A stretch of 64,000 bases of DNA from Lytechinus pictus. Taxonomy: Eukaryota. Positions 1-64,000 of the stretch are shown here, in pieces; position 1 is the stretch's first letter, and each line of letters starts with the position of its first letter. The position numbers were made by a program, and so were the translations under genes. The notes beneath the pieces were generated by a model. It was not told where the DNA came from and did no database searches. It saw only the letters and a program-made list of their open reading frames with translations. The stretch spans positions 10,852,001 through 10,916,000 of the forward strand of contig NC_087250.1 in NCBI RefSeq assembly GCF_037042905.1, read 5' to 3'.

Positions 1-28
1 GCGAGTAGAGATGATGAGTAGTAGAGAG

Positions 29-69
29 ACTCGACGTTTCGGGCAGGTTGACTGTCCGTCTTAAGGAGT
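29..69 (-). ncRNA. Minimal type-I hammerhead ribozyme motif (degenerate), Penelope pLTR type
   Basis: Minus strand reads ACTC-CTTAAGA-C-GGACAG-TCAAC-CTGCCC-GAA-ACGT-C-GAGT: stem I ACTC/GAGT, core CUGANGA altered to CUUAAGA, stem II with one mismatch, GAAACGUC with palindromic ACGU. Confidence 0.75.
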
Positions 70-684
70 GAGTGTTCGCTGTTGTTGTTGTTATTTTAAA
101 TAGGCAAACTAGTCAGTTTTGACTATTGTTGCCTTGTAAATTTGCTTTCCCTTTTTTTTCAAAAAGAATAATTTCTTTGTTCAATCTATATCAGTTGAAA
201 AAAGTAAAGGAAAGATAGGAAAGAAAAGTTCCTAGGAAATCGTGCAAGACCACCTCTCCTGCCCTGTATTAGTACGTTATCCTGACAAGCCCGCTCGAGG
301 TACATTTCGAGGGCGTCTCAGGCGTACAAACAAATTGTACTCCCTATGTCTCTCAAACGTGAGCAGGTGGCGCTCTATCCGATACCTCGTAGAACTCCAT
401 TTAAAATTCCGCAGGTGAAAATTTATGTCAAATCGATCAGATCAATTAATATCAACATTTTTTTTTTATAACTTTTTAACAAACAAAAAAAAACATTTAC
501 AGTAGAGTAAATACTGACATTCAAGGGCCATATGATAAAGTGAAAGTGACAAGAAAGGTGCACACATAGACTATTTAGGTGAAAACATCATCGATTACAT
601 CATAAACAATTACCCCCCAAGATCGATGAATAATATTATATATACACCTTGCTCAGAAAAAGTATTATGGTTACGAAGTCTTGA

Positions 685-1164
685 CTACACCCTGTTGTAA
701 TGGTTGCCATCCTGGCAACCATATTGAAATCTATAAGTCCTTTTGAAATATCTGATAAGTGCACTTTGGGTCTTTACTGCGAGATTCTCCACTTTACGTT
801 CCGCATCAGAGATATTTTTAACATTTAATTCAGCAAGTAATAGGGCTCGTTGAATTATAAATCTAGGGCAAACATATAAAAAGTGGTAAATCGTTTCTCT
901 TTCATTGCAGAAATCACACTTTCCAGTTGTGTGTCTTCCCGTCTTAAAAAGGAAGTCATTCAAACCCAAACCTCCCAAACGTAATCTGTGGATCATTTTT
1001 TCACCACTTTTGTCTGTGCAGAGATAATCAAAGGGTGTTTTTTCTGATACAACTTTCTGGTATTTTCTTAATTCTGAAGTTGACTTGTCCCATCTCTTCT
1101 GCCATTCATTTCTTGCAAGGACTCTTACAATCTTTTTTGTTTCTTGGATATTCAAACCATTCAA
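685..1164 (-). pseudogene. C-terminal part of LINE ORF2 (CCHC zinc finger)
   Basis: WQKRWD...IHRLRLG...CDFCNERETIYHFLYVCPRF, typical I-clade ORF2 C terminus; separated from the main ORF by a frameshifting deletion in RNase H. Confidence 0.85.
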
Positions 1165-4100
1165 ACCAATTCTGATCTATACGATGATGTAAAATTTTGC
1201 ATTCTTTTACATTCAATTACCCGCATAGCAGGCACGTAAAAACAAGCAGAGGCATTGCCGTGCACCGGGTCTCTCGAACCATCAGTGTCAATATGGAGAT
1301 TCTCTCTCCACTTTGTATTAATATACTCCACAGTTGTGTTATATTGATAAAAAACGTTATCACTTTTGGATACAAGCTCATGCAGCTTCAATGACACTTC
1401 TGGTGGAGAGAGATGCCAAGGAGGCAAGGGTGTATAAGACTGAAAAGATTCAGTTGTGTAGTATATCTCATCTTCCAAAACTCTCAAACCAAAAGGTTTT
1501 CGTGCTTTCTTATTTTTTTCGTATTCAAATTGCCAACAGTTCTTCAATGAAGATTGGAGTGGGTGTTTGGCATTTTGTCTTATTTTTGCTTTGTAAACCT
1601 TGCTAAGCATGTATCTTCTCAGATCGAGTGGTAATTCACCAGTATCTACCTGTAAGGATTCCAGGGAGGTACCCGGCAACGCCCCTGTGCACAATTTTAA
1701 AGCCTGGTATTGAATAGTCAACAAGAAGTTCTTCACATGATCATGAGCTGAATCATATGCTTCTGCTGCATAATCCAACAATGGCCTGATGACCACTTTA
1801 TAAAAAGTCAAAAGGCTTTTATAACTACTTCCCCACTTAGTTCCCACTAGTCTTTTCATTATATTTATTTTCTTTTTTGCTCTTGTTACAATCATATTTA
1901 TATGTGGTCTCCATGTTAACTTTCTATCCAGTACTACTCCTAAAAATAGATGTTCGTCCTTTTGTGGTAAGGGGACCTCATCTAATTCAATCTGTACACA
2001 TTTGTTAGTGTTACTAAAAAGCAAAGTAACAGATTTTTCTTTAGAAAGGGTAAAACCCCATCTGTTGAACCACTCATTTAGGATATTCACATAGGTTTGT
2101 ACTTTTCTTTTTAGAAAATCAATGTTTTTTCCACTTTTCCATATAACACAGTCGTCTGCGTATATAGAAATATTGACAGATTCGTCCATTGGTATGTCCG
2201 ACAACATTAAATTGAAAAGGACGGGACTTAGGGAACTACCCTGCGGTAGCCCTTCATCTATGTCCTGTATAACTGAGAGGTACTTATTTACCCTGACCTG
2301 GAAAGAGCGCCCGCTTAAATAGTTCCATAAGAACTTGACCATGTTGCCTTGGAAACCAAGTTTATTAAGTTTATAAATCAAGCCTTCCTTCCATAGTCTA
2401 TCATAAGCCTTCTCCATGTCAAAGAAAACGGCCAGGGTATGTTCTTTATTCCCAATACTTTTTTGAATGTCATTTTCAAGTTGGGTTATATTGTCTTTTG
2501 TGCTTCTTGCCTTTCTAAAAGCACTGTGGCAAGATGGTAACAAACTATGTTTTTCCGTAAACCATACCATTCTTTCTTTGATGATTTTCTCAACTATTTT
2601 GATGAAACAGTCATTAAGAGCGATAGGCCTGTAGGAAGAAACGTCTGTAGCTTCCTTGTGTGGTTTCAATATTGGGACTATGACGCAATGCTTACATTGG
2701 AGGGGAACAATTCCTGTTTCCCATATGCTATTAATTATAGTTAACATTATCACTCTCCCTTTGTGTGAGAGATTTTTATATACTTCATACCCAACGCCAT
2801 CTTTACCTGGAGAAGACTTTTTACATTTTTTTAAAGATATTCTCAATTCGTACATGGTAAAGGGTTCATTAAGGACACTACTACCCTTAGCATCACCAAA
2901 TGATGATATGATGTCCTCATATTTTTTAACAATATCTATTTGTTCAGGGGTAAAAACTTTGCCCTTAAAACTATCGTTTATGTTTTTAAAGTGGTTGGCG
3001 AAAGTATCCGCAACGTCATTGCCAGTAACAACGGAACTATTCTCTCGCATGAGAACAATGTTTTTCCTGGGCGAAATACCATCATTATTGATCCTTTTAA
3101 TCATATTCCAGATCTCGGATAAAGGAGTAAAACGATCAATGTCTTGACAGTACTTTTCCCAGTAAACTCTTTTGGCTTGCCTTAAAGTTTTCTGGGCAAT
3201 AGATCTTTTCTTCTTAAAATCCTCCAATAAATCTGGAGGGGGTATTACATAACTTTTCAATTTGCTCCTTACTCTATTTCTCTCCTTTATTTTAGAGGAA
3301 CATTCTTTATTCCACCATGGTACTGGGTTTTTCTTAATATTCTTGGTAGCTCGATGTCCTTTCAAATTTTCCAGGGTAATCTTAATTGATTCCATGAAAG
3401 AATCGAACTCTATGACCTTGCCTCCTTTCTGTAAGGTATTCCACTGCTCATCAGTTTGCCGCCTAAATTCATCCCAATTTACATTCTTTGTGGATAACAT
3501 TGAACTGATAGACTGGGAGTGGTCGATCTTTGTTTGCGTACCATTTCCTTTCAGTATGTTCAACTGGCTTAACAATGGATAATGGTCACTTCCAAAGCTG
3601 TTGTTCAGGACCTGCCACGTTGTTTTGTTCGCTGTACAAGGAGGGGCTAATGTTAGATCCAAACAAGAAAAATTACCCGTGTGGTAGTCTACTCTAGTGG
3701 CACTTCCATCATTTAAGATAACAAGATTTCTCTCGTTTGCAAATTCTTCCACTACTTTGCCATTAGCATCTGTTTTTTTACTGCCCCATAATGTATTATG
3801 GGCATTAAAGTCTCCCAATATTACAAAGTTGTTCCCCCTCACATTTTTTAAAAGTTCATTCAGCGAATCTGTGCTAAGTTTGCTGCACGGGTTGTAGAAA
3901 TTAACTACATTTAAAATCTCATCATCCAATAAAATTTCTAATGATATGATCTCCAGATCATCGTGTTTAAAAACACCTTTGTAGTTTAGTGAGGAATGGA
4001 CGTATATAGCGCAACCCCCTCGGGACCCTCCTTTTCTATTCCTATATTCACATATATAGTCTGGTATCTGTAAGACCCTCCCCTCTTCTAACCAAGTTTC

Positions 4101-4259
4101 TTGTACACAAATAATTTCTAAGGGTCTTTTTTGTTGATTCAAAAATCTAATAAGCTCATCCCCGTGGCATTCAAGACCCTGTGCATTCCACTGGAGAATG
4201 CTGAATGCCACGAGGGTGATCAGACTAGTAGAATAGGCTGCGAATCGACTGTAAATCAA
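1161..4259 (-). CDS. LINE ORF2: apurinic endonuclease + reverse transcriptase + truncated RNase H
   Basis: ILQWNAQGL, ICVQETWL, GDFNAH, SDHYP (APE); SYRPIAL, FFDMEKAYD, GLPQGSSLSP, YADD (RT); IDTDGS...SSYRSEL (RNase H start). The real start is probably near 4214. Confidence 0.93.
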   Translation of the reverse strand: MIYSRFAAYSTSLITLVAFSILQWNAQGLECHGDELIRFLNQQKRPLEIICVQETWLEEGRVLQIPDYICEYRNRKGGSRGGCAIYVHSSLNYKGVFKHDDLEIISLEILLDDEILNVVNFYNPCSKLSTDSLNELLKNVRGNNFVILGDFNAHNTLWGSKKTDANGKVVEEFANERNLVILNDGSATRVDYHTGNFSCLDLTLAPPCTANKTTWQVLNNSFGSDHYPLLSQLNILKGNGTQTKIDHSQSISSMLSTKNVNWDEFRRQTDEQWNTLQKGGKVIEFDSFMESIKITLENLKGHRATKNIKKNPVPWWNKECSSKIKERNRVRSKLKSYVIPPPDLLEDFKKKRSIAQKTLRQAKRVYWEKYCQDIDRFTPLSEIWNMIKRINNDGISPRKNIVLMRENSSVVTGNDVADTFANHFKNINDSFKGKVFTPEQIDIVKKYEDIISSFGDAKGSSVLNEPFTMYELRISLKKCKKSSPGKDGVGYEVYKNLSHKGRVIMLTIINSIWETGIVPLQCKHCVIVPILKPHKEATDVSSYRPIALNDCFIKIVEKIIKERMVWFTEKHSLLPSCHSAFRKARSTKDNITQLENDIQKSIGNKEHTLAVFFDMEKAYDRLWKEGLIYKLNKLGFQGNMVKFLWNYLSGRSFQVRVNKYLSVIQDIDEGLPQGSSLSPVLFNLMLSDIPMDESVNISIYADDCVIWKSGKNIDFLKRKVQTYVNILNEWFNRWGFTLSKEKSVTLLFSNTNKCVQIELDEVPLPQKDEHLFLGVVLDRKLTWRPHINMIVTRAKKKINIMKRLVGTKWGSSYKSLLTFYKVVIRPLLDYAAEAYDSAHDHVKNFLLTIQYQALKLCTGALPGTSLESLQVDTGELPLDLRRYMLSKVYKAKIRQNAKHPLQSSLKNCWQFEYEKNKKARKPFGLRVLEDEIYYTTESFQSYTPLPPWHLSPPEVSLKLHELVSKSDNVFYQYNTTVEYINTKWRENLHIDTDGSRDPVHGNASACFYVPAMRVIECKRMQNFTSSYRSELV

Positions 4260-5400
4260 CGTCTGTGGGATGTAAACCCAGAGTATCTTTCAAAATATGT
4301 GTTATTTCATCAAATGGATTACAGTCAGGCTTTGTTACTATTCTGATTAGTCTAATAAAGAAAGAAATAAGTGTGATGTCTGAAGCACCTTTCAAGAAAT
4401 TACTATGCGTTTGGCCTACATTCTCAGACATTTTACTTGTCACCTCTGTTTTGGTAGAAAATTGCGAATCGGAGCGTAGTCTCACTGCTTGCGCATATGA
4501 GATGCGATTTTGTACTTTAATTTGCTGCACTTCTTGTGCTTCTTTTGATGCCTCACAACCTTTATAAGCAGCCGAATGATTACCATTGCAATTTACACAT
4601 TTGAAATGTTGTCGCTCCAGTTCGCAATTTTCTACCGAATGTCCTAGGCCACATCTGGGGCACCTTTCCTTAGCACTACATCCACTTGCTAAATGCCCGT
4701 ATCTTTGGCATTTAAAGCACCTGGGTGCTGGTGGAATGTATTCCTTGACTCTTATTTTCTGGAAGCAAAATTCAACATGTTCTGGAATTTAGGGGGGTAG
4801 AGAAAAACAATATTACTGTCTTTAGGGGCTTCATATCACCCTCAATTCGTTTCTTCATTCTCTCAACCTTCACTACTCTGCTTTGTTCTAGCTCCTTCAG
4901 AATATCTTCCTCAGAAGTTTCTAGAGAAATTCCAAATATGACCCCTTTCGAGGCATAGGTTTTTCCTCTATTTTGACTGGAATATTGCCAATCTCTGGTA
5001 TCTGAGTTAAGGCTTTTCGTTGCTTGTCATTTTTACACTTTACTAAGAGACCCTTCCCACCTCGTACAAACTTAATGAAGTCAGGGGGAGACCTGCAAGC
5101 CTTTCCAATATTCTTCTTGACAGTTAGTTCATTAACTACACTAAGGTTTTTATTTCTATCAATAGGTACTAAGAGTATCTTTAGGTGGTCTGCTTTTGGG
5201 GCATTTATTCCTGTTTTGAAAGGAGTTGACGGTGGTGTGCCAAAATCGGTATCCGCTGCCAGCTCTTCAACATCACTTAAACTACCTTCTCTCATTCTTT
5301 TCTTGGCTAATTTTAGTTTTCTTATTACTTGAAAACCTCCCTCCTCTTCTGGAGGCTTGCGGTGAGCTAGATTCTCCGCCACGTTAGTGGCGCCCGCCAT
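4225..5400 (-). pseudogene. LINE ORF1 (gag-like nucleic-acid-binding protein), two frameshifts
   Basis: ATG at 5400; frameshifts near 4945 and 4790; manual translation gives RCFKCQRYGHLASGC...CPRCGLGHSVENC...CVNCNGNHSAAYKGC, running to the stop at 4225. Confidence 0.85.
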
Positions 5401-5645
5401 TGTGGTTTGGCGGGAAATTCAAACCCTCGCTATATCTAAGTGCAGAGTGCGTGAAAGGCCCAAAAATGTCAGCTTACCCTTCTGCAATCCGAATTTCCTC
5501 AAAATTAGCGATAGCAAAATCCAAAAGGATCCAAGGTATAAATCCTAATTCCTATATAAATCCAAAAGATAGTCCAAAATCGAAAATGAAACAGCATAGC
5601 ACAACAACTCGACTCGACTCGTATCGTGACGAGAGACGTAAACCT

Positions 5646-7407
5646 CGGCGTGCGGCAGTACTTATGACGTACGTGCGGACGTGGGGGAAAGCGCTGGGCC
5701 GGCGGTCACGGCGGGCTGACGTCGTAGGTGGCGCTCTGTGCGTGGGTCGGCGGTTTTGGCGGGAAAAGAGTTGGCGTGGTATGCGGACGCGGTGTGTAGA
5801 CGACGGGGTGAGTTACGGCGGCGTGTGTGTGTGTCGGCGGCGTGGTAGGTACATCAGTGGTGGCGTTCTGTGCGTGTTGGTCGGCGGACTCGTCGGGTAG
5901 GCTTCGGCGGGAGTGAGTGGGTGGCCTGGTGTACGGATGAGGTGTTGGGTCGTCGGCGGAGGTTGTAGCGAGGTGTCGGTGGCGGCGGTGTGTGCGTCGG
6001 CGAAGTCGCTGGTTGAGTTGGTGGTTCGATCAGACTGCTGTGTTTGGTAGGAGGGCTTGGTGGGGTGACGGTGGTTGGCGGTTTGCTTGTGGAGTTGGTT
6101 GTGGATTGGTTGGAAGTTGGGTGGTGACGTAGGATTGGGTGCCAGATGCTGTTGATGTGGAGGCCAGGGTCTTGAGGCACGGTGTTGTGTTGATGTATCT
6201 CAATGGCTTCCCTGACCCTTCTGGTATTCCAGTGCCGGATGTTGGTGATTAGATGGCTCTTGTCCCAGTCTATGCGGTGATTTTCCTGTTGTGCGTGTTT
6301 GACAATGGCAGATCGGTCCCAGTCGCTGCGTCGGTGGTGGGTCTTGTGTTCCTTGAGTCTGGTGTCGAAGTCTCGGCCGGTTTCTCCAATGTAGACTTTG
6401 CCACAGTCGCAGGGGATCTTGTAGACGCCTGGTTGCTTGTTGGATGGGTGCTTGTCCTTGTGAGAGTGCAGGATGGAGTGTAGCTTGCGAGAGGATTGGT
6501 GTCTGACGAGGATGTTGGCAGAGTGAAGGATGCGTTGTAGTCGGTGTGAAGTCTTGCCGATGTAGGGAAGTGCTATGGTGGCGATAGGTTTGGTTTGGGA
6601 TGGGTTTTCGATGCTGTTGGTGCTGGGTTGGTGGTTGGACGGTTGAGTGTTGATCCTTCTTCTGGGGTAATGGTTGATGGTGGTGAGTGCATTGGTCACG
6701 TGCTTGAGTTCCTGCTGTAAGTGTGCCTTGTCGCTGAGTTGGTGGGCTCGTCTGACGAGAGTGTCGGCGACTGATTGGTGGACGGATGGGTGGTGGTGTG
6801 AGCGGAAATTGAGGTAGCGGTCTGTGTGGGTGGGTTTTCGGTACACCTGGTGAGATGGGAATCCAGATGGTGTCTTGGTGATGAGGACGTCTAGAAAAGG
6901 AATTGAGTTGTCGTGTTGGGTCTCCATGGTGAACTTGATGCTGGGGTGCTGGTGGTTGAGGTGGTTGAGAAACTGGTGAAGGTCAGGTGTGCTGTGCGGC
7001 CAGATGACAAAGGTGTCGTCGACGTAGCGGAGCCAGAGTGAAGGAGGTTTGTCCGCAGTCTTGAGTGCTTGGTGCTCGAAATGTTCCATGAAGATGTTAG
7101 CGATGATTGGTGAGAGAGGTGAACCCATGGCTGCTCCTTGTAGTTGTTTGTAGTAGTTGTTGCGCCATTTGAAGGAGTTGGAGTTGAGACAGGTGAGGAG
7201 AAGGTCATGGATCTGGTCTGGTGTGAGAGTGGTTCTCGATGCAAGGTCTTGGTCGGTGATCAGGCGTTGCTTGATGATGTCACATGCTTGGTCTACAGGT
7301 ACGCTGGTGAAGAGGGAGACGACATCAAAGCTGACAAGTGTGTCGGATGGCCGGATCTTGGTCTTGGAGACGACGTCAATGAAGTGCTTGGAGTTGGTGA
7401 CATGGTG
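5646..7407 (-). mobile_element. 5'-truncated Penelope/Poseidon-type retroelement
   Basis: RT plus GIY-YIG ORF and a GC-rich 3' region, which probably continues at 1-80 beyond the LINE. Confidence 0.85.
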
Positions 7408-7416
7408 CCGACTCAA
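5854..7416 (-). CDS. Penelope-like RT + GIY-YIG endonuclease (N-terminally truncated) with Pro/Thr-rich tail
   Basis: SFDVVSLFT, GAAMGSPLSP, RYVDD, YRKPTHTDRYL, GVYKIPCDCGKVYIGETGR, EAIEI; no CCHH finger before the nuclease. Confidence 0.92.
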   Translation of the reverse strand: MSRHHVTNSKHFIDVVSKTKIRPSDTLVSFDVVSLFTSVPVDQACDIIKQRLITDQDLASRTTLTPDQIHDLLLTCLNSNSFKWRNNYYKQLQGAAMGSPLSPIIANIFMEHFEHQALKTADKPPSLWLRYVDDTFVIWPHSTPDLHQFLNHLNHQHPSIKFTMETQHDNSIPFLDVLITKTPSGFPSHQVYRKPTHTDRYLNFRSHHHPSVHQSVADTLVRRAHQLSDKAHLQQELKHVTNALTTINHYPRRRINTQPSNHQPSTNSIENPSQTKPIATIALPYIGKTSHRLQRILHSANILVRHQSSRKLHSILHSHKDKHPSNKQPGVYKIPCDCGKVYIGETGRDFDTRLKEHKTHHRRSDWDRSAIVKHAQQENHRIDWDKSHLITNIRHWNTRRVREAIEIHQHNTVPQDPGLHINSIWHPILRHHPTSNQSTTNSTSKPPTTVTPPSPPTKHSSLIEPPTQPATSPTHTPPPPTPRYNLRRRPNTSSVHQATHSLPPKPTRRVRRPTRTERHH

Positions 7417-8180
7417 GCCAGCATCTCCTCATCGGCTCTACTACTCAAGCTGTTCTCAACTCTTCAATCTTTCCTGGTTTACAGTCCTTTTCAGGACTAC
7501 TTGCAAGAAAGAATACTCTACTCTCAAATCTCCACTTTCTCGCCTATCCATTTCTTCTCTTCTTCTATCCACTGTTTCTATGACACTACACATGGTGTAC
7601 CGTAAACCACATCAGCGATGGTTTTTCGTAATTGTTATGTACTAAAACCTTTCCCACTATTTCCTTTATAAACCTATTTCGATAATCAGATGAAAAAAAT
7701 ATACAGCTACGTGGAGAAAAATCCCGAAAAAAGGAAATCATTTCAACTTTACCCGAATTTTTCGTTGGAGTCAGACGGGGAGGATAAATTTTGTGACGTG
7801 CACGTACGCGCGCGCACACTAGACCTTATCACGTGATTTGTTCTGATCACGTGATTTGATCCATATCGTTGTTCTGAAAGATAAGCTAAAATCTTTTCTG
7901 GAAGATCGTCACGTAATAACCTACGCGTTTATTCACCATTTTCGTCTTATTTGTTTCATCAAGAAGATATCACTCTAGATAGAATGATATCTCTTTGGTT
8001 TCATCAATCGATTGTATTTTCAGAAAACCAAAAAGCTTGTAACGCCTTTTTAGTACTTTGAGCTGATCGCGGTGCACTTTTGAACTTTTTCCCTCCCCAT
8101 CATCCCTCTTCTCATTATTTTCTCTACTATTCTAGAAAAAAGAAGAGAAAAGAAAGCAGTTTAGCACACCATTTATCTTA

Positions 8181-11100
8181 TAGTCAGGTCCAGATTTAAA
8201 AAAATGTGCTCTGAAAAAGTGCTTTAGGCATTTTGTGTTAATGCTGATTTATCAATTGTTTTAAGGTAATTCAGGGGTGCTGAATCCAAAAATGCTGTTT
8301 GCCAAACTTGATTCCGACGTTTTCATCCTCAAATCGGCAAAAAACAAAATGGCGGCATTTTTATATGCAGTTTTCCATATTAAACGATTTTCATGGGTGA
8401 TTGTATTTCAGAAATTGGGATCTATGCGTTATTTTTTATACCCAGGGTTGCAAACATAATGTGTCCGATTGATTCGTCAGCCATCTTTAATTCCAAGATG
8501 GCTGCCATGATTCAAAGCTGCTGATTGATAAATAATATGGCCAAATGTTTGATAATTTTGGGGTGATGCTGGCATATTCACATCGTGATATCTTTAACGT
8601 TTCCGCCATTTTTTTTCCTTGCCTGCATAGCAGAAGCGAGACATGGACGTCGCTTTTCCGACGGCGGCGATGACCATGGCGGCGGCGAAGTCAACATCAA
8701 ATCTTAACCGAGGTTAAGTTTTTGAAATGTCATAACTTTTAGGGTATAGATGTCTATTTCATAAAACTTAGGCATGTTTAACAAGGTTTAACAATGATTA
8801 AACAAAATCTATTGAGACAGGTTATAGTTACAAAAGGTCGTCAAGGTTACCTGAAAATCTAACATAGCGTCCACAACGGCAGTCGTTGTACCATCAACTC
8901 CAAAAATAACGTAAATCCTCAAAAGCGAAATCAAAATCGTCAAAAAGCTTTCAAGGCAGATAATGAAACAGGACATGTTTACAAGATAGTCGGTGAGTGT
9001 GTCAGAGAATCCAATATGATCTTCCAAAATGGCGTCTATAATGGACGCCAGTCTGGACGTTGTATCTTTGAAATGGACAAAATTCATACAATACCCACCA
9101 GGTAGAAATAACTTTGGGGTCTACCAAGAATAAAATAAAACTTAAAAAAATCATGGTTCCAAAGGGAAAAATTACATTGGAAAAATTTCAAGGTTTATCA
9201 GTGGTGCAGTTTTGCAAAAAAAAATGATGATGGCCTAAAAAATAGTTATTTCTTGAAAATCTGGCTCCAAAGTGCATATACCTAAATACATTAATGTGTC
9301 TTACCAGTGATTTCAAGGTTCAAATAATATAGGTGAAGACGAATTACATGGATACACCGTTGTACATTTTGTAAAAAAATTGAAGAACGCTCCAAAAATT
9401 ACATTCGAATTGGCCACCATTGATACAAAAAAGACAATACTTCATTCCCCATCTAGTGCCACTATTTTGGTGTCTCTACTTTTAAGACTCATGAAAATAC
9501 GTTTTACAAGAATTTGTGACATAATTAGATAGTGGTGCAACAATAAGTAAACATCCGAAAAACAAACTTTAAAAGCTAAGGTAAATTTTTACCTAAAAGT
9601 TCCATAATTCACTGATAAGTATTTCAAGACATGTCATTTATATGTGCTATCCTATGGTTTCAAGATTAGGGGACAGCATGCATTTTTACGCAATTTTAGA
9701 AGTCGCTTTGGACTTTTTACGACGAAAAGAAAAACTGACAATCCTTTTTATTTGTCCCGATTTATTATTTCAGCATTGAAACCCGCACAATAGTGTAGAT
9801 TTTGTTCACCCAATTATGACTATGTTTAGGTGATGGAAGTTTTTTTAGACTCATTTTGAAAGCCATCTTTAAATAATTGGTACAATGGACAGCTTCATAT
9901 CATTGTAACTAATCAAAAAGTATTATTTAACCCTTGAAATCATAGTGTAGACACCAAAATCATATTTCCCAGATGAATTCTAAATAGATTATGTCATTTT
10001 TTAAGTATCAGCAGCCATTTTAGAATCCTTAATTGGAAGCCATCTTGGATATTTAGACATACGGGACCATTGATTGCCCTTGTAACCTATCCTAATGTAT
10101 CACTTGACCATTTAAACCAAGGTTAAGACAACATAATCATATACCCCAGGCGGATATTAAACAAAGTATGTCAGATTTTAGGTAACAATAGCCATTTTAG
10201 ACTCCAATATTGGATGCCTTTTTAATTCTTGGACATGCTGAACCTCTGCCTGTCCATGTAGTTTGTCCTAATTTATTACTTGACCCTTTAAACCATGGGT
10301 TAAACACAAAAATCATATACCCCAGGCTGATATTTAACAAAGTATGTCAGTTTTTTTGGTAAGAACGGCCTATATAGACTCCATTTTTGGAAGCCATTAT
10401 GGATTTTTGGACATACTGGAAACACTAACTGTCCTTGTAACCTGTCCCAATCTAATATTTGACCCTTTAAACCATGCGTTATACTGAAAATTCATATTCT
10501 CCAGGCGGTTATAAAACATACTATGTCGGTTTGTAATTAACGACAGACATTTTATACTCCATTTTTGCAAACCATCTTGGATTTTGGGACATGGAGGACC
10601 ATAGACTATCTTTGGTACTTGTCCCAACGTATTTCTTGACCCATTAAACCATGTGTTAGACACCAACATCATATCCCCAAGGCAGATATTATTAAAGAAA
10701 ACTATGTCGGGTTTTAGGGTTTTTAGATAACAACAGCTATTTAGACTCCAATTTTGAAAGCCATCTTGGATTTTTGGACAAAGTGGACCGTTGGCTGGCC
10801 TTGTAACTTGTCCCGGTTTACTTCTTGACCCTTGAAAATCACCAATGAATAAAACCCAAATAAAATACATTAAAATAGGTAATCGATGAATTGTGAATTT
10901 TTAGGCCACGGCAGCCATTTTTACGCAATTTTTGATTTTCAGGTACCCTGGAGTGCTTATGTCCATTCTTTCCTTTTACCTCCTACACCATTGAATACAT
11001 GTATGCAACGGAAAATGTGTCTAGGGTAGATAAAGTGCCGGTTATTTAAATTTCAGTTGATGGCGGCCATCTTAGACGCCATCTTAAAACTAACCACATT

Positions 11101-11393
11101 ACCGGATCCCGATTTTGGTGGATTTTTAGCATGTTATTTCTGAGATCAAATGGTACCAAAAATCGTTGACAAAGATTTTTGTTACAAGTTTTGAGGGTCA
11201 GAATAGAGTAAAAATGGGTGTAGAATGGCGGCCATATTGTTTTTGCCAATTTGAGGACTTTAACATCAAAATCAAGGTTGGCAAACAGCAAATTTGGACT
11301 CAGCGCCCTCAAATTATGCTAAAACACTTCTCAATTCAGCATTAACACGATTTGCCTAAGGCAGTCTACTTTTCTCAAATCTGGACCTGACTA
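8181..11393. mobile_element. Non-autonomous long-TIR DNA transposon (Academ-like)
   Basis: Termini TAGTCAGGTCCAGATTT / AAATCTGGACCTGACTA, diverged TIRs of about 300 bp, 3-bp TSD TTA; the uninterrupted target sequence recurs near 13370-13420. Confidence 0.8.
9890..10840. repeat. Tandem array of about 180-bp units inside the Academ-like element
   Basis: Recurrent gccatcttgga...ttgacc..taaaccatg motifs; ttgacc at about 10106, 10280, 10459, 10636 and 10825. Confidence 0.75.
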
Positions 11394-13189
11394 TTATGCT
11401 CTTTTCAAAAGGGAAACGTCCATGTAGTTCATGATATCGGCACTACCCAAACAAAAGAATGTATGGGCGGCAACTCAAACAAATTCCTTCCGAAAAGAGC
11501 AGGATACAGATGGTCAACGCCCCGAACAAAAGGAAGATTAGCGTTTATCGGCAAGATTACCTATTGAATGCTCTTCGTACTTAGCAATACAAAAAGTTTT
11601 TATGGATACTTTTTTTCCGACCAACATACCTTATCTAAAAAAAAGGGGGAAAAATGGTCTCAATTACCAACAAAACAGGTGCTTATGACATCGGTCAATG
11701 ATTCATTTTGCATAAAAGCGCTCCCCCTGGGTGATGAGGCATATAAGGATGAAACAAGAATCATTTAGGGAAATTATAGAAAAAAAATGTTTATATGTCA
11801 CGGAGAACGGGAGAGAATGAGAAAAAAAAGATAAAACAGGGAATAGACAAGTGCGCTTTTGCTAAAATTCCATGATATACTTAAACGAATAACAACATGA
11901 CTTTATTTTTTTGTTAGATTACTTAAAAAAATCCCAAAACGTTTGTTTGCTGCAATTATGGCCTCAGATCCTTAAATCAATGACTTTTCATTATTTTTGT
12001 TTGACCTAGCCCCCCCCCCCCCCGACGGAAATGTTCTGACCTATACACTCTAATATTGCTTGTTTGTCTCCTCTCTCCTATTTTCTGTTTTTAATTGCGA
12101 GTAACGCGGTAGAAAAGATAAGAAGAAAGACCGTCCTGGCTATTTTTCCCCCTTTACGACCCCCCCCCCCCCAAAAAAAAAAAAAAAAAAAAAAAAAAGC
12201 ATTTGAGATGTTTACCATGGTTAGCATCCAAACCAAAATATTTTGAAAAAAAATTATGTTATACAGGGACAGCAATGTTTTTTTTTTCTTATGGTGCAGG
12301 GTTTGAGCTGTGGGACGGGGGTGAATCGGCTAGAAAAAATATTTTTTTTTTAATTCATGTCAATATACAGAATGAATTCATAATAGGTTAGGTTTTAAAA
12401 TCTCTCTATCTTATTCTCCTTTTTTCTCCCAGATGAAAATTTTTGCATTGAAAAGTTGACGGAAACATTATCACTTCAAATTATAAAACCAATATTGAAA
12501 TAAGTTTCCTCGCCTGAAATGGAGGAAATAGAATGATGTATGATGAGAAATTACGTTAAGGCACCCACTGTAAAGAAAACACGTTTGCCCGGCGTGTCAC
12601 CAGACAGAACCCTCTCAATCCTACAAACTTTTATTCATGTGTGACCTACACCCCCCCCCCCCCCCCCACAAAAAAGGTTGATACTGACCCAAATTTTATT
12701 GATTTTCCTACTTTTTCGCGAACTTCTTTTTTTACCGGCGAATTGCGCGGTAGAAAAAATTTCATAAAAAAAAAAATGTTTCCTTTACTGCAAACATTTT
12801 GGGCGCTTACCCTGGTTACTCAAATATTTGAATTTTTTAATAAAAAACAGGGGCCGCTGAGCGTTTTGATAATGGAGGGGTTGAGCTGAATGTGGGAGGG
12901 AGTGGAAGAGAGACGGGGGGGGGGGGGAGACGTAAGATGTAATGTAAAATGACAGGTACTGAGAAGAAAAAAATAGAAAGGATTGAGGGGGATGGGGGCG
13001 GGTATCCAAATCGGGGAGAAGGAAGATGATACAGATATGGGGATAAAGAAAGACGATAGATATAAGAAAGGGAGTGAAAGCGGTAGAAAATACCTTCAGT
13101 TACAGGTTAGAAACCAGAGGAAGAGAAAACGAGGAAATCCCTAATTGGTACCGTTTTATAAAATACATGTACATTTTATATTGACAAAC

Positions 13190-13925
13190 GCGCAATAATT
13201 TAAACAAATTTACAATCCACCAGTCAAATAAAAGGATTTCAGTAGCTTTTTAGAACGGCCGGGCCCCTGCTACACTTTTGACCCACCCCCCGCTTTCTCT
13301 CGTTCTCTCATCTTATTGCTCTTATTTTTGTCTTCTATTTCAAAGGAAATAAGCAGAAAATAAAGCAATTTAGAACACCGTTTATCCCCTGCTCTTTTGA
13401 AAATGAAAACGTCCACCAGTTCTTGATCTCGGCACTCCCCAAACAAAAGAAAGTCATGGCGGACGCCCAAACAAATTCCTTTTTAGAAGAGCAGGAGACA
13501 AATAGCCAGTTGACGCCCTGAATAAAAGGAAGATTAGTGTATTTCGTCAGGATTACCGACTGAATGCTTTTCGTATTAAGCAATACAAAAAGCTCTTAGG
13601 AATACTGTTTTTCATATTACGACAGTAAATTTTTTTATAAAGCAAATGTTTACTCAATTATTGACAAAACATGCAGGCGCTTAAGACATGGCAAGAACAT
13701 TTTCTTCTTGAGCATGACAGTGCTTTCGTCATAAAAAAATACAAATTCCCCTAGGTGATGATACACAAAGGGATGGAAGAAAATGTAAGTGAGATTTTTA
13801 AAAAAAGAATAGAAAATGCAAATCGAGATACATGTAAAGGAAAATGATGAAACGACAGAAGAATGAGAGGGAAAAAGAAATAGATCAAAAAGGTATAATG
13901 TAAACCATAATGTGCGCTTTTGCTC
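13190..13925. repeat. Diverged local duplicate of about 8000-8180 plus 11397-11865
   Basis: Shared blocks ttag.acacc.tttatc, tgctcttt, gaaaacgtcc, cccaaacaaaagaa, aaaggaagattag, tgaatgct.ttcgta.t.agcaatacaaaaag, gtgcgcttttgct. Confidence 0.7.
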
Positions 13926-15266
13926 TTGCATGAATGTTTAGTTATACAGAATTATAGATTAGCTGGATGTGGGGGGAGCGATCCGGCCAAAACAAAATCA
14001 CAAGTTTATAGACATCGCGTTTCATCTTCAGGAACAAAACTATTTTTTATTACAAACAATAATTCATGAAAAGAAGAAACTGAAGGAGCGATTTTTAGTG
14101 AAACATTGAGGCCACCGTCTTAAAGCCCAGAAGCCAAAGATCACAGTTTCGGACTTTCGTTACGCAGCATCATCATTGTACTTGCAAGGGAATATTTGCC
14201 CTTTTTTGTTCGTTCTGGAAAATAAAGATATTTTGTATGCTGTGATTTCACCCAAAACGGATTATCATCGTAATTATACACATTGCAAATGATATCTATA
14301 CAAGGGGCTAAAGACACCATTCTTGAGTAGCGGGACAATAATAGGCAGGAAAAAAGCACTAGAGCAGACAACAAAGCGGTATCGATCGAACCCGACCCGT
14401 CCGCGCGTGCTGATTGCCCTTACGCATTTTTGTACACAGTGCCTATTGACTTGGGAAAAAGCGAAGATTTGACAAAATAATACGACTATTTCCTATAAAA
14501 TTTCTTAACTATTCTATTGATTTGAGAAGCGAAACCTTCATTTATAGAAAGAAAAATGTCTAATCTTTCATCTTTACATTTACTAAAAATCCTGAAAATA
14601 CTTCAGTTTGGCGCAATTAGCAAATGTTTAGGAAAGCACCACCACAGATCCAAATACTAGCACTGTACCAAAACGGCTACGCCGGAGGGAGAGGTATCCG
14701 GTTTCGCGGGTCCGCACGCAAAGGGTTATTGATGGTCTATTGGTAATTGCTCTTAAAGTATTTCTCCCCAAGGTGTGCATTGAAGCCTTGGTCCTAATAA
14801 TACTTGCTATGCGTGAATTTACATTTGGATAGTACGGTGAATTATTGTGGGAAAGTTTCAGTGAGAAAATATACTTCATACCTTTTTTTCGGCCGGGTAA
14901 ACAGCATTTAGGGAAAGCAGACCCTGTTTTAATGCTATTGTATATAGTGGGCTGTTGGTCGTTATGACAAAGGATATGTCGGGAAGAACTGTTTGTTCTT
15001 AACTCACATAATTACTGTCTATTCTTACGGGTAACTCGTTGGCATGGTAGCAAGCATTGAATGTTACAGACTGTGAATTGTATGTGTGAAGTGGGCTTTG
15101 TTCGCATGGTTGAATAATTGTATGCTCGTGGAGATACGATTTCTAGTGCGGTGCTTGTACTAGGGTTCGGCATTTGGTTGCCAGGTTAAAGCTATTGCTG
15201 CTTTGTTTTTTTGCGGACGCCTTTCACAATTCAAGTCTGGTTGTTAGGTTTTGGAATTTAGTCAAG

Positions 15267-17614
15267 ATGGCTAGTAGTATAGAGAAAATGAAGGAGTTTT
15301 CTACTCTAGGTAGAGAGATGGGACTTAGTGATGGCGAATTAAGTAGTTTTGTCACAGAGTCTATGGAACGAGAAAAGGAAGCTTACGAACGTGAGCGAGA
15401 ACGAGAAAAGGAAGCTTACGAACGTGAGCGAGAACGAGAAAAGGAAGCTCATGAATTGCGCTTGGCCCAAATCAAAACAGAACAGGCAAAACTAGAGGAC
15501 CGCCCTTTTGAGTTCAGCGGAATCAAGTTAAAAGTGGGAAAGTTTGATGAATCAACTGACAGTTTTTATGCTTACATAACAAAGTTTGAATTGTTAATGG
15601 ATAGTCAGAACCTAGTTCGAATCTGACTGGAAAATCACTGGATGTAGTTAATAGAATGAATAGCGCTGATCGCACTGATTATGATAGGGTAAAGCGTGAG
15701 CTAATGGAATATTTCCATCTTACTGAGAATGGTTATAGAAAGAAATTCAGGTCAGTAAGACCAAATAAGGAAGAGCGCCCAAAACAGTTTGCTGTTAGGA
15801 TGAAGGATACTTTGATAAGTGGTTGGATTTGTCTGGTGTTGGTGATTACGATTCCCTGGTCGATTTGGTTGTTAGGGAGCAATTTTTGGATTGTTGTCCC
15901 AGAGAGGTAGTTGGATTCTTGAAGGAGAGGAATTGTGGGAAGTTGCATGAGATGGTTGAATGTGCCGAGATATATGTGCATGTGCATGGATTGCATACTT
16001 TCATTGGTCATAGGGATGATAAATTCAATCCTAAGAATCAGAACCAAAGACAGAATCAAAATCAGAAATCAAGTCCAATCCGAAACCCTAAATCAGTATT
16101 AGGTCCACAGACAGACAGGAAACCTAAGTATGCTAGTTCAATGGAATATAACACAAAACCTAGTTATGATAGTGGCGGTACGATGTAAGGGTGTTACATG
16201 TGTGGTAGTCCAAATCATTTGAAACGGAATTGTCCAATGAAGCCCATAGTTCATTCAGCTCAGGCTATGAGTGTGGAGGACACTCCGATTAATAGCGTTA
16301 GGTCAAACAAGTCTAGTTTACATTCGAATGAAAATTTTATACCGATAGGAACTTTGCGTTCAGAGTCTGTCGAAATCCACTGGATTCGTAGAAAGTTTAG
16401 CCGGTTGTGTACTCATAGGTGAAGTTCCATCAGAGAGTGATGCAAGTGTTGAAACGCTTGGTATGGCGTGTGAAGAAGTTGGTGCCGTGACTGATATGCC
16501 GGTTGTTTCGGGTAGGTTGTTACCCATGAACAAGCCCGTTTCCGTGCTGAAGGATTCTAGGAGTAGCACGAGTATAGTGAGAACGGGTTTAGTATTAGAC
16601 AGTCAGTTCACAGGAGTGATTCAGTTGGTTAAGCTGATAGATGGAACTCTTAGGCGTTTTCCTAGGGCAAATATCATGTTAGACAGTCCCTATTTCATTG
16701 GAGAAATCAATGCCTTGTGTATGCCCAATTGTTTGTGTGACGTCATTATTGGCAATGATGTGAAGGGGGCACGTGAGCCCAAGGATCCTGACCTGCAATG
16801 GGTGCCTAGTATAGTTCAAAAGGCAAATAGTTCCGATGTTGATGATCGGGTATCCGAAGTTGATATGCAAAGTTCGGAAGTTGTGTCGAGTTCGGAAGAT
16901 AATGTTCGGGTTTCCGAAGTGGGTGAGTCTGTTCCGAAAGTGGATGAGGTTTTGGATGATGTGTCTTCATGTGTGGATGAAGTGATGGGTGTTGAATCTA
17001 TGGCACAGAAGGAAAATAAATCTAAACCTAAACATGATTCGAGAGTAAAAGACTCGGGAGTGAAAGTTAAGTCGGAAGACTTTTTGCGAGAGCAAAGGGA
17101 TGATTTGTCACTTCAGGCTTTGTGGAGTAAGATGAATCATTGTCAAGAAAGGGATGAGAGAAATCCAAGTGTTGATGCTGATATTTGCAATGAGGTTGGA
17201 GATGAGGAAGATATGACGGATGAGTGTATCAAAGATACTCATGATATGCCAGGCTCATTTCAAAGGGGCTTTGTGAATCATGTTCATGATTCTAAGGATG
17301 AGGTTCGAGAATTGCTATGGGAATACCAGGATGTATTCACGATCGTTCCTAAGCGAACTTCAGTGGCTGAGTGCAAAATTAATTTGACAAGTGATGGAAC
17401 TGTTCGTTCTCCCCCTTACACTAAACTACCCCAAGTTGTCGAGGTTGAGTCAATGCTGAAGTCAAGGGTTATCGAGCCTTCGGATCCGTCTTACGCGCAT
17501 CCGATTGTATTGGTTAGGAAACCGGATAGTTCAGACTGGTTTTGGATAGATGTCCGGCACCTGAACAAGATAACCGTGTTTGATCCCGGGTCTATGTCAA
17601 ATGAGCTGGTGTGA
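15267..17614 (+). pseudogene. Gypsy gag-protease-RT start, frameshifted and internally deleted
   Basis: Coiled coil, DYDRVKREL...FHLTENGYRKKFR, LVVREQFL, knuckle CYMCGSPNHLKRNC, protease VLKDSRSS (degenerate DSG), RT start IEPSDPSYAHPIVLVRKPD...IDVRHLNKIT; no YxDD, RNase H or integrase. Confidence 0.85.
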
Positions 17615-18369
17615 GAAAGCTTTAGTTCACTAGGATGTTGAATAATATTGCTAAATGGTTCAGAATATATATATTTAAACATTTTACACTCATACACAAT
17701 ATTATACACTACACGCTTTCGTAAAATAAACGTTTTATGAAATATCTGTGCGCTCATTAATCATAATATTTTCTATATTCATGTCATATAAAAAAAGCCA
17801 TAGGGCCTTTTTTTTTCGCAATTCTATGTTTTATGCATATGTATTTCGCAGATTATTCATGATCTTTTTTCATTTATTCCAGGTATCATTGGATCTTCGA
17901 AGCCAATCACGATCGCAACTCTTACAATTCCCGATTAGAAATTAGAATAGGGATTTAAGTTAGTAGGGCTTACCTGTAAATTTAGTTAGAATAGGGAAAA
18001 CTTTAGGGCCCGTATTCCATAAACGAGATAAGCATGCTTAAGTCAAAAATCTAAGCATTTTGTCTTAGTTTTCTGTCTAAGATAAAATTCTTAGCCAAAA
18101 CGCGTATTCCATAAAGAATTGGCTAAGAATTTTGTCTTAGAATTTGGCTAAGAAGTTTTGGGCAACTAAGACAGATATAGGATGAATGGCTAAGTAACTT
18201 TTCTTAAAACTGCAGATTCTGTATTTCATAAATACAACATGGCTAAGAATTTAGCCCTAACTTTAAGACAGTTGTGAGCTGTCTTAATTGTTGTATTTTC
18301 AAGGCAATTTCAGCCAATTTTTTTTTTTAATTTACACCTATATTGCATTTCGAGCTCCTATCTCATTTT

Positions 18370-19420
18370 TTAAACCGATTTTCATGAAATTTGGAACACA
18401 CATTGGTCTTAAGGTAAGGAGGTGAAATATTTTTCTTTTTTTTCTTTTTCAGAAATTGTGTTGCCATGGTAACAATATATTATGGCCAAAATTTTGCCGT
18501 TTAAAATACTTCATTAGTGTTCTACCAATTCTCATGAAAGTTGGCTCACACATTGGATTTGAGGAAAAGATGTGCAAGACACATTTTTGCATGTGTCGAA
18601 ATTGTGTTGCCATGGTAACGGTATATTATGGCAAAAATTATGTATAAATATTGCTGTTCAAACTACTTCCTCAATTTTTAGCAAATTTTCATGAAATGTG
18701 GCACAAACATTAGTCTTGATGTGAAGATGTGCAAAACATATTTCATGCCTATATAAAAAAATTGGGTTGCCATGGTAACAAATAAAATACAAAAAAAAAT
18801 TTAAAATCTTGTGATTGAACTACTTTATAAGTTTTCAACTCATCTATTCTCCTAAAAAAATTGGCATGCACATTAGTCTTGAGTTGAAGATGTCTAAGAC
18901 ATATTTTTGCCTGTATCAAAAGTCGTGTTGCCATGGTTACAACATATTATTTAACGAAAATAAGGTGAAAATCTTGTAGTTCGAACTCCTTCATCTTTTT
19001 TCAACCAATGCTCATGAAATTTGGCACGCACATCAGTCTTGAGTTAAAAATGTGCAAGAATATTTTAGCCTGTATCAGAAATCGTGTTGCCAAGGTAACA
19101 ACATATTATATAATGAAATTAGGTAAAAAATCTTGTGGTTTGAACCCCTTAATTTGAACCCCATTAGTTTTCAACCAATTCTTATAAAAGTTGGCTCACA
19201 CAGTGATTTTGAGGTATAGATCTGCAAGACATAGTCTTTATTGAAAAATGAGTTGCCATGGTAAATCAATAAATGTGTAAACAGCATAATGTGGATTGAA
19301 CTACTTCTTATTTTATGACATTGGCCTGTACGCTCATGGAATGTAGTTTTTGAGCTAAAATAATCTGCAAGACACATTTTCTCATTCATCAAAACATGTG
19401 TTTGTATGGTAACTACAAAC
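18370..19420. repeat. Tandem array of about 160-bp units
   Basis: gttgccatggtaac or close variants at about 18460, 18607, 18767, 18927, 19087 and 19252. Confidence 0.8.
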
Positions 19421-19489
19421 ATCTACGCCAAAAAAAGATTTAGACAATGTTCAATGCTAACTTTTGTTTGGCTACATAGAGAACTACAC

Positions 19490-20710
19490 AGTAGCTGTGG
19501 GCTTAGTTCTAGTTTTTAATTTTAGGGGGTTGGGGGCTAGGCCTCTAGATCTCAAACTACAGCCCCTAGCTTTAGATGTAAGCCTTAATCAAGATCCTTT
19601 AGTCCTAGAAATAATCCAATGCTACAAGTCTACAAGTCTCTACTCTAGATATCGACCTATTACTATGTACACCTAGATTGCTATAGTTCTACTTCTAGAT
19701 CTAGATAGGGTCTAACTTTTAGTCTTAGTCATTTAGTCTAGATCTAGGCCAGGCTACATTAGAGATTCTAGATCAAACAGTAGACTAGTCTGACTACATC
19801 AGCCAGACCTAACGTTAGGGCTACCGGCTAGGCTAGAAATAGAATCTAGAATGAATAGAAAGAGAAAGCATAGCCATACTAGGCTAGGCCGCCTAGGTCG
19901 AGTATTAGTAAATTTTTATGTAAATCTAGGCCCCAGTCTAGACTGAGCTGTTGGTCTAGGTTTTACTTTAGCCTTTAGGCCTGTTTTCTAGAAACCTAGA
20001 TCTAAACAAACTCCCCAAACAAACAGATAGACCAAAAACAGAAGTAGGTCCTAGATCTAACTTAGATCTACATAGATGTCTAGCTAGGTCAGGACTAGAT
20101 CTAGGTTTTGGCAAGCAATGCATAGCGATGGGTACTCTAGCACTGTAGACAGGAATAACCGTCGTTTCTGGGGAGTTATTTAAAGTTTCTGACATTTTTT
20201 TTCTGTCATATCACATTGGTGAGATTAGGGTCTAACGTTAGGCCAACGTAATGTTAGACTGTCGAGCGTCATACTCGTAAATACTATAGGCTTAGGCCTA
20301 TAGCAGAAAAAACAAAATACTATCGGAGACTGAAGCTTTTGCCTTTTTGGTCTAACTCTAACTAAGTCAGATATATTCTAGTCCTACATGTAAATTTATC
20401 CCTGTCCTAAGTAAGGCTAAGCCAGGCTAAGTCCTGAATGTTCTAGGCCTAGGCTAGACCAATACTAATATAGGTCTATGTCTATGTACTATATTTAGCT
20501 TCAGTCTCGGTTGCTCCACTATGGCATGCCACTAGAGTCTAACAAAGTTACGTTTTGCACCCTTCATGAAAGTAAAAAAGTCAAAACAATGTTCAATTCT
20601 CCTCCAAACAGACGGATATTATAGATCTTGGGCCTAGGCTAGATCTAGGCCTAATGTTAGACCCAAGACTAGTCTCAAAAGGTTTTCCCTTAGGGGGCCT
20701 AGGTCTACTT
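19490..20710. repeat. CTAG/AGATCT/AGGCCT-rich low-complexity tract
   Basis: Dense short palindromes tctaga, agatct, ggccta, ctag. Confidence 0.7.
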
Positions 20711-21106
20711 AAACTGAAGTTAGAGTAAAAGTGTCGAGAGGAATATATTCAATTTATATTTCAAAACAATAGGCCTACATGAAAAGTAATAAATGGGACT
20801 GATACACAAAAAACTGTGCAAGTCACTCGGTTTGGGATTGAAATGTTTCGGTGATAAACAAAAATATATATAATTTGAATTGAAATTTCTTACCATATAT
20901 GGGTGATGAATGCTCTTCTCTTACTACAATAGTTGTAATTAGTTTCAATAAAATCCAAATTTTTAAGAAAAAACAACTTCAGTGACATTTTTGCAAGTTT
21001 GTTGCAGTCACTCCTGCAGCAATTTATTATTGAGAAGGTCGCTGAAGGTCATATAATTTGAGACTTTGGCTTAGCCATATCGCCTGACTTGAGACAAATG
21101 TCTTAA

Positions 21107-22048
21107 GGACGTTGCACAGTTATGTTTGTGCGCATTATGATCTGCGCATAGTTTACACTCTGCGCGCTGACGTCACAATGGATTAACAGGTGATTAATTA
21201 CCTGTGGGTATGAGCTGATTTTCTCATCTTCTGCACTTTAACTGCAGATCCGATGCGTTATTTCATGAAGCTAAAAAATGGAATTATTCCATGAACCATT
21301 CAAAAAAATATTCTCTACAATTTTGAAATACTTCACTCTGCAGTGCTGCCAAGAATCACGAATATTACCCCGAGTTTGAATAAATGGTAGAGTGGTCTTG
21401 ATTTTTTCTCCACATGGATACTAAGCATTCGGCGTATTTTTGGTGTTTTAAAAAGCACATTTGCTCTAATAAAAATGCTGATAGTTTCAAAACAAGCACA
21501 TGAACCCCTATTTTTTTATGTCTGTACCTCTTAGGTATACCTTCCTCTACAACTCTGCAAATTTTGGTGAAAATGACATGGATTTTGAATAAAGTGCAGC
21601 ATTCATTGTACTTTTGTAGTTTGTTACTAAAATTTTACATTTTTTGGATTGGGATTTTGTTATCTTTCATGCCATTTTTAAGAACTGGCAGTGCTGTTAA
21701 ACTCAAAATTGCAAACAAATAGCACTATAAATATATTCTCCATTCTAACGATACAATTATTAAATCTCTTGCGAAATTTGATGACTTTTTCATTTATTTT
21801 GACTGAGTAATAGAGGTTTAAAATCATTGTAGTAGGGCCTAATCTTGGGCGGTCTAAAAATGCTAAATTCTTTTGAATGCGCAATTCTTAAGAACATCAA
21901 TTTGGGTGAACTTTGAAGTTCTATAGCAAAAAATCAAGCACATGGACCTATGTTAATTTTTACATATTTCGAATACTAAGGTTCTAAAGTATCTATGTGC
22001 AAAGTTTAGTGAAAGTGACATGGATTTCACTTTAACTGTGGAACGTCC
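21107..22048. mobile_element. Kolobok-like MITE
   Basis: TIR GGACGTT(G/C)CACAGTTA; TTAA on both sides (21103-21106, 22049-22052). Confidence 0.8.
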
Positions 22049-23133
22049 TTAAAGTTTATAGAATATCGTTAGGGAAGATTTCTTAGACAAGCAAAATGTT
22101 AAGACAAATTGCTAAGACTTAAGCAAAAAGCTTATCTTGTTTATGGAATACGGGCCTAGGTCTTTTAGTTTAGGAAATAAGATTGTAAAATTATATTTTT
22201 TGTAATTTATATGAAATTGCTATGCAATGACATAAAAAACAACAAAGAATTGTCTTGTTCGTAAAAGGTTTTTGAAAAAAAAAGGTCTTAGACTTATAGT
22301 AGTTTATAACATGCACTTTCATTATACAGATTATATATTTATGTGTTAGAAGATGCTGTATTTGTACAAGCACTATTCAAGGCGTTTGATGAAAATATTA
22401 CAAATCAGTAACTGTGTGTTTAGGATGTTAAGTTGTTTCTATAATCGATTATTAAAATTTAAATATAATTAACATGAAACGGTTAAAACTTTGTAACCAT
22501 TTTTGAAGGAGTTTATGTACACATAAAAAATATATAAATCTTTGAAAACTGAATGGCATTGCAGTAATTTTAATTTACTTGAATGTTTGAATAAAAAAAT
22601 GCTGGTTTTGAGAAGAATACTGATTTTAGATACATAAAGCAATGTTTTAAGCATTATGAAGTACTTTCATTTATTTGAATACTATTAAAACTATGAAAGT
22701 GGTAAGAAACACTGCATGTTTTAAAAAAAATTGTATGAAGAAAGATTACTGAATTTTTATATTTTACAAATCAAAGCAAGCTTTTCATAGAAAGGTTTTT
22801 CACAGAAGAGATTGTAAATTTTAATGTATTTGGCAGAACTCAAATTGATATTTTGAAACTGAAATTTTGTTTAACTTGATCTTTTACAAAACTAAAGAAA
22901 AGCTTACAGATGGGTTGATATGAAATGGTTTTTGTATAATACATTTGGCATATATGTTATGTAGGTATAGAATTCGATATTACTTGATATGGATAATTAA
23001 GTTAATTAAGATGATTACAAAAAACAATGTTTTTGGAAAGGATAATATCGAAGTTTGGTCAATGCTTTGTTAGTAAATTTCTTTAATGGATATAATTCAG
23101 GTTCCCTTAATTTCATCTTAAGGTGGGGGATAT

Positions 23134-24068
23134 TGTCAGGAAAGAAATTTAATTGTAAAATGTTTCAGCTTAAACATGTGTTCAACATATTTACTTGTCC
23201 TGGTTAGGGTTGTCTTGTTTTGAATATTTTAAAGGCAAGCCTTGGAAACGTTTAAGATCCCCCCTTTAGAATACAATGTACCAGGTGGATGCCATATTTC
23301 GTATTAGGTATACTATAAGCATTCTCAGTACAGGTGTCATAAATAGCCAATACAGTGCTCTAGCATTTATGAATGTAGTTGACAGATGCACAGGAAGTGT
23401 CTTTTATTAATAAGAATGTGTTGCTTTATGCACGTCTGTTATTTTAAATTCTTTGAATTACTTTATAGAAGTTTTACAGTTAGTCCTAGTAACGGTAGGG
23501 TATATTAGGATGTTAATTTAAGTAATTCGAGGAGAACCACCTAAGCTAGAATAGACTACAGACGTTCGTATAGGCAGTCTAAGTAATAACTGAGGGACTA
23601 CGTCGGTGACGAGATAACGACCCCAGCTGCCACCGGTTCTCCACCGACATGTTTCGTCAAAACTCATGTCATCATTGGGGGCTCGATCTCGTCCACTAAT
23701 TCGTTGAAGCCACATCTCTGATCTGGGGGTTACTCATCAAGGGGCAACACAGTCTGCGGAGGCCGAGTGGAAGAGACATCGCTAGCTGCGGAGGCCAGGA
23801 ACTGGACCGACCACCAGGGCCGAGTGGGGCATGTCAAGCCAGAACAGATGACGGGGGCTCTATTCAACTATTGTTTAAGTTAAGTTATATTTTGTTATAA
23901 CCATGTATATTTCATGTACAATCATTATAAAAGAATCAAAAGAAAACCACAGAATGACAAGAAAGATTTGATTAAATCTTTTTAATAACTGTATTTATCA
24001 GTTTTACGTATTCTTTATTTGGTGTCAAGCAGCAGTAAGTAAAAAAAAAAGGCACTTCCCACGTGACA
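23134..24068 (+). mobile_element. 3' LTR of the Gypsy element
   Basis: TGTCA...TGACA termini, directly preceded by the polypurine tract aaggtgggggata (23120-23132); no matching 5' LTR found. Confidence 0.65.
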
Positions 24069-24341
24069 GTATCTTACGGCAGATTACTGTACAATAATCA
24101 TTAAAAATGTGAGCAACACCTGAAATGGTAGTTCACTGTAAAATTAACCACAAAGTAGGCCTATATATAGCTTTCTCTGAGAGATTCGACTACTTTTAAG
24201 AAGCACATTTTCTGAAGTAAGCATCCATATTGGACTTTGCTTAATCCCTCCTATCATTTCGTTTTAATGGAAAACAAGAACACATTTAGTTTTTTTTATA
24301 ACGTGTTAACAATTTGGGCAAGCGATTCATAATCTTCCTAC

Positions 24342-24515
24342 CTTTTCTTCACTAAGTCGCGTACCTCCCTCTTTGGCAAACGTTCCTACTAGTAGCACCT
24401 GGGGTTCATATTTCTGTCCTTCATCGGGATGCACTGCATGGGTGTACACAGACATCAACCAAAAATCTATCAAGTCCAGAATGGTTCGATGAGTTCTCAC
24501 AGCGGACCCTGGCAA
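24342..24515 (-). CDS. Roco-family gene exon (Roc G4 region)
   Basis: cag|LPGSAVRTHRTILDLIDFWLMSVYTHAVHPDEGQKYEPQVLLVGTFAKEGGTRLSEEK|gtagga; 174 nt, phase 0-0. Confidence 0.85.
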
Positions 24516-25863
24516 CTGATATGAAAACCCCAAAATGATGTTTAGTTCTTGAAATAAGTCAATTCAATGCTAGATCATAAGACAATGTGCATTAAAGAGA
24601 ATGTTCACCCTTACAAAAGTTTATTAATAAAACAATAAAATAATGATAATAAAAGACAACATTTGTGAAAGGTTGTATGAAATTCATGACCACTTAAAAA
24701 ATTATTAGATATATATTTTTTGTGACGTCATATTCAAGCAGCTTCCCCATAAATCGGTTATACATATAAAAAAAATGACATTTTATTTTTCAAAAAAATA
24801 AATAAACTGGTTCTTATTGAACGTTTTTGATATCAACAAACTATTTCACAACCGCTCCTGAAATTTGAAAAAAAAAGTTATCTTAGTCAATAGGAATCAT
24901 TAAATTAGAACTATATTGAAAATCGTAAAAATGGAGAATCATATATCATATTAAGAGAGAAAATAAGGAGAACACGATGGTATAAATCATTTATCATGGA
25001 GACCGATGGAACTCAGTTAATTGATAGTTTAAAGTTCTTTCTCTGAATGCTTCAAACACGCAGAATTACGTCCGCGAAATTGGGGATTTTTTTATGACGT
25101 CACTTTCTGTACGAGAGGCGTGATTGACTCTCCAACGTAAAGCTCCACTTGCATGCAAAACCTGTTGCGAGGGTACGTTTTCTCCACATTGTCACTGAAT
25201 ACTTCGATCCCGAAATGAAAGAAAACCCAGAATTTTATCTAGATTTGGATTTTCAAATTAATGATTATGAAGATGAAGAGAATGATGATGAAGTTTCTAG
25301 CTCTAGAAAAACAAAGTGACGTGGATAGAGGTATACATTAGCCTCATTAGGGGAATTACGCCGGTGATTATGAGTCGGACAATTCAACTTGCATGCCGAT
25401 TCGCTACCAACACATGCAGCTGATAGCTGCACTGATCAAATCCATGAAAATGAATTCCATCACGACCACATCCAGACAGAGTCTCTTTCTTCTATCAACA
25501 ACATAATGAGAATGAAAATAATGATATAACTGTACTTACAAACAAGTGAATATATCCGAACCTAGGCTGAAGGTAAATCAACTCAAGGAATAACAGCAGA
25601 CGATATGCACTGACGATGAATTTCACGTGGCTGGGAGATTGTCACTTGTTCTGTTAGATAAAATTTCTATCTCATTATTTTGACTAAATTACGAAACTCG
25701 GAGAATTAGTATTCTACATAAAAATTAAGTAACACCTGGTACTATATTTTTTGAATTACGATAAAAACTTTTTGAAGCAAAGAAAATGAGGTGAATTAAA
25801 ATTAGATATAAAAGATCATCCGCCTAGCTCGCGTTCGATTGTAAACAATCAGCAAGGCGAGCA

Positions 25864-25902
25864 CATAGAGGTGGACAAAGCTACGCTTTATCCAACTCTA
25901 TG
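25864..25902. mobile_element. 39-bp CAT...ATG hairpin with 8-bp TSD (P-element-like footprint or micro-MITE)
   Basis: catagaggtggacaaagc-tac-gctttatccaactctatg flanked by GGCGAGCA at 25856-25863 and 25903-25910. Confidence 0.7.
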
Positions 25903-25913
25903 GGCGAGCAAGC

Positions 25914-25951
25914 CATGCACTGAACTGAAAATACGTATTTTCAGTTCAGTG
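25914..25951. mobile_element. catg plus perfect 34-bp palindrome with 8-bp TSD
   Basis: cactgaactgaaaatac|gtattttcagttcagtg; GAGCAAGC at 25906-25913 and 25952-25959. Confidence 0.65.
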
Positions 25952-27296
25952 GAGCAAGCTGGCCATGTGATTTTGATTGTTTGTTTACAATCGCATGCGG
26001 CTAAGTGGATGATCCTTTATATCTTATTTTGATTTACCTCAATTTCTTTGCTTCAAAAATATTTTATCGTAATTCAAAAAATAGTACCAGGTTTTACTTA
26101 ATTTTTATGTAGAATACTAATTCTCCGAGTTTCGTAATTTTGTCAAAATAATGAGATATACATTTTATCTAACAGAACGAGTGATAATATATTCCAGCCA
26201 CGTGAAATTCACCGTCGGTGCATATCGTCTGCTGCTATTCCTTGAGTTGATTTACCTTCAGCCTAGGTTCGGATATATTCACTTATTTGTAAGTACAGTT
26301 ATTTTATTATTTTCCTTCTCATTTTGTTGTTGATAGAGGAAAGAGACTCTGTCTGGATGTGGTCATGCTGCATGGAATTCATTTTCATGGATTTGACCCG
26401 CGGTGCAGCTAGCAGCTGCATGCGTTGGTAGCGAATCGGCTTGCAAGTTGAATTGTCCTACTCATCATCACCGGCGTAATTCCACGTCACTTTGTTTTTC
26501 TAGAGTTATATAAACTTTATCATCATTCTCGTCATCTGCATAATCATCAATTTAAAAATCCAAGTATAGATAAACTTCTGGGTTTTCTTTCATTTCATGA
26601 TCGAAGTATTCAGTGTTAGTGTGGAGAAAACGTACCCTCGCAATAGGTTTTGCATGCAAGTGGAGCTTGACGTGGGAGAGCCAATCACGCCTCTCGTACA
26701 GAGAGTGACGTCGTCAAATTCGAGTCAATTCAGAGACCGATGCGAGGCATATTTCGGAGAGGCATTTTAGCGCTTTTTAATTGGCGATTTCCACCTTATG
26801 TATTATTTTCGTTATTTTTGAATGACCTTATGGTAATCCTCACATCATTACCTCTCCACTGATATATAATAAGGCCATATTCATAATCAATACATTTCTC
26901 CTTTAAAAAAAATTATGCTTGTTATACTACATAGCATAATGGGCAGCTGCTAGTATCATCATCATCAATCATATCAGCCATTTTCAGCCCACTTCAAGGC
27001 GATGTTTGTTATTATTTTTCCAGGGTGTACTTACCCCGCCCCCCCCCCCCTGTTGCACCCACAAATGTAATAACGCCCACACATGTAATAACACTTTACC
27101 CATAAATGTAATAACACTTTACCCACAAATGTTATAGTTTCACCCACAAATGTAATAATGCAGTTTACCCACAAATGTAATAATTTTGATCGCCCACAAA
27201 TGTAATAATGACTTTACCCACATATGTGATAAATTTGAAGGGATTTTTGGCGAATTCGTTCTAAACTAAAATCCTATAGTAATGCATTCATATAGC

Positions 27297-27324
27297 CATG
27301 GACCTATTGTAATGTAGGTCCATA
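27297..27324. mobile_element. 28-bp CATGGACCTA hairpin with 7-bp TSD
   Basis: Flanked by ATATAGC twice; mirror copy at 31689-31716; empty sites at 27724-27730 and 31252-31258. Confidence 0.75.
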
Positions 27325-29667
27325 ATATAGCACAAAAGTCCAAGTCTTTTTTTCCAGACCCGGTTGTTAAAAAGAATATAAGATAAGTCAAAAGTCTTTT
27401 TCCAGACCCGGTTATTTCAAAAATTAAAATATAAGTCCATAGTCTTTTTTTTCCAAACCCGGCTATTTAAAAAAATATAATATAAGTCCAAACTAAGATA
27501 CGATAATGATATTCCAGTGGAATAAAAATGAGAATCGAGCTTAGCCTTTTCTCCAGACCCAATTAATTAAAACTTGTGGAATTAATGTCTTTGTTGTTGT
27601 TTTAACTTATACGGCGCGTTTTGTGAATATATGCGTTAAGAGTAAATTGAGAATCAAGCGTAGTCTTTTCTTCAGACCCAGTTACTTAAAAACTAGAAAC
27701 TAAAACCCTATAGTAATGCGTTCATATAGCACAAATGTCCAAAGTCTTTTATCCAGACCGGGTTAACTAAAAAATTATAATATAAGTCCAAAGTCTTTTT
27801 TCCAGACCCGGTTATTTAAAAAATTATAATATAAGTCCAAACTAAGATACGATAATGATATTCCAATTGAATAAAAATGAGAATCGAGCTTAGTCTTTTC
27901 TCCAAACCCTGTTATTCCAAAATTATGAATAATAATACAACAACAAAAACAGTATAAAGACCCCATAATCATATTAATGCTGGATAACATGGGCATATAG
28001 CGTAGTCTTTCAGCCAGACCCAGTTATTTTTTTTCAAAATATCTCAAACAGTAATAAAAGAAAAAAATCTAAGATCAAACAATCCTTCAACCTAAGAACC
28101 TGTTTTAAAAAGCGGATAAGAGCGTTGTCTTTATTCCAGACCAAATCATTAAAATAATTACCCCAAAAAAAATCTTCTAACGTACTAAGACCCTATCATA
28201 TTCTTATTCTCGTGGAATAACACGAGTTTTAAAACGTACTATTTCCTCCAGACCACGTTATTTAAAAAAATGAATTTAAAAATACTTCAAATCTAAGACC
28301 AATCTTCAAACGTTACACCCAGTAAAAAAATATGTCTTTACCCCACACCCATTTTTAAAAAATAATACTACGACCCCTACAAAACATTGTAATAATGCAT
28401 GGGTGAAGCAAACATCTTTTCTCCAGACTTGGTTATTATTGGTCAATTTAAAATCAGGGCTTTTACTGAAAATATGTTATATAGACCTACTATTATGCAA
28501 GTAAAACCTAGGATGGAGATGACAGAGAAAGAAATGAGGAAAATCATAACTGCAACGTCTGTCCCGTTGATGTGAACATCAACGACAGTGAAGTCTCGAC
28601 CTTTCCCGGAGACAAGACGCCTTTAAATCCTACCTACTTTGAGAGACTACCTACTTTGACATGAAGATCGATTGTAGACTTTCCTCCAGACACAGTTATT
28701 TCAAGAATAAAAAAGCAATAAAACCCAACCCCCAACAACGAATCTAAGAACCAATAATTCTCCAAATTAAGACCATGAAGAAAAACACATGTTTAGAGCG
28801 TTGTCTTTATTCCAGACCCAGTCATTTGAAAAATAATTGAAACAATCTAAAAAAAAAAACTTTGTCATATTCTTAGTTTTGTGGAATAACACGAGTATTA
28901 TGCTTAGTCTTTCGTCTAGACCCGGTTATTAAAAAGATAAACAAATATTGAAAACAAATCAAAGCTAAGACCAATCTTCAAAATTAAACCCAGTTAAAAT
29001 GCTTTGGTTTAGAGTGTTGTCTCTACCCCACACCCAGTTCTCTTAAAAATACAAATTAAACGAAACATTAATGTTAAAACTTAGACCCCAGCATCTTCCA
29101 AACTATAAAACCATGTGATAACGCATACCACAAAGACGACAAATCAATCATAGGTGTAAATATTTGTATAATACGCGCCTTAAAATCCAATATAACAACA
29201 ACAACAACGTTATTCTACATCAATGATATTGTGGGGTCTTTGCTGATACTGTTTGTTCGTTTTTATTGTTTCTTATAATTTCCTACTTTGAAATAACTAG
29301 GTCTGGAGCAAAGACTACACCATATTTCCATTCTTTTTTCCCTCCCTTACCCTTTGCTAATTATCCGAGTTCTTTAATTTGGTGATTTGTTAGGGGGGAC
29401 AGACAGGAGTTAAGAATGAAGAGAGAAGTTTTGTTGTTTATTTGTTGATTTGTTTGGTTTCTTTTCATTTTTTTTTGCACTTTCATCCCATACTTTAGTT
29501 TTTCTGTGTCCCGAAACCTGAAGTTTTATCAGGCCACAAATCCAGTTTACTTTTGTTTTCTCTTTTGCAGCTTACTGTAGCAGAAGAAAAATACAACGTG
29601 CTGCAAGAAACAGAACGCATAAAAAAAGGAAAATTATTATTTTTTAAGGACAAAAATACAATATGTC

Positions 29668-29945
29668 TATATAAGAAGAAAAGAAAAGAATAAAAGTGAA
29701 AGAATGAAACAAGAAAAGAAAAAAGAGAAAAAAAAGAAAAGAAAAGAAAAAAGAGAAAAAAAGAAAAGAAAAGAAAAACAAAAAATGAAAAAAAAAATAG
29801 AGAAAAGCGAAGAAAAACAATAGGAAAAAAAGAAAAAAAAAGAAAAAGAATAAAAGAAAAAACGAAAAAAAAAAAAAAATAACAAGAAAAGAAAAGAAAA
29901 GAAAACGGAAGAAAAGAAAAGAAAAATAACAAGAATAACAAACTG
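29668..29945. repeat. A/G-rich low-complexity tract
   Basis: (GAAAA)n-like; source of the spurious Phe-rich ORFs. Confidence 0.9.
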
Positions 29946-32032
29946 TTGAAAATGAACAAAAGCTGTGGCAAAAATAGTCAATCCTGACTGGTTGCCAACC
30001 AAGGAAAGAAGAAGATGAAGAAGAAGTTATTCATCGTTGATAAGATTGTAGGGTCTTTTTTTGTTGTTGTTGTGTTTTTAATGATTTTTATAACTGGGTC
30101 TGGAGGAAAGACCACGCTTTATTTCCATGTTATTCAAAAGAAATAGGATCGTGGGTAATTTAATTTTTTTTTCATTATTATTATTAATTTATTATTATTA
30201 TTATTCATTTGTTATTTGAAGGATCTTGGTCTTGATGAAAGACTACACTATATTTCCGTGTTATTTAACATTAATAAGATAGTGGGGGTCTTTCTTTCTT
30301 GTTGACTCTTTAAAAAATGATTTGCAATTTTGAAATAACTCGGTCTTGAGGAAAGACCACGCTATATTTCCATGTTATTCAACATAAATAGGATCGTGGG
30401 TCTTTTCTTTGTGTTTTATTATTATTATTATTATCAATTTATCATTATTATTATTCATTTGTTATTTGAAAGATCTGGGTCTGGATAAAAGACTGCGCTA
30501 TATTTTCATGTTATTGAACATCAATAAGATTGTGGGGCCTTTGTTTTATCATTAGTATTATGCATCTTTTTTTATTATTTGTTATTTTAAAATAACTGGG
30601 TCTTAAAGATTACTCTATATTTTCAAGTTATTCAACATTAATGAGAAAGTGGGGTCTTTGTTAATATTGTTCTTTATGATATGCTATTTTGAAATAAGCG
30701 GGGCTGGAACAAAGACTACACCATATTTCGATGCTAACTGGGTGTTGTGGCGTGCGCCTGTATTCCAAGCTATGTGGAAAAGTTACAAATTGATGCAGAG
30801 GTTCGAGCCCTGGTCACGTCTTTCAGATGGTAACGTTAAAGGTCAGTCCAGACGTAAATAATCATATCTGATTGATACACGTCTGTCAAATCTCAAATAC
30901 ACACACACACACACGCTATTTCAATGTCGAAAATATTGCGGGGTCTGTTTTTGGTTGTTGTTGTTTTGTTTTTGAATGATTTTTTTATAACTGGGTCTGG
31001 AGGAAAGACTATGCTATATTTACATTTTGTTCAACATCAATATAATCGTGGTGTCTTTGTTTTTTTAATATTATTATTTATTATTTTTTATTTGTTATTT
31101 GAAATATTTGGGTCTGGAGGAAAGACTACGCTAAACCTCTATGTTATTCAACATTAAGAAGATTTTTTTTTTTTTTTTTGGGATCTTTATTCGTAAGATT
31201 GTTTAAATGTTTTATATAACCGGATCTGGCAAAAAAGACTGTGACTTTTGCGCTATATGAACGCATTATTATAGGGTTTTAGTTTAGAACAGATTCGCCA
31301 AAAATCCTTTCAAATTTATAACATTTGTCGGTAAAGTGTATTATCACATTTGTGGGTGAAATTATTACACTTGTGGGTAAAGGGTTTTAGTTTTTAGTTT
31401 TAAGTAACCGGGTCTGAAGAAAAGACTATGCTTGATTCCCAATTTACTCTTAGCGCATATATTCACAATATGCGCCGTATAAGTTAAAACAATAACAAAA
31501 ACATTAATTCCACAAGTTTTAATTAATTGGGTCTGGATAATTTTTGAAATAACCGGGTCTGGAAAAAAGACTTTGGACTTATGTTATATTTTTTTAACAA
31601 CCGGGTCTGGAAAAAAGACTTTGGACTTATATATATATTTTTTTTTATTAACCGGGTCTGGAAAAGAGACTTTACTTTTGTGCTATATCATGGACCTACA
31701 TTACAATAAGTCCATGGCTATATGAATGCATTACTATAGGATTTTAGTTTAGAACGGATTCGCCAAAAATCCCTTCAAATTTATTACATTTGTGGGTAAA
31801 GTCATTATTACATTTGTGGGCGATCAAAAATTATTACATTTGTGGGTAAAGTGCATTATTACATCTGTGGGTAAAGTGTTATTAGATTTGTGGGCGTTAT
31901 TAATTTTGTGGGTAAAGTGTCATTACATTTGTGGGCGTAATTACATTTGTGGGCGATTATTACATTTGTGGGTGTAACATCCCTCCCCCTTAACTCAAAT
32001 TCATAATCCATTTTAGTTTTATTTTCTTTTAA

Positions 32033-32608
32033 AGGGATCGTTTAACTTTGTGAGCAGCTGATTTAAAAAATTCTCAAACTGAGACAAAACATGTGTATGA
32101 GTGCATGTATTTGTCCTCAAAAACCCTGAAACAAACCACAATATAGAATGAAAAACTATAATTAAGATACAAGTAGCAATTTATTAGCTTGATTTTGAGA
32201 ACCGTCTAGTAGACAGGTTAAGCTTATGACCAGTTTACTCCAATTCAAAAAGTCCGTTGGCTATTTTGACTGCCTTCTGTAGTGTGTATCTCCTATTTAC
32301 ACACACACGCTATTAGCTGCACTGTACATTCAGTGTATACCTAGTACACACTGTATGTAGGCCATGCTATGTTCATCTAGTTTGTGTGTTGTGGTGCACA
32401 GGTTCACTGTGTACACATAGTCATTGAAACCAACTCCCAATTATTTTCAAACTTTGGTTTACATCTTTAAGGTTTTAAAATTGATCCTGTGGATATAATA
32501 CTTTGAAACTTTTGGGATGGTATTTTTACACTATAAGCCTAATGTTAAGCCCATTTTCAAGAACCAAAATGAGAATTTTTTAAATCAGAACAAAGTGAAA
32601 TGATCACT
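32033..32608. mobile_element. Kolobok-like MITE
   Basis: agggatcgtttaactttg / caaagtgaaatgatcact ends, TTAA on both sides. Confidence 0.6.
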
Positions 32609-32928
32609 TTAAGTCCAAGAAAGTTACCATCTCATATTGCATTTACGCCAGGCCGCCTATATAAGACCTTCCTGAAATAATATGTATCATTTTTGATATC
32701 TTACGCAAAAACAATATTTGTGAAGGGGAGTACAATTTTCGAGAGTGGCTACATGTGCAAAAGAAATTGTTCGTTTTATGGAATTGCCTCTGTTGAAATG
32801 ATGATATTGAACCTTGCTCAAGAATTTATGTCAAAACCCACCTTTTCCAAATATTGTTTTGGCGAAAATGATTGATTTTCACGATTCCTATTTTGCATCA
32901 ATTATAGTAGATACTTTGAACAACGTAC

Positions 32929-33018
32929 TTCAGAATCCTCCATCCGTGGTGCTCTATCACGCAAATCGAGATGTAAAGGGAACACAAGAATGTAGAGGGC
33001 CCGCCAGGACAGAAATAG
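32929..33018 (-). CDS. Roco-family gene exon (after G3)
   Basis: aacag|LFLSWRALYILVFPLHLDLRDRAPRMEDSE|gtacgt; 90 nt, phase 0-0; matches the Roc FL..RA.Y.LVF segment. Confidence 0.85.
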
Positions 33019-33211
33019 CTGTTCATATAATTCGAATAAATATAGAAAGATACATAGTTAACATGCATGACTACCAATGTCCAATTAGGGAAGGCCAACA
33101 TTGTAACCGGTTTTGTAGTTTCAACGATATTTCAATAATTAAAACGATGAAGAAAACAGGTCTGGAAAGGCAAGGAAAGATATCAAGATACGTTCATTTG
33201 GTGCAATTATC

Positions 33212-36200
33212 GGTTACACCTCGTAGTTCCGAAGATTGGTCCAGGATATAAGAGGCATAACCTTGTTTTTTCATATATATACAATATTTTAGTTATGGTT
33301 TCTTGTCCATTCGAGGGTGCTGATTACGAATCTGAATGATGCCACTCGTTTAACTGTGAGCATTTTCCGCAAATTTGCAAAATCCAATATGGCCGCCAAA
33401 ATATGCAAATTACCCATGAAAATCATAAAATTGCCCCCACATTGACAATAAAATGCATAAAATTGTGTGGCAGGAGTGAAATACTCGCTGAAAAAATAGT
33501 TTTTAACAAAATATTTTTATCTGGATATTCAAAATGGCCGCCATAGGCCCCTGTATACTCATAATTATGTACAATATGAATAGGGAAAACTAATTTTCAC
33601 AAAAATATGCACTAAATTGCAAGAAAGTGTCATTTATGAACGAGGTACAGTATGCAAATAATCATCACTAACGAGATATATCATTTATTATGTAATGTAT
33701 GGGATAAACGAGTAGAATACTGACTAAGAACATAATTGCTAACGAACTTTATTATTTAATATGCCATGTATGTGATAAATGTTGTATTTGATATTGACAA
33801 TGGCTGCCAAAGACCCTAACAGTATTATGTACAATGAGAAAGAGGACCAAAGAAATTACAAAAGTGAGCACTAAAATGCATATATATGTGATAAAGTAAT
33901 GGGATATTGTCTATAAAAAAATATAATGAATACAAGCATTACAATCATGTAAATGGCGAAGATCTCCAACAAAATATAATTTGTGTTAAATACTGTATTT
34001 TTACTTTCAAAATGGCAGCCATAGGCATTAACTGTATTATTTATAATGGGAACTGGGAAACTTATATTCACAGGAGTGAGCACCAGAAATGCACGTAATA
34101 GTGATCTATGAGTAAAATATTGTCTGAAAGCATAATTTCTAACGAGATATATCATTTATTCTGCCAGTTAGGTGGCAAATACTGTATTTTAAAAGTCAAA
34201 ATGGCTATTACAAGCCCTTACGGTATTATTTACCATGTGAATGGGCAGGGCACTGGGAACGATTTTTTGAATGGAGGTGCAGAAGCAGGTCTAAATTCAG
34301 GGGCGGATCCAGAGTTCGCCAATAGGGGGGGGGGGAATTCACCTATATTTTCCTTGATCGGCCACTCAAAGATGATTTTTGTTTGTTTCTTCGTAAGAGT
34401 CACTTCTTTGCTTCATTCTTATAAAACATAATAATCTCATAAGCCATATTTAAATAGTGCGAGCGCGAAGCACGAGCCATTTTTTTTTTTGGGGGGATAT
34501 CATGTATCTTTTCTTGGAAATCGAACATTCTGGGCAATGTTTGTGATCCTGAACAAATTGTATATATAACTGATCGAAAGGGACTTGTTGAGGATTGTTT
34601 GTAGTTAGCCATAAAGCGAGCGCGAAGCGCGAGCTGATATTTTTTTTACATTACAACCCAAAAATGGAAATTCTAAGCATATTTCAAAATCATGGGCAGG
34701 ATAGGCATATGACTAAACAATGCGAGCGCGAAACATGAGCCGGGGGGGGGGGGAGATTTAGACCTTAAAACGGGTCACTCTATTCATGTTTTGTAAATCG
34801 TTAAATAATGGGTAAATGGGTATCGTAAATCAATAATTTGAGCGCGAAGAAAATTTTATTCTGAAACTGGGTAATTTAAGCATGTTTTAAATAAAGAAAA
34901 AGCTGTGTATCTCAAGAAACATGCGTGCGTGTGTTGAAAATTTATACCTAGTATCTGGCCATTTTGAATATCCAGAACAAAATATATTGTCAAAAATCAT
35001 TTTTTTCAGAGAGTATTTCACTCCTGCCACAAAAAGTCATGCATTTTATTGCGAAGGTGCGAATTTGTATTGCGAATGTTCGAATTTTAATGCGAATTTT
35101 GTTATTTTCATGGATAATTTACATATTTTGGCGGCCATATTGGATTTGGCCAATTTGCGGAAAATGCTCAAGGTTACACGAGTGGCATCATTCAGATTCG
35201 TAATCAGTACCCTCGAATTGACAAGAAACCATCAAAAAATATTGCAAACATGAAAAAACAAAGTTTAGACAATTTTCTATGAGGCCTTTCCTGGACTAAG
35301 ATTCGTTATTCCGAAGGTTCGTAATTCCAAAGGTTCGTAATTCCGAAACACGGAAATTGCCCATAAACCGAAAACGAAAAAGGGTTCGTTAATCCGAACA
35401 TTTGCGGCGTTATTCCGAAGGTTCATCAGTCCGAAAACGAAATAAGGTTCGTTATTCCGAAGGTTCGTTATTCCGAAGGTTCGATAATCCAAAAACGAAA
35501 TAAGGTTAGTCGTTCCGAAGGTTCGTTAATCCGAATACAAAATAAGGTTCTTTACTCCGAAGGTTCGTTAATCCGAAAATAGAATAATCGCTGGCGAAGC
35601 CGAGAAAACCGGAAGGATACGGGTGGCGGAGGGGGGGGGGGGAGAAACACCGTTGCTGTTCGATTGCTATGAGGATAGGGAGGGAAAAAGAAGGGCGGCG
35701 GAGCAAAGTAGTGTAAAGTAGACCAAAGCCTTTTTGAAGTGATTTCTGTTTTTTTGTAAGTAATATATTTAGGCTTTATTTTTCGCGAGAGAGTGTAACA
35801 AGAAAAATGTTCAAAGCTAATGTTGTAAAACTCGTTTTTTGTCAATTACTGTAATAAGGGCATACTTGGGACGTGTTCCGAACGTGAATCGTAAGCTCAA
35901 TGTTTTGGACATATCAATAAGAAAATGAAAATAAAACATTCTGAGCAGTTTTTGTTATCCTTTAAAAGATGTGCATCTAACTGAAGAATTAACACGAGCG
36001 CAAAGTGTGAGCTGAAATATACTGACCAAAGAGAAAAAATGACTGCGTTTAGTGACCCATGGATAGGAGACATCAAATAATGCGAATGCAAAGCGCCCTA
36101 CTAAACAACAACTGAAGGAAATAACCAAAAGATTTGAGATTTTATAATCTAAAATACAGACTTTAAAAAGGGTAATTCTTAAAAAACGGCACATTTTATT

Positions 36201-37484
36201 TTGGAAAAAAAACCGGAATTTCCCATTTTGGAAAAATATATTTCGTTCCTACGGGGATTTTTTCTGGGTGGAAGTGCCTCCTGCCTCCCTGCCCACCACC
36301 CCCCCCCCACCGCTTCACCACCCTTTTGGGAAGGGGCCGATCTATCGTTACCAGGGGCGTTCATTCCTTTTATCTATCCGGTTTGAACATAAATAAATGC
36401 ACATGATACAAAGGTACAAGGAACAAACTGTACATGTTTCCAATAAGTACAACTAAAAAAAAAGAATACTGAACATTAAACAAATGAGAAAAAAAAATGC
36501 ATTCAACGAGAAAACTTTTTCTAACCTATGAACGAAAACCAGTTTAAGAATTATTATCATAGAATATCAAATAAAATATCGATAGGGGCGTGTTAATGCA
36601 TTTTGAAATTGTTTTGTCAAAGTTCAATTAATTTACACTAAAAGATCCATTCTTGATTAAATGTTTACGACTTATAAACCTAAAAAAATCGCTCTGCGCG
36701 GGGGTTGGGGTGGTTTATTGCTTGGACCAGAATAGGGTGCTAAAGACCTCTTTTTTGGCTGGGGCGGGGCGCAAAAGCCTTCCTCAACCATCGTAGCCAG
36801 CTTTTCGAAATGAGGGGGGGCACACTTATTTCACATTGAATTCATACGTGTATGCATATATTATACAGATGTGTATCGAGCTTTCACCAATAAGGGGGGG
36901 GGATTTTATTCACATTTTCCCCGATCGGCTGCTCAAAGCTGAACAGTGACCTCTTAGCGTTATTCTTATAAACAAGATAATTGTATCTCATAATCCTTGA
37001 TTGAATAATGCGAACGCGAGAAGCGAGCTAAATTTTATAGAAATATCTGGATTTTTGTCCTAAAAATTGAACATTCTGAGCAATGTTTGTGATTATGAAC
37101 AAGACTAATTAATTACTTCGAGGGCGAAGTGCGAGCTGAAATTTTTGATAAACTGTCATAAAGAGGGATTTTAAGTAGTGTGTTAGAATTCATATATAAG
37201 TGGGCTTATACATACTAATGAAAATGCGAGCACGCAGCGCCAGCTGATAAGTTTCGACGATCAGTCCTGAAAAGGAATATTTTGAGAACTTCATGGAATA
37301 CATGAATAGAATAAGTACTTCAAACGAATCTTTTTTCATTTTTCGGATTAACGAACCTTTGATTACCGAACCTCATTTCCTTTTCGGACTAACTAACCTT
37401 CGGAACTACGAACCATCGAAATAACGAACCTTCAGAATATTCGAACCTTCGGAATAACAAAGCGTCGGAATTACGAATGTATGC
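33212..37484. mobile_element. Mutator-like foldback element
   Basis: 9-bp TSD GCAATTATC (33203-33211, 37485-37493); arms built from ttattccgaaggttcg repeats (35300-35580) and their complement (37345-37480). Confidence 0.75.
33237..35298. mobile_element. Academ-like non-autonomous element nested in the MULE-like arm
   Basis: Ends tggtccagga / tcctggacta, about 300-bp TIRs, 4-bp TSD AGAT (33233-33236, 35299-35302). Confidence 0.75.
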
Positions 37485-37664
37485 GCAATTATCAATACAA
37501 CGCTTAAATCATGTATTCCTCAATGTGCATTTTTGTTAATGGCGGCCAAAATTCAAAATTGGAGCCGATCATGAAGATTGGATGGTATTAAATCATATTT
37601 CAATTTTCATATTTCAATTGTTCTTAAGGAGTTTAAAACTCCTTACAATCAATAACCCTTTTAA

Positions 37665-39847
37665 TAGGGGGTGGGCAAATGATATTTTTTTTAAACGGGT
37701 AGATTCTATGACAATTTTGACTGCTGAGCCCAAATCCGACATCCGTTTTGACTTACGATGTAGTTTTATATTGCTTCCTAGCGATTTTTCAAAATGGTCG
37801 CCAATTCCCTTCCAAATCAGTGTTTTATCAGGTAAATCCTTAAATATCTATACAAATAAATAAGACTTGCAGTATATCTAAATATATGTTTTCATGGTCA
37901 ATGAGCACAATAATGTATGAATCAGATAAGTTTAGTCAATTAAAATGGCGATTTTTGTGAAAAACAGCATTTTTGGGTATTTTTGGTAAAAATTGCCTCC
38001 ATATCACGATTTATGTACATAAAATCTTAATTATCTATTCATCTGTAGTTTGTTAAATGTCTAAATATTTGTTTTCATGGCCACTGAGTCCAAAAGTAGA
38101 TAAAACGGATATGTTTGGTCTTTTGTACTCTCCTTTTCAGTCAAAAATCACATTTTCTGTAATTGTTGGTAAAAATTACTGAATACAGACTGCGAATATT
38201 CATGCAACTACAGCTTGTCATCTGTCTATAATCTTGTTTTCTTGCTATTTCTAAGGCAGTTAGAAATGCATCAATTGAATTGTCAGAATTAAAAGAATCT
38301 GTACTCTAGTGGATTTTTTTTCGAATATAACTCCCCTCCCCCGAAAAAAAATATACATAAAATAATAATAATAAATAAAAACAATGCAGGATTCAAATAT
38401 TCAAATATTAGCATATCATCATGGTGATAATAAAAACACGAAAAACAAAAACAAGATTTTAAAAACTATACAAAATGCATACTGTGAGCCGATAGCATCC
38501 TGGGGAACATTTCATTAATATTTTCATCCGACAAGTTGCCAAGTCTGACAACTTTCCTTGAGAATAATTGACTGAGACTCACTGTTACCTTGGTAACTGT
38601 CGGATAAAACAGCACTTATCGGATAAACTTCTGACAAGTTCTTTCATGAAACCCTGGGTGACAGAAGATATAATGCAGTACCAACGTTTAAAGGGTTCAT
38701 AGCCAATAGATTCAGTAATTGCTTGGGAGTTTCTGTTATGCCATGAAATTAAAAAAAAAAAATTATCAATTTAGTTCATACATGTATCAACAAATTCACA
38801 GTCTCTATAATCATTCAAAATTAATGTTTCACACGCTGTTTTATACATATCTACATAATTATTGGTTATCTTGTCATATTCTCAATGATAATGATGATGG
38901 AACTGCTGGGCATCAATGAAAATGGGTAATAAGGATACTGTAGAAAAAAACATGAATAAGAATGAAAATGTCCCTTTATCCTTCATACATGTACATGTAA
39001 GTTGAGTTTAAGAAGATATGTATGCAGGCTAATCATATGTAAGACAAATACTTGCCGAGAATCAGATGCCCAAGACTGACTACTTCAGAAAATCGAACAA
39101 TAATCATGATAATGGCAACAATTCCTGTCTGTATATTTTAATTTGAGGTACGATATGTAATTTTTCAAAAGCTGGACTAACATAGTTATTGATGAACTCT
39201 TTCCAGGAAGAATATATTTGTAAATGGTGAATCAAAAAGCAAGGAGATGAGGGATCTCAAAATGCTTGGCTCACTGTTCTGTAGAGGACAATACAGTCGA
39301 ATCAGTCTTTCTTGCAACTGTATTGTTAGCATTGTACAATAAGAAGGAAAATCTATACGTATGGTCTAATGACAAAAATATTAATATTAGCAATTCTCAC
39401 AAAAAAACTGCTCCTGGGTGAAATTGTTAATCTTTGGTCCATAATAGCTCCAGTTATATTGCAGATAAGGAATGTGAAAGCAGCAGATGAACTTATGTTT
39501 AAAATTGAAGAAATCTGTGAAGAACCGGAAAGCCTCATCGAAAACACATTTACATGTATATCAGACAATAGTATCGCTGATGACATCAGCACTCTGCTAC
39601 CAAATATAGTGTAAATAATGCACATTATATTATGAATAAGCCTACATGTAGATTGCATGGCGAAATAGGAATTTAATGAAAACCCTCATTTCTGTACTTT
39701 GACAATGTTTACGAAAATGTAAATTTTCCCTTCTGTTTAACAACATAAAATGTTGTACATAAGTCTGTTATTTGATATTATTTTTTTTCTTCATTTTTTA
39801 ATAAATAATCAGGAGATATTCTCAGAAAGACTAAAAATATTCACATA

Positions 39848-39878
<31 letters not shown>

Positions 39879-39879
39879 C

Positions 39880-39931
<52 letters not shown>

Positions 39932-40650
39932 GAGGAAAATATAATGATTATGTATATACACACACACACAGCAATAATTGCATGACTTGTACGCATCTGA
40001 AATCCTGCATTGAAATTATTAGTATTTTTTTTGGAGGGGGAGGGGTAATATTTGACAAAAATCAATTAAAATACAGATTATTTTAATTCAGACAATACAT
40101 TTGAAATCTTTAACTGTATAAAAATCACAAAAAAGGAGGTTATAGACAAATTACAAGCTGTAGTTGCATGAATATTTGCAGTGTTTAGTCAGAAAATTTA
40201 CCAACAAATACAGAAAAAGTGGTTTTTGTCTAAAAAAAAGTCAGTACGAAAGACCAAACATGTCTGCTTTATTTATTGTTGGACTCATTGGCCATGAAAA
40301 CATGTATTTAGACATACAACAAACTACAAATGAACGGATAATCAAGGTTCTATGTACAAAAATCGTCATTTTGGAGCAATTTTTACCAAAAATTACCCCA
40401 AAACACTGTTTTTCACCAAATATCATCATTTAAAATGGCTTAACTTGTCTGATTCGTGTATTTGTGCGCTCAGTGACCATGCAGAAATATAGTTCGATAC
40501 ATTGCAAGCCTCATTTGTATAGATATTTAAGGATTTACATGTGAAAACTCTGATATGGAAGGAATTAGGCGGCCATTTTGAAAAATTGCTTGGAACCAAT
40601 ATCAGACGTATTCTAAAATACTTATTCGATTTGTGTTTTGCCCACACCTA
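37665..40650. mobile_element. Academ-like long-TIR element
   Basis: tagggggtgggcaaa / tttgcccacaccta ends; about 600-bp diverged TIRs (37770-38300 versus 40070-40600); no clean TSD. Confidence 0.7.
39848..39931. repeat. (TA)n microsatellite
   Basis: Direct reading. Confidence 0.95.
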
Positions 40651-41057
40651 CTTATAGATGATTGTACCCGGATATGTAAGTCAACATTTGTTAAGTGTTA
40701 AATGATCTGCAATTTCAAATAAATTTTTATAACAATGTCAGACTTCAAAATGGTCGTCAAAACGGTATATTTTTAGCTGCAATGAATTGATAAGTGTAAT
40801 TTAAAAATCAATTTTGGCAAGATTATCTCATGCGATTTGATATTCCGACAAAACTAGGTGTAATGGTTGCAAAAAAGTCATCATTTACCACACATTAGTA
40901 TTGAGAAGGAATTTCTATTTAAAAACAAATGGCATGTAAGCGTTACATAAATATTCCACATTTATAATTTGTGCAAAATTTGTCTTAACTCAAATATATC
41001 TGGTAGTCCACCCTGAGCCGTCGAATGTAAAGCAGATATCAATATAACTTAACTTAC

Positions 41058-41245
41058 TGGGTGGGTGATATAGTAAATTTCCTGTCCTCCAAAGTCCCAG
41101 ATGCTGTATGTTGTTCCGCCTTCCGAAGACTTTATGTTTGTAACCTGTCGAGTAGAAAGGGCTTTTACTAATCCATCAATTTTGGGGGTTTCCAATTTTC
41201 TTTTCTTTCCAGGTACTTGGCTTCCTCGACTAGTAAAGGGCGTGA
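41058..41245 (-). CDS. Roco-family gene exon with the Roc G3 motif
   Basis: ttccag|(2 nt)TPFTSRGSQVPGKKRKLETPKIDGLVKALSTRQVTNIKSSEGGTTYSIWDFGGQEIYYITHP|gtaagt; 188 nt. Confidence 0.9.
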
Positions 41246-43854
41246 CTGGAAATTATTCATTATGATAAAGAAAAAAAATGACAAGGTAATTTAAGATTGC
41301 AGCAATGTTGAGTTCGTGACTTCAAAATATCAAGTAGTGTCTCTTTATCAAGTTCCCTTTGAATATCTGGGGATACTAATTTTACAAACGCTCCATAAAA
41401 TATAAGAAATACGTTGTTTTTTTTTCCTTTATAGTTAGAGAAAAAAAAACATGGCCAAAGTACACTTGCTGTGTTGACTACAAACCTTGGTCACGTAGTC
41501 TGAAATTCATGCGGAATAATTAGTTAGACGTGATAACTCTGTCAACGTATCATGAAGTAGGTCTTTATATAATATTCTAAGTATTGATCATGTTGATGAC
41601 ATTTCAGAACACATGACCTTGGTTAAGATTCCAAAGTTAACGACGACGCTTTCACCGCCGCTGCCGTCGAAGAAACGGCGCCTTTATCATCTAAGTCTCG
41701 TTTTGCTATGTAGTTGAAAGTAAAGGATCGTACTGAAGATCATAAAAACTGTATTAGAACATTTCGCCAGACAACTCCCCTGGAGTCAGGTTAAATTTAG
41801 ACACCATGCACATGACCTTTTTTATTCAAACAATATCCCGAATCACCCTCCCATTTATTAACATGTTTCTAGTAAATATTGAAAAAAAAATACAAACTAA
41901 TTTGTATCGCCTTCGGAGGACACTACGCAGAACACTTTTATATTCACTGCCCCCAAATTTTGAAATTTCCTTCCTCTAAATATAAAGAGAGCTTAAGCTT
42001 AAAAACATTTCTTCTATTTTTTAGTGTTTAAAAAAGTCAAGAATTGTTTCCTTCTTACAACAACCCCCCCTTGTATATTTAATAATCATGCAAGCCCCCC
42101 CCCCCTTCATACCGTCCCTTTTCCCCATGAACTTCCTCTCATTGTTTTCCCCATATCATTCTGCTGTATCTTATTCTGTCTTCGGGAAGCCCCCACCCCC
42201 ATACTTAATGTTTCAGTTATGATTATCCCTGAAGTCCAATTCTCCGCGGTTGCTCCGTTAACACTCTCTACTTTGTATTTGTATTTGCGTTCTGTTGAAG
42301 TTATGAGCGTTCTACAAGCATGGGTTCTTAGCTGGCATTTTTTTCTCTCTCTCTCCTTTAAGCATACATCCAACTATTCATACTTTAAAAATGTTTGATT
42401 TTTTTTTTATAAAAATGATACGAGTTTACTGTATTTTGTTTATATTGACATTATCAATTTCCAACTGTGAGCTCATTATTCTTGATGATTTTTGTTTATA
42501 GTTGATTAGTATTTCTGTATTTCTGATTTCTATTTTGAAAATAGAAATAGGAGTGGGCTATAAATGGGTGTAAATTTGTTTTTGACTGTGCCAACACTTT
42601 TATTGTGTTCCTTTTATCTAATCTCAACATGAAATAACAATATTTCATTCCTCGGGTCCGATAAAAAAGAGTGCCGGGCCAAAATCCAAAATGGCCACCA
42701 ACCCCCCCCCCCAAAAAAAAAAAAATAACATTTTAGGCCACAACTTCTTTATTTGGTGGCCCTTTTTTCTGGTTTTGGTGTCTATTCATATGTTTTGGGG
42801 GCAGGCAATTTGTTTTTCCTAATATTAGTACTTTAAACCATTAATTGTTTTAAGTTAAAATGAGATTTTACTTAAAATTCTACATTTTTGGAGCCCTTTT
42901 TAGCCAAAAAGTAGGTTTCATCGTGTTGTGATTCTTGGACAATAGACGATACTTGTTGAACAGTAGCAAGCTGATCCATATAGCTATATTGCTTTCATTC
43001 CTCTAAAATTGGCGTTTACGGATACTTGCGAGATATCTTTTCAAATAAAATAATATATCATTCATTCATAGGGGTTATACGGTGTACAATGTACTGTATA
43101 TACTACACCTCATATATATCCATGCACTGACCATCATGACATACATGTATAACAAGGCCTACATGTATATAAACTATAGTGTCATGGAAATGAGCCCCTG
43201 ATGTTAAAAATTAGATTGTGAATTTGATTACTTGTCAGCTGATATACATGATGTAACCCGATGTAACATGATTTGCACACAAACACCACAAGTACAATGT
43301 AGGCTATATCATATATATGTACTTAACATTTGTTGCCATATCTTCTTCAATTTGAGGGTTTTTTTACTTGGTTGTGGTGTCTGACCCTATGTTTATGGGG
43401 TCAGGTAACTACCATGGTAATACTGATCAACAGCCAATCAGTATCAAGGATTTCATGCAAGTTACCATTGAATGGCAAAGTTAACATAATGGTAACTTTT
43501 ATGCAACAGGGCCCAGAAAAGCTACAGTGCCAAAAAAGCTACAGTGTGAATGCCATAATGTAGGGTTGACTATAATCAATTGTTAATGATATTTACCTCT
43601 CTCTGCCCCATGATTAAGTATGTTTGATCAAACATGTCTTCAATTTCTGAGACAAAACATATCTTCAATGTCAGAGGCATTCAATTACAAACATAAGAGC
43701 TTGTTTATATGACATTATAGTTTATACAGACCTTGTTATATGTCATGGCTGTGAATGCATGGACATACATGTAACTACATGTATGCAGAGAAGTATACAG
43801 TACAATAGCCTGTAGGGATAAATGGCATTTTTTTATTTAGAAAGTCAAAAAGGG

Positions 43855-43893
43855 GCCTAAGCTTTCGATCCTAGCAGAATCTTCGTCGGAGGC
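43855..43893 (-). ncRNA. Minimal hammerhead ribozyme variant (3' pLTR)
   Basis: GCCT-CCGACGA-A-GATTCT-GCT-AGGATC-GAA-AGCT-T-AGGC. Confidence 0.8.
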
Positions 43894-44483
43894 AAAATGA
43901 CAAACATATAAAGTGGAACAACCATAATATAGACCACAAACAAGCTACAGCAACACTAGAAACAAGGAGAGAAAAGGGGCATTAGTGAGTAGAGAAGACC
44001 AATCAGGTTAGTGAAGGGGATGAAAGAAAAGGAGTAGGCAGACGCAAAGGGAAGTTAGTGTAAGTAAGGCCAGTAAAAGACCTCAAGCCAAGAGGGATTA
44101 AAATAATGAGGCAGGCAACATCAAACAGGATCTGGAACAAAACAGTGATAATGGGATGAAAAACAAGAGAATTAGTGAGAGGTGGGTCAAACAGGTTACA
44201 AAGAAAGGCTTAATAAACTGGTGCATAAGAGTGGGGGGGGGGGGGGAAAGAAAAAGAATCGGGAACAACTGATAATGTGCAAAAGACATATAAGTATATA
44301 TGATAAAGCATTAAACAAACTAAGAGAAGAAGGTAAGTGTAAATATGTATCTATAAGTGATATGTATATAAATATATCCAAAAAAGAAATGTATATGAAA
44401 AAATATATAAATACACATATGGTGTAACTGATATTGTAATCCGCTAGGTGTGACGGGAAAAAAACATAAGACTATATAGTAGG

Positions 44484-44522
<39 letters not shown>

Positions 44523-44659
44523 TATATGTGAAAAAGAGGAAGCAAATTGCCTAAGAAGGTAAAAGCAAATATAGAAGAGAGGGGGTGTATTATGAAGAAA
44601 CCATAGTATACATGTAAATAAGCAAATGTGGTAAATCTAAAAGAGGTGAGTGGAGAAAA

Positions 44660-44696
<37 letters not shown>

Positions 44697-44853
44697 ATTA
44701 TTATATCGCCTGAATAAGGAAGGAAAAATTGGAGCTGAGCTTGTATGAGATATGGGAGGAAAGTAGAGTAAGAAACTATAATGTAACTATTCAAAAGAGC
44801 TGAGGGGAAAAATTATATGTATATATAAATTGAAAGTGGATAGGAAAGAAAAA

Positions 44854-47520
44854 TCAGTCGTTCCCCTCTTGGATGTTCAGGCCATGAGGTTGGGTGGTGC
44901 GAAGTCGTCTCATCCAGAGCTTCTCCCTGCTAGTACGGACTGAGTCAGGACGGGTACCTAAAGATTCGATGCCCTGTAGCATCATGTCAGTGATGGAGTG
45001 GTTGGGGAGGTTAAAATGGCGGCCAACTGGAGTGTCCAGCTTTGCTGTGTTGACGGTGGATCTGTGCCCGTAGAATCGTTTCTTGAGTGTGGTCTTGGTT
45101 TCCCCTATGTATTGTACCCTACAAACTCTGCAAGTGATGAGATATACAACATTAGTGGTAGTGCATGTGATGTTGCCCTTGATTTGGTGAGACAGGCTGG
45201 TAGAGTTGCTGGTGAAAGTATCGCCCTCGTGAAGGTGTATTTCACATATGATGCACCTGTTGCTGGTGCATTTGAAGGTGCCATGCTGTATGGGAGAAGA
45301 ATGATTAGTGAGGGAGGGCACTTTAGCACGAACAATGAGGTCCCTGAGATTCGGTGGGCGTCGGTATGCTAGAAGGGGAGTATCGGGAACGGCCTGTTGG
45401 AGACGATCAGAAGTGTGTAAAATGTGGTGGTTATCAAACAGGATTTTGCGGAGAGGGGGTAGATTGGGATGGAAGGTGGTCACAAGCGGTATTCTGTCGG
45501 TGGTCTCCTTGTCACTTTTTGGTTTGAGAACTTCAGATCTGGGGAGAGAACGAACTTTGTTAATTGCCAGTTGGACTGCCCTGGCCCCGTGGCCCCTGGC
45601 ACAGAGATGTTTCTGCAAATTCCTGGCATGGAAGGAAAAATCAGGGTCCTCGGAGCAGATACGGCGAAGTCTGAGGGCTTGACTGTAAGCGATGCCGGTT
45701 TTGCAGTGACGGGGGTGGCAGCTGGATGAGTGGAGGTACTGGTGGGTATCTGTGGGTTTAGAGTATAGGGTAGTGGTGATACCATTAGACTTTTTCTGGA
45801 CTGTAACATCAAGGAAGTGGGTTTCCTGTTGGGAGAAATCAAAAGTGAATTTGATGGTCCTGTGGAAGGAATTGATGTGGTCAATGAATGTATGGAGGCT
45901 GTCTTCATCCCTGGTCCAGATGAAGAAAATGTCGTCTATGTAACGCCACCAAATCCATGGGCGACAGGGGGCTGAATCTAACATCTGCTGTTCCAGCTTC
46001 GTCATGAAGAGACAGGCGAATGAAGGAGCCATCCGGGTGCCCATTGCTGTACCGAATATCTGTAGGTAGTGCTTGCCCATGAATGTGAAGTTGTTTTTTG
46101 TTAGTACATGAGACATCAGAGATTTGATATCGGATATGGGGGGACTGGAATGGCCACTGGCGGCCAAGGCTTCACATGATGCTTGGATACCTTCGTCGTG
46201 GGGAATGCTGGTGTACAGTGAAGAAACATCGAAAGTGCCGATGATCGCAGTCTCGGGTATCTGGTCCTTGATGTCATTAAGATTCCTGAGAAAGTCTGGA
46301 GTGTCGTGGATGTAAGAGGGTGCACGTGAGACAAGGGGCTTAATGTGGTAATCAACAAAAAGGGAGATGTTCTCTGTTGAGGAACCATTTCCTGAGAGGA
46401 TGGGTCGACCGGGGTTGCCAGGTTTGTGGATCTTCGGGAGGAGATAGAAGCGGGCAGGTTTAGCATTAGTAGGGGAGAGAAATTTGTGGGCCTTCTCAGA
46501 GAGATGCTCGTGTTCTTTCATGTCATTCAGTGTCGATTGGATCTGTAGGGAGAAATTACAAGTAGGGTCAGAATCGAGGAGTGCATAGTGAGATCGATTA
46601 TTGAGATGTTTCATGGCTTCATCGATGTACTGCTGGCGGTCCATAACAACGACGGCTGATCCTTTGTCTGCAGGCTTGATGATGATGTCGGACCTGTTTT
46701 TGAGTGATGAGAGAGCCTGGCTTTCTTCTCGAGGAAGGTTGTCATGTGCTCTGGTGTCGAGGGTATCTGTGGAGCGAACTTGGGATGAGACAGCTTGGAT
46801 GTAAGTTTCAAGGGAAGGAACTCTATTCTAAGGTGGAATCCATGTGCTTTTCTTGTAGAAGGGCTCGGGATCAAAAGGGGGTGCATCTAAAAAGAACTCT
46901 TTGAGACGTATCCTGCGATAGAATGTAGAGAGGTCTTGGCTGAGAGCTATCTGTTCAACTTCTGGTGGCGTGGGGCAAAACTTGAGACCTTTAGAGAGAA
47001 GAGAGGTTTCTGCTTGGGAGAGAGGGGAGGATGAGAGATTAACAACCAAATGGGGGGATACATCATTGTTGTTGGTATGTCGTCTAAATCTGTTTGACCG
47101 TTGTCGCTTCTTTGTGAGGTTGCCTATTTTCTTGTTCCTGCGTTCAGTGAGGAGAGACCTGTGTTTTGAGAGATCAGATTCAATTTCATCATTATACTGA
47201 AGCCATTTGGTTTGGGTACAGCAAGAACGTAGTTCGTCTTCCAGGCTACTGATGTCAGCTGAAAAAGAATCAAGAGAAGCAATACACTGTTCAGAGAGGA
47301 TGTTGATTAATCGAACTGAAGCTCAATGTAAGGTCTGGTTCCATCGTTTGCGAAGTTCAGGTGTGAGCGTACCGAGACCGGGAGTGCAATGAAGTTGGAG
47401 GCCTGTGGGTATAATGCGATTGAGGGAATAAAATCTGTAATTGTCCTGGTGAAAAGAGATCTTGAGGGCCTTCAGCTTGATCTTCCTGAGCTGGTGAAAT
47501 AAAGATAGATGGTTAGTCAT
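44854..47520 (-). pseudogene. Penelope-like polyprotein (888 codons: N-terminal domain, DKG, RT, Zn finger, GIY-YIG) with two premature stops
   Basis: One frame from ATG 47520; TGA at 47323-47325 and TAG at 46828-46830; [56 protein letters not shown]...YIGET, PHGLN. Confidence 0.9.
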
Positions 47521-47528
47521 GGTAGAAA

Positions 47529-47835
47529 AGAGACCTAGAATTAAAAAAAGTGTAAAACAAAGAAAATGGATATTCATAACAAATCAAAATATAAAGAAGG
47601 AGAAAAGTCGAGGAGATTTGAACTGGACCTAAAACAGAATGATAATAAGAATACACAAAGTTAATTAAATCAAGCTGAAAGAGACCTAGAATAAAAAATA
47701 AAAAAGGTGTAAAACAAAGAAAATGGAAATTCAAAACAAATCAAATATAAAGAATGAGAAAAGTCGAGTAGATTTGAACTGGACCTAAAACAGAATGATG
47801 ATAAGAATACACAAAGTTAATTAAATCAAGCTGAA
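47529..47835. repeat. Tandem duplication (two units of about 150 bp) in the PLE 5' UTR
   Basis: gagacctagaat...gatttgaactggacctaaaacagaatga...aatcaagctgaaa occurs twice. Confidence 0.9.
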
Positions 47836-48103
47836 AAGTAAAATCGACCAGACAAAGATACCAGAAAAAAACAAAAAACAAAGTTATGCAAGTTTAACTA
47901 TGGAAGGAAAGTAAACAAGAAAACACTAAAATACAAATACAGAAAATCAAACATATATGGATAAAACAAGACAAATTAGATAAGGAGGATCACATGGGAG
48001 TGATACAACAGCAGAATAGGAGATCAATGGCAAAAAGAAGCTGCTGAAAACTGCTTATCTAATAAAAGAGAGCCAATGGAGTAAATTAGAAAGTCAAAAA
48101 GGG

Positions 48104-48142
48104 GCCTAAGCTTTCGATCCTAGCAGAATCTTCGTCGGAGGC
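48104..48142 (-). ncRNA. Minimal hammerhead ribozyme variant (5' pLTR)
   Basis: Identical to 43855-43893. Confidence 0.8.
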
Positions 48143-48747
48143 AAAATTACAAACATATAAAGTGGAACAACCATAATATAGACCACAAACAAGCTACAGC
48201 AACACTAGAAACAAGGATACAAAAGAACCAAGAACCACATGACGATGAAACCTACTTTTTAGCTGCAAAAAGGCTCTCCAAATTAGAAAATTTAGGTAAA
48301 ATCACCTCTTAACTCTACAAATAATGGTTTAAAAGTACTTATTTAGTAAAAACGAATTGCCTTTCCCCAAAACATATGAATAGACACCAAAACCAGAAAA
48401 AAAGGCCACCAAAAATTGTGGCCAAAACTGAGATTTTGGGGGGTTTTGGCGGCCATTTTGGATTTTGGCCCGGCACCCTTTTTCTCGGACCCGAGACAAA
48501 AAATATTGTCATTTCATATTGAGATACATTAAAAGGAATAAGAAGAAAACTGTTGCTATATCAAAATGACAAAAAAGTATTTTTGACCAATGTATAGCCC
48601 ACTCCTAATATAAATAAAATAAATCAATAAAATTTAATTCAATTCAATAAATCCAACTGCAGATATTGTATTAAACTGGCGATGGCGAGGCCACGAGGGG
48701 AAAACCTAATAACGAAGGTTATCTTTAACAGTTGCAGATAATATATA

Positions 48748-49897
48748 CACTACTCAAAAAAAGTTAAGGACCACTTTTTAAAACGTACATAAAGATTTTA
48801 TACAAGGTGTTTTATTTCTGGAAATACCTCAGTACAACTGTCCTAAATGTCCTTAAACACGCTGTAATCAATTTCACGCATGGGTGGTTTCAGTTGTTGC
48901 ACAATGTCTCTCGCATCACTGCACATCCTGAAAAGTGGGCCCCGAGGGGTATCAGCTACCGACATGAAGTGGTAAAAACGAATGTCTGAGTGTCTTTCAG
49001 GCAGTTCAGTAACGAGTGTGACCACCTCCTGCAGCAATAACGGCTTCACAGCGCTGTCTCATGGAGCTGATGAGGCGATTGATGTCTCTGACGTCCAGTG
49101 CATCCCATGCAGCCTCCAGAGCCACACCCAGCTGCTGCAGTCCAAGTGGATGGGCTTCGAGCTGCTCGAGACTCCTCCCCATCATGTCCCAGACGTGCTC
49201 TATCGGGTTTAAGTCCGGGGACCTCGCTGGCCACTCCATACGCTCAATCCCCTGGCCCTCAAGGAACTCGGTCACCACCCTAGCTCGGTGGGCACGGGCA
49301 TTGTCATCCATGAAAATGATGTTTTGTCCCACATTTTCTGCAAATGGCACCACTATAGGTTCAAGGACCTCATCCCTGTACCTCACTCCTGTCATTGCTC
49401 CCCCTGGGACCACGTAGAGACGAGTACGGTTGGCGTAGGTGATGCCTCCCCACACCATGACGCTGCCTCCCCCATAACGGTCATGTTCTGCAATACAGGG
49501 GTCTGCAAATCTCTCTCCTGGTCGCCTCCAGACTCTCGAACGTCCATCATTGTGGTCAAGGGAAAATCTGCTCTCATCTGTGAACAGAACTCTACGCCAT
49601 TGCTGTCTGGTCCATCTGACATGCTCCCGGGCCCAGTTGAGACGAATTCTTCTGTGAGCAGGGGTGAGTGGGACACACTGAGCTGGCCGTCTGGCATGCA
49701 TATTGGCTCTGTGAAGTCGGTTACGGATTGTTTGAGTGGAAACAATCACTCCAGTTGCTGCAGCGAAGTCATTGTTGAGGCGGCGTGCACTGTGAAAGCG
49801 GTTGCGGAGGCTGAGATTCGTCAAGTAGCGATCATCTCTAGGGGTTGTCGAAACTGGTCGGCCACTGCGGGGTCTCTCGGAGTATAGCCCTGTCTTA
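48748..49897 (-). mobile_element. Tc1 transposon, 5'-truncated
   Basis: TA followed by TIR cactactcaaaaaaagttaagga at 48746-48770; transposase ORF; second TIR not found. Confidence 0.85.
49006..49897 (-). pseudogene. Tc1 DD34E transposase lacking the first HTH
   Basis: RSGRP, VLFTDESRF, VWGGI, DDNA-(34)-E in SPDLNPIEHVW, GGHTRY; the first roughly 26 aa of the tracked ORF come from unrelated flank. Confidence 0.88.
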
Positions 49898-50404
49898 ATG
49901 GGTAACTGGCCTCTACTGTCCCCTCCCACACCCGGTGAGTGCAGCAAAGGGACTAGATAATACGCAAACTCCACTCAGTGGAGTGGCGTTATTAACATTA
50001 TAACCATCTTTTTACACTGAAAAGGCGATGCGAGCGCAAAATGTTATTGTGATTGAGACCAAAAAGAAGAGGACATTCTGAGCTATTTTATTTTTTTGGT
50101 AATCATAAGGCTGGGTGCATTCCTAAATACTAAAGAAAATGATGCGAGCGCGAAGTGTGAGCTAAAAATGTATGATATTCAGATCTGAAAATTTATATTT
50201 TGAGCACGTTTCGATGTTTCAAAACCCATGAATCTATAAAAAAAAAGTGCGTAAAGCGTGAGGTGAAATTGTTCATATAATGACCCCCCCCCCCAAATTA
50301 AATTTTCAGCACTGTTAAATAATGTAGGCAGACTGTGAACAGGATATGGCTCTTACCAGATAAATGATGGAAGTGGAAAGTGCGAGGTATATTTTTTACT
50401 ACAA

Positions 50405-52920
50405 TTTTTGTCTCACCTGCGAAGCAGAGTGAGACTATAGGCGCCGCTTTTCAGACGGCGTCAACATCAAATCTTAAACGATGATTAAGTTTTGAAAATG
50501 ACACCATAACTTAGAAAGTATTTAGACCTAGTTCATGAAACTTTGCCATTAGGTTAATTAAGTATTACTTAACATTTTGCCTGAGTTTCAGGCCACATAA
50601 AAAGAAAGAAAAAAGAACGTCGAGGAGCTACAGGTAATACAAATATTTTGTTTGTAAAAAAAAAGGACAGCGGAGAAAATGTCGGTGCAGCAATATTATC
50701 GGGGCAGCATCATTGTCGCACTTACTTCGTGGAGCAATTGTCGATTAGGCATATTTCTTTTATTGAAAAAAATCATGTCGAAAATTAAGAGTGTTATATG
50801 TCGATTAGATTAGGAGATATGATGGTAAATGCATGTGACACCTATCATACGTCCGACCATTCCACAAATTTATAAATGAAATATTTGCGTCGTTAATTGC
50901 AAGGTTGATTCAAAGTATCAAAGTAAAACTTTTACTAAGTCAATCACCGTTCAAAAACCGAGCGCCACGCAAGATCCTATCTGTGATCCGCCATAACTTA
51001 AACATCAGAAACAAATACATGAACAAGCCTCCACAATTCACGCAACAGACGAGAAAAAAGCGGGACGTGAGTGTTCACTTAATACATTTTTTAAAGCTTT
51101 TTATTCGTCACAAAACATTGAAAATATATTTAAAAATGCGCTGCATCTTCAATCAAACAGATTGTGCCTAACATAAAACATTTCGTAAATACATCGTTTT
51201 GTACTAAAAATAACCTAACTTGAAACCTGGCCCTGCCGACAAGACAATCAATAGACCGAAAAGTGAAAAGGAGAGATTCGCGAGCAAGCACAGCTAGCTG
51301 CGTGCAGGCGGCGTGCAAGCTGCGAGAAAGCTGCAAGGATAATCTAGGATCGATTCTTCCTGTTAATCCGCTTTAATCTGTGCAGCGCGCCGCCGCTAGC
51401 TGCATCTAGCGGCGAGATACATCCTGTTCACTAATCACCGCAGTGGGGGTGTGCCCGCGGGTTACACGCTGCCAATACAATATGGATGTGCTCACTAAGT
51501 TCAAAGCTCATTTAGGGTCAATGAACTTAGACAATTTAAAATGTCATCGTAACTTACAAAATATATTGACCTAGTTCATAAAACTTGGCCATAAGGTTTA
51601 TCAAGTATTTCTGAACATCCTGCCTGAGGTTCAAGACACATGATCTAGGTAGAAGGTCATGTAGGGTCAATGAACTGTGGTCAGATTTGGGGTTTCTGTT
51701 GAATTACCATCATAACTTTGAAAGTTTATGGATCTGAACATCCTGTGCGAGTTTCAGGTCACATGGTTTGTTGAATTACCATCAAAACTTTGAATGTTTA
51801 TTGGTCTAGTTCATAAAATAAGAGTAATCAAGTATCATTGAACATCCTGTGCGAATTCCAGGTCACATGACCAAGGTCAAAGGTCAATGAACTTTGGCCA
51901 TGTTGGGGGTATCTGATGAATTACCATCATAACGTTGAGAGTTATGGATCTGATTCGTGACACTTGGACAAAAGAGTAATCAAGTATCACTGAACATCCT
52001 GCGCGAATTTCAGGTCACATCACCAAGGTCAAAGGTCAATGAACTTTGACCATGTTTGGGGTATCTGTTGAATTACCATCATAACGTTGAGAGTTATGGA
52101 TCTGATTCGTGACACTTGGACAAAAGAGTAATCAAGTATCACTTAACAACCTGTGCGAGTTTCAGGTCACATGACCAAGTTCAAAGGTCAGTGAATTTTG
52201 GCCTTGTTAGGGGTATCTGATGAATTACCATCATAACTTTAAAAGTTTATGAATCTGATTCATGAAACTTGGACAAAAGAGTAATCAAGTATCACTGAAC
52301 AGCCTAGGCGAAGTTCAGGTCACATGACCAAGGTCAAAGGTCAATAAACTTTGGCCATGTTTGGATATCTGTTGAATTACCATCATAACTCTCAAAGTGT
52401 ATTGGTCTAGTTAATAAAACTTGGCCATAAGAGTAACAAGAATCACTGAACATCCTGTGCGAGTTCCAGGTCACATGACCGAGGTCAATGGACTTTGGCT
52501 ATGTGGGGGGGGGGGTATTTGTTGAATAACCATCATAACTCTGAAAATATGGATCTAGTTCATAAAAACTTTGACATAAGAGTAATCAAGTATGACTGAA
52601 AATCTCATGCGAGTTTCAGGTGACAAAGGTCATTAAACTTTGGCCATTTTGGAGGTAATTATTAGATTGCTTTCATAAATTTCAAAGTTTATAGATATAG
52701 TTTATAAAATGTGGAAATAGGGGTAATCAAGTATCACTGACAAGTCTTAGGTTGCATGATCAAGGTCAAATGTCATTTACTGTCAATGAACGTAGTATTG
52801 TATTATTATATGAAAGGTATTTTTTGTGAATAATTATTTTATAGTAGTTTTCAAAGTCAGCACTGTTGCTATATTAAATCGCGCGATGCAGATGAGACTG
52901 CCAGAGGCGCTCCACTTGTT
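50405..52920 (+). mobile_element. Helentron-associated (HINE/DINE-1-like) element with tandem core
   Basis: tttttGTCTCACCTGC with adjacent inverted gcagagtgagac; 3' subTIR GCAGATGAGAC (52888-52898) then short tail to acttgtt; about 152-bp tandem units at 51490-52790; related heads near 8610-8760 (+) and 41640-41720 (-). Confidence 0.65.
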
Positions 52921-53163
52921 TATTTATTTTTGAGTATTTTTTTTTTTTTTTTTTTTTTTTGGGGGGGGGGATTTAGCCCTACAAAGCCAACATTCTAAGC
53001 TCTTTTTTGTAGCAATGCGTATCGAAGCAAACAATGCAAATGCTTTCGCGAGCTGCAGATATACGACACGTTTCAAATGAAAAAGGAAATATTTTAGGGA
53101 GTACTTAATCATGAAGAGGGTATTTATTTATTGCCTGGGAAGGGTAACTGGTATATACAAGGC

Positions 53164-53982
53164 CCGGGGGGCCACTTCAATTGACAAGTGGGTGCCATGC
53201 GTGAACTTGTGGTTTCGAAAAGCACCCTAAACAATTGCGTGCCGGATTGGTTACCGTTTGTGTAGGAAGAGAGAGCAAAAGAAAAAAAGCCCCGCAAACT
53301 CGGATTGTTTTCAGACGGATAGGCCTATTGCATATGTTGTGTATATCAACGCATGCGAAATGGTATCCACTGGAGAGGTGATCTGACCCATGGAATCAAT
53401 TGCCAGTGATCCACGAATAATCCGCATTTGATGCAATATCGATTCGATGGACTGTAATGATCTATATCTAAGCCTTAATTCAGTAAGTTTTTCCTCACTC
53501 AATATGTACTCGATTTGTTTGAAAAAACAGTTTCTTATCCATGTCATAATCTACCACGTAGGCCGCTAGCCTTTCGCATATCTCCAGCCAGCTACCAGAG
53601 TAGCGGCCCGTCGCTGGCTCAGGCGGGCATACGCTGATGACCAGTCGTACATGCATGAGAGCGGAAAGGCATGCATGGTTTTGCATAAAAGAATTTTGCA
53701 CACGAAAAGCAGATCTATAGGGCCTGTAACACAAAGATTAGCAATGATTGTGTAACAGTTTTCTACGTTTGATTCTATTGACAATAATGTACAATCAATC
53801 TTAAAAATCGAGTGTATGATTAATCGTTAACTTTTGTGCTACCGGACCCTCGTGACGCGTTTCTGAGGTCTGCGAAAACTCGCTATTACGTTACGTACGC
53901 AACGTGCCCTATCTTGACATTTTTTTTAACGTGTTTTTTGGTCGCGCATGGTATCCACTCGTTGATGGAAGTGCTCCCCCCG
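53164..53982. mobile_element. TIR-bounded non-autonomous element, unclassified
   Basis: ggggggccacttcaattgacaagtgggtgccatgcg versus cgcatggtatccactcgttgatggaagtgctcccccc. Confidence 0.55.
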
Positions 53983-54627
53983 CATCCAAGGGTAATTTCC
54001 TCTCGAACATGACGAGTAGTTTAATGCGAGATTAAGAAAAAAAGTTATGATGAAATTTAGTTTATTTCTTTTTAATTTGGACAAAGGGTTCATAGGCAAT
54101 TAAGGGAAATATAACCCAAAACGATCTCCATCCCAGTTTGCCATCCACGAGGGGCTCCTTTGGAACAACAGTAATTAAAACTAATGGAATGATAAAGAAA
54201 ACACAGATTTAAAGCAACTGAAACTAGAGGTGATGTCGAAGGCAAGGAGTTGTCCTCTGGGAAATTCATCCTTCCGAGAGGGACTTGCCCGACCAGAGTA
54301 ATTGTCCTCCAGGAGTTTCCAAATTTTAGGGAAACATCCTCAGGGGGACCCGTCCTACGGGAGAGATGTCCCCTGCGGATGAGTTTTCCCCCTAGGAGAG
54401 CAGTCCTCCGGGGAGTTACCCTCAGGGGGGGGGGGGAGGTTGCCATGAAGTTGTCCTCCGGAGGCAAAATTCTTATTCCAACACGATTTCCGGACCCCAT
54501 TATGAATAATCATGACTTTCGTCTTCAGAATAAGAGTACGCATGCGCTTTACAAAATTGTGGTCGTTCGCGTTGCATGCCATGACCGAATAAGCACCCTC
54601 AAATTGCTGGTACCCTTTTAACGTTGA

Positions 54628-55855
54628 GTGATTTTGATATCGATCTGCTTCACTACCACGAAAAGCCAGCTTGCTAGGATCTTTTTAGATACTATGATCT
54701 CAAATTCTTTTACTCCTCGCATCACTAAGCCAACTCGCATTTTTGGTGTTACTACGACGCTTATTGATGTTTTCACAAACATCCACGGTTATTTAGACAT
54801 GGGTATAATAGTATCTGATTTAACAGACCACTTCCCTGTATTTGTTTCTTCTCCCCGCATATTTAGTACTAATCAAAACTATTCAACATTTCCAGGTTCA
54901 ATAAGAATATGTCAGAACAAAATACTGGACGTTTCTTAAAATGCTTGTCACAGGTTGACTGGTCCACGGTACTGAATACAACTGATGTTAACCAAGCTTA
55001 TGGTGAATATTATTCTACCTTTATTGCTCTCAAGAAATCTTGGAGTCATTAGTAAACTTAAACCTCATTTTCCGCATCACATTTTCAAATTATTGTATTC
55101 TACTTTATTGTTACCATATCTGAATAATGGAATTTTAGACTTGGGAAATGCCTCTAAGACAAAACTAGAATTCATACTTAAAATAAAAAAAAAAGCCGCG
55201 AGGATAATTTCTTCTTCTGACGTTCTTGCTCATACTAATCCGCTATTTTATTCAAACAAGTTATTAAAAGTAACCTATTTATATTATTATTTTGTTGGTA
55301 TATTTATGTATCAACTAAATAAACGGGAATTACCGAGTGTATTCTCTGATTTGCTTGTTCAAAATCAAGAAATCCGTTCCTACCCAACTCGACAAGTACA
55401 TAATTTCCACATGCCTCCAGTGCGCACTGTTCTTGCCTTTAAATCATTTGCTTATACAGGGCCTTCCTTTTGGAATAATTTAGACACCCATATAATTTAG
55501 GCGCCCTCTTTATATTATTTTTAATGTAGGCTGAAAACATTTCTATTACAATCGTACGCTAGTGGGTAAGCGCCTTGCTCGAGTGACTTATCATGTATAA
55601 CTCTTTATAATGTATTGATTTTTTTTCATTTGATTTATCTCGCTTCATTGCGTTAGGAGTTTTTAATCCTTGATTATTTTCTTCTGGTAACCTATATGTC
55701 TACAAGCTTTGCTTTTTAATAGGTTCCTCATATTTCACGATATTGTATTTCCTTGTAAAACACTACAATCATGTATTTTTTGTCATCATCTTCTCATAAT
55801 TATGTTCAAGATGTATGTTTTTGTGGAATGTGAAACAATAAATCAAATCAAATAA
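54628..55855 (+). mobile_element. CR1-group (L2/Crack-like) LINE relic with the RT core deleted
   Basis: APE end PTRI...TLIDVFTN...SDLTDHFPVF joined to the C terminus LYSTLLLPYL...KKAARII...HTNPLF...GPSFWNNL; aataaa(tcaaa)n tail. Confidence 0.8.
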
Positions 55856-57309
55856 AAAACTTTAGGCCTTAGATCTATAAATAGCCATTAAAGACAAGAC
55901 AAAATATTAAACTAGGCCATGGCTAGCTAGCATAGACTAGAGCATTAACTTGATTATCTCATTGGTTTACATTAAGTAAACGTAAAAGTTCGGAATTAAG
56001 GATAAATACCAATTGTACGATATCAAAATTAGTTCGAACAGAATTCAATAAAAATACAACCAAAGTGTTTGTATATATGAATAAAAAAATAATTCAAATA
56101 GCTCTGAAAGAAAATGGGTAGAATTGCTAAGAAATGAGCCAAATAAGCACGAAATTCCATCAATTGTCGTGTATTTTTGGAAGCAATATTAATACATTGT
56201 GCCACATGCGCCTTTTTTGTGTTAGTGATCATCATAATTATCGATTTTGAGTTAAGATTTCATGATTTTTCAAAGATAAGTTTACATTAATGTGCCAGAT
56301 CTAGATATATGAAAATATTTTGACAATTAGCTTTAATTAATTTTTTTTTTCATGAAATAGAAAGTCTAATTGTTTGTTGCAACTAGATGTACTTTTTTTT
56401 AAACCTTTAACCAGTTATTACTTACCATGGCATTTCTCGGCTGCATGCATTAGACAGGTCCAGATTTAAGATGAAGTTAATGCCCTATAACCTAGACAAG
56501 CCATAGCTCAACCTACCCTAGCTCAATGACAATTTAATAAATGCTTAAGGATTGGATCTATAAGGCCTGATGGTACCTGCAATTTGAGGGTGTTGATTCA
56601 TTCGTGGCAAAACGAACGACCACATTTTCGTCCTCGCACATGCGAAGTATTATTTCGAAGACGCAAGTTATGAATATCAATAATGGGGTATGGAAAACTT
56701 GTGGGAAAAATGATTTCACCCCCCCCCCCCCCGAGGCCGTGTCTTATAACTTCTAAAGACAAAAAAGCGAATTCAAGACTGTGAAATATTATTGCTTTGA
56801 AAGACCTGGGTATAACGCTATGCTTATTTTCCTTACTATTTCAAATTTTCTAGCAGTGTCATTTGGCACGTATTTGTTATTTATACATGTAAATACTTAC
56901 TCAAAGTGTTTGGTTTTGCTCAAACAATGGTTAATTACCTCCATCGTAGCATTTTTCTATTACAGTTTTCCCCCTTTTTTCCTTCTGCTTTCTTTCAAAA
57001 TTTTCGTATCAGGACAGCTACCCCCTTGACATCCACCCCGGACATCCACTCCCCGGATATCCACCCTCTAGGACATCCAACCCCTAGGACAAGTACCCCC
57101 TTGGACATCTACACCCTAGGACATCTACCCCCGGACTTCTACCCCCCCCCCCTCGGACATCCACACCCGGACATCCGCCCCGGGACATCTACCCCTGACA
57201 TCTACCCAGACATCTACCCTCGGACACCCACCCCCGGACATCTACCCCAGACATCTACATCCCGGACATCAACCCCCGGACATCTTCACCCTAAGACAAG
57301 TACCCTTGG

Positions 57310-59700
57310 AGGCTGAAGCGCGAGCTTAAAATTTTCATTTTCCGACGAGAAAACTTGAAATGTACTTTTCGCAATCATTACGATGATAGGTTTCTAGCAT
57401 ACCTATGCGAGCGCGATACGCGAGCCAGTTTTTGTTAATTCAAACTCGCATTTTTTATCACCTTTTTAACCATGAAAATAATACGTATCTCACTAACAAC
57501 TGATGCGAGCGCGAAGTGCGAGCTGAATATTTTTGATTTTCCGACGTTTAAATCCGAAGGTTTTAGCACTTTTGTAACTACAGTGCGTATCAAAGTTAAT
57601 ACTATGAAAAAGCCCTGGGAATTAAAAAAAATACAACATGTGAGTAATTTTATCACATATAATCTTGGGTTTGGGTCTCATCTATCTAATGAAAGTAAAA
57701 GTTTTGACAGAATGATACACTTGAGTGAGCACTCTCCATTTTTGTAAAGCTCGCAGATATCTGTTTACGCAGAAATGCTCGTTTTCACGCTCGGCGAAAT
57801 CAAACTTATCCTGCGAAACATTTCTCATTCATTTCCCTTGCACTTTTAGTCAATTGAAATAAAACATATTCATTAAAACATTTTGTAACATTTTTGCCTT
57901 CAAAATTGAAATTTAAACACTTAGTGAGCACAACCTTTACCTTTTTTTATGCCAGCTGGATCTGAGGACATAACTGAATCTGAACAAAAGTTTATACCAG
58001 ACATCTCCAGCATTTTTTCACTAAGTTTGTATCATTTAAAGTGGGTTTACATTTCATTTTTTCATTTAATACTTGTTTCTCCACACTTTTCCCAAGCTTG
58101 ACAATGATTAGCAAAATGAAAATTAAGCCTAAGCCATTTTATGTAAATCAAAGCTCAGTGTAAAGCAAATATCGTCACGATGGCCTCGGTTTGTGGGGGA
58201 GTGGGGTGGAGCGCAATGCACTCTTCGAAGTGTTTTGGGCAAGGAAACAACGTAAAAAGGTAAAAGATATCATCAAATCAATTTTACTAGCTTAATTCCG
58301 CTTGTTCTATTTAATTAAGGTCTACTTTTATTCGCATAACAATTTCAAAGTTCTGCGCAAATTATTTTTCACTAACCTTTCAAAAGTAAGTGCTCACTTA
58401 AGAGGAAATATTTTTCGACAGTTATATAGTGATTTACTTAAATGGATCTGTACAAATGTTAAAATGTGGAAAAACTTTCAGGATATTACATATATATAAT
58501 TTTACAGAATTTTTTCTAAGTGTAAACCTTTTTTGGATACGCACTGTATAAACAAAATATGTACCTTACTAAACAATTGATGCGAGCGCGAAGCCCGAGC
58601 TGAAAATCTTTAAGTTGGTTTTCCAAATTTTAAAAAGGAAACCTTTATCTCATTTTGTAACTATAACAAAAATAGGTGTCTAACTAAACAACTGATGAAA
58701 GCGCGAAGCGCGAGCTTATAATTTTCATTTTTTTCTACTAGAAAACTAGTACTTTTAAACTGCAAGTTTTTAGCAATTAGGTTTTGCAACCATGAACATT
58801 ATATATATCTAACTAAACAACTGATGCGAGAGCAAAGTACGAACTGAAAAATGTTGATTTTTCTACTTTTAAACTCTAAATTTGTAAGACTTTTGTTAAC
58901 AAGGTGCGGAATAGTAGAATAGGTATCTAACTAAAAAGCAACTGATGCGAACGCGAAGCACGAGCTGAAAATTCTAATTTTCTGACTCAAATATTTGATG
59001 TTCTATGAGTAAGCCTACTTTTTGTAACCATGAAAACAAAAGCGTATCTGATCAAACGATTAAAATGAAGGGTAAAATGAGAACCTCAAAAGTGGATATT
59101 TTGAGCACTTTTGACAAGATTGATACCTAATTTATAACGATTATTGCGATCCCGAATTGAAGGCCAAATGTGTTTTTTATTTTGACCCCAAAATCAGACA
59201 TTCTATGCACTTTTTCTTACAGTGAAAAGGATGGGAATCTATTTAAAAAAAATGATATTCTGACCACAATTTTGACATTTTTATCACTTTTGGTAATCAT
59301 GAACAGGATTGTCATGTACATGTAACTAAGCAATTAATATAGAGCTGAAAATTTGTAATATTCTGCATTAAAATTTAGACGTCCCAAGCAGTTTCTGTAA
59401 TCAGGAGCAGGATAGGCATTTAACTAATCGATGCGAGTTCGAAACGCGAACTGAAATTGTTTGATATTCCGACCCAAAACTGGACATTCTAAGCACTTTT
59501 TTAGTCTATGAGCAGGATAAGTATAGTAATATATCTTTATGGTATCTATCCAAACCATTGATTGATGCAAGCGTGAAGCAAAAGCTGCACAATCTTGATA
59601 TTTCAATCTAAAATTTGGACATTAGATTACGCATTTTTGGTAATCATGAACAGGATGAGTATTTAAATAAACATTTTCTGCGAGCGCGAAGTGAAGCGCA
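57310..59700 (+). repeat. Dispersed tandem family of about 115-130 bp with gcgagcgcgaagcgcgagc core
   Basis: Many copies here and at 34450-34850, 37000-37250 and 50020-50400. Confidence 0.75.
57581..58546. mobile_element. Tc1/mariner-type MITE
   Basis: TA-CAGTGCGTATC...GATACGCACTG-TA. Confidence 0.8.
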
Positions 59701-59844
59701 AATATCATATTGATGCCCCAAATGTCGAATATCAATTTGGCATCCCCTCCCTAGGTTAAACAGAAATTTGGCACCCAAGGTCAAACATCGAATTGGCGCC
59801 TGAAAGGGCGGATATGAAATTGGTGCCACTCTCCCTAGGTTAAA

Positions 59845-60422
59845 AGGGATGGTCCGGGCTGAAAATATTTATATCTAAAAAAATAGATAAAAATTCGCAG
59901 AGCAAAATGCTGAAAATTTCATCAAAATCGGATAAAAAATAACGAAGTTATTGAATTTTAAAGTTTATCAATATTTTTTGAAAAGTTATATGCACATTGT
60001 CAAAAATATTCATCCCCACTTTCCTATTTTTTTATGTTATTACATGAAATCATAAATGTTTCATTTGTTTTACATGTGTAATTGATGTGTCTCCATCACG
60101 ATGACATGAGTTGCGGCAATAAATAACTAATGCAACTTATCAGTTGTCAATCCAATTGTTTTAGTTCTTGGAAATCTTTTTTTAATAAACCTAATTTCAT
60201 ACTAAAAAATACAAAAGAACAAGTGGGTATATGACATCATCAGCCCATCTAATGAATATTCATAAAGACATGCATAGAACTGTTTCACCGGAATAATACA
60301 AATCGTTAAAATTCAATAACTTTGTTATTTGTGATCCGATTTTGATCAAATTTTAAGCATTTTGCTTTGTGAATTTCACTCTATTTATTGAGATATAAAT
60401 ATTTCCAGCCTGGACCATCCCT
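59845..60422. mobile_element. Kolobok-like MITE
   Basis: agggatggtccgggctg.aaatatttatatc versus gatataaatatttccagcctggaccatccct; TIR over 100 bp; taaa/ttaa flanks. Confidence 0.8.
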
Positions 60423-60647
60423 TTAAAATGAATTTTGCGCCCCCAAACAAATATAAAATTGGCGCCCCTATGTCGAACATCAATTCGGCGCCCCTCTGTA
60501 GAACATCAAGTCGGCGCCCTCCAGTTTGAACATGAATATGGCGCCCCCCCCCCCCCATGTTCGAATATCAATTCAGCGCTCCCTAATTTAACATCAATTT
60601 GGGGCCCTCCTAGTTCCAACATCAAATCGGCACCCGGGTCAACATAT

Positions 60648-60970
60648 ATTTTTCCTTCTCTCTTTATTCCCCCCTCTTCCTCTATTTGTTTTGTCTCCTC
60701 CTCTCCCCTCTTTCTTCTCCCCCCGGCTCTTTTTTCTTCTCTTCATTTCGCCCTCTTCCTGTCTCTTTTTTCTTCTTTTTCTTTCCCCTTTTCCAATCTC
60801 TCCTTTTCTTCTTTTGTTTTCCCCTTTTTTTCTTCTTTCCCCCTTTTTCTCTTTCTCTTTTTTTTTTCATTTCATTTACCTTTTCCTCTTTTTTCTTCTC
60901 TTTCTTTCTTCTCTTCCCTTTTTTCTTCTTTTCTTTCCTCCTTTCCCTCTTTCTTTTTTTCTTTTTCTTC
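60648..60970. repeat. C/T-rich low-complexity tract
   Basis: Direct reading. Confidence 0.9.
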
Positions 60971-62730
60971 GGCGCCTGGCTTTAAAGATCCCTTTTTAAA
61001 GTCAATATGCACAAATAACTCTGCTCGGGATTAGATTTATTTATTATATACGCACCATGTTCATGCTCACTAAAAAGTGCAAAATTTTTTTTTTATCCTC
61101 TCCATGAAATCCAGCAAACAGTCCTTGTGTAGATGTACAGTCGGGGGGGGGGGGGTAAATATCCGGGGGGAAATGTCCGGGGAATAAATTCCAGGGGGTG
61201 GATGTCCGGGGGGGGGGGGGTAGATGTCTGGGGTAGATCTCCGGAGGTAGATGTCAGGGGGTAGATGTCCTAGGGGGTACTTGTCCTAGGAGTAGAAGTC
61301 CTAGAGGGTGGATATCCGGGGTGGATATCCAGGGGTAGATGTCCTAGAATAAAAATTTAAGTTTTTATATTTGCTGTTCCAACACGTACTAACCCTTTCC
61401 GAAGGAGTCCGACCACTTGACCGAAGGCCCGCGAGACCGAATGTCCACGAGACCAAAGGCCTGCGAGACCGATTTTTTTTTTTTTCTTTCATCAGGTGCC
61501 GAGTGGTTTAAGGCGCCTCGTTGCAGCGGCGTATGCCTGTTATCGAAGGGGGAGGGGGCAGAGTCCAATCTTTCCCGGTAACTCCGTCAAGAATTAGTGA
61601 CATATAGGATTTTATTTGGGGCGGGAGTGAGCGAGGGAAGCGCGCTACCTGGGGGTGCAGGGAGTGGGAGCTCCGACGTTCCTGTGAATCGTTTCTTGTC
61701 TGCTCCCGCTCATCTTAATACGTCATCTGCCTGTTTTTCGGGGGGGGGGGGGATGATCCAAAATTTTTCCCGGTAACTAAGTCCAGAAGGACTTCATTTT
61801 AGGGGGCGGTAGTGAGCACGCAAAAGTGGTGAAACACTCAATACTGAGCGCGCAAAAGGCGCTCCCTATGAGGGGGAGTTTTCCCCCTCCCATGCAAAGC
61901 ACGGAAGCTCCGACGTTTTCTTCGAATTGTTCCTTAATTCGTCGGCGGTCATGCGACGGTACAAGTCCTACTCTATTCATAACTAAATTTCTAGGCAGCA
62001 ATTTATTTTATTTTCTGAGATATGAGAGGATTTTCACGGCGATGCCATACATATTTTTGTATAAAATGCACAAATCCCATTAGATACAATTCAATGCGCG
62101 CGGTCAGCCAAACTGTCGTATCGGCCATCTGCACTGTATTGACTTTGCACGTGAAAAGTGATACGACGTTTTGACAGACCGCGCGCATTGAAATCGCGGT
62201 CAGGGTTGTTGTATTCCCTATGGCCTTTTGTACAGGGGAAATCTAAACCGCTCAAACCGATAATACAAGCATGTAGCTCTTTTGCGATATTTTCTCTGAT
62301 CCTTGCTTTTATGTAAAAATAAGGATACCATTGTCAAGCAATTGTCTTGGTCTTTCTAACCATGCATTTTTCTAGCAATGAATATGTTGTAAGGCTGGGG
62401 AACTAAGTGTGAAAATTATAGTAAACTTTGAAGTCGATTTTCTCTGAAATGGGTTTGCACCGTCGTATGTGTGATACGACGGTTCGGAAGACCGCCGACG
62501 AATTGTCTGCTCCCGCTCCCTTTATATTCTCTGCATGTTATCGGGAGAGCCAAATAATTCCCGGTAACTAAATTTAGAATCAGTGGCGTTGCTAGGATTT
62601 CATTTAAGGGGGTGATGGTGAGCACGCGAATCGTCCATCGGGGACTGAGTTTTCATGAGGGAGTCGCCCTCCGGAGGAGTGGTCCTAAAACACATTTTGT
62701 ATAGTTTTTTTTGGTGTGTTATCGTGATAT

Positions 62731-62756
62731 CAGCAGCAGCAGCAGCAGTAGAAGTC

Positions 62757-62788
<32 letters not shown>

Positions 62789-62857
62789 CGGAGTCGTAGT
62801 CATCGTAGTTGTTGTAGTAGTTGTAGTAGTCGTAGTAGTAGTAGTAGTGTAGTAGTG
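62731..62857. repeat. (CAG)n/(GTA)n microsatellite
   Basis: Direct reading. Confidence 0.9.
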
Positions 62858-64000
62858 ATAAACCTGATATTTGTTTCTATTGTCGTTATTATTCACCATT
62901 ATTATCGTTATCATCATACGATTATTGATATTTTTATCAATATTATTAATGTAGAGGAAGCGTGAAAGAGGAAGGACATGCATTTGATAGATAGGAAAGA
63001 GGAATAGAGAAATGCAGATGAAGAAAAAAAAATGTAGATGAGGTAAATAATAATAATAGCCGTAAAATGGTAGGAAAATAAATTAATAGAAGCACCGAGT
63101 TCACCTAGAGCATATAGGAAAGACGTAGATAAAAATCATGAAGAAAAAAGAAGCGAAATTATTTAGGAATAAGATGCTAACATAATTAAAGATAACAGAG
63201 AAGGAGAGAGAGAGAGGGGGGGTCAAAACTCAACCCCCACCCTGAAAAAGTTATAGGAGAACGTGAATGCTCGGCTGGAGGATCAGGCGTAGCATCTCGC
63301 CGCGAACTGTGGGTGCAACATTTGCACTCTTGCTCTTGGAATACTTTAAAACGTTTTTTACGTATGTGAGAACATATACCAATATCAATCTTAGAGTGCA
63401 GACAATTTAAACTAATTTCAAGAGAATGGATCGTTCAATTTAGACAATTTTATGATATTACATTGAAAATATGTATTTTGAGGAGAGATGCTTGGACTGC
63501 GGAACTCGACGGAGTTAATCGCCGCAACCCTGGTAGGGTCAGGCTGCCAAGCCCGCTGAGCGCTGTTGCAAGCTGAACTCGAAGCTGGGTGTGCAAACGT
63601 GGCGCAAAAGTAGAAAAACACAGTTGTTTAGAAATAGATCATCAATTGCCTACCGGATATTTAGTGTCTGAAAACAGGACACACGAAATGTAATGGAAAC
63701 ACTGTTTAACAAGCAGTAACTTGCCGTTTACCAGCCCTGCTGAATCAATGAAACATGAATGTTGATGCGGCTTCATTCATTTTTGCTAAGCTTAGATGAC
63801 GTCATCATGTACGAATTAGCGCTCGTTCGAGCACTATGACATCGTACCAGTGGCGTACCTGATATATTACGTCAGGGGGGGGGGGGGGCAAGCGGCAAGG
63901 ATGAGCACGGTGGGGGGGGGGTAGAAGGCATGGACGTATAGGCACAATTTCTTCGAGCGAGCGAACATTTTTTTCAATTATTATTTAGCCTTTTTACATG

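What the first reader, a model, noticed from the sequence alone, without database searches (positions are those of the whole stretch)
43837..48217. Complete Penelope-like unit bounded by twin variant hammerheads
Seen: identical 39-nt motifs 4249 nt apart in the sense direction, with a CCGACGA core (U4C), 4-bp stem I, 6-bp stem II, and stem III reduced to the palindrome AGCU, with predicted cleavage after CUU. Known: PLE pLTRs encode minimal hammerheads that can cleave as dimers. Inference: the two copies could pair in cis and release a unit-length RNA of about 4.25 kb from the co-oriented host pre-mRNA, if this region is intronic. That would also cut the host transcript.
Basis: partly seen in the sequence, partly recalled or inferred. 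Interest (0 to 1): 0.7.

Follow-up and report, generated by a model that had tools for sequence, protein, structure and literature searches.

The report
Penelope retrotransposon with twin hammerhead motifs
A young but broken Penelope-like jumping gene in a sea urchin carries, in both end repeats, the small self-cutting RNA motif already known from such elements; its one oddity is a family-wide change in the catalytic core that probably weakens cutting, and nothing found shows that it cuts the neighbouring host gene's RNA.

Summary
Observation confirmed, on the minus strand: two identical 39-nt minimal type-I hammerhead motifs (43893-43855, 48142-48104; 4,249 apart) sit in the 140-nt pseudo-LTRs of a Neptune/Nematis-type Penelope-like element (RT, Zn-finger linker, GIY-YIG). 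The ORF has two in-frame stops private to this copy, so it is complete in layout but coding-dead. Six related loci keep the same fold with a canonical U4 and a co-varying stem-III palindrome; the CCGACGA (U4C) core is the major form of this young family. Hammerheads in pLTRs, dimer cleavage, unit release and circles were all proposed in 2014. A co-oriented Roco (Roc-COR) host gene has three in-phase exons downstream; the element probably lies in its intron, but no upstream exon was found. Against efficient cis-release: U4C lowers activity in a viroid ribozyme, the dimer has no computed energy gain, genomic copies end 22 or about 80 nt past the cut site (so uncut or re-ligated RNA is the template), and two RNA runs show no end pile-up at the sites and thin, patchy ORF coverage. 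Verdict: ordinary new member of a known kind with a mildly interesting core variant.

The parts
48086..48225 (-). 5' pseudo-LTR (second-round, 5'-truncated copy of the element's 3' end)
   Evidence: 140-nt direct repeat, 98% identical to 43837-43976
48104..48142 (-). Upstream minimal type-I hammerhead motif, core CCGACGA, predicted cut after 48108
48028..48085 (-). 'Tail' downstream of the hammerhead; most family copies end near 48028; holds a motif (AAGCAGTTT.CAGCAG) shared with related families
   Evidence: heterogeneous loose ends at 48028 in 64 and 101 reads; alignment A2; homology of L004, L007 ends at the same place
47521..48027 (-). T-rich 5' leader with a 156-nt tandem duplication (47527-47680 / 47678-47836, 92%)
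   Evidence: an intron here is possible but no canonical donor was found
44854..47520 (-). Single ORF, 888 codons: N-terminal domain, GxKF and DKG motifs, RT, CX4CxxC linker, GIY-YIG endonuclease with CCHH; two in-frame stops (47325-47323, 46830-46828) private to this copy
   Evidence: all laid contigs and reads that cover the two places differ from the window there
43977..44853 (-). 3' UTR, pyrimidine-rich, with (TA)n and poly(T) tracts
43837..43976 (-). 3' pseudo-LTR; element ends 22 nt past the predicted cut site
43855..43893 (-). Downstream minimal type-I hammerhead motif, identical to the upstream one, predicted cut after 43859
42548..42938 (.). Left arm of an older foldback/MITE-like repeat in which the element sits
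   Evidence: 77% inverted match to 48228-48607; no target-site duplication found
48228..48607 (.). Right arm of the same foldback repeat, directly abutting the 5' pLTR
41058..41245 (-). Host Roco gene exon A (mid-Roc, WDFGGQ motif; phase-1 acceptor, no Met), 2.6 kb downstream of the element
   Evidence: Pfam Roc E 6.6e-4, below the curated cut-off; tblastn with sea urchin Roc-COR proteins; splice sites
32929..33018 (-). Host Roco gene exon B
24342..24515 (-). Host Roco gene exon C
   Evidence: 36 of 39 residues identical to L. variegatus LOC121417254 (P0133); splice sites

Best explanation
A recent, structurally full-length but coding-dead copy of a young Neptune-type Penelope-like retrotransposon family of a sea urchin (nearest named proteins: Lytechinus), inserted into a foldback repeat, probably in an intron of a co-oriented Roco gene. 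How it works: the family's RT-endonuclease nicks AT-rich DNA and starts reverse transcription inside its RNA, 22 or about 80 nt downstream of the hammerhead cut site; most events truncate within a few hundred bases, leaving very many solo hammerhead-bearing ends; here synthesis ran through the whole unit and about 140 nt into a second round, which is why there are two identical hammerheads one unit apart. The template therefore held an uncut or re-ligated hammerhead. The motif is the known minimal, dimer- or protein-dependent hammerhead, weak in vitro, and the family's U4C core probably weakens it further, so at this locus cutting of any host pre-mRNA is expected to be rare and without a role. 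Shown: anatomy, family-level conservation, end positions, private stops, host exons. Inferred: intronic position, transposition steps (from PMC11167929, PMC4209133), weak activity.
For: pLTR-ORF-pLTR layout; RT E 7.4e-9 and GIY-YIG E 3.7e-4; invariant DKG, CX4CxxC and CCHH in 10 aligned proteins; 93-96% identity to L. variegatus proteins over 37-65% of the query, 88% full-length to P0002. Six of 10 related loci show the same motif, 95 of 96 cells paired, 15.2-16.2 palindrome in four pair types. Contig X2-3 (43847-44150, depth 131.5) differs at only 3 places, none in the motif; contig X2-6 (44531-47600) has 15 substitutions and 6 gaps in about 3,070 nt. Summed contig depth in X5 falls from 19,544 (43847) to 8,488 (43971), 3,861 (44044), 1,214 (44102), 485 (44260) and about 90-280 over the ORF: a 5'-truncation gradient. 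Heterogeneous ends at 48028. Dimer -16.1 against two monomers -17.2 kcal/mol; stem I probability 0.27 and 0.09 in context. Low activity of min-HHR dimers (PMC4209133), protein-assisted cleavage dispensable for insertion (PMC11167929), U4C lowers activity in vitro (PMC3088659 passage). No begin/end pile-up at 43859 or 48108 in two RNA runs (table 6).
Against: The fold is kept across families with compensatory change, so the motif is under selection somewhere in the cycle. The U4C viroid variant still works in vivo (PMC3088659). The RNA runs were read at about 6% each, come from other individuals with only the same species label as a holder, are fragmented libraries poor at showing 5'-OH or cyclic-phosphate ends, and the Roco gene may be silent in them. 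A ligated circle as template explains the end positions equally well. Neptune versus Nematis was not tested by a tree with named references.
Confidence: 0.8

Rival explanations
1. One reading: the two hammerheads pair in cis in the Roco pre-mRNA, cut at 48108 and 43859, release a 4,249-nt unit RNA (possibly circularised) and measurably damage or regulate the host transcript.
For: Co-oriented host exons with intact phases; exon A has no Met and a phase-1 acceptor, so upstream exons are needed; both motifs intact and identical; palindrome co-varies among relatives; dimeric constructs cleave weakly (PMC4209133).
Against: No upstream exon found, so intronic status is inferred; no energy gain for the active dimer and a competing stem II duplex at -25.4 kcal/mol; U4C; RNA depth over the ORF averages 5.0 and 3.5 with bins at 0-1, against about 125 over 43902-44168, and about 1 on unique flanks; no end pile-up; the insertion is recent (about 0.5-1% from family contigs), so no time-tested host role.
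Confidence: 0.07
2. In this family the hammerhead is catalytically dead (U4C fixed by drift); the hairpin persists only as a protein-binding or RT-initiation structure, and the family spreads without cleavage.
For: C4 is the major form in a young, very abundant family while 6 of 6 related loci and 44 of 44 alignment rows read in part 2 of the 2014 supplement keep U4; cleavage was dispensable for insertion in vitro (PMC11167929); Naiad PLEs spread without hammerheads (bioRxiv 10.1101/2021.04.23.441226, passages).
Against: All other core positions are kept; a natural U4C hammerhead supports viroid infection (PMC3088659 passage); the 2014 descriptor required U4, so its rows are biased.
Confidence: 0.3
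3. The family's hammerheads do cut and re-ligate in vivo with help of the element's protein, and unit circles are the normal RT template; this copy is the footprint of one lap plus 140 nt on such a circle (a property of active masters, not of this dead copy's host transcript).
For: Ends 22 and 80 nt past the cut site and near-identical pLTRs fit a circle; model proposed in PMC4209133; protein-assisted cleavage shown in PMC11167929.
Against: Tandem read-through or a template jump gives the same layout; PMC11167929 found unprocessed RNA to be the main substrate and no reads ending at the site; no even unit-length RNA coverage here.
Confidence: 0.2

Closest known systems
Minimal hammerheads (min-HHR) in pLTRs of metazoan Penelope-like elements (Cervera and de la Pena 2014, PMC4209133; Results and Discussion and supplement file 2 part 2 read)
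   Same: Type I, short stem I, long stem II, extra base between 9 and 10.1, G10.1-C11.1, palindromic 15.2-16.2 with no loop 3, U-rich 5' flank, U17 common, one copy in each pLTR; sea urchin examples already listed (S. purpuratus CUGACGAA).
   Different: Position 4 is C (CCGACGA), not U; not among the rows read there.
Neptune/Nematis clades of EN+ Penelope-like elements (features from Craig et al. 2021, PMC8557442 and its preprint, passages)
   Same: Single ORF with RT, DKG, CX2-5CxxC linker, C-terminal GIY-YIG with CCHH, partial tandem forming pLTRs, optional tail.
   Different: This copy has two nonsense codons; tail about 58 nt rather than 30-40; not inserted in a (TA)n tract; no inverted 5' copy.
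Poseidon element of Anolis carolinensis (Frangieh et al. 2024, PMC11167929, main text read)
   Same: pLTR hammerhead; two end classes downstream of the cut site that define a tail.
   Different: Different clade (no Zn-finger linker); there the ORF starts inside the hammerhead, here about 590 nt downstream.
Natural U4C hammerhead of a viroid (one passage in Perreault et al. 2011, PMC3088659; the original paper not seen)
   Same: Same core change.
   Different: Viroid ribozyme has a full stem III and tertiary contacts; here the change sits in an already minimal motif.

Membership tests
EN+ Penelope-like element | Single ORF with reverse transcriptase and DKG motif | tested here: met
   Pfam RVT_1 E 7.4e-9, 36.1 bits, cut-off 29.6; D286-K287-G288 invariant
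EN+ Penelope-like element | C-terminal GIY-YIG endonuclease with CCHH | tested here: met
   Pfam GIY-YIG E 3.7e-4, 21.2 bits, just under the 22.6 cut-off; Y794, C798, C801, Y805, G807, H820, H836 invariant in 10 sequences
EN+ Penelope-like element | Partial tandem forming direct pseudo-LTRs | tested here: met
   140-nt repeat, 98%
EN+ Penelope-like element | Intact coding capacity (autonomous copy) | tested here: not met
   Two in-frame stops, absent from other copies; lowers 'active copy', not family membership
Neptune/Nematis clades | CX2-5CxxC Zn-finger-like linker before the endonuclease | tested here: met
   C752, C757, C760 invariant; feature from PMC8557442
Neptune clade | RT phylogeny with named Neptune and Nematis references | not tested
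   No labelled reference sequences were available from the tools; 'Neptune' rests on the long linker and on recall
Metazoan min-HHR | Core CUGANGA...GAAA...UH | tested here: not met
   One position departs (C at 4); the others match. Hence a variant, not a canonical member
Metazoan min-HHR | Extra base between 9 and 10.1; G10.1-C11.1; short stem I; palindromic 15.2-16.2 | tested here: met
   G-C 8 of 8; palindrome pairs GC 4, AU 1, CG 1, UA 1, unpaired 1; 0 of 500 shuffles reach the covariation score (8 related rows, two from the window, so modest weight)
Metazoan min-HHR | Self-cleavage as dimer or with protein | not testable with these tools
   Only indirect: no end pile-up in two RNA runs
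Non-LTR retrozyme | Non-coding tandem repeats with a hammerhead in each unit | tested here: not met
   The unit is 4,249 nt and holds the RT-EN ORF; definition from bioRxiv 10.64898/2026.07.22.740005
Roco (Roc-COR) host gene | Roc G3 region and following Roc/COR exons | tested here: met
   three exons match S. purpuratus and Lytechinus proteins with Roc and COR-A hits
Roco (Roc-COR) host gene | P-loop exon upstream, placing the element in an intron; COR exons downstream | tested here: inconclusive
   not found in the window; the sea urchin models used as queries lack the P-loop themselves

The most novel reading that the evidence does not exclude
A young, highly amplified Penelope family has fixed an attenuating U4C core as an adaptation that lets thousands of sense-strand copies sit in host introns while cleavage occurs only when two copies meet or the element's protein binds; this full-length copy then lets the Roco pre-mRNA act as donor of a 4,249-nt unit circle that active copies can mobilise in trans.
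Probability: 0.08. Interest if true: 0.6.

Novelty: new member of a known kind. Interest (0 to 1): 0.22.

Why it matters
The role of Penelope hammerheads in vivo is still open. This family offers a small natural experiment in a model-organism genus: a core change (U4C) known to slow cleavage is the major form of a young, very abundant family, while its relatives keep U4, and copy ends lie beyond the cut site. That fits the view that efficient cleavage is not needed for spread. The element type, the twin motifs and the unit-release idea are all published, and intronic copies are common, so the locus itself is ordinary.

Tried and rejected
No whole genome was held, so no genome-wide census of position 4, orientation bias in introns or empty-site allele could be made. 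Rfam gave no hammerhead hit. Motif scans of viral contigs gave 0 matches and of prokaryote genomes 1 match, a chance hit lacking the stem I flanks inside what looks like bacterial coding sequence. The run search listed no holder on record as RNA: no evidence either way. A word-index protein search with exon A found nothing; the full HMMER search did. Searches for an upstream Roco exon by motif, profile of distant Roc N-termini, splice-site scan and tblastn all failed; Pfam on 103 chosen reading frames (86 minus-strand, 17 plus-strand, a subset of those in the window) showed only exon A as a host hit. No target-site duplication. No hammerhead near the second Penelope ORF at 5857-7428. No canonical 5' intron donor; one search listed no splice joint in the element among the 15 of 42 joints shown. 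Strand of the pLTR RNA could not be read because the library direction is not known. Luense, Weinberg and Breaker (dimer cleavage) could not be read; it is known here only through the review PMC6765202 and may already list U4C variants. Supplement file 1 of PMC4209133 was not searchable. A literature search for hammerhead plus U4C gave one paper; for Penelope hammerheads in Lytechinus none relevant among 20 listed of 729. The exon-tethering search was seen as a listing only and is not used as evidence. Rejected: retrozyme (has an ORF), LTR element (repeats are a partial tandem of the 3' end), recoding of the two stops (other copies have sense codons).
Full report
Observation. The finding is real and lies on the minus strand. 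Two identical 39-nt motifs occupy 43893-43855 and 48142-48104, 4,249 nt apart. Each reads stem I (GCCU/AGGC), core CCGACGA, one unpaired A, a 6-bp stem II with a 3-nt loop, GAAA, GC, UU, so that A15.1-G-C-U16.1 is the palindrome AGCU and the predicted cut follows U17 at 43859 and 48108. They sit in a 140-nt direct repeat, 43837-43976 and 48086-48225, 98% identical. A descriptor scan found these 2 hits in the window and none in 40 shuffled windows. The fold is not unusually stable (z -0.28) and Rfam did not detect it.

The element. Between the repeats is one ORF of 888 codons, 47520-44854, with two in-frame stops. [quoted passage not shown] In an alignment with nine relatives the DKG motif, a CX4CxxC linker and the CCHH motif are invariant, the features that PMC8557442 (passages) gives for the Neptune and Nematis clades. 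The nearest named proteins are from Lytechinus variegatus (93-96% over part of the query) and L. pictus (94% over 213 residues), so the host is most likely a Lytechinus sea urchin. The element sits inside an older foldback repeat (arms 42548-42938 and 48228-48607, 77%) without a target-site duplication.

Conservation of the motif. Of 10 related loci from metagenome contigs, 6 contain the motif; the other four show none by this scan, and at least L002 and L006 end before the place where it would lie. All 6 have U at position 4 (CUGAAGA four times, CUGAGAA, UUGAUAA). Across these and the two window copies, 95 of 96 cells of the named structure pair, stem II has one compensatory change, and the 15.2-16.2 positions appear as GC (4), AU, CG, UA and once unpaired; 0 of 500 shuffles reach the covariation score, with the caveat of few, related rows.

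The family in reads. Two RNA runs (about 6% of each read; 2,812 and 2,867 reads laid) and two contig sets were laid on 42300-50300 at 88% likeness (40 of 383 variant rows, 15 of 42 joints and 24 of 701 loose ends were shown). A 304-nt contig of depth 131.5 covering the downstream motif differs at three places, all outside it, and no core position is among the rows shown; so CCGACGA is the major form of this family, although minority U4 copies are not excluded. A 3,076-nt contig over the ORF has 15 substitutions and 6 gaps; both stops are absent from everything that covers them. The family is thus young and this copy is coding-dead. Summed contig depth in run X5 drops from about 19,500 at the motif to 8,500, 3,900, 1,200 and 490 at 43971, 44044, 44102 and 44260, and to about 90-280 over the ORF: not a copy number, but the profile of many 5'-truncated insertions. 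Heterogeneous loose ends cluster at 48028 (64 and 101 reads, agreement about 0.5), 80 nt past the cut site; the window's own 3' end lies 22 nt past it. L004 and L007 end like the long class, L001 like the short one. This matches the two internal initiation sites and 'tail' of PMC11167929 (main text read). It also means that a linear RNA cut at both hammerheads cannot have been the template: the template was uncut or re-ligated.

Host gene. Three in-phase exons with canonical splice sites lie on the minus strand at 41245-41058, 33018-32929 and 24515-24342. They match sea urchin proteins with Roc and COR-A domains, exon C at 36 of 39 residues to L. variegatus LOC121417254. Exon A has a phase-1 acceptor and no methionine, so coding exons should lie upstream; none was seen in the 1.3 kb of unique DNA before the foldback repeat or elsewhere in the window, and the later COR exons were not found in the 24 kb downstream either. 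The element is co-oriented, 2.6 kb upstream of exon A, and probably intronic (my estimate about two in three); a broken gene is not excluded.

Would the two motifs cut the pre-mRNA in cis? Probably seldom. The active dimer geometry computes to -16.1 kcal/mol against -17.2 for two monomers, a stem II duplex competes at -25.4, and in context stem I forms with probability 0.27 and 0.09 (nearest-neighbour model only). Min-HHR monomers showed no cleavage and dimers low cleavage in PMC4209133; the Anolis motif cleaved only with protein, was not needed for insertion, and no reads ended at its site; U4C 'considerably decreases activity in vitro' in a viroid ribozyme though it suffices in vivo (PMC3088659, passage). 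In the RNA runs the only end pile-ups listed are at 49354, 44236 and 48165, none at 43859 or 48108; depth over nine ORF bins averages 5.0 and 3.5 with bins at 0-1, against about 125 at 43902-44168, and is about 1 on unique flanks. The pLTR reads are best read as passengers from many solo copies. This is weak negative evidence: other individuals, fragmented libraries, unknown strand direction, and the host gene may be silent there.

Comparison with what is known. Hammerheads in both pLTRs, the extra base, the palindrome, dimer action, release from precursor RNA and circular templates are all in PMC4209133 (2014), which lists sea urchin examples; U17 is common there, and all 44 alignment rows in the supplement part I read have U4, though its descriptor demanded that. 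The review PMC6765202 (passages) restates the model. In Xenopus 42-44% of retrozyme copies overlap introns, with some depletion (bioRxiv 10.64898/2026.07.22.740005, passages). Earlier notes of this scan report similar ordinary cases in this genome and others; they are unchecked leads and were not used as support. What I did not find in print, in searches, is a Penelope family with a fixed U4C core; the Luense et al. paper, which I could not read, may contain one.

Verdict. A new member of a known kind: a young, coding-dead, full-length Neptune-type element with the usual pLTR hammerheads. The family-wide U4C core is a modest, testable variant. The proposed effect on the host transcript is possible in geometry but unsupported.

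Noticed in passing
P0125 and P0129 (L. pictus gene models): Both models fuse ORF pieces of this same Penelope family to the homologous Roc exon of a different Roco paralogue (about 52% identical exon), and P0129 ends in antisense sequence of the family. So another Roco locus seems to carry copies at a similar place; chance in a repeat-rich gene cluster or a preference is open.
   Followed up: partly
window 48075-48028 (minus), L004, L005, L007, L010: A short motif (AAGCAGTTT.CAGCAG) about 50 nt downstream of the cut site is conserved among divergent families just before the usual copy end; candidate protein-binding or RT-initiation element.
   Followed up: partly
window 43889-43883 and 48138-48132: The variant core contains two CpG dinucleotides; C-to-T decay at position 4 would return old copies to the canonical CUGA core. 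Not checked in data.
   Followed up: no
L005:~465-535: This relative shows an intron-like GTAAGT...CTACAG stretch ending just before its ATG; the window element has an acceptor-like site 14 nt before ATG but no clear donor.
   Followed up: partly
window 5857-7428 (minus): A second, unrelated Penelope-like ORF (RT and GIY-YIG, no Zn-finger linker before the endonuclease, P/T-rich C-terminal tail), 5'-truncated, no hammerhead found.
   Followed up: partly
window 685-5418 (minus): LINE with ORF1-like pieces and an endonuclease-RT ORF (Pfam).
   Followed up: no
window 49006-49974 (minus): Tc1/mariner transposase next to the element; strongly one-stranded RNA coverage of 25-80 in both runs, and other copies diverge from the window at 49895.
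   Followed up: no
window 15147-17614 (plus): Decayed gag/pol-like remnant by eye (LTR-retrotransposon-like); no Pfam hit for the frame tested.
   Followed up: no
window 25090-26718, 27113-31829, 33288-35239, 37763-40607, 59840-60427: Several long foldback repeats, some with internal tandem subunits of 110-135 nt, in the Roco introns; 152-nt tandem array at 51820-52700.
   Followed up: no
L001:2830-3571: The element's 3' end runs into what looks like a bacterial gene; probably a chimeric metagenome contig.
   Followed up: no
window 53723-53500 (minus): Acceptor-like site followed by a 75-codon open frame of unknown nature; no Pfam hit; not shown to belong to the Roco gene.
   Followed up: partly
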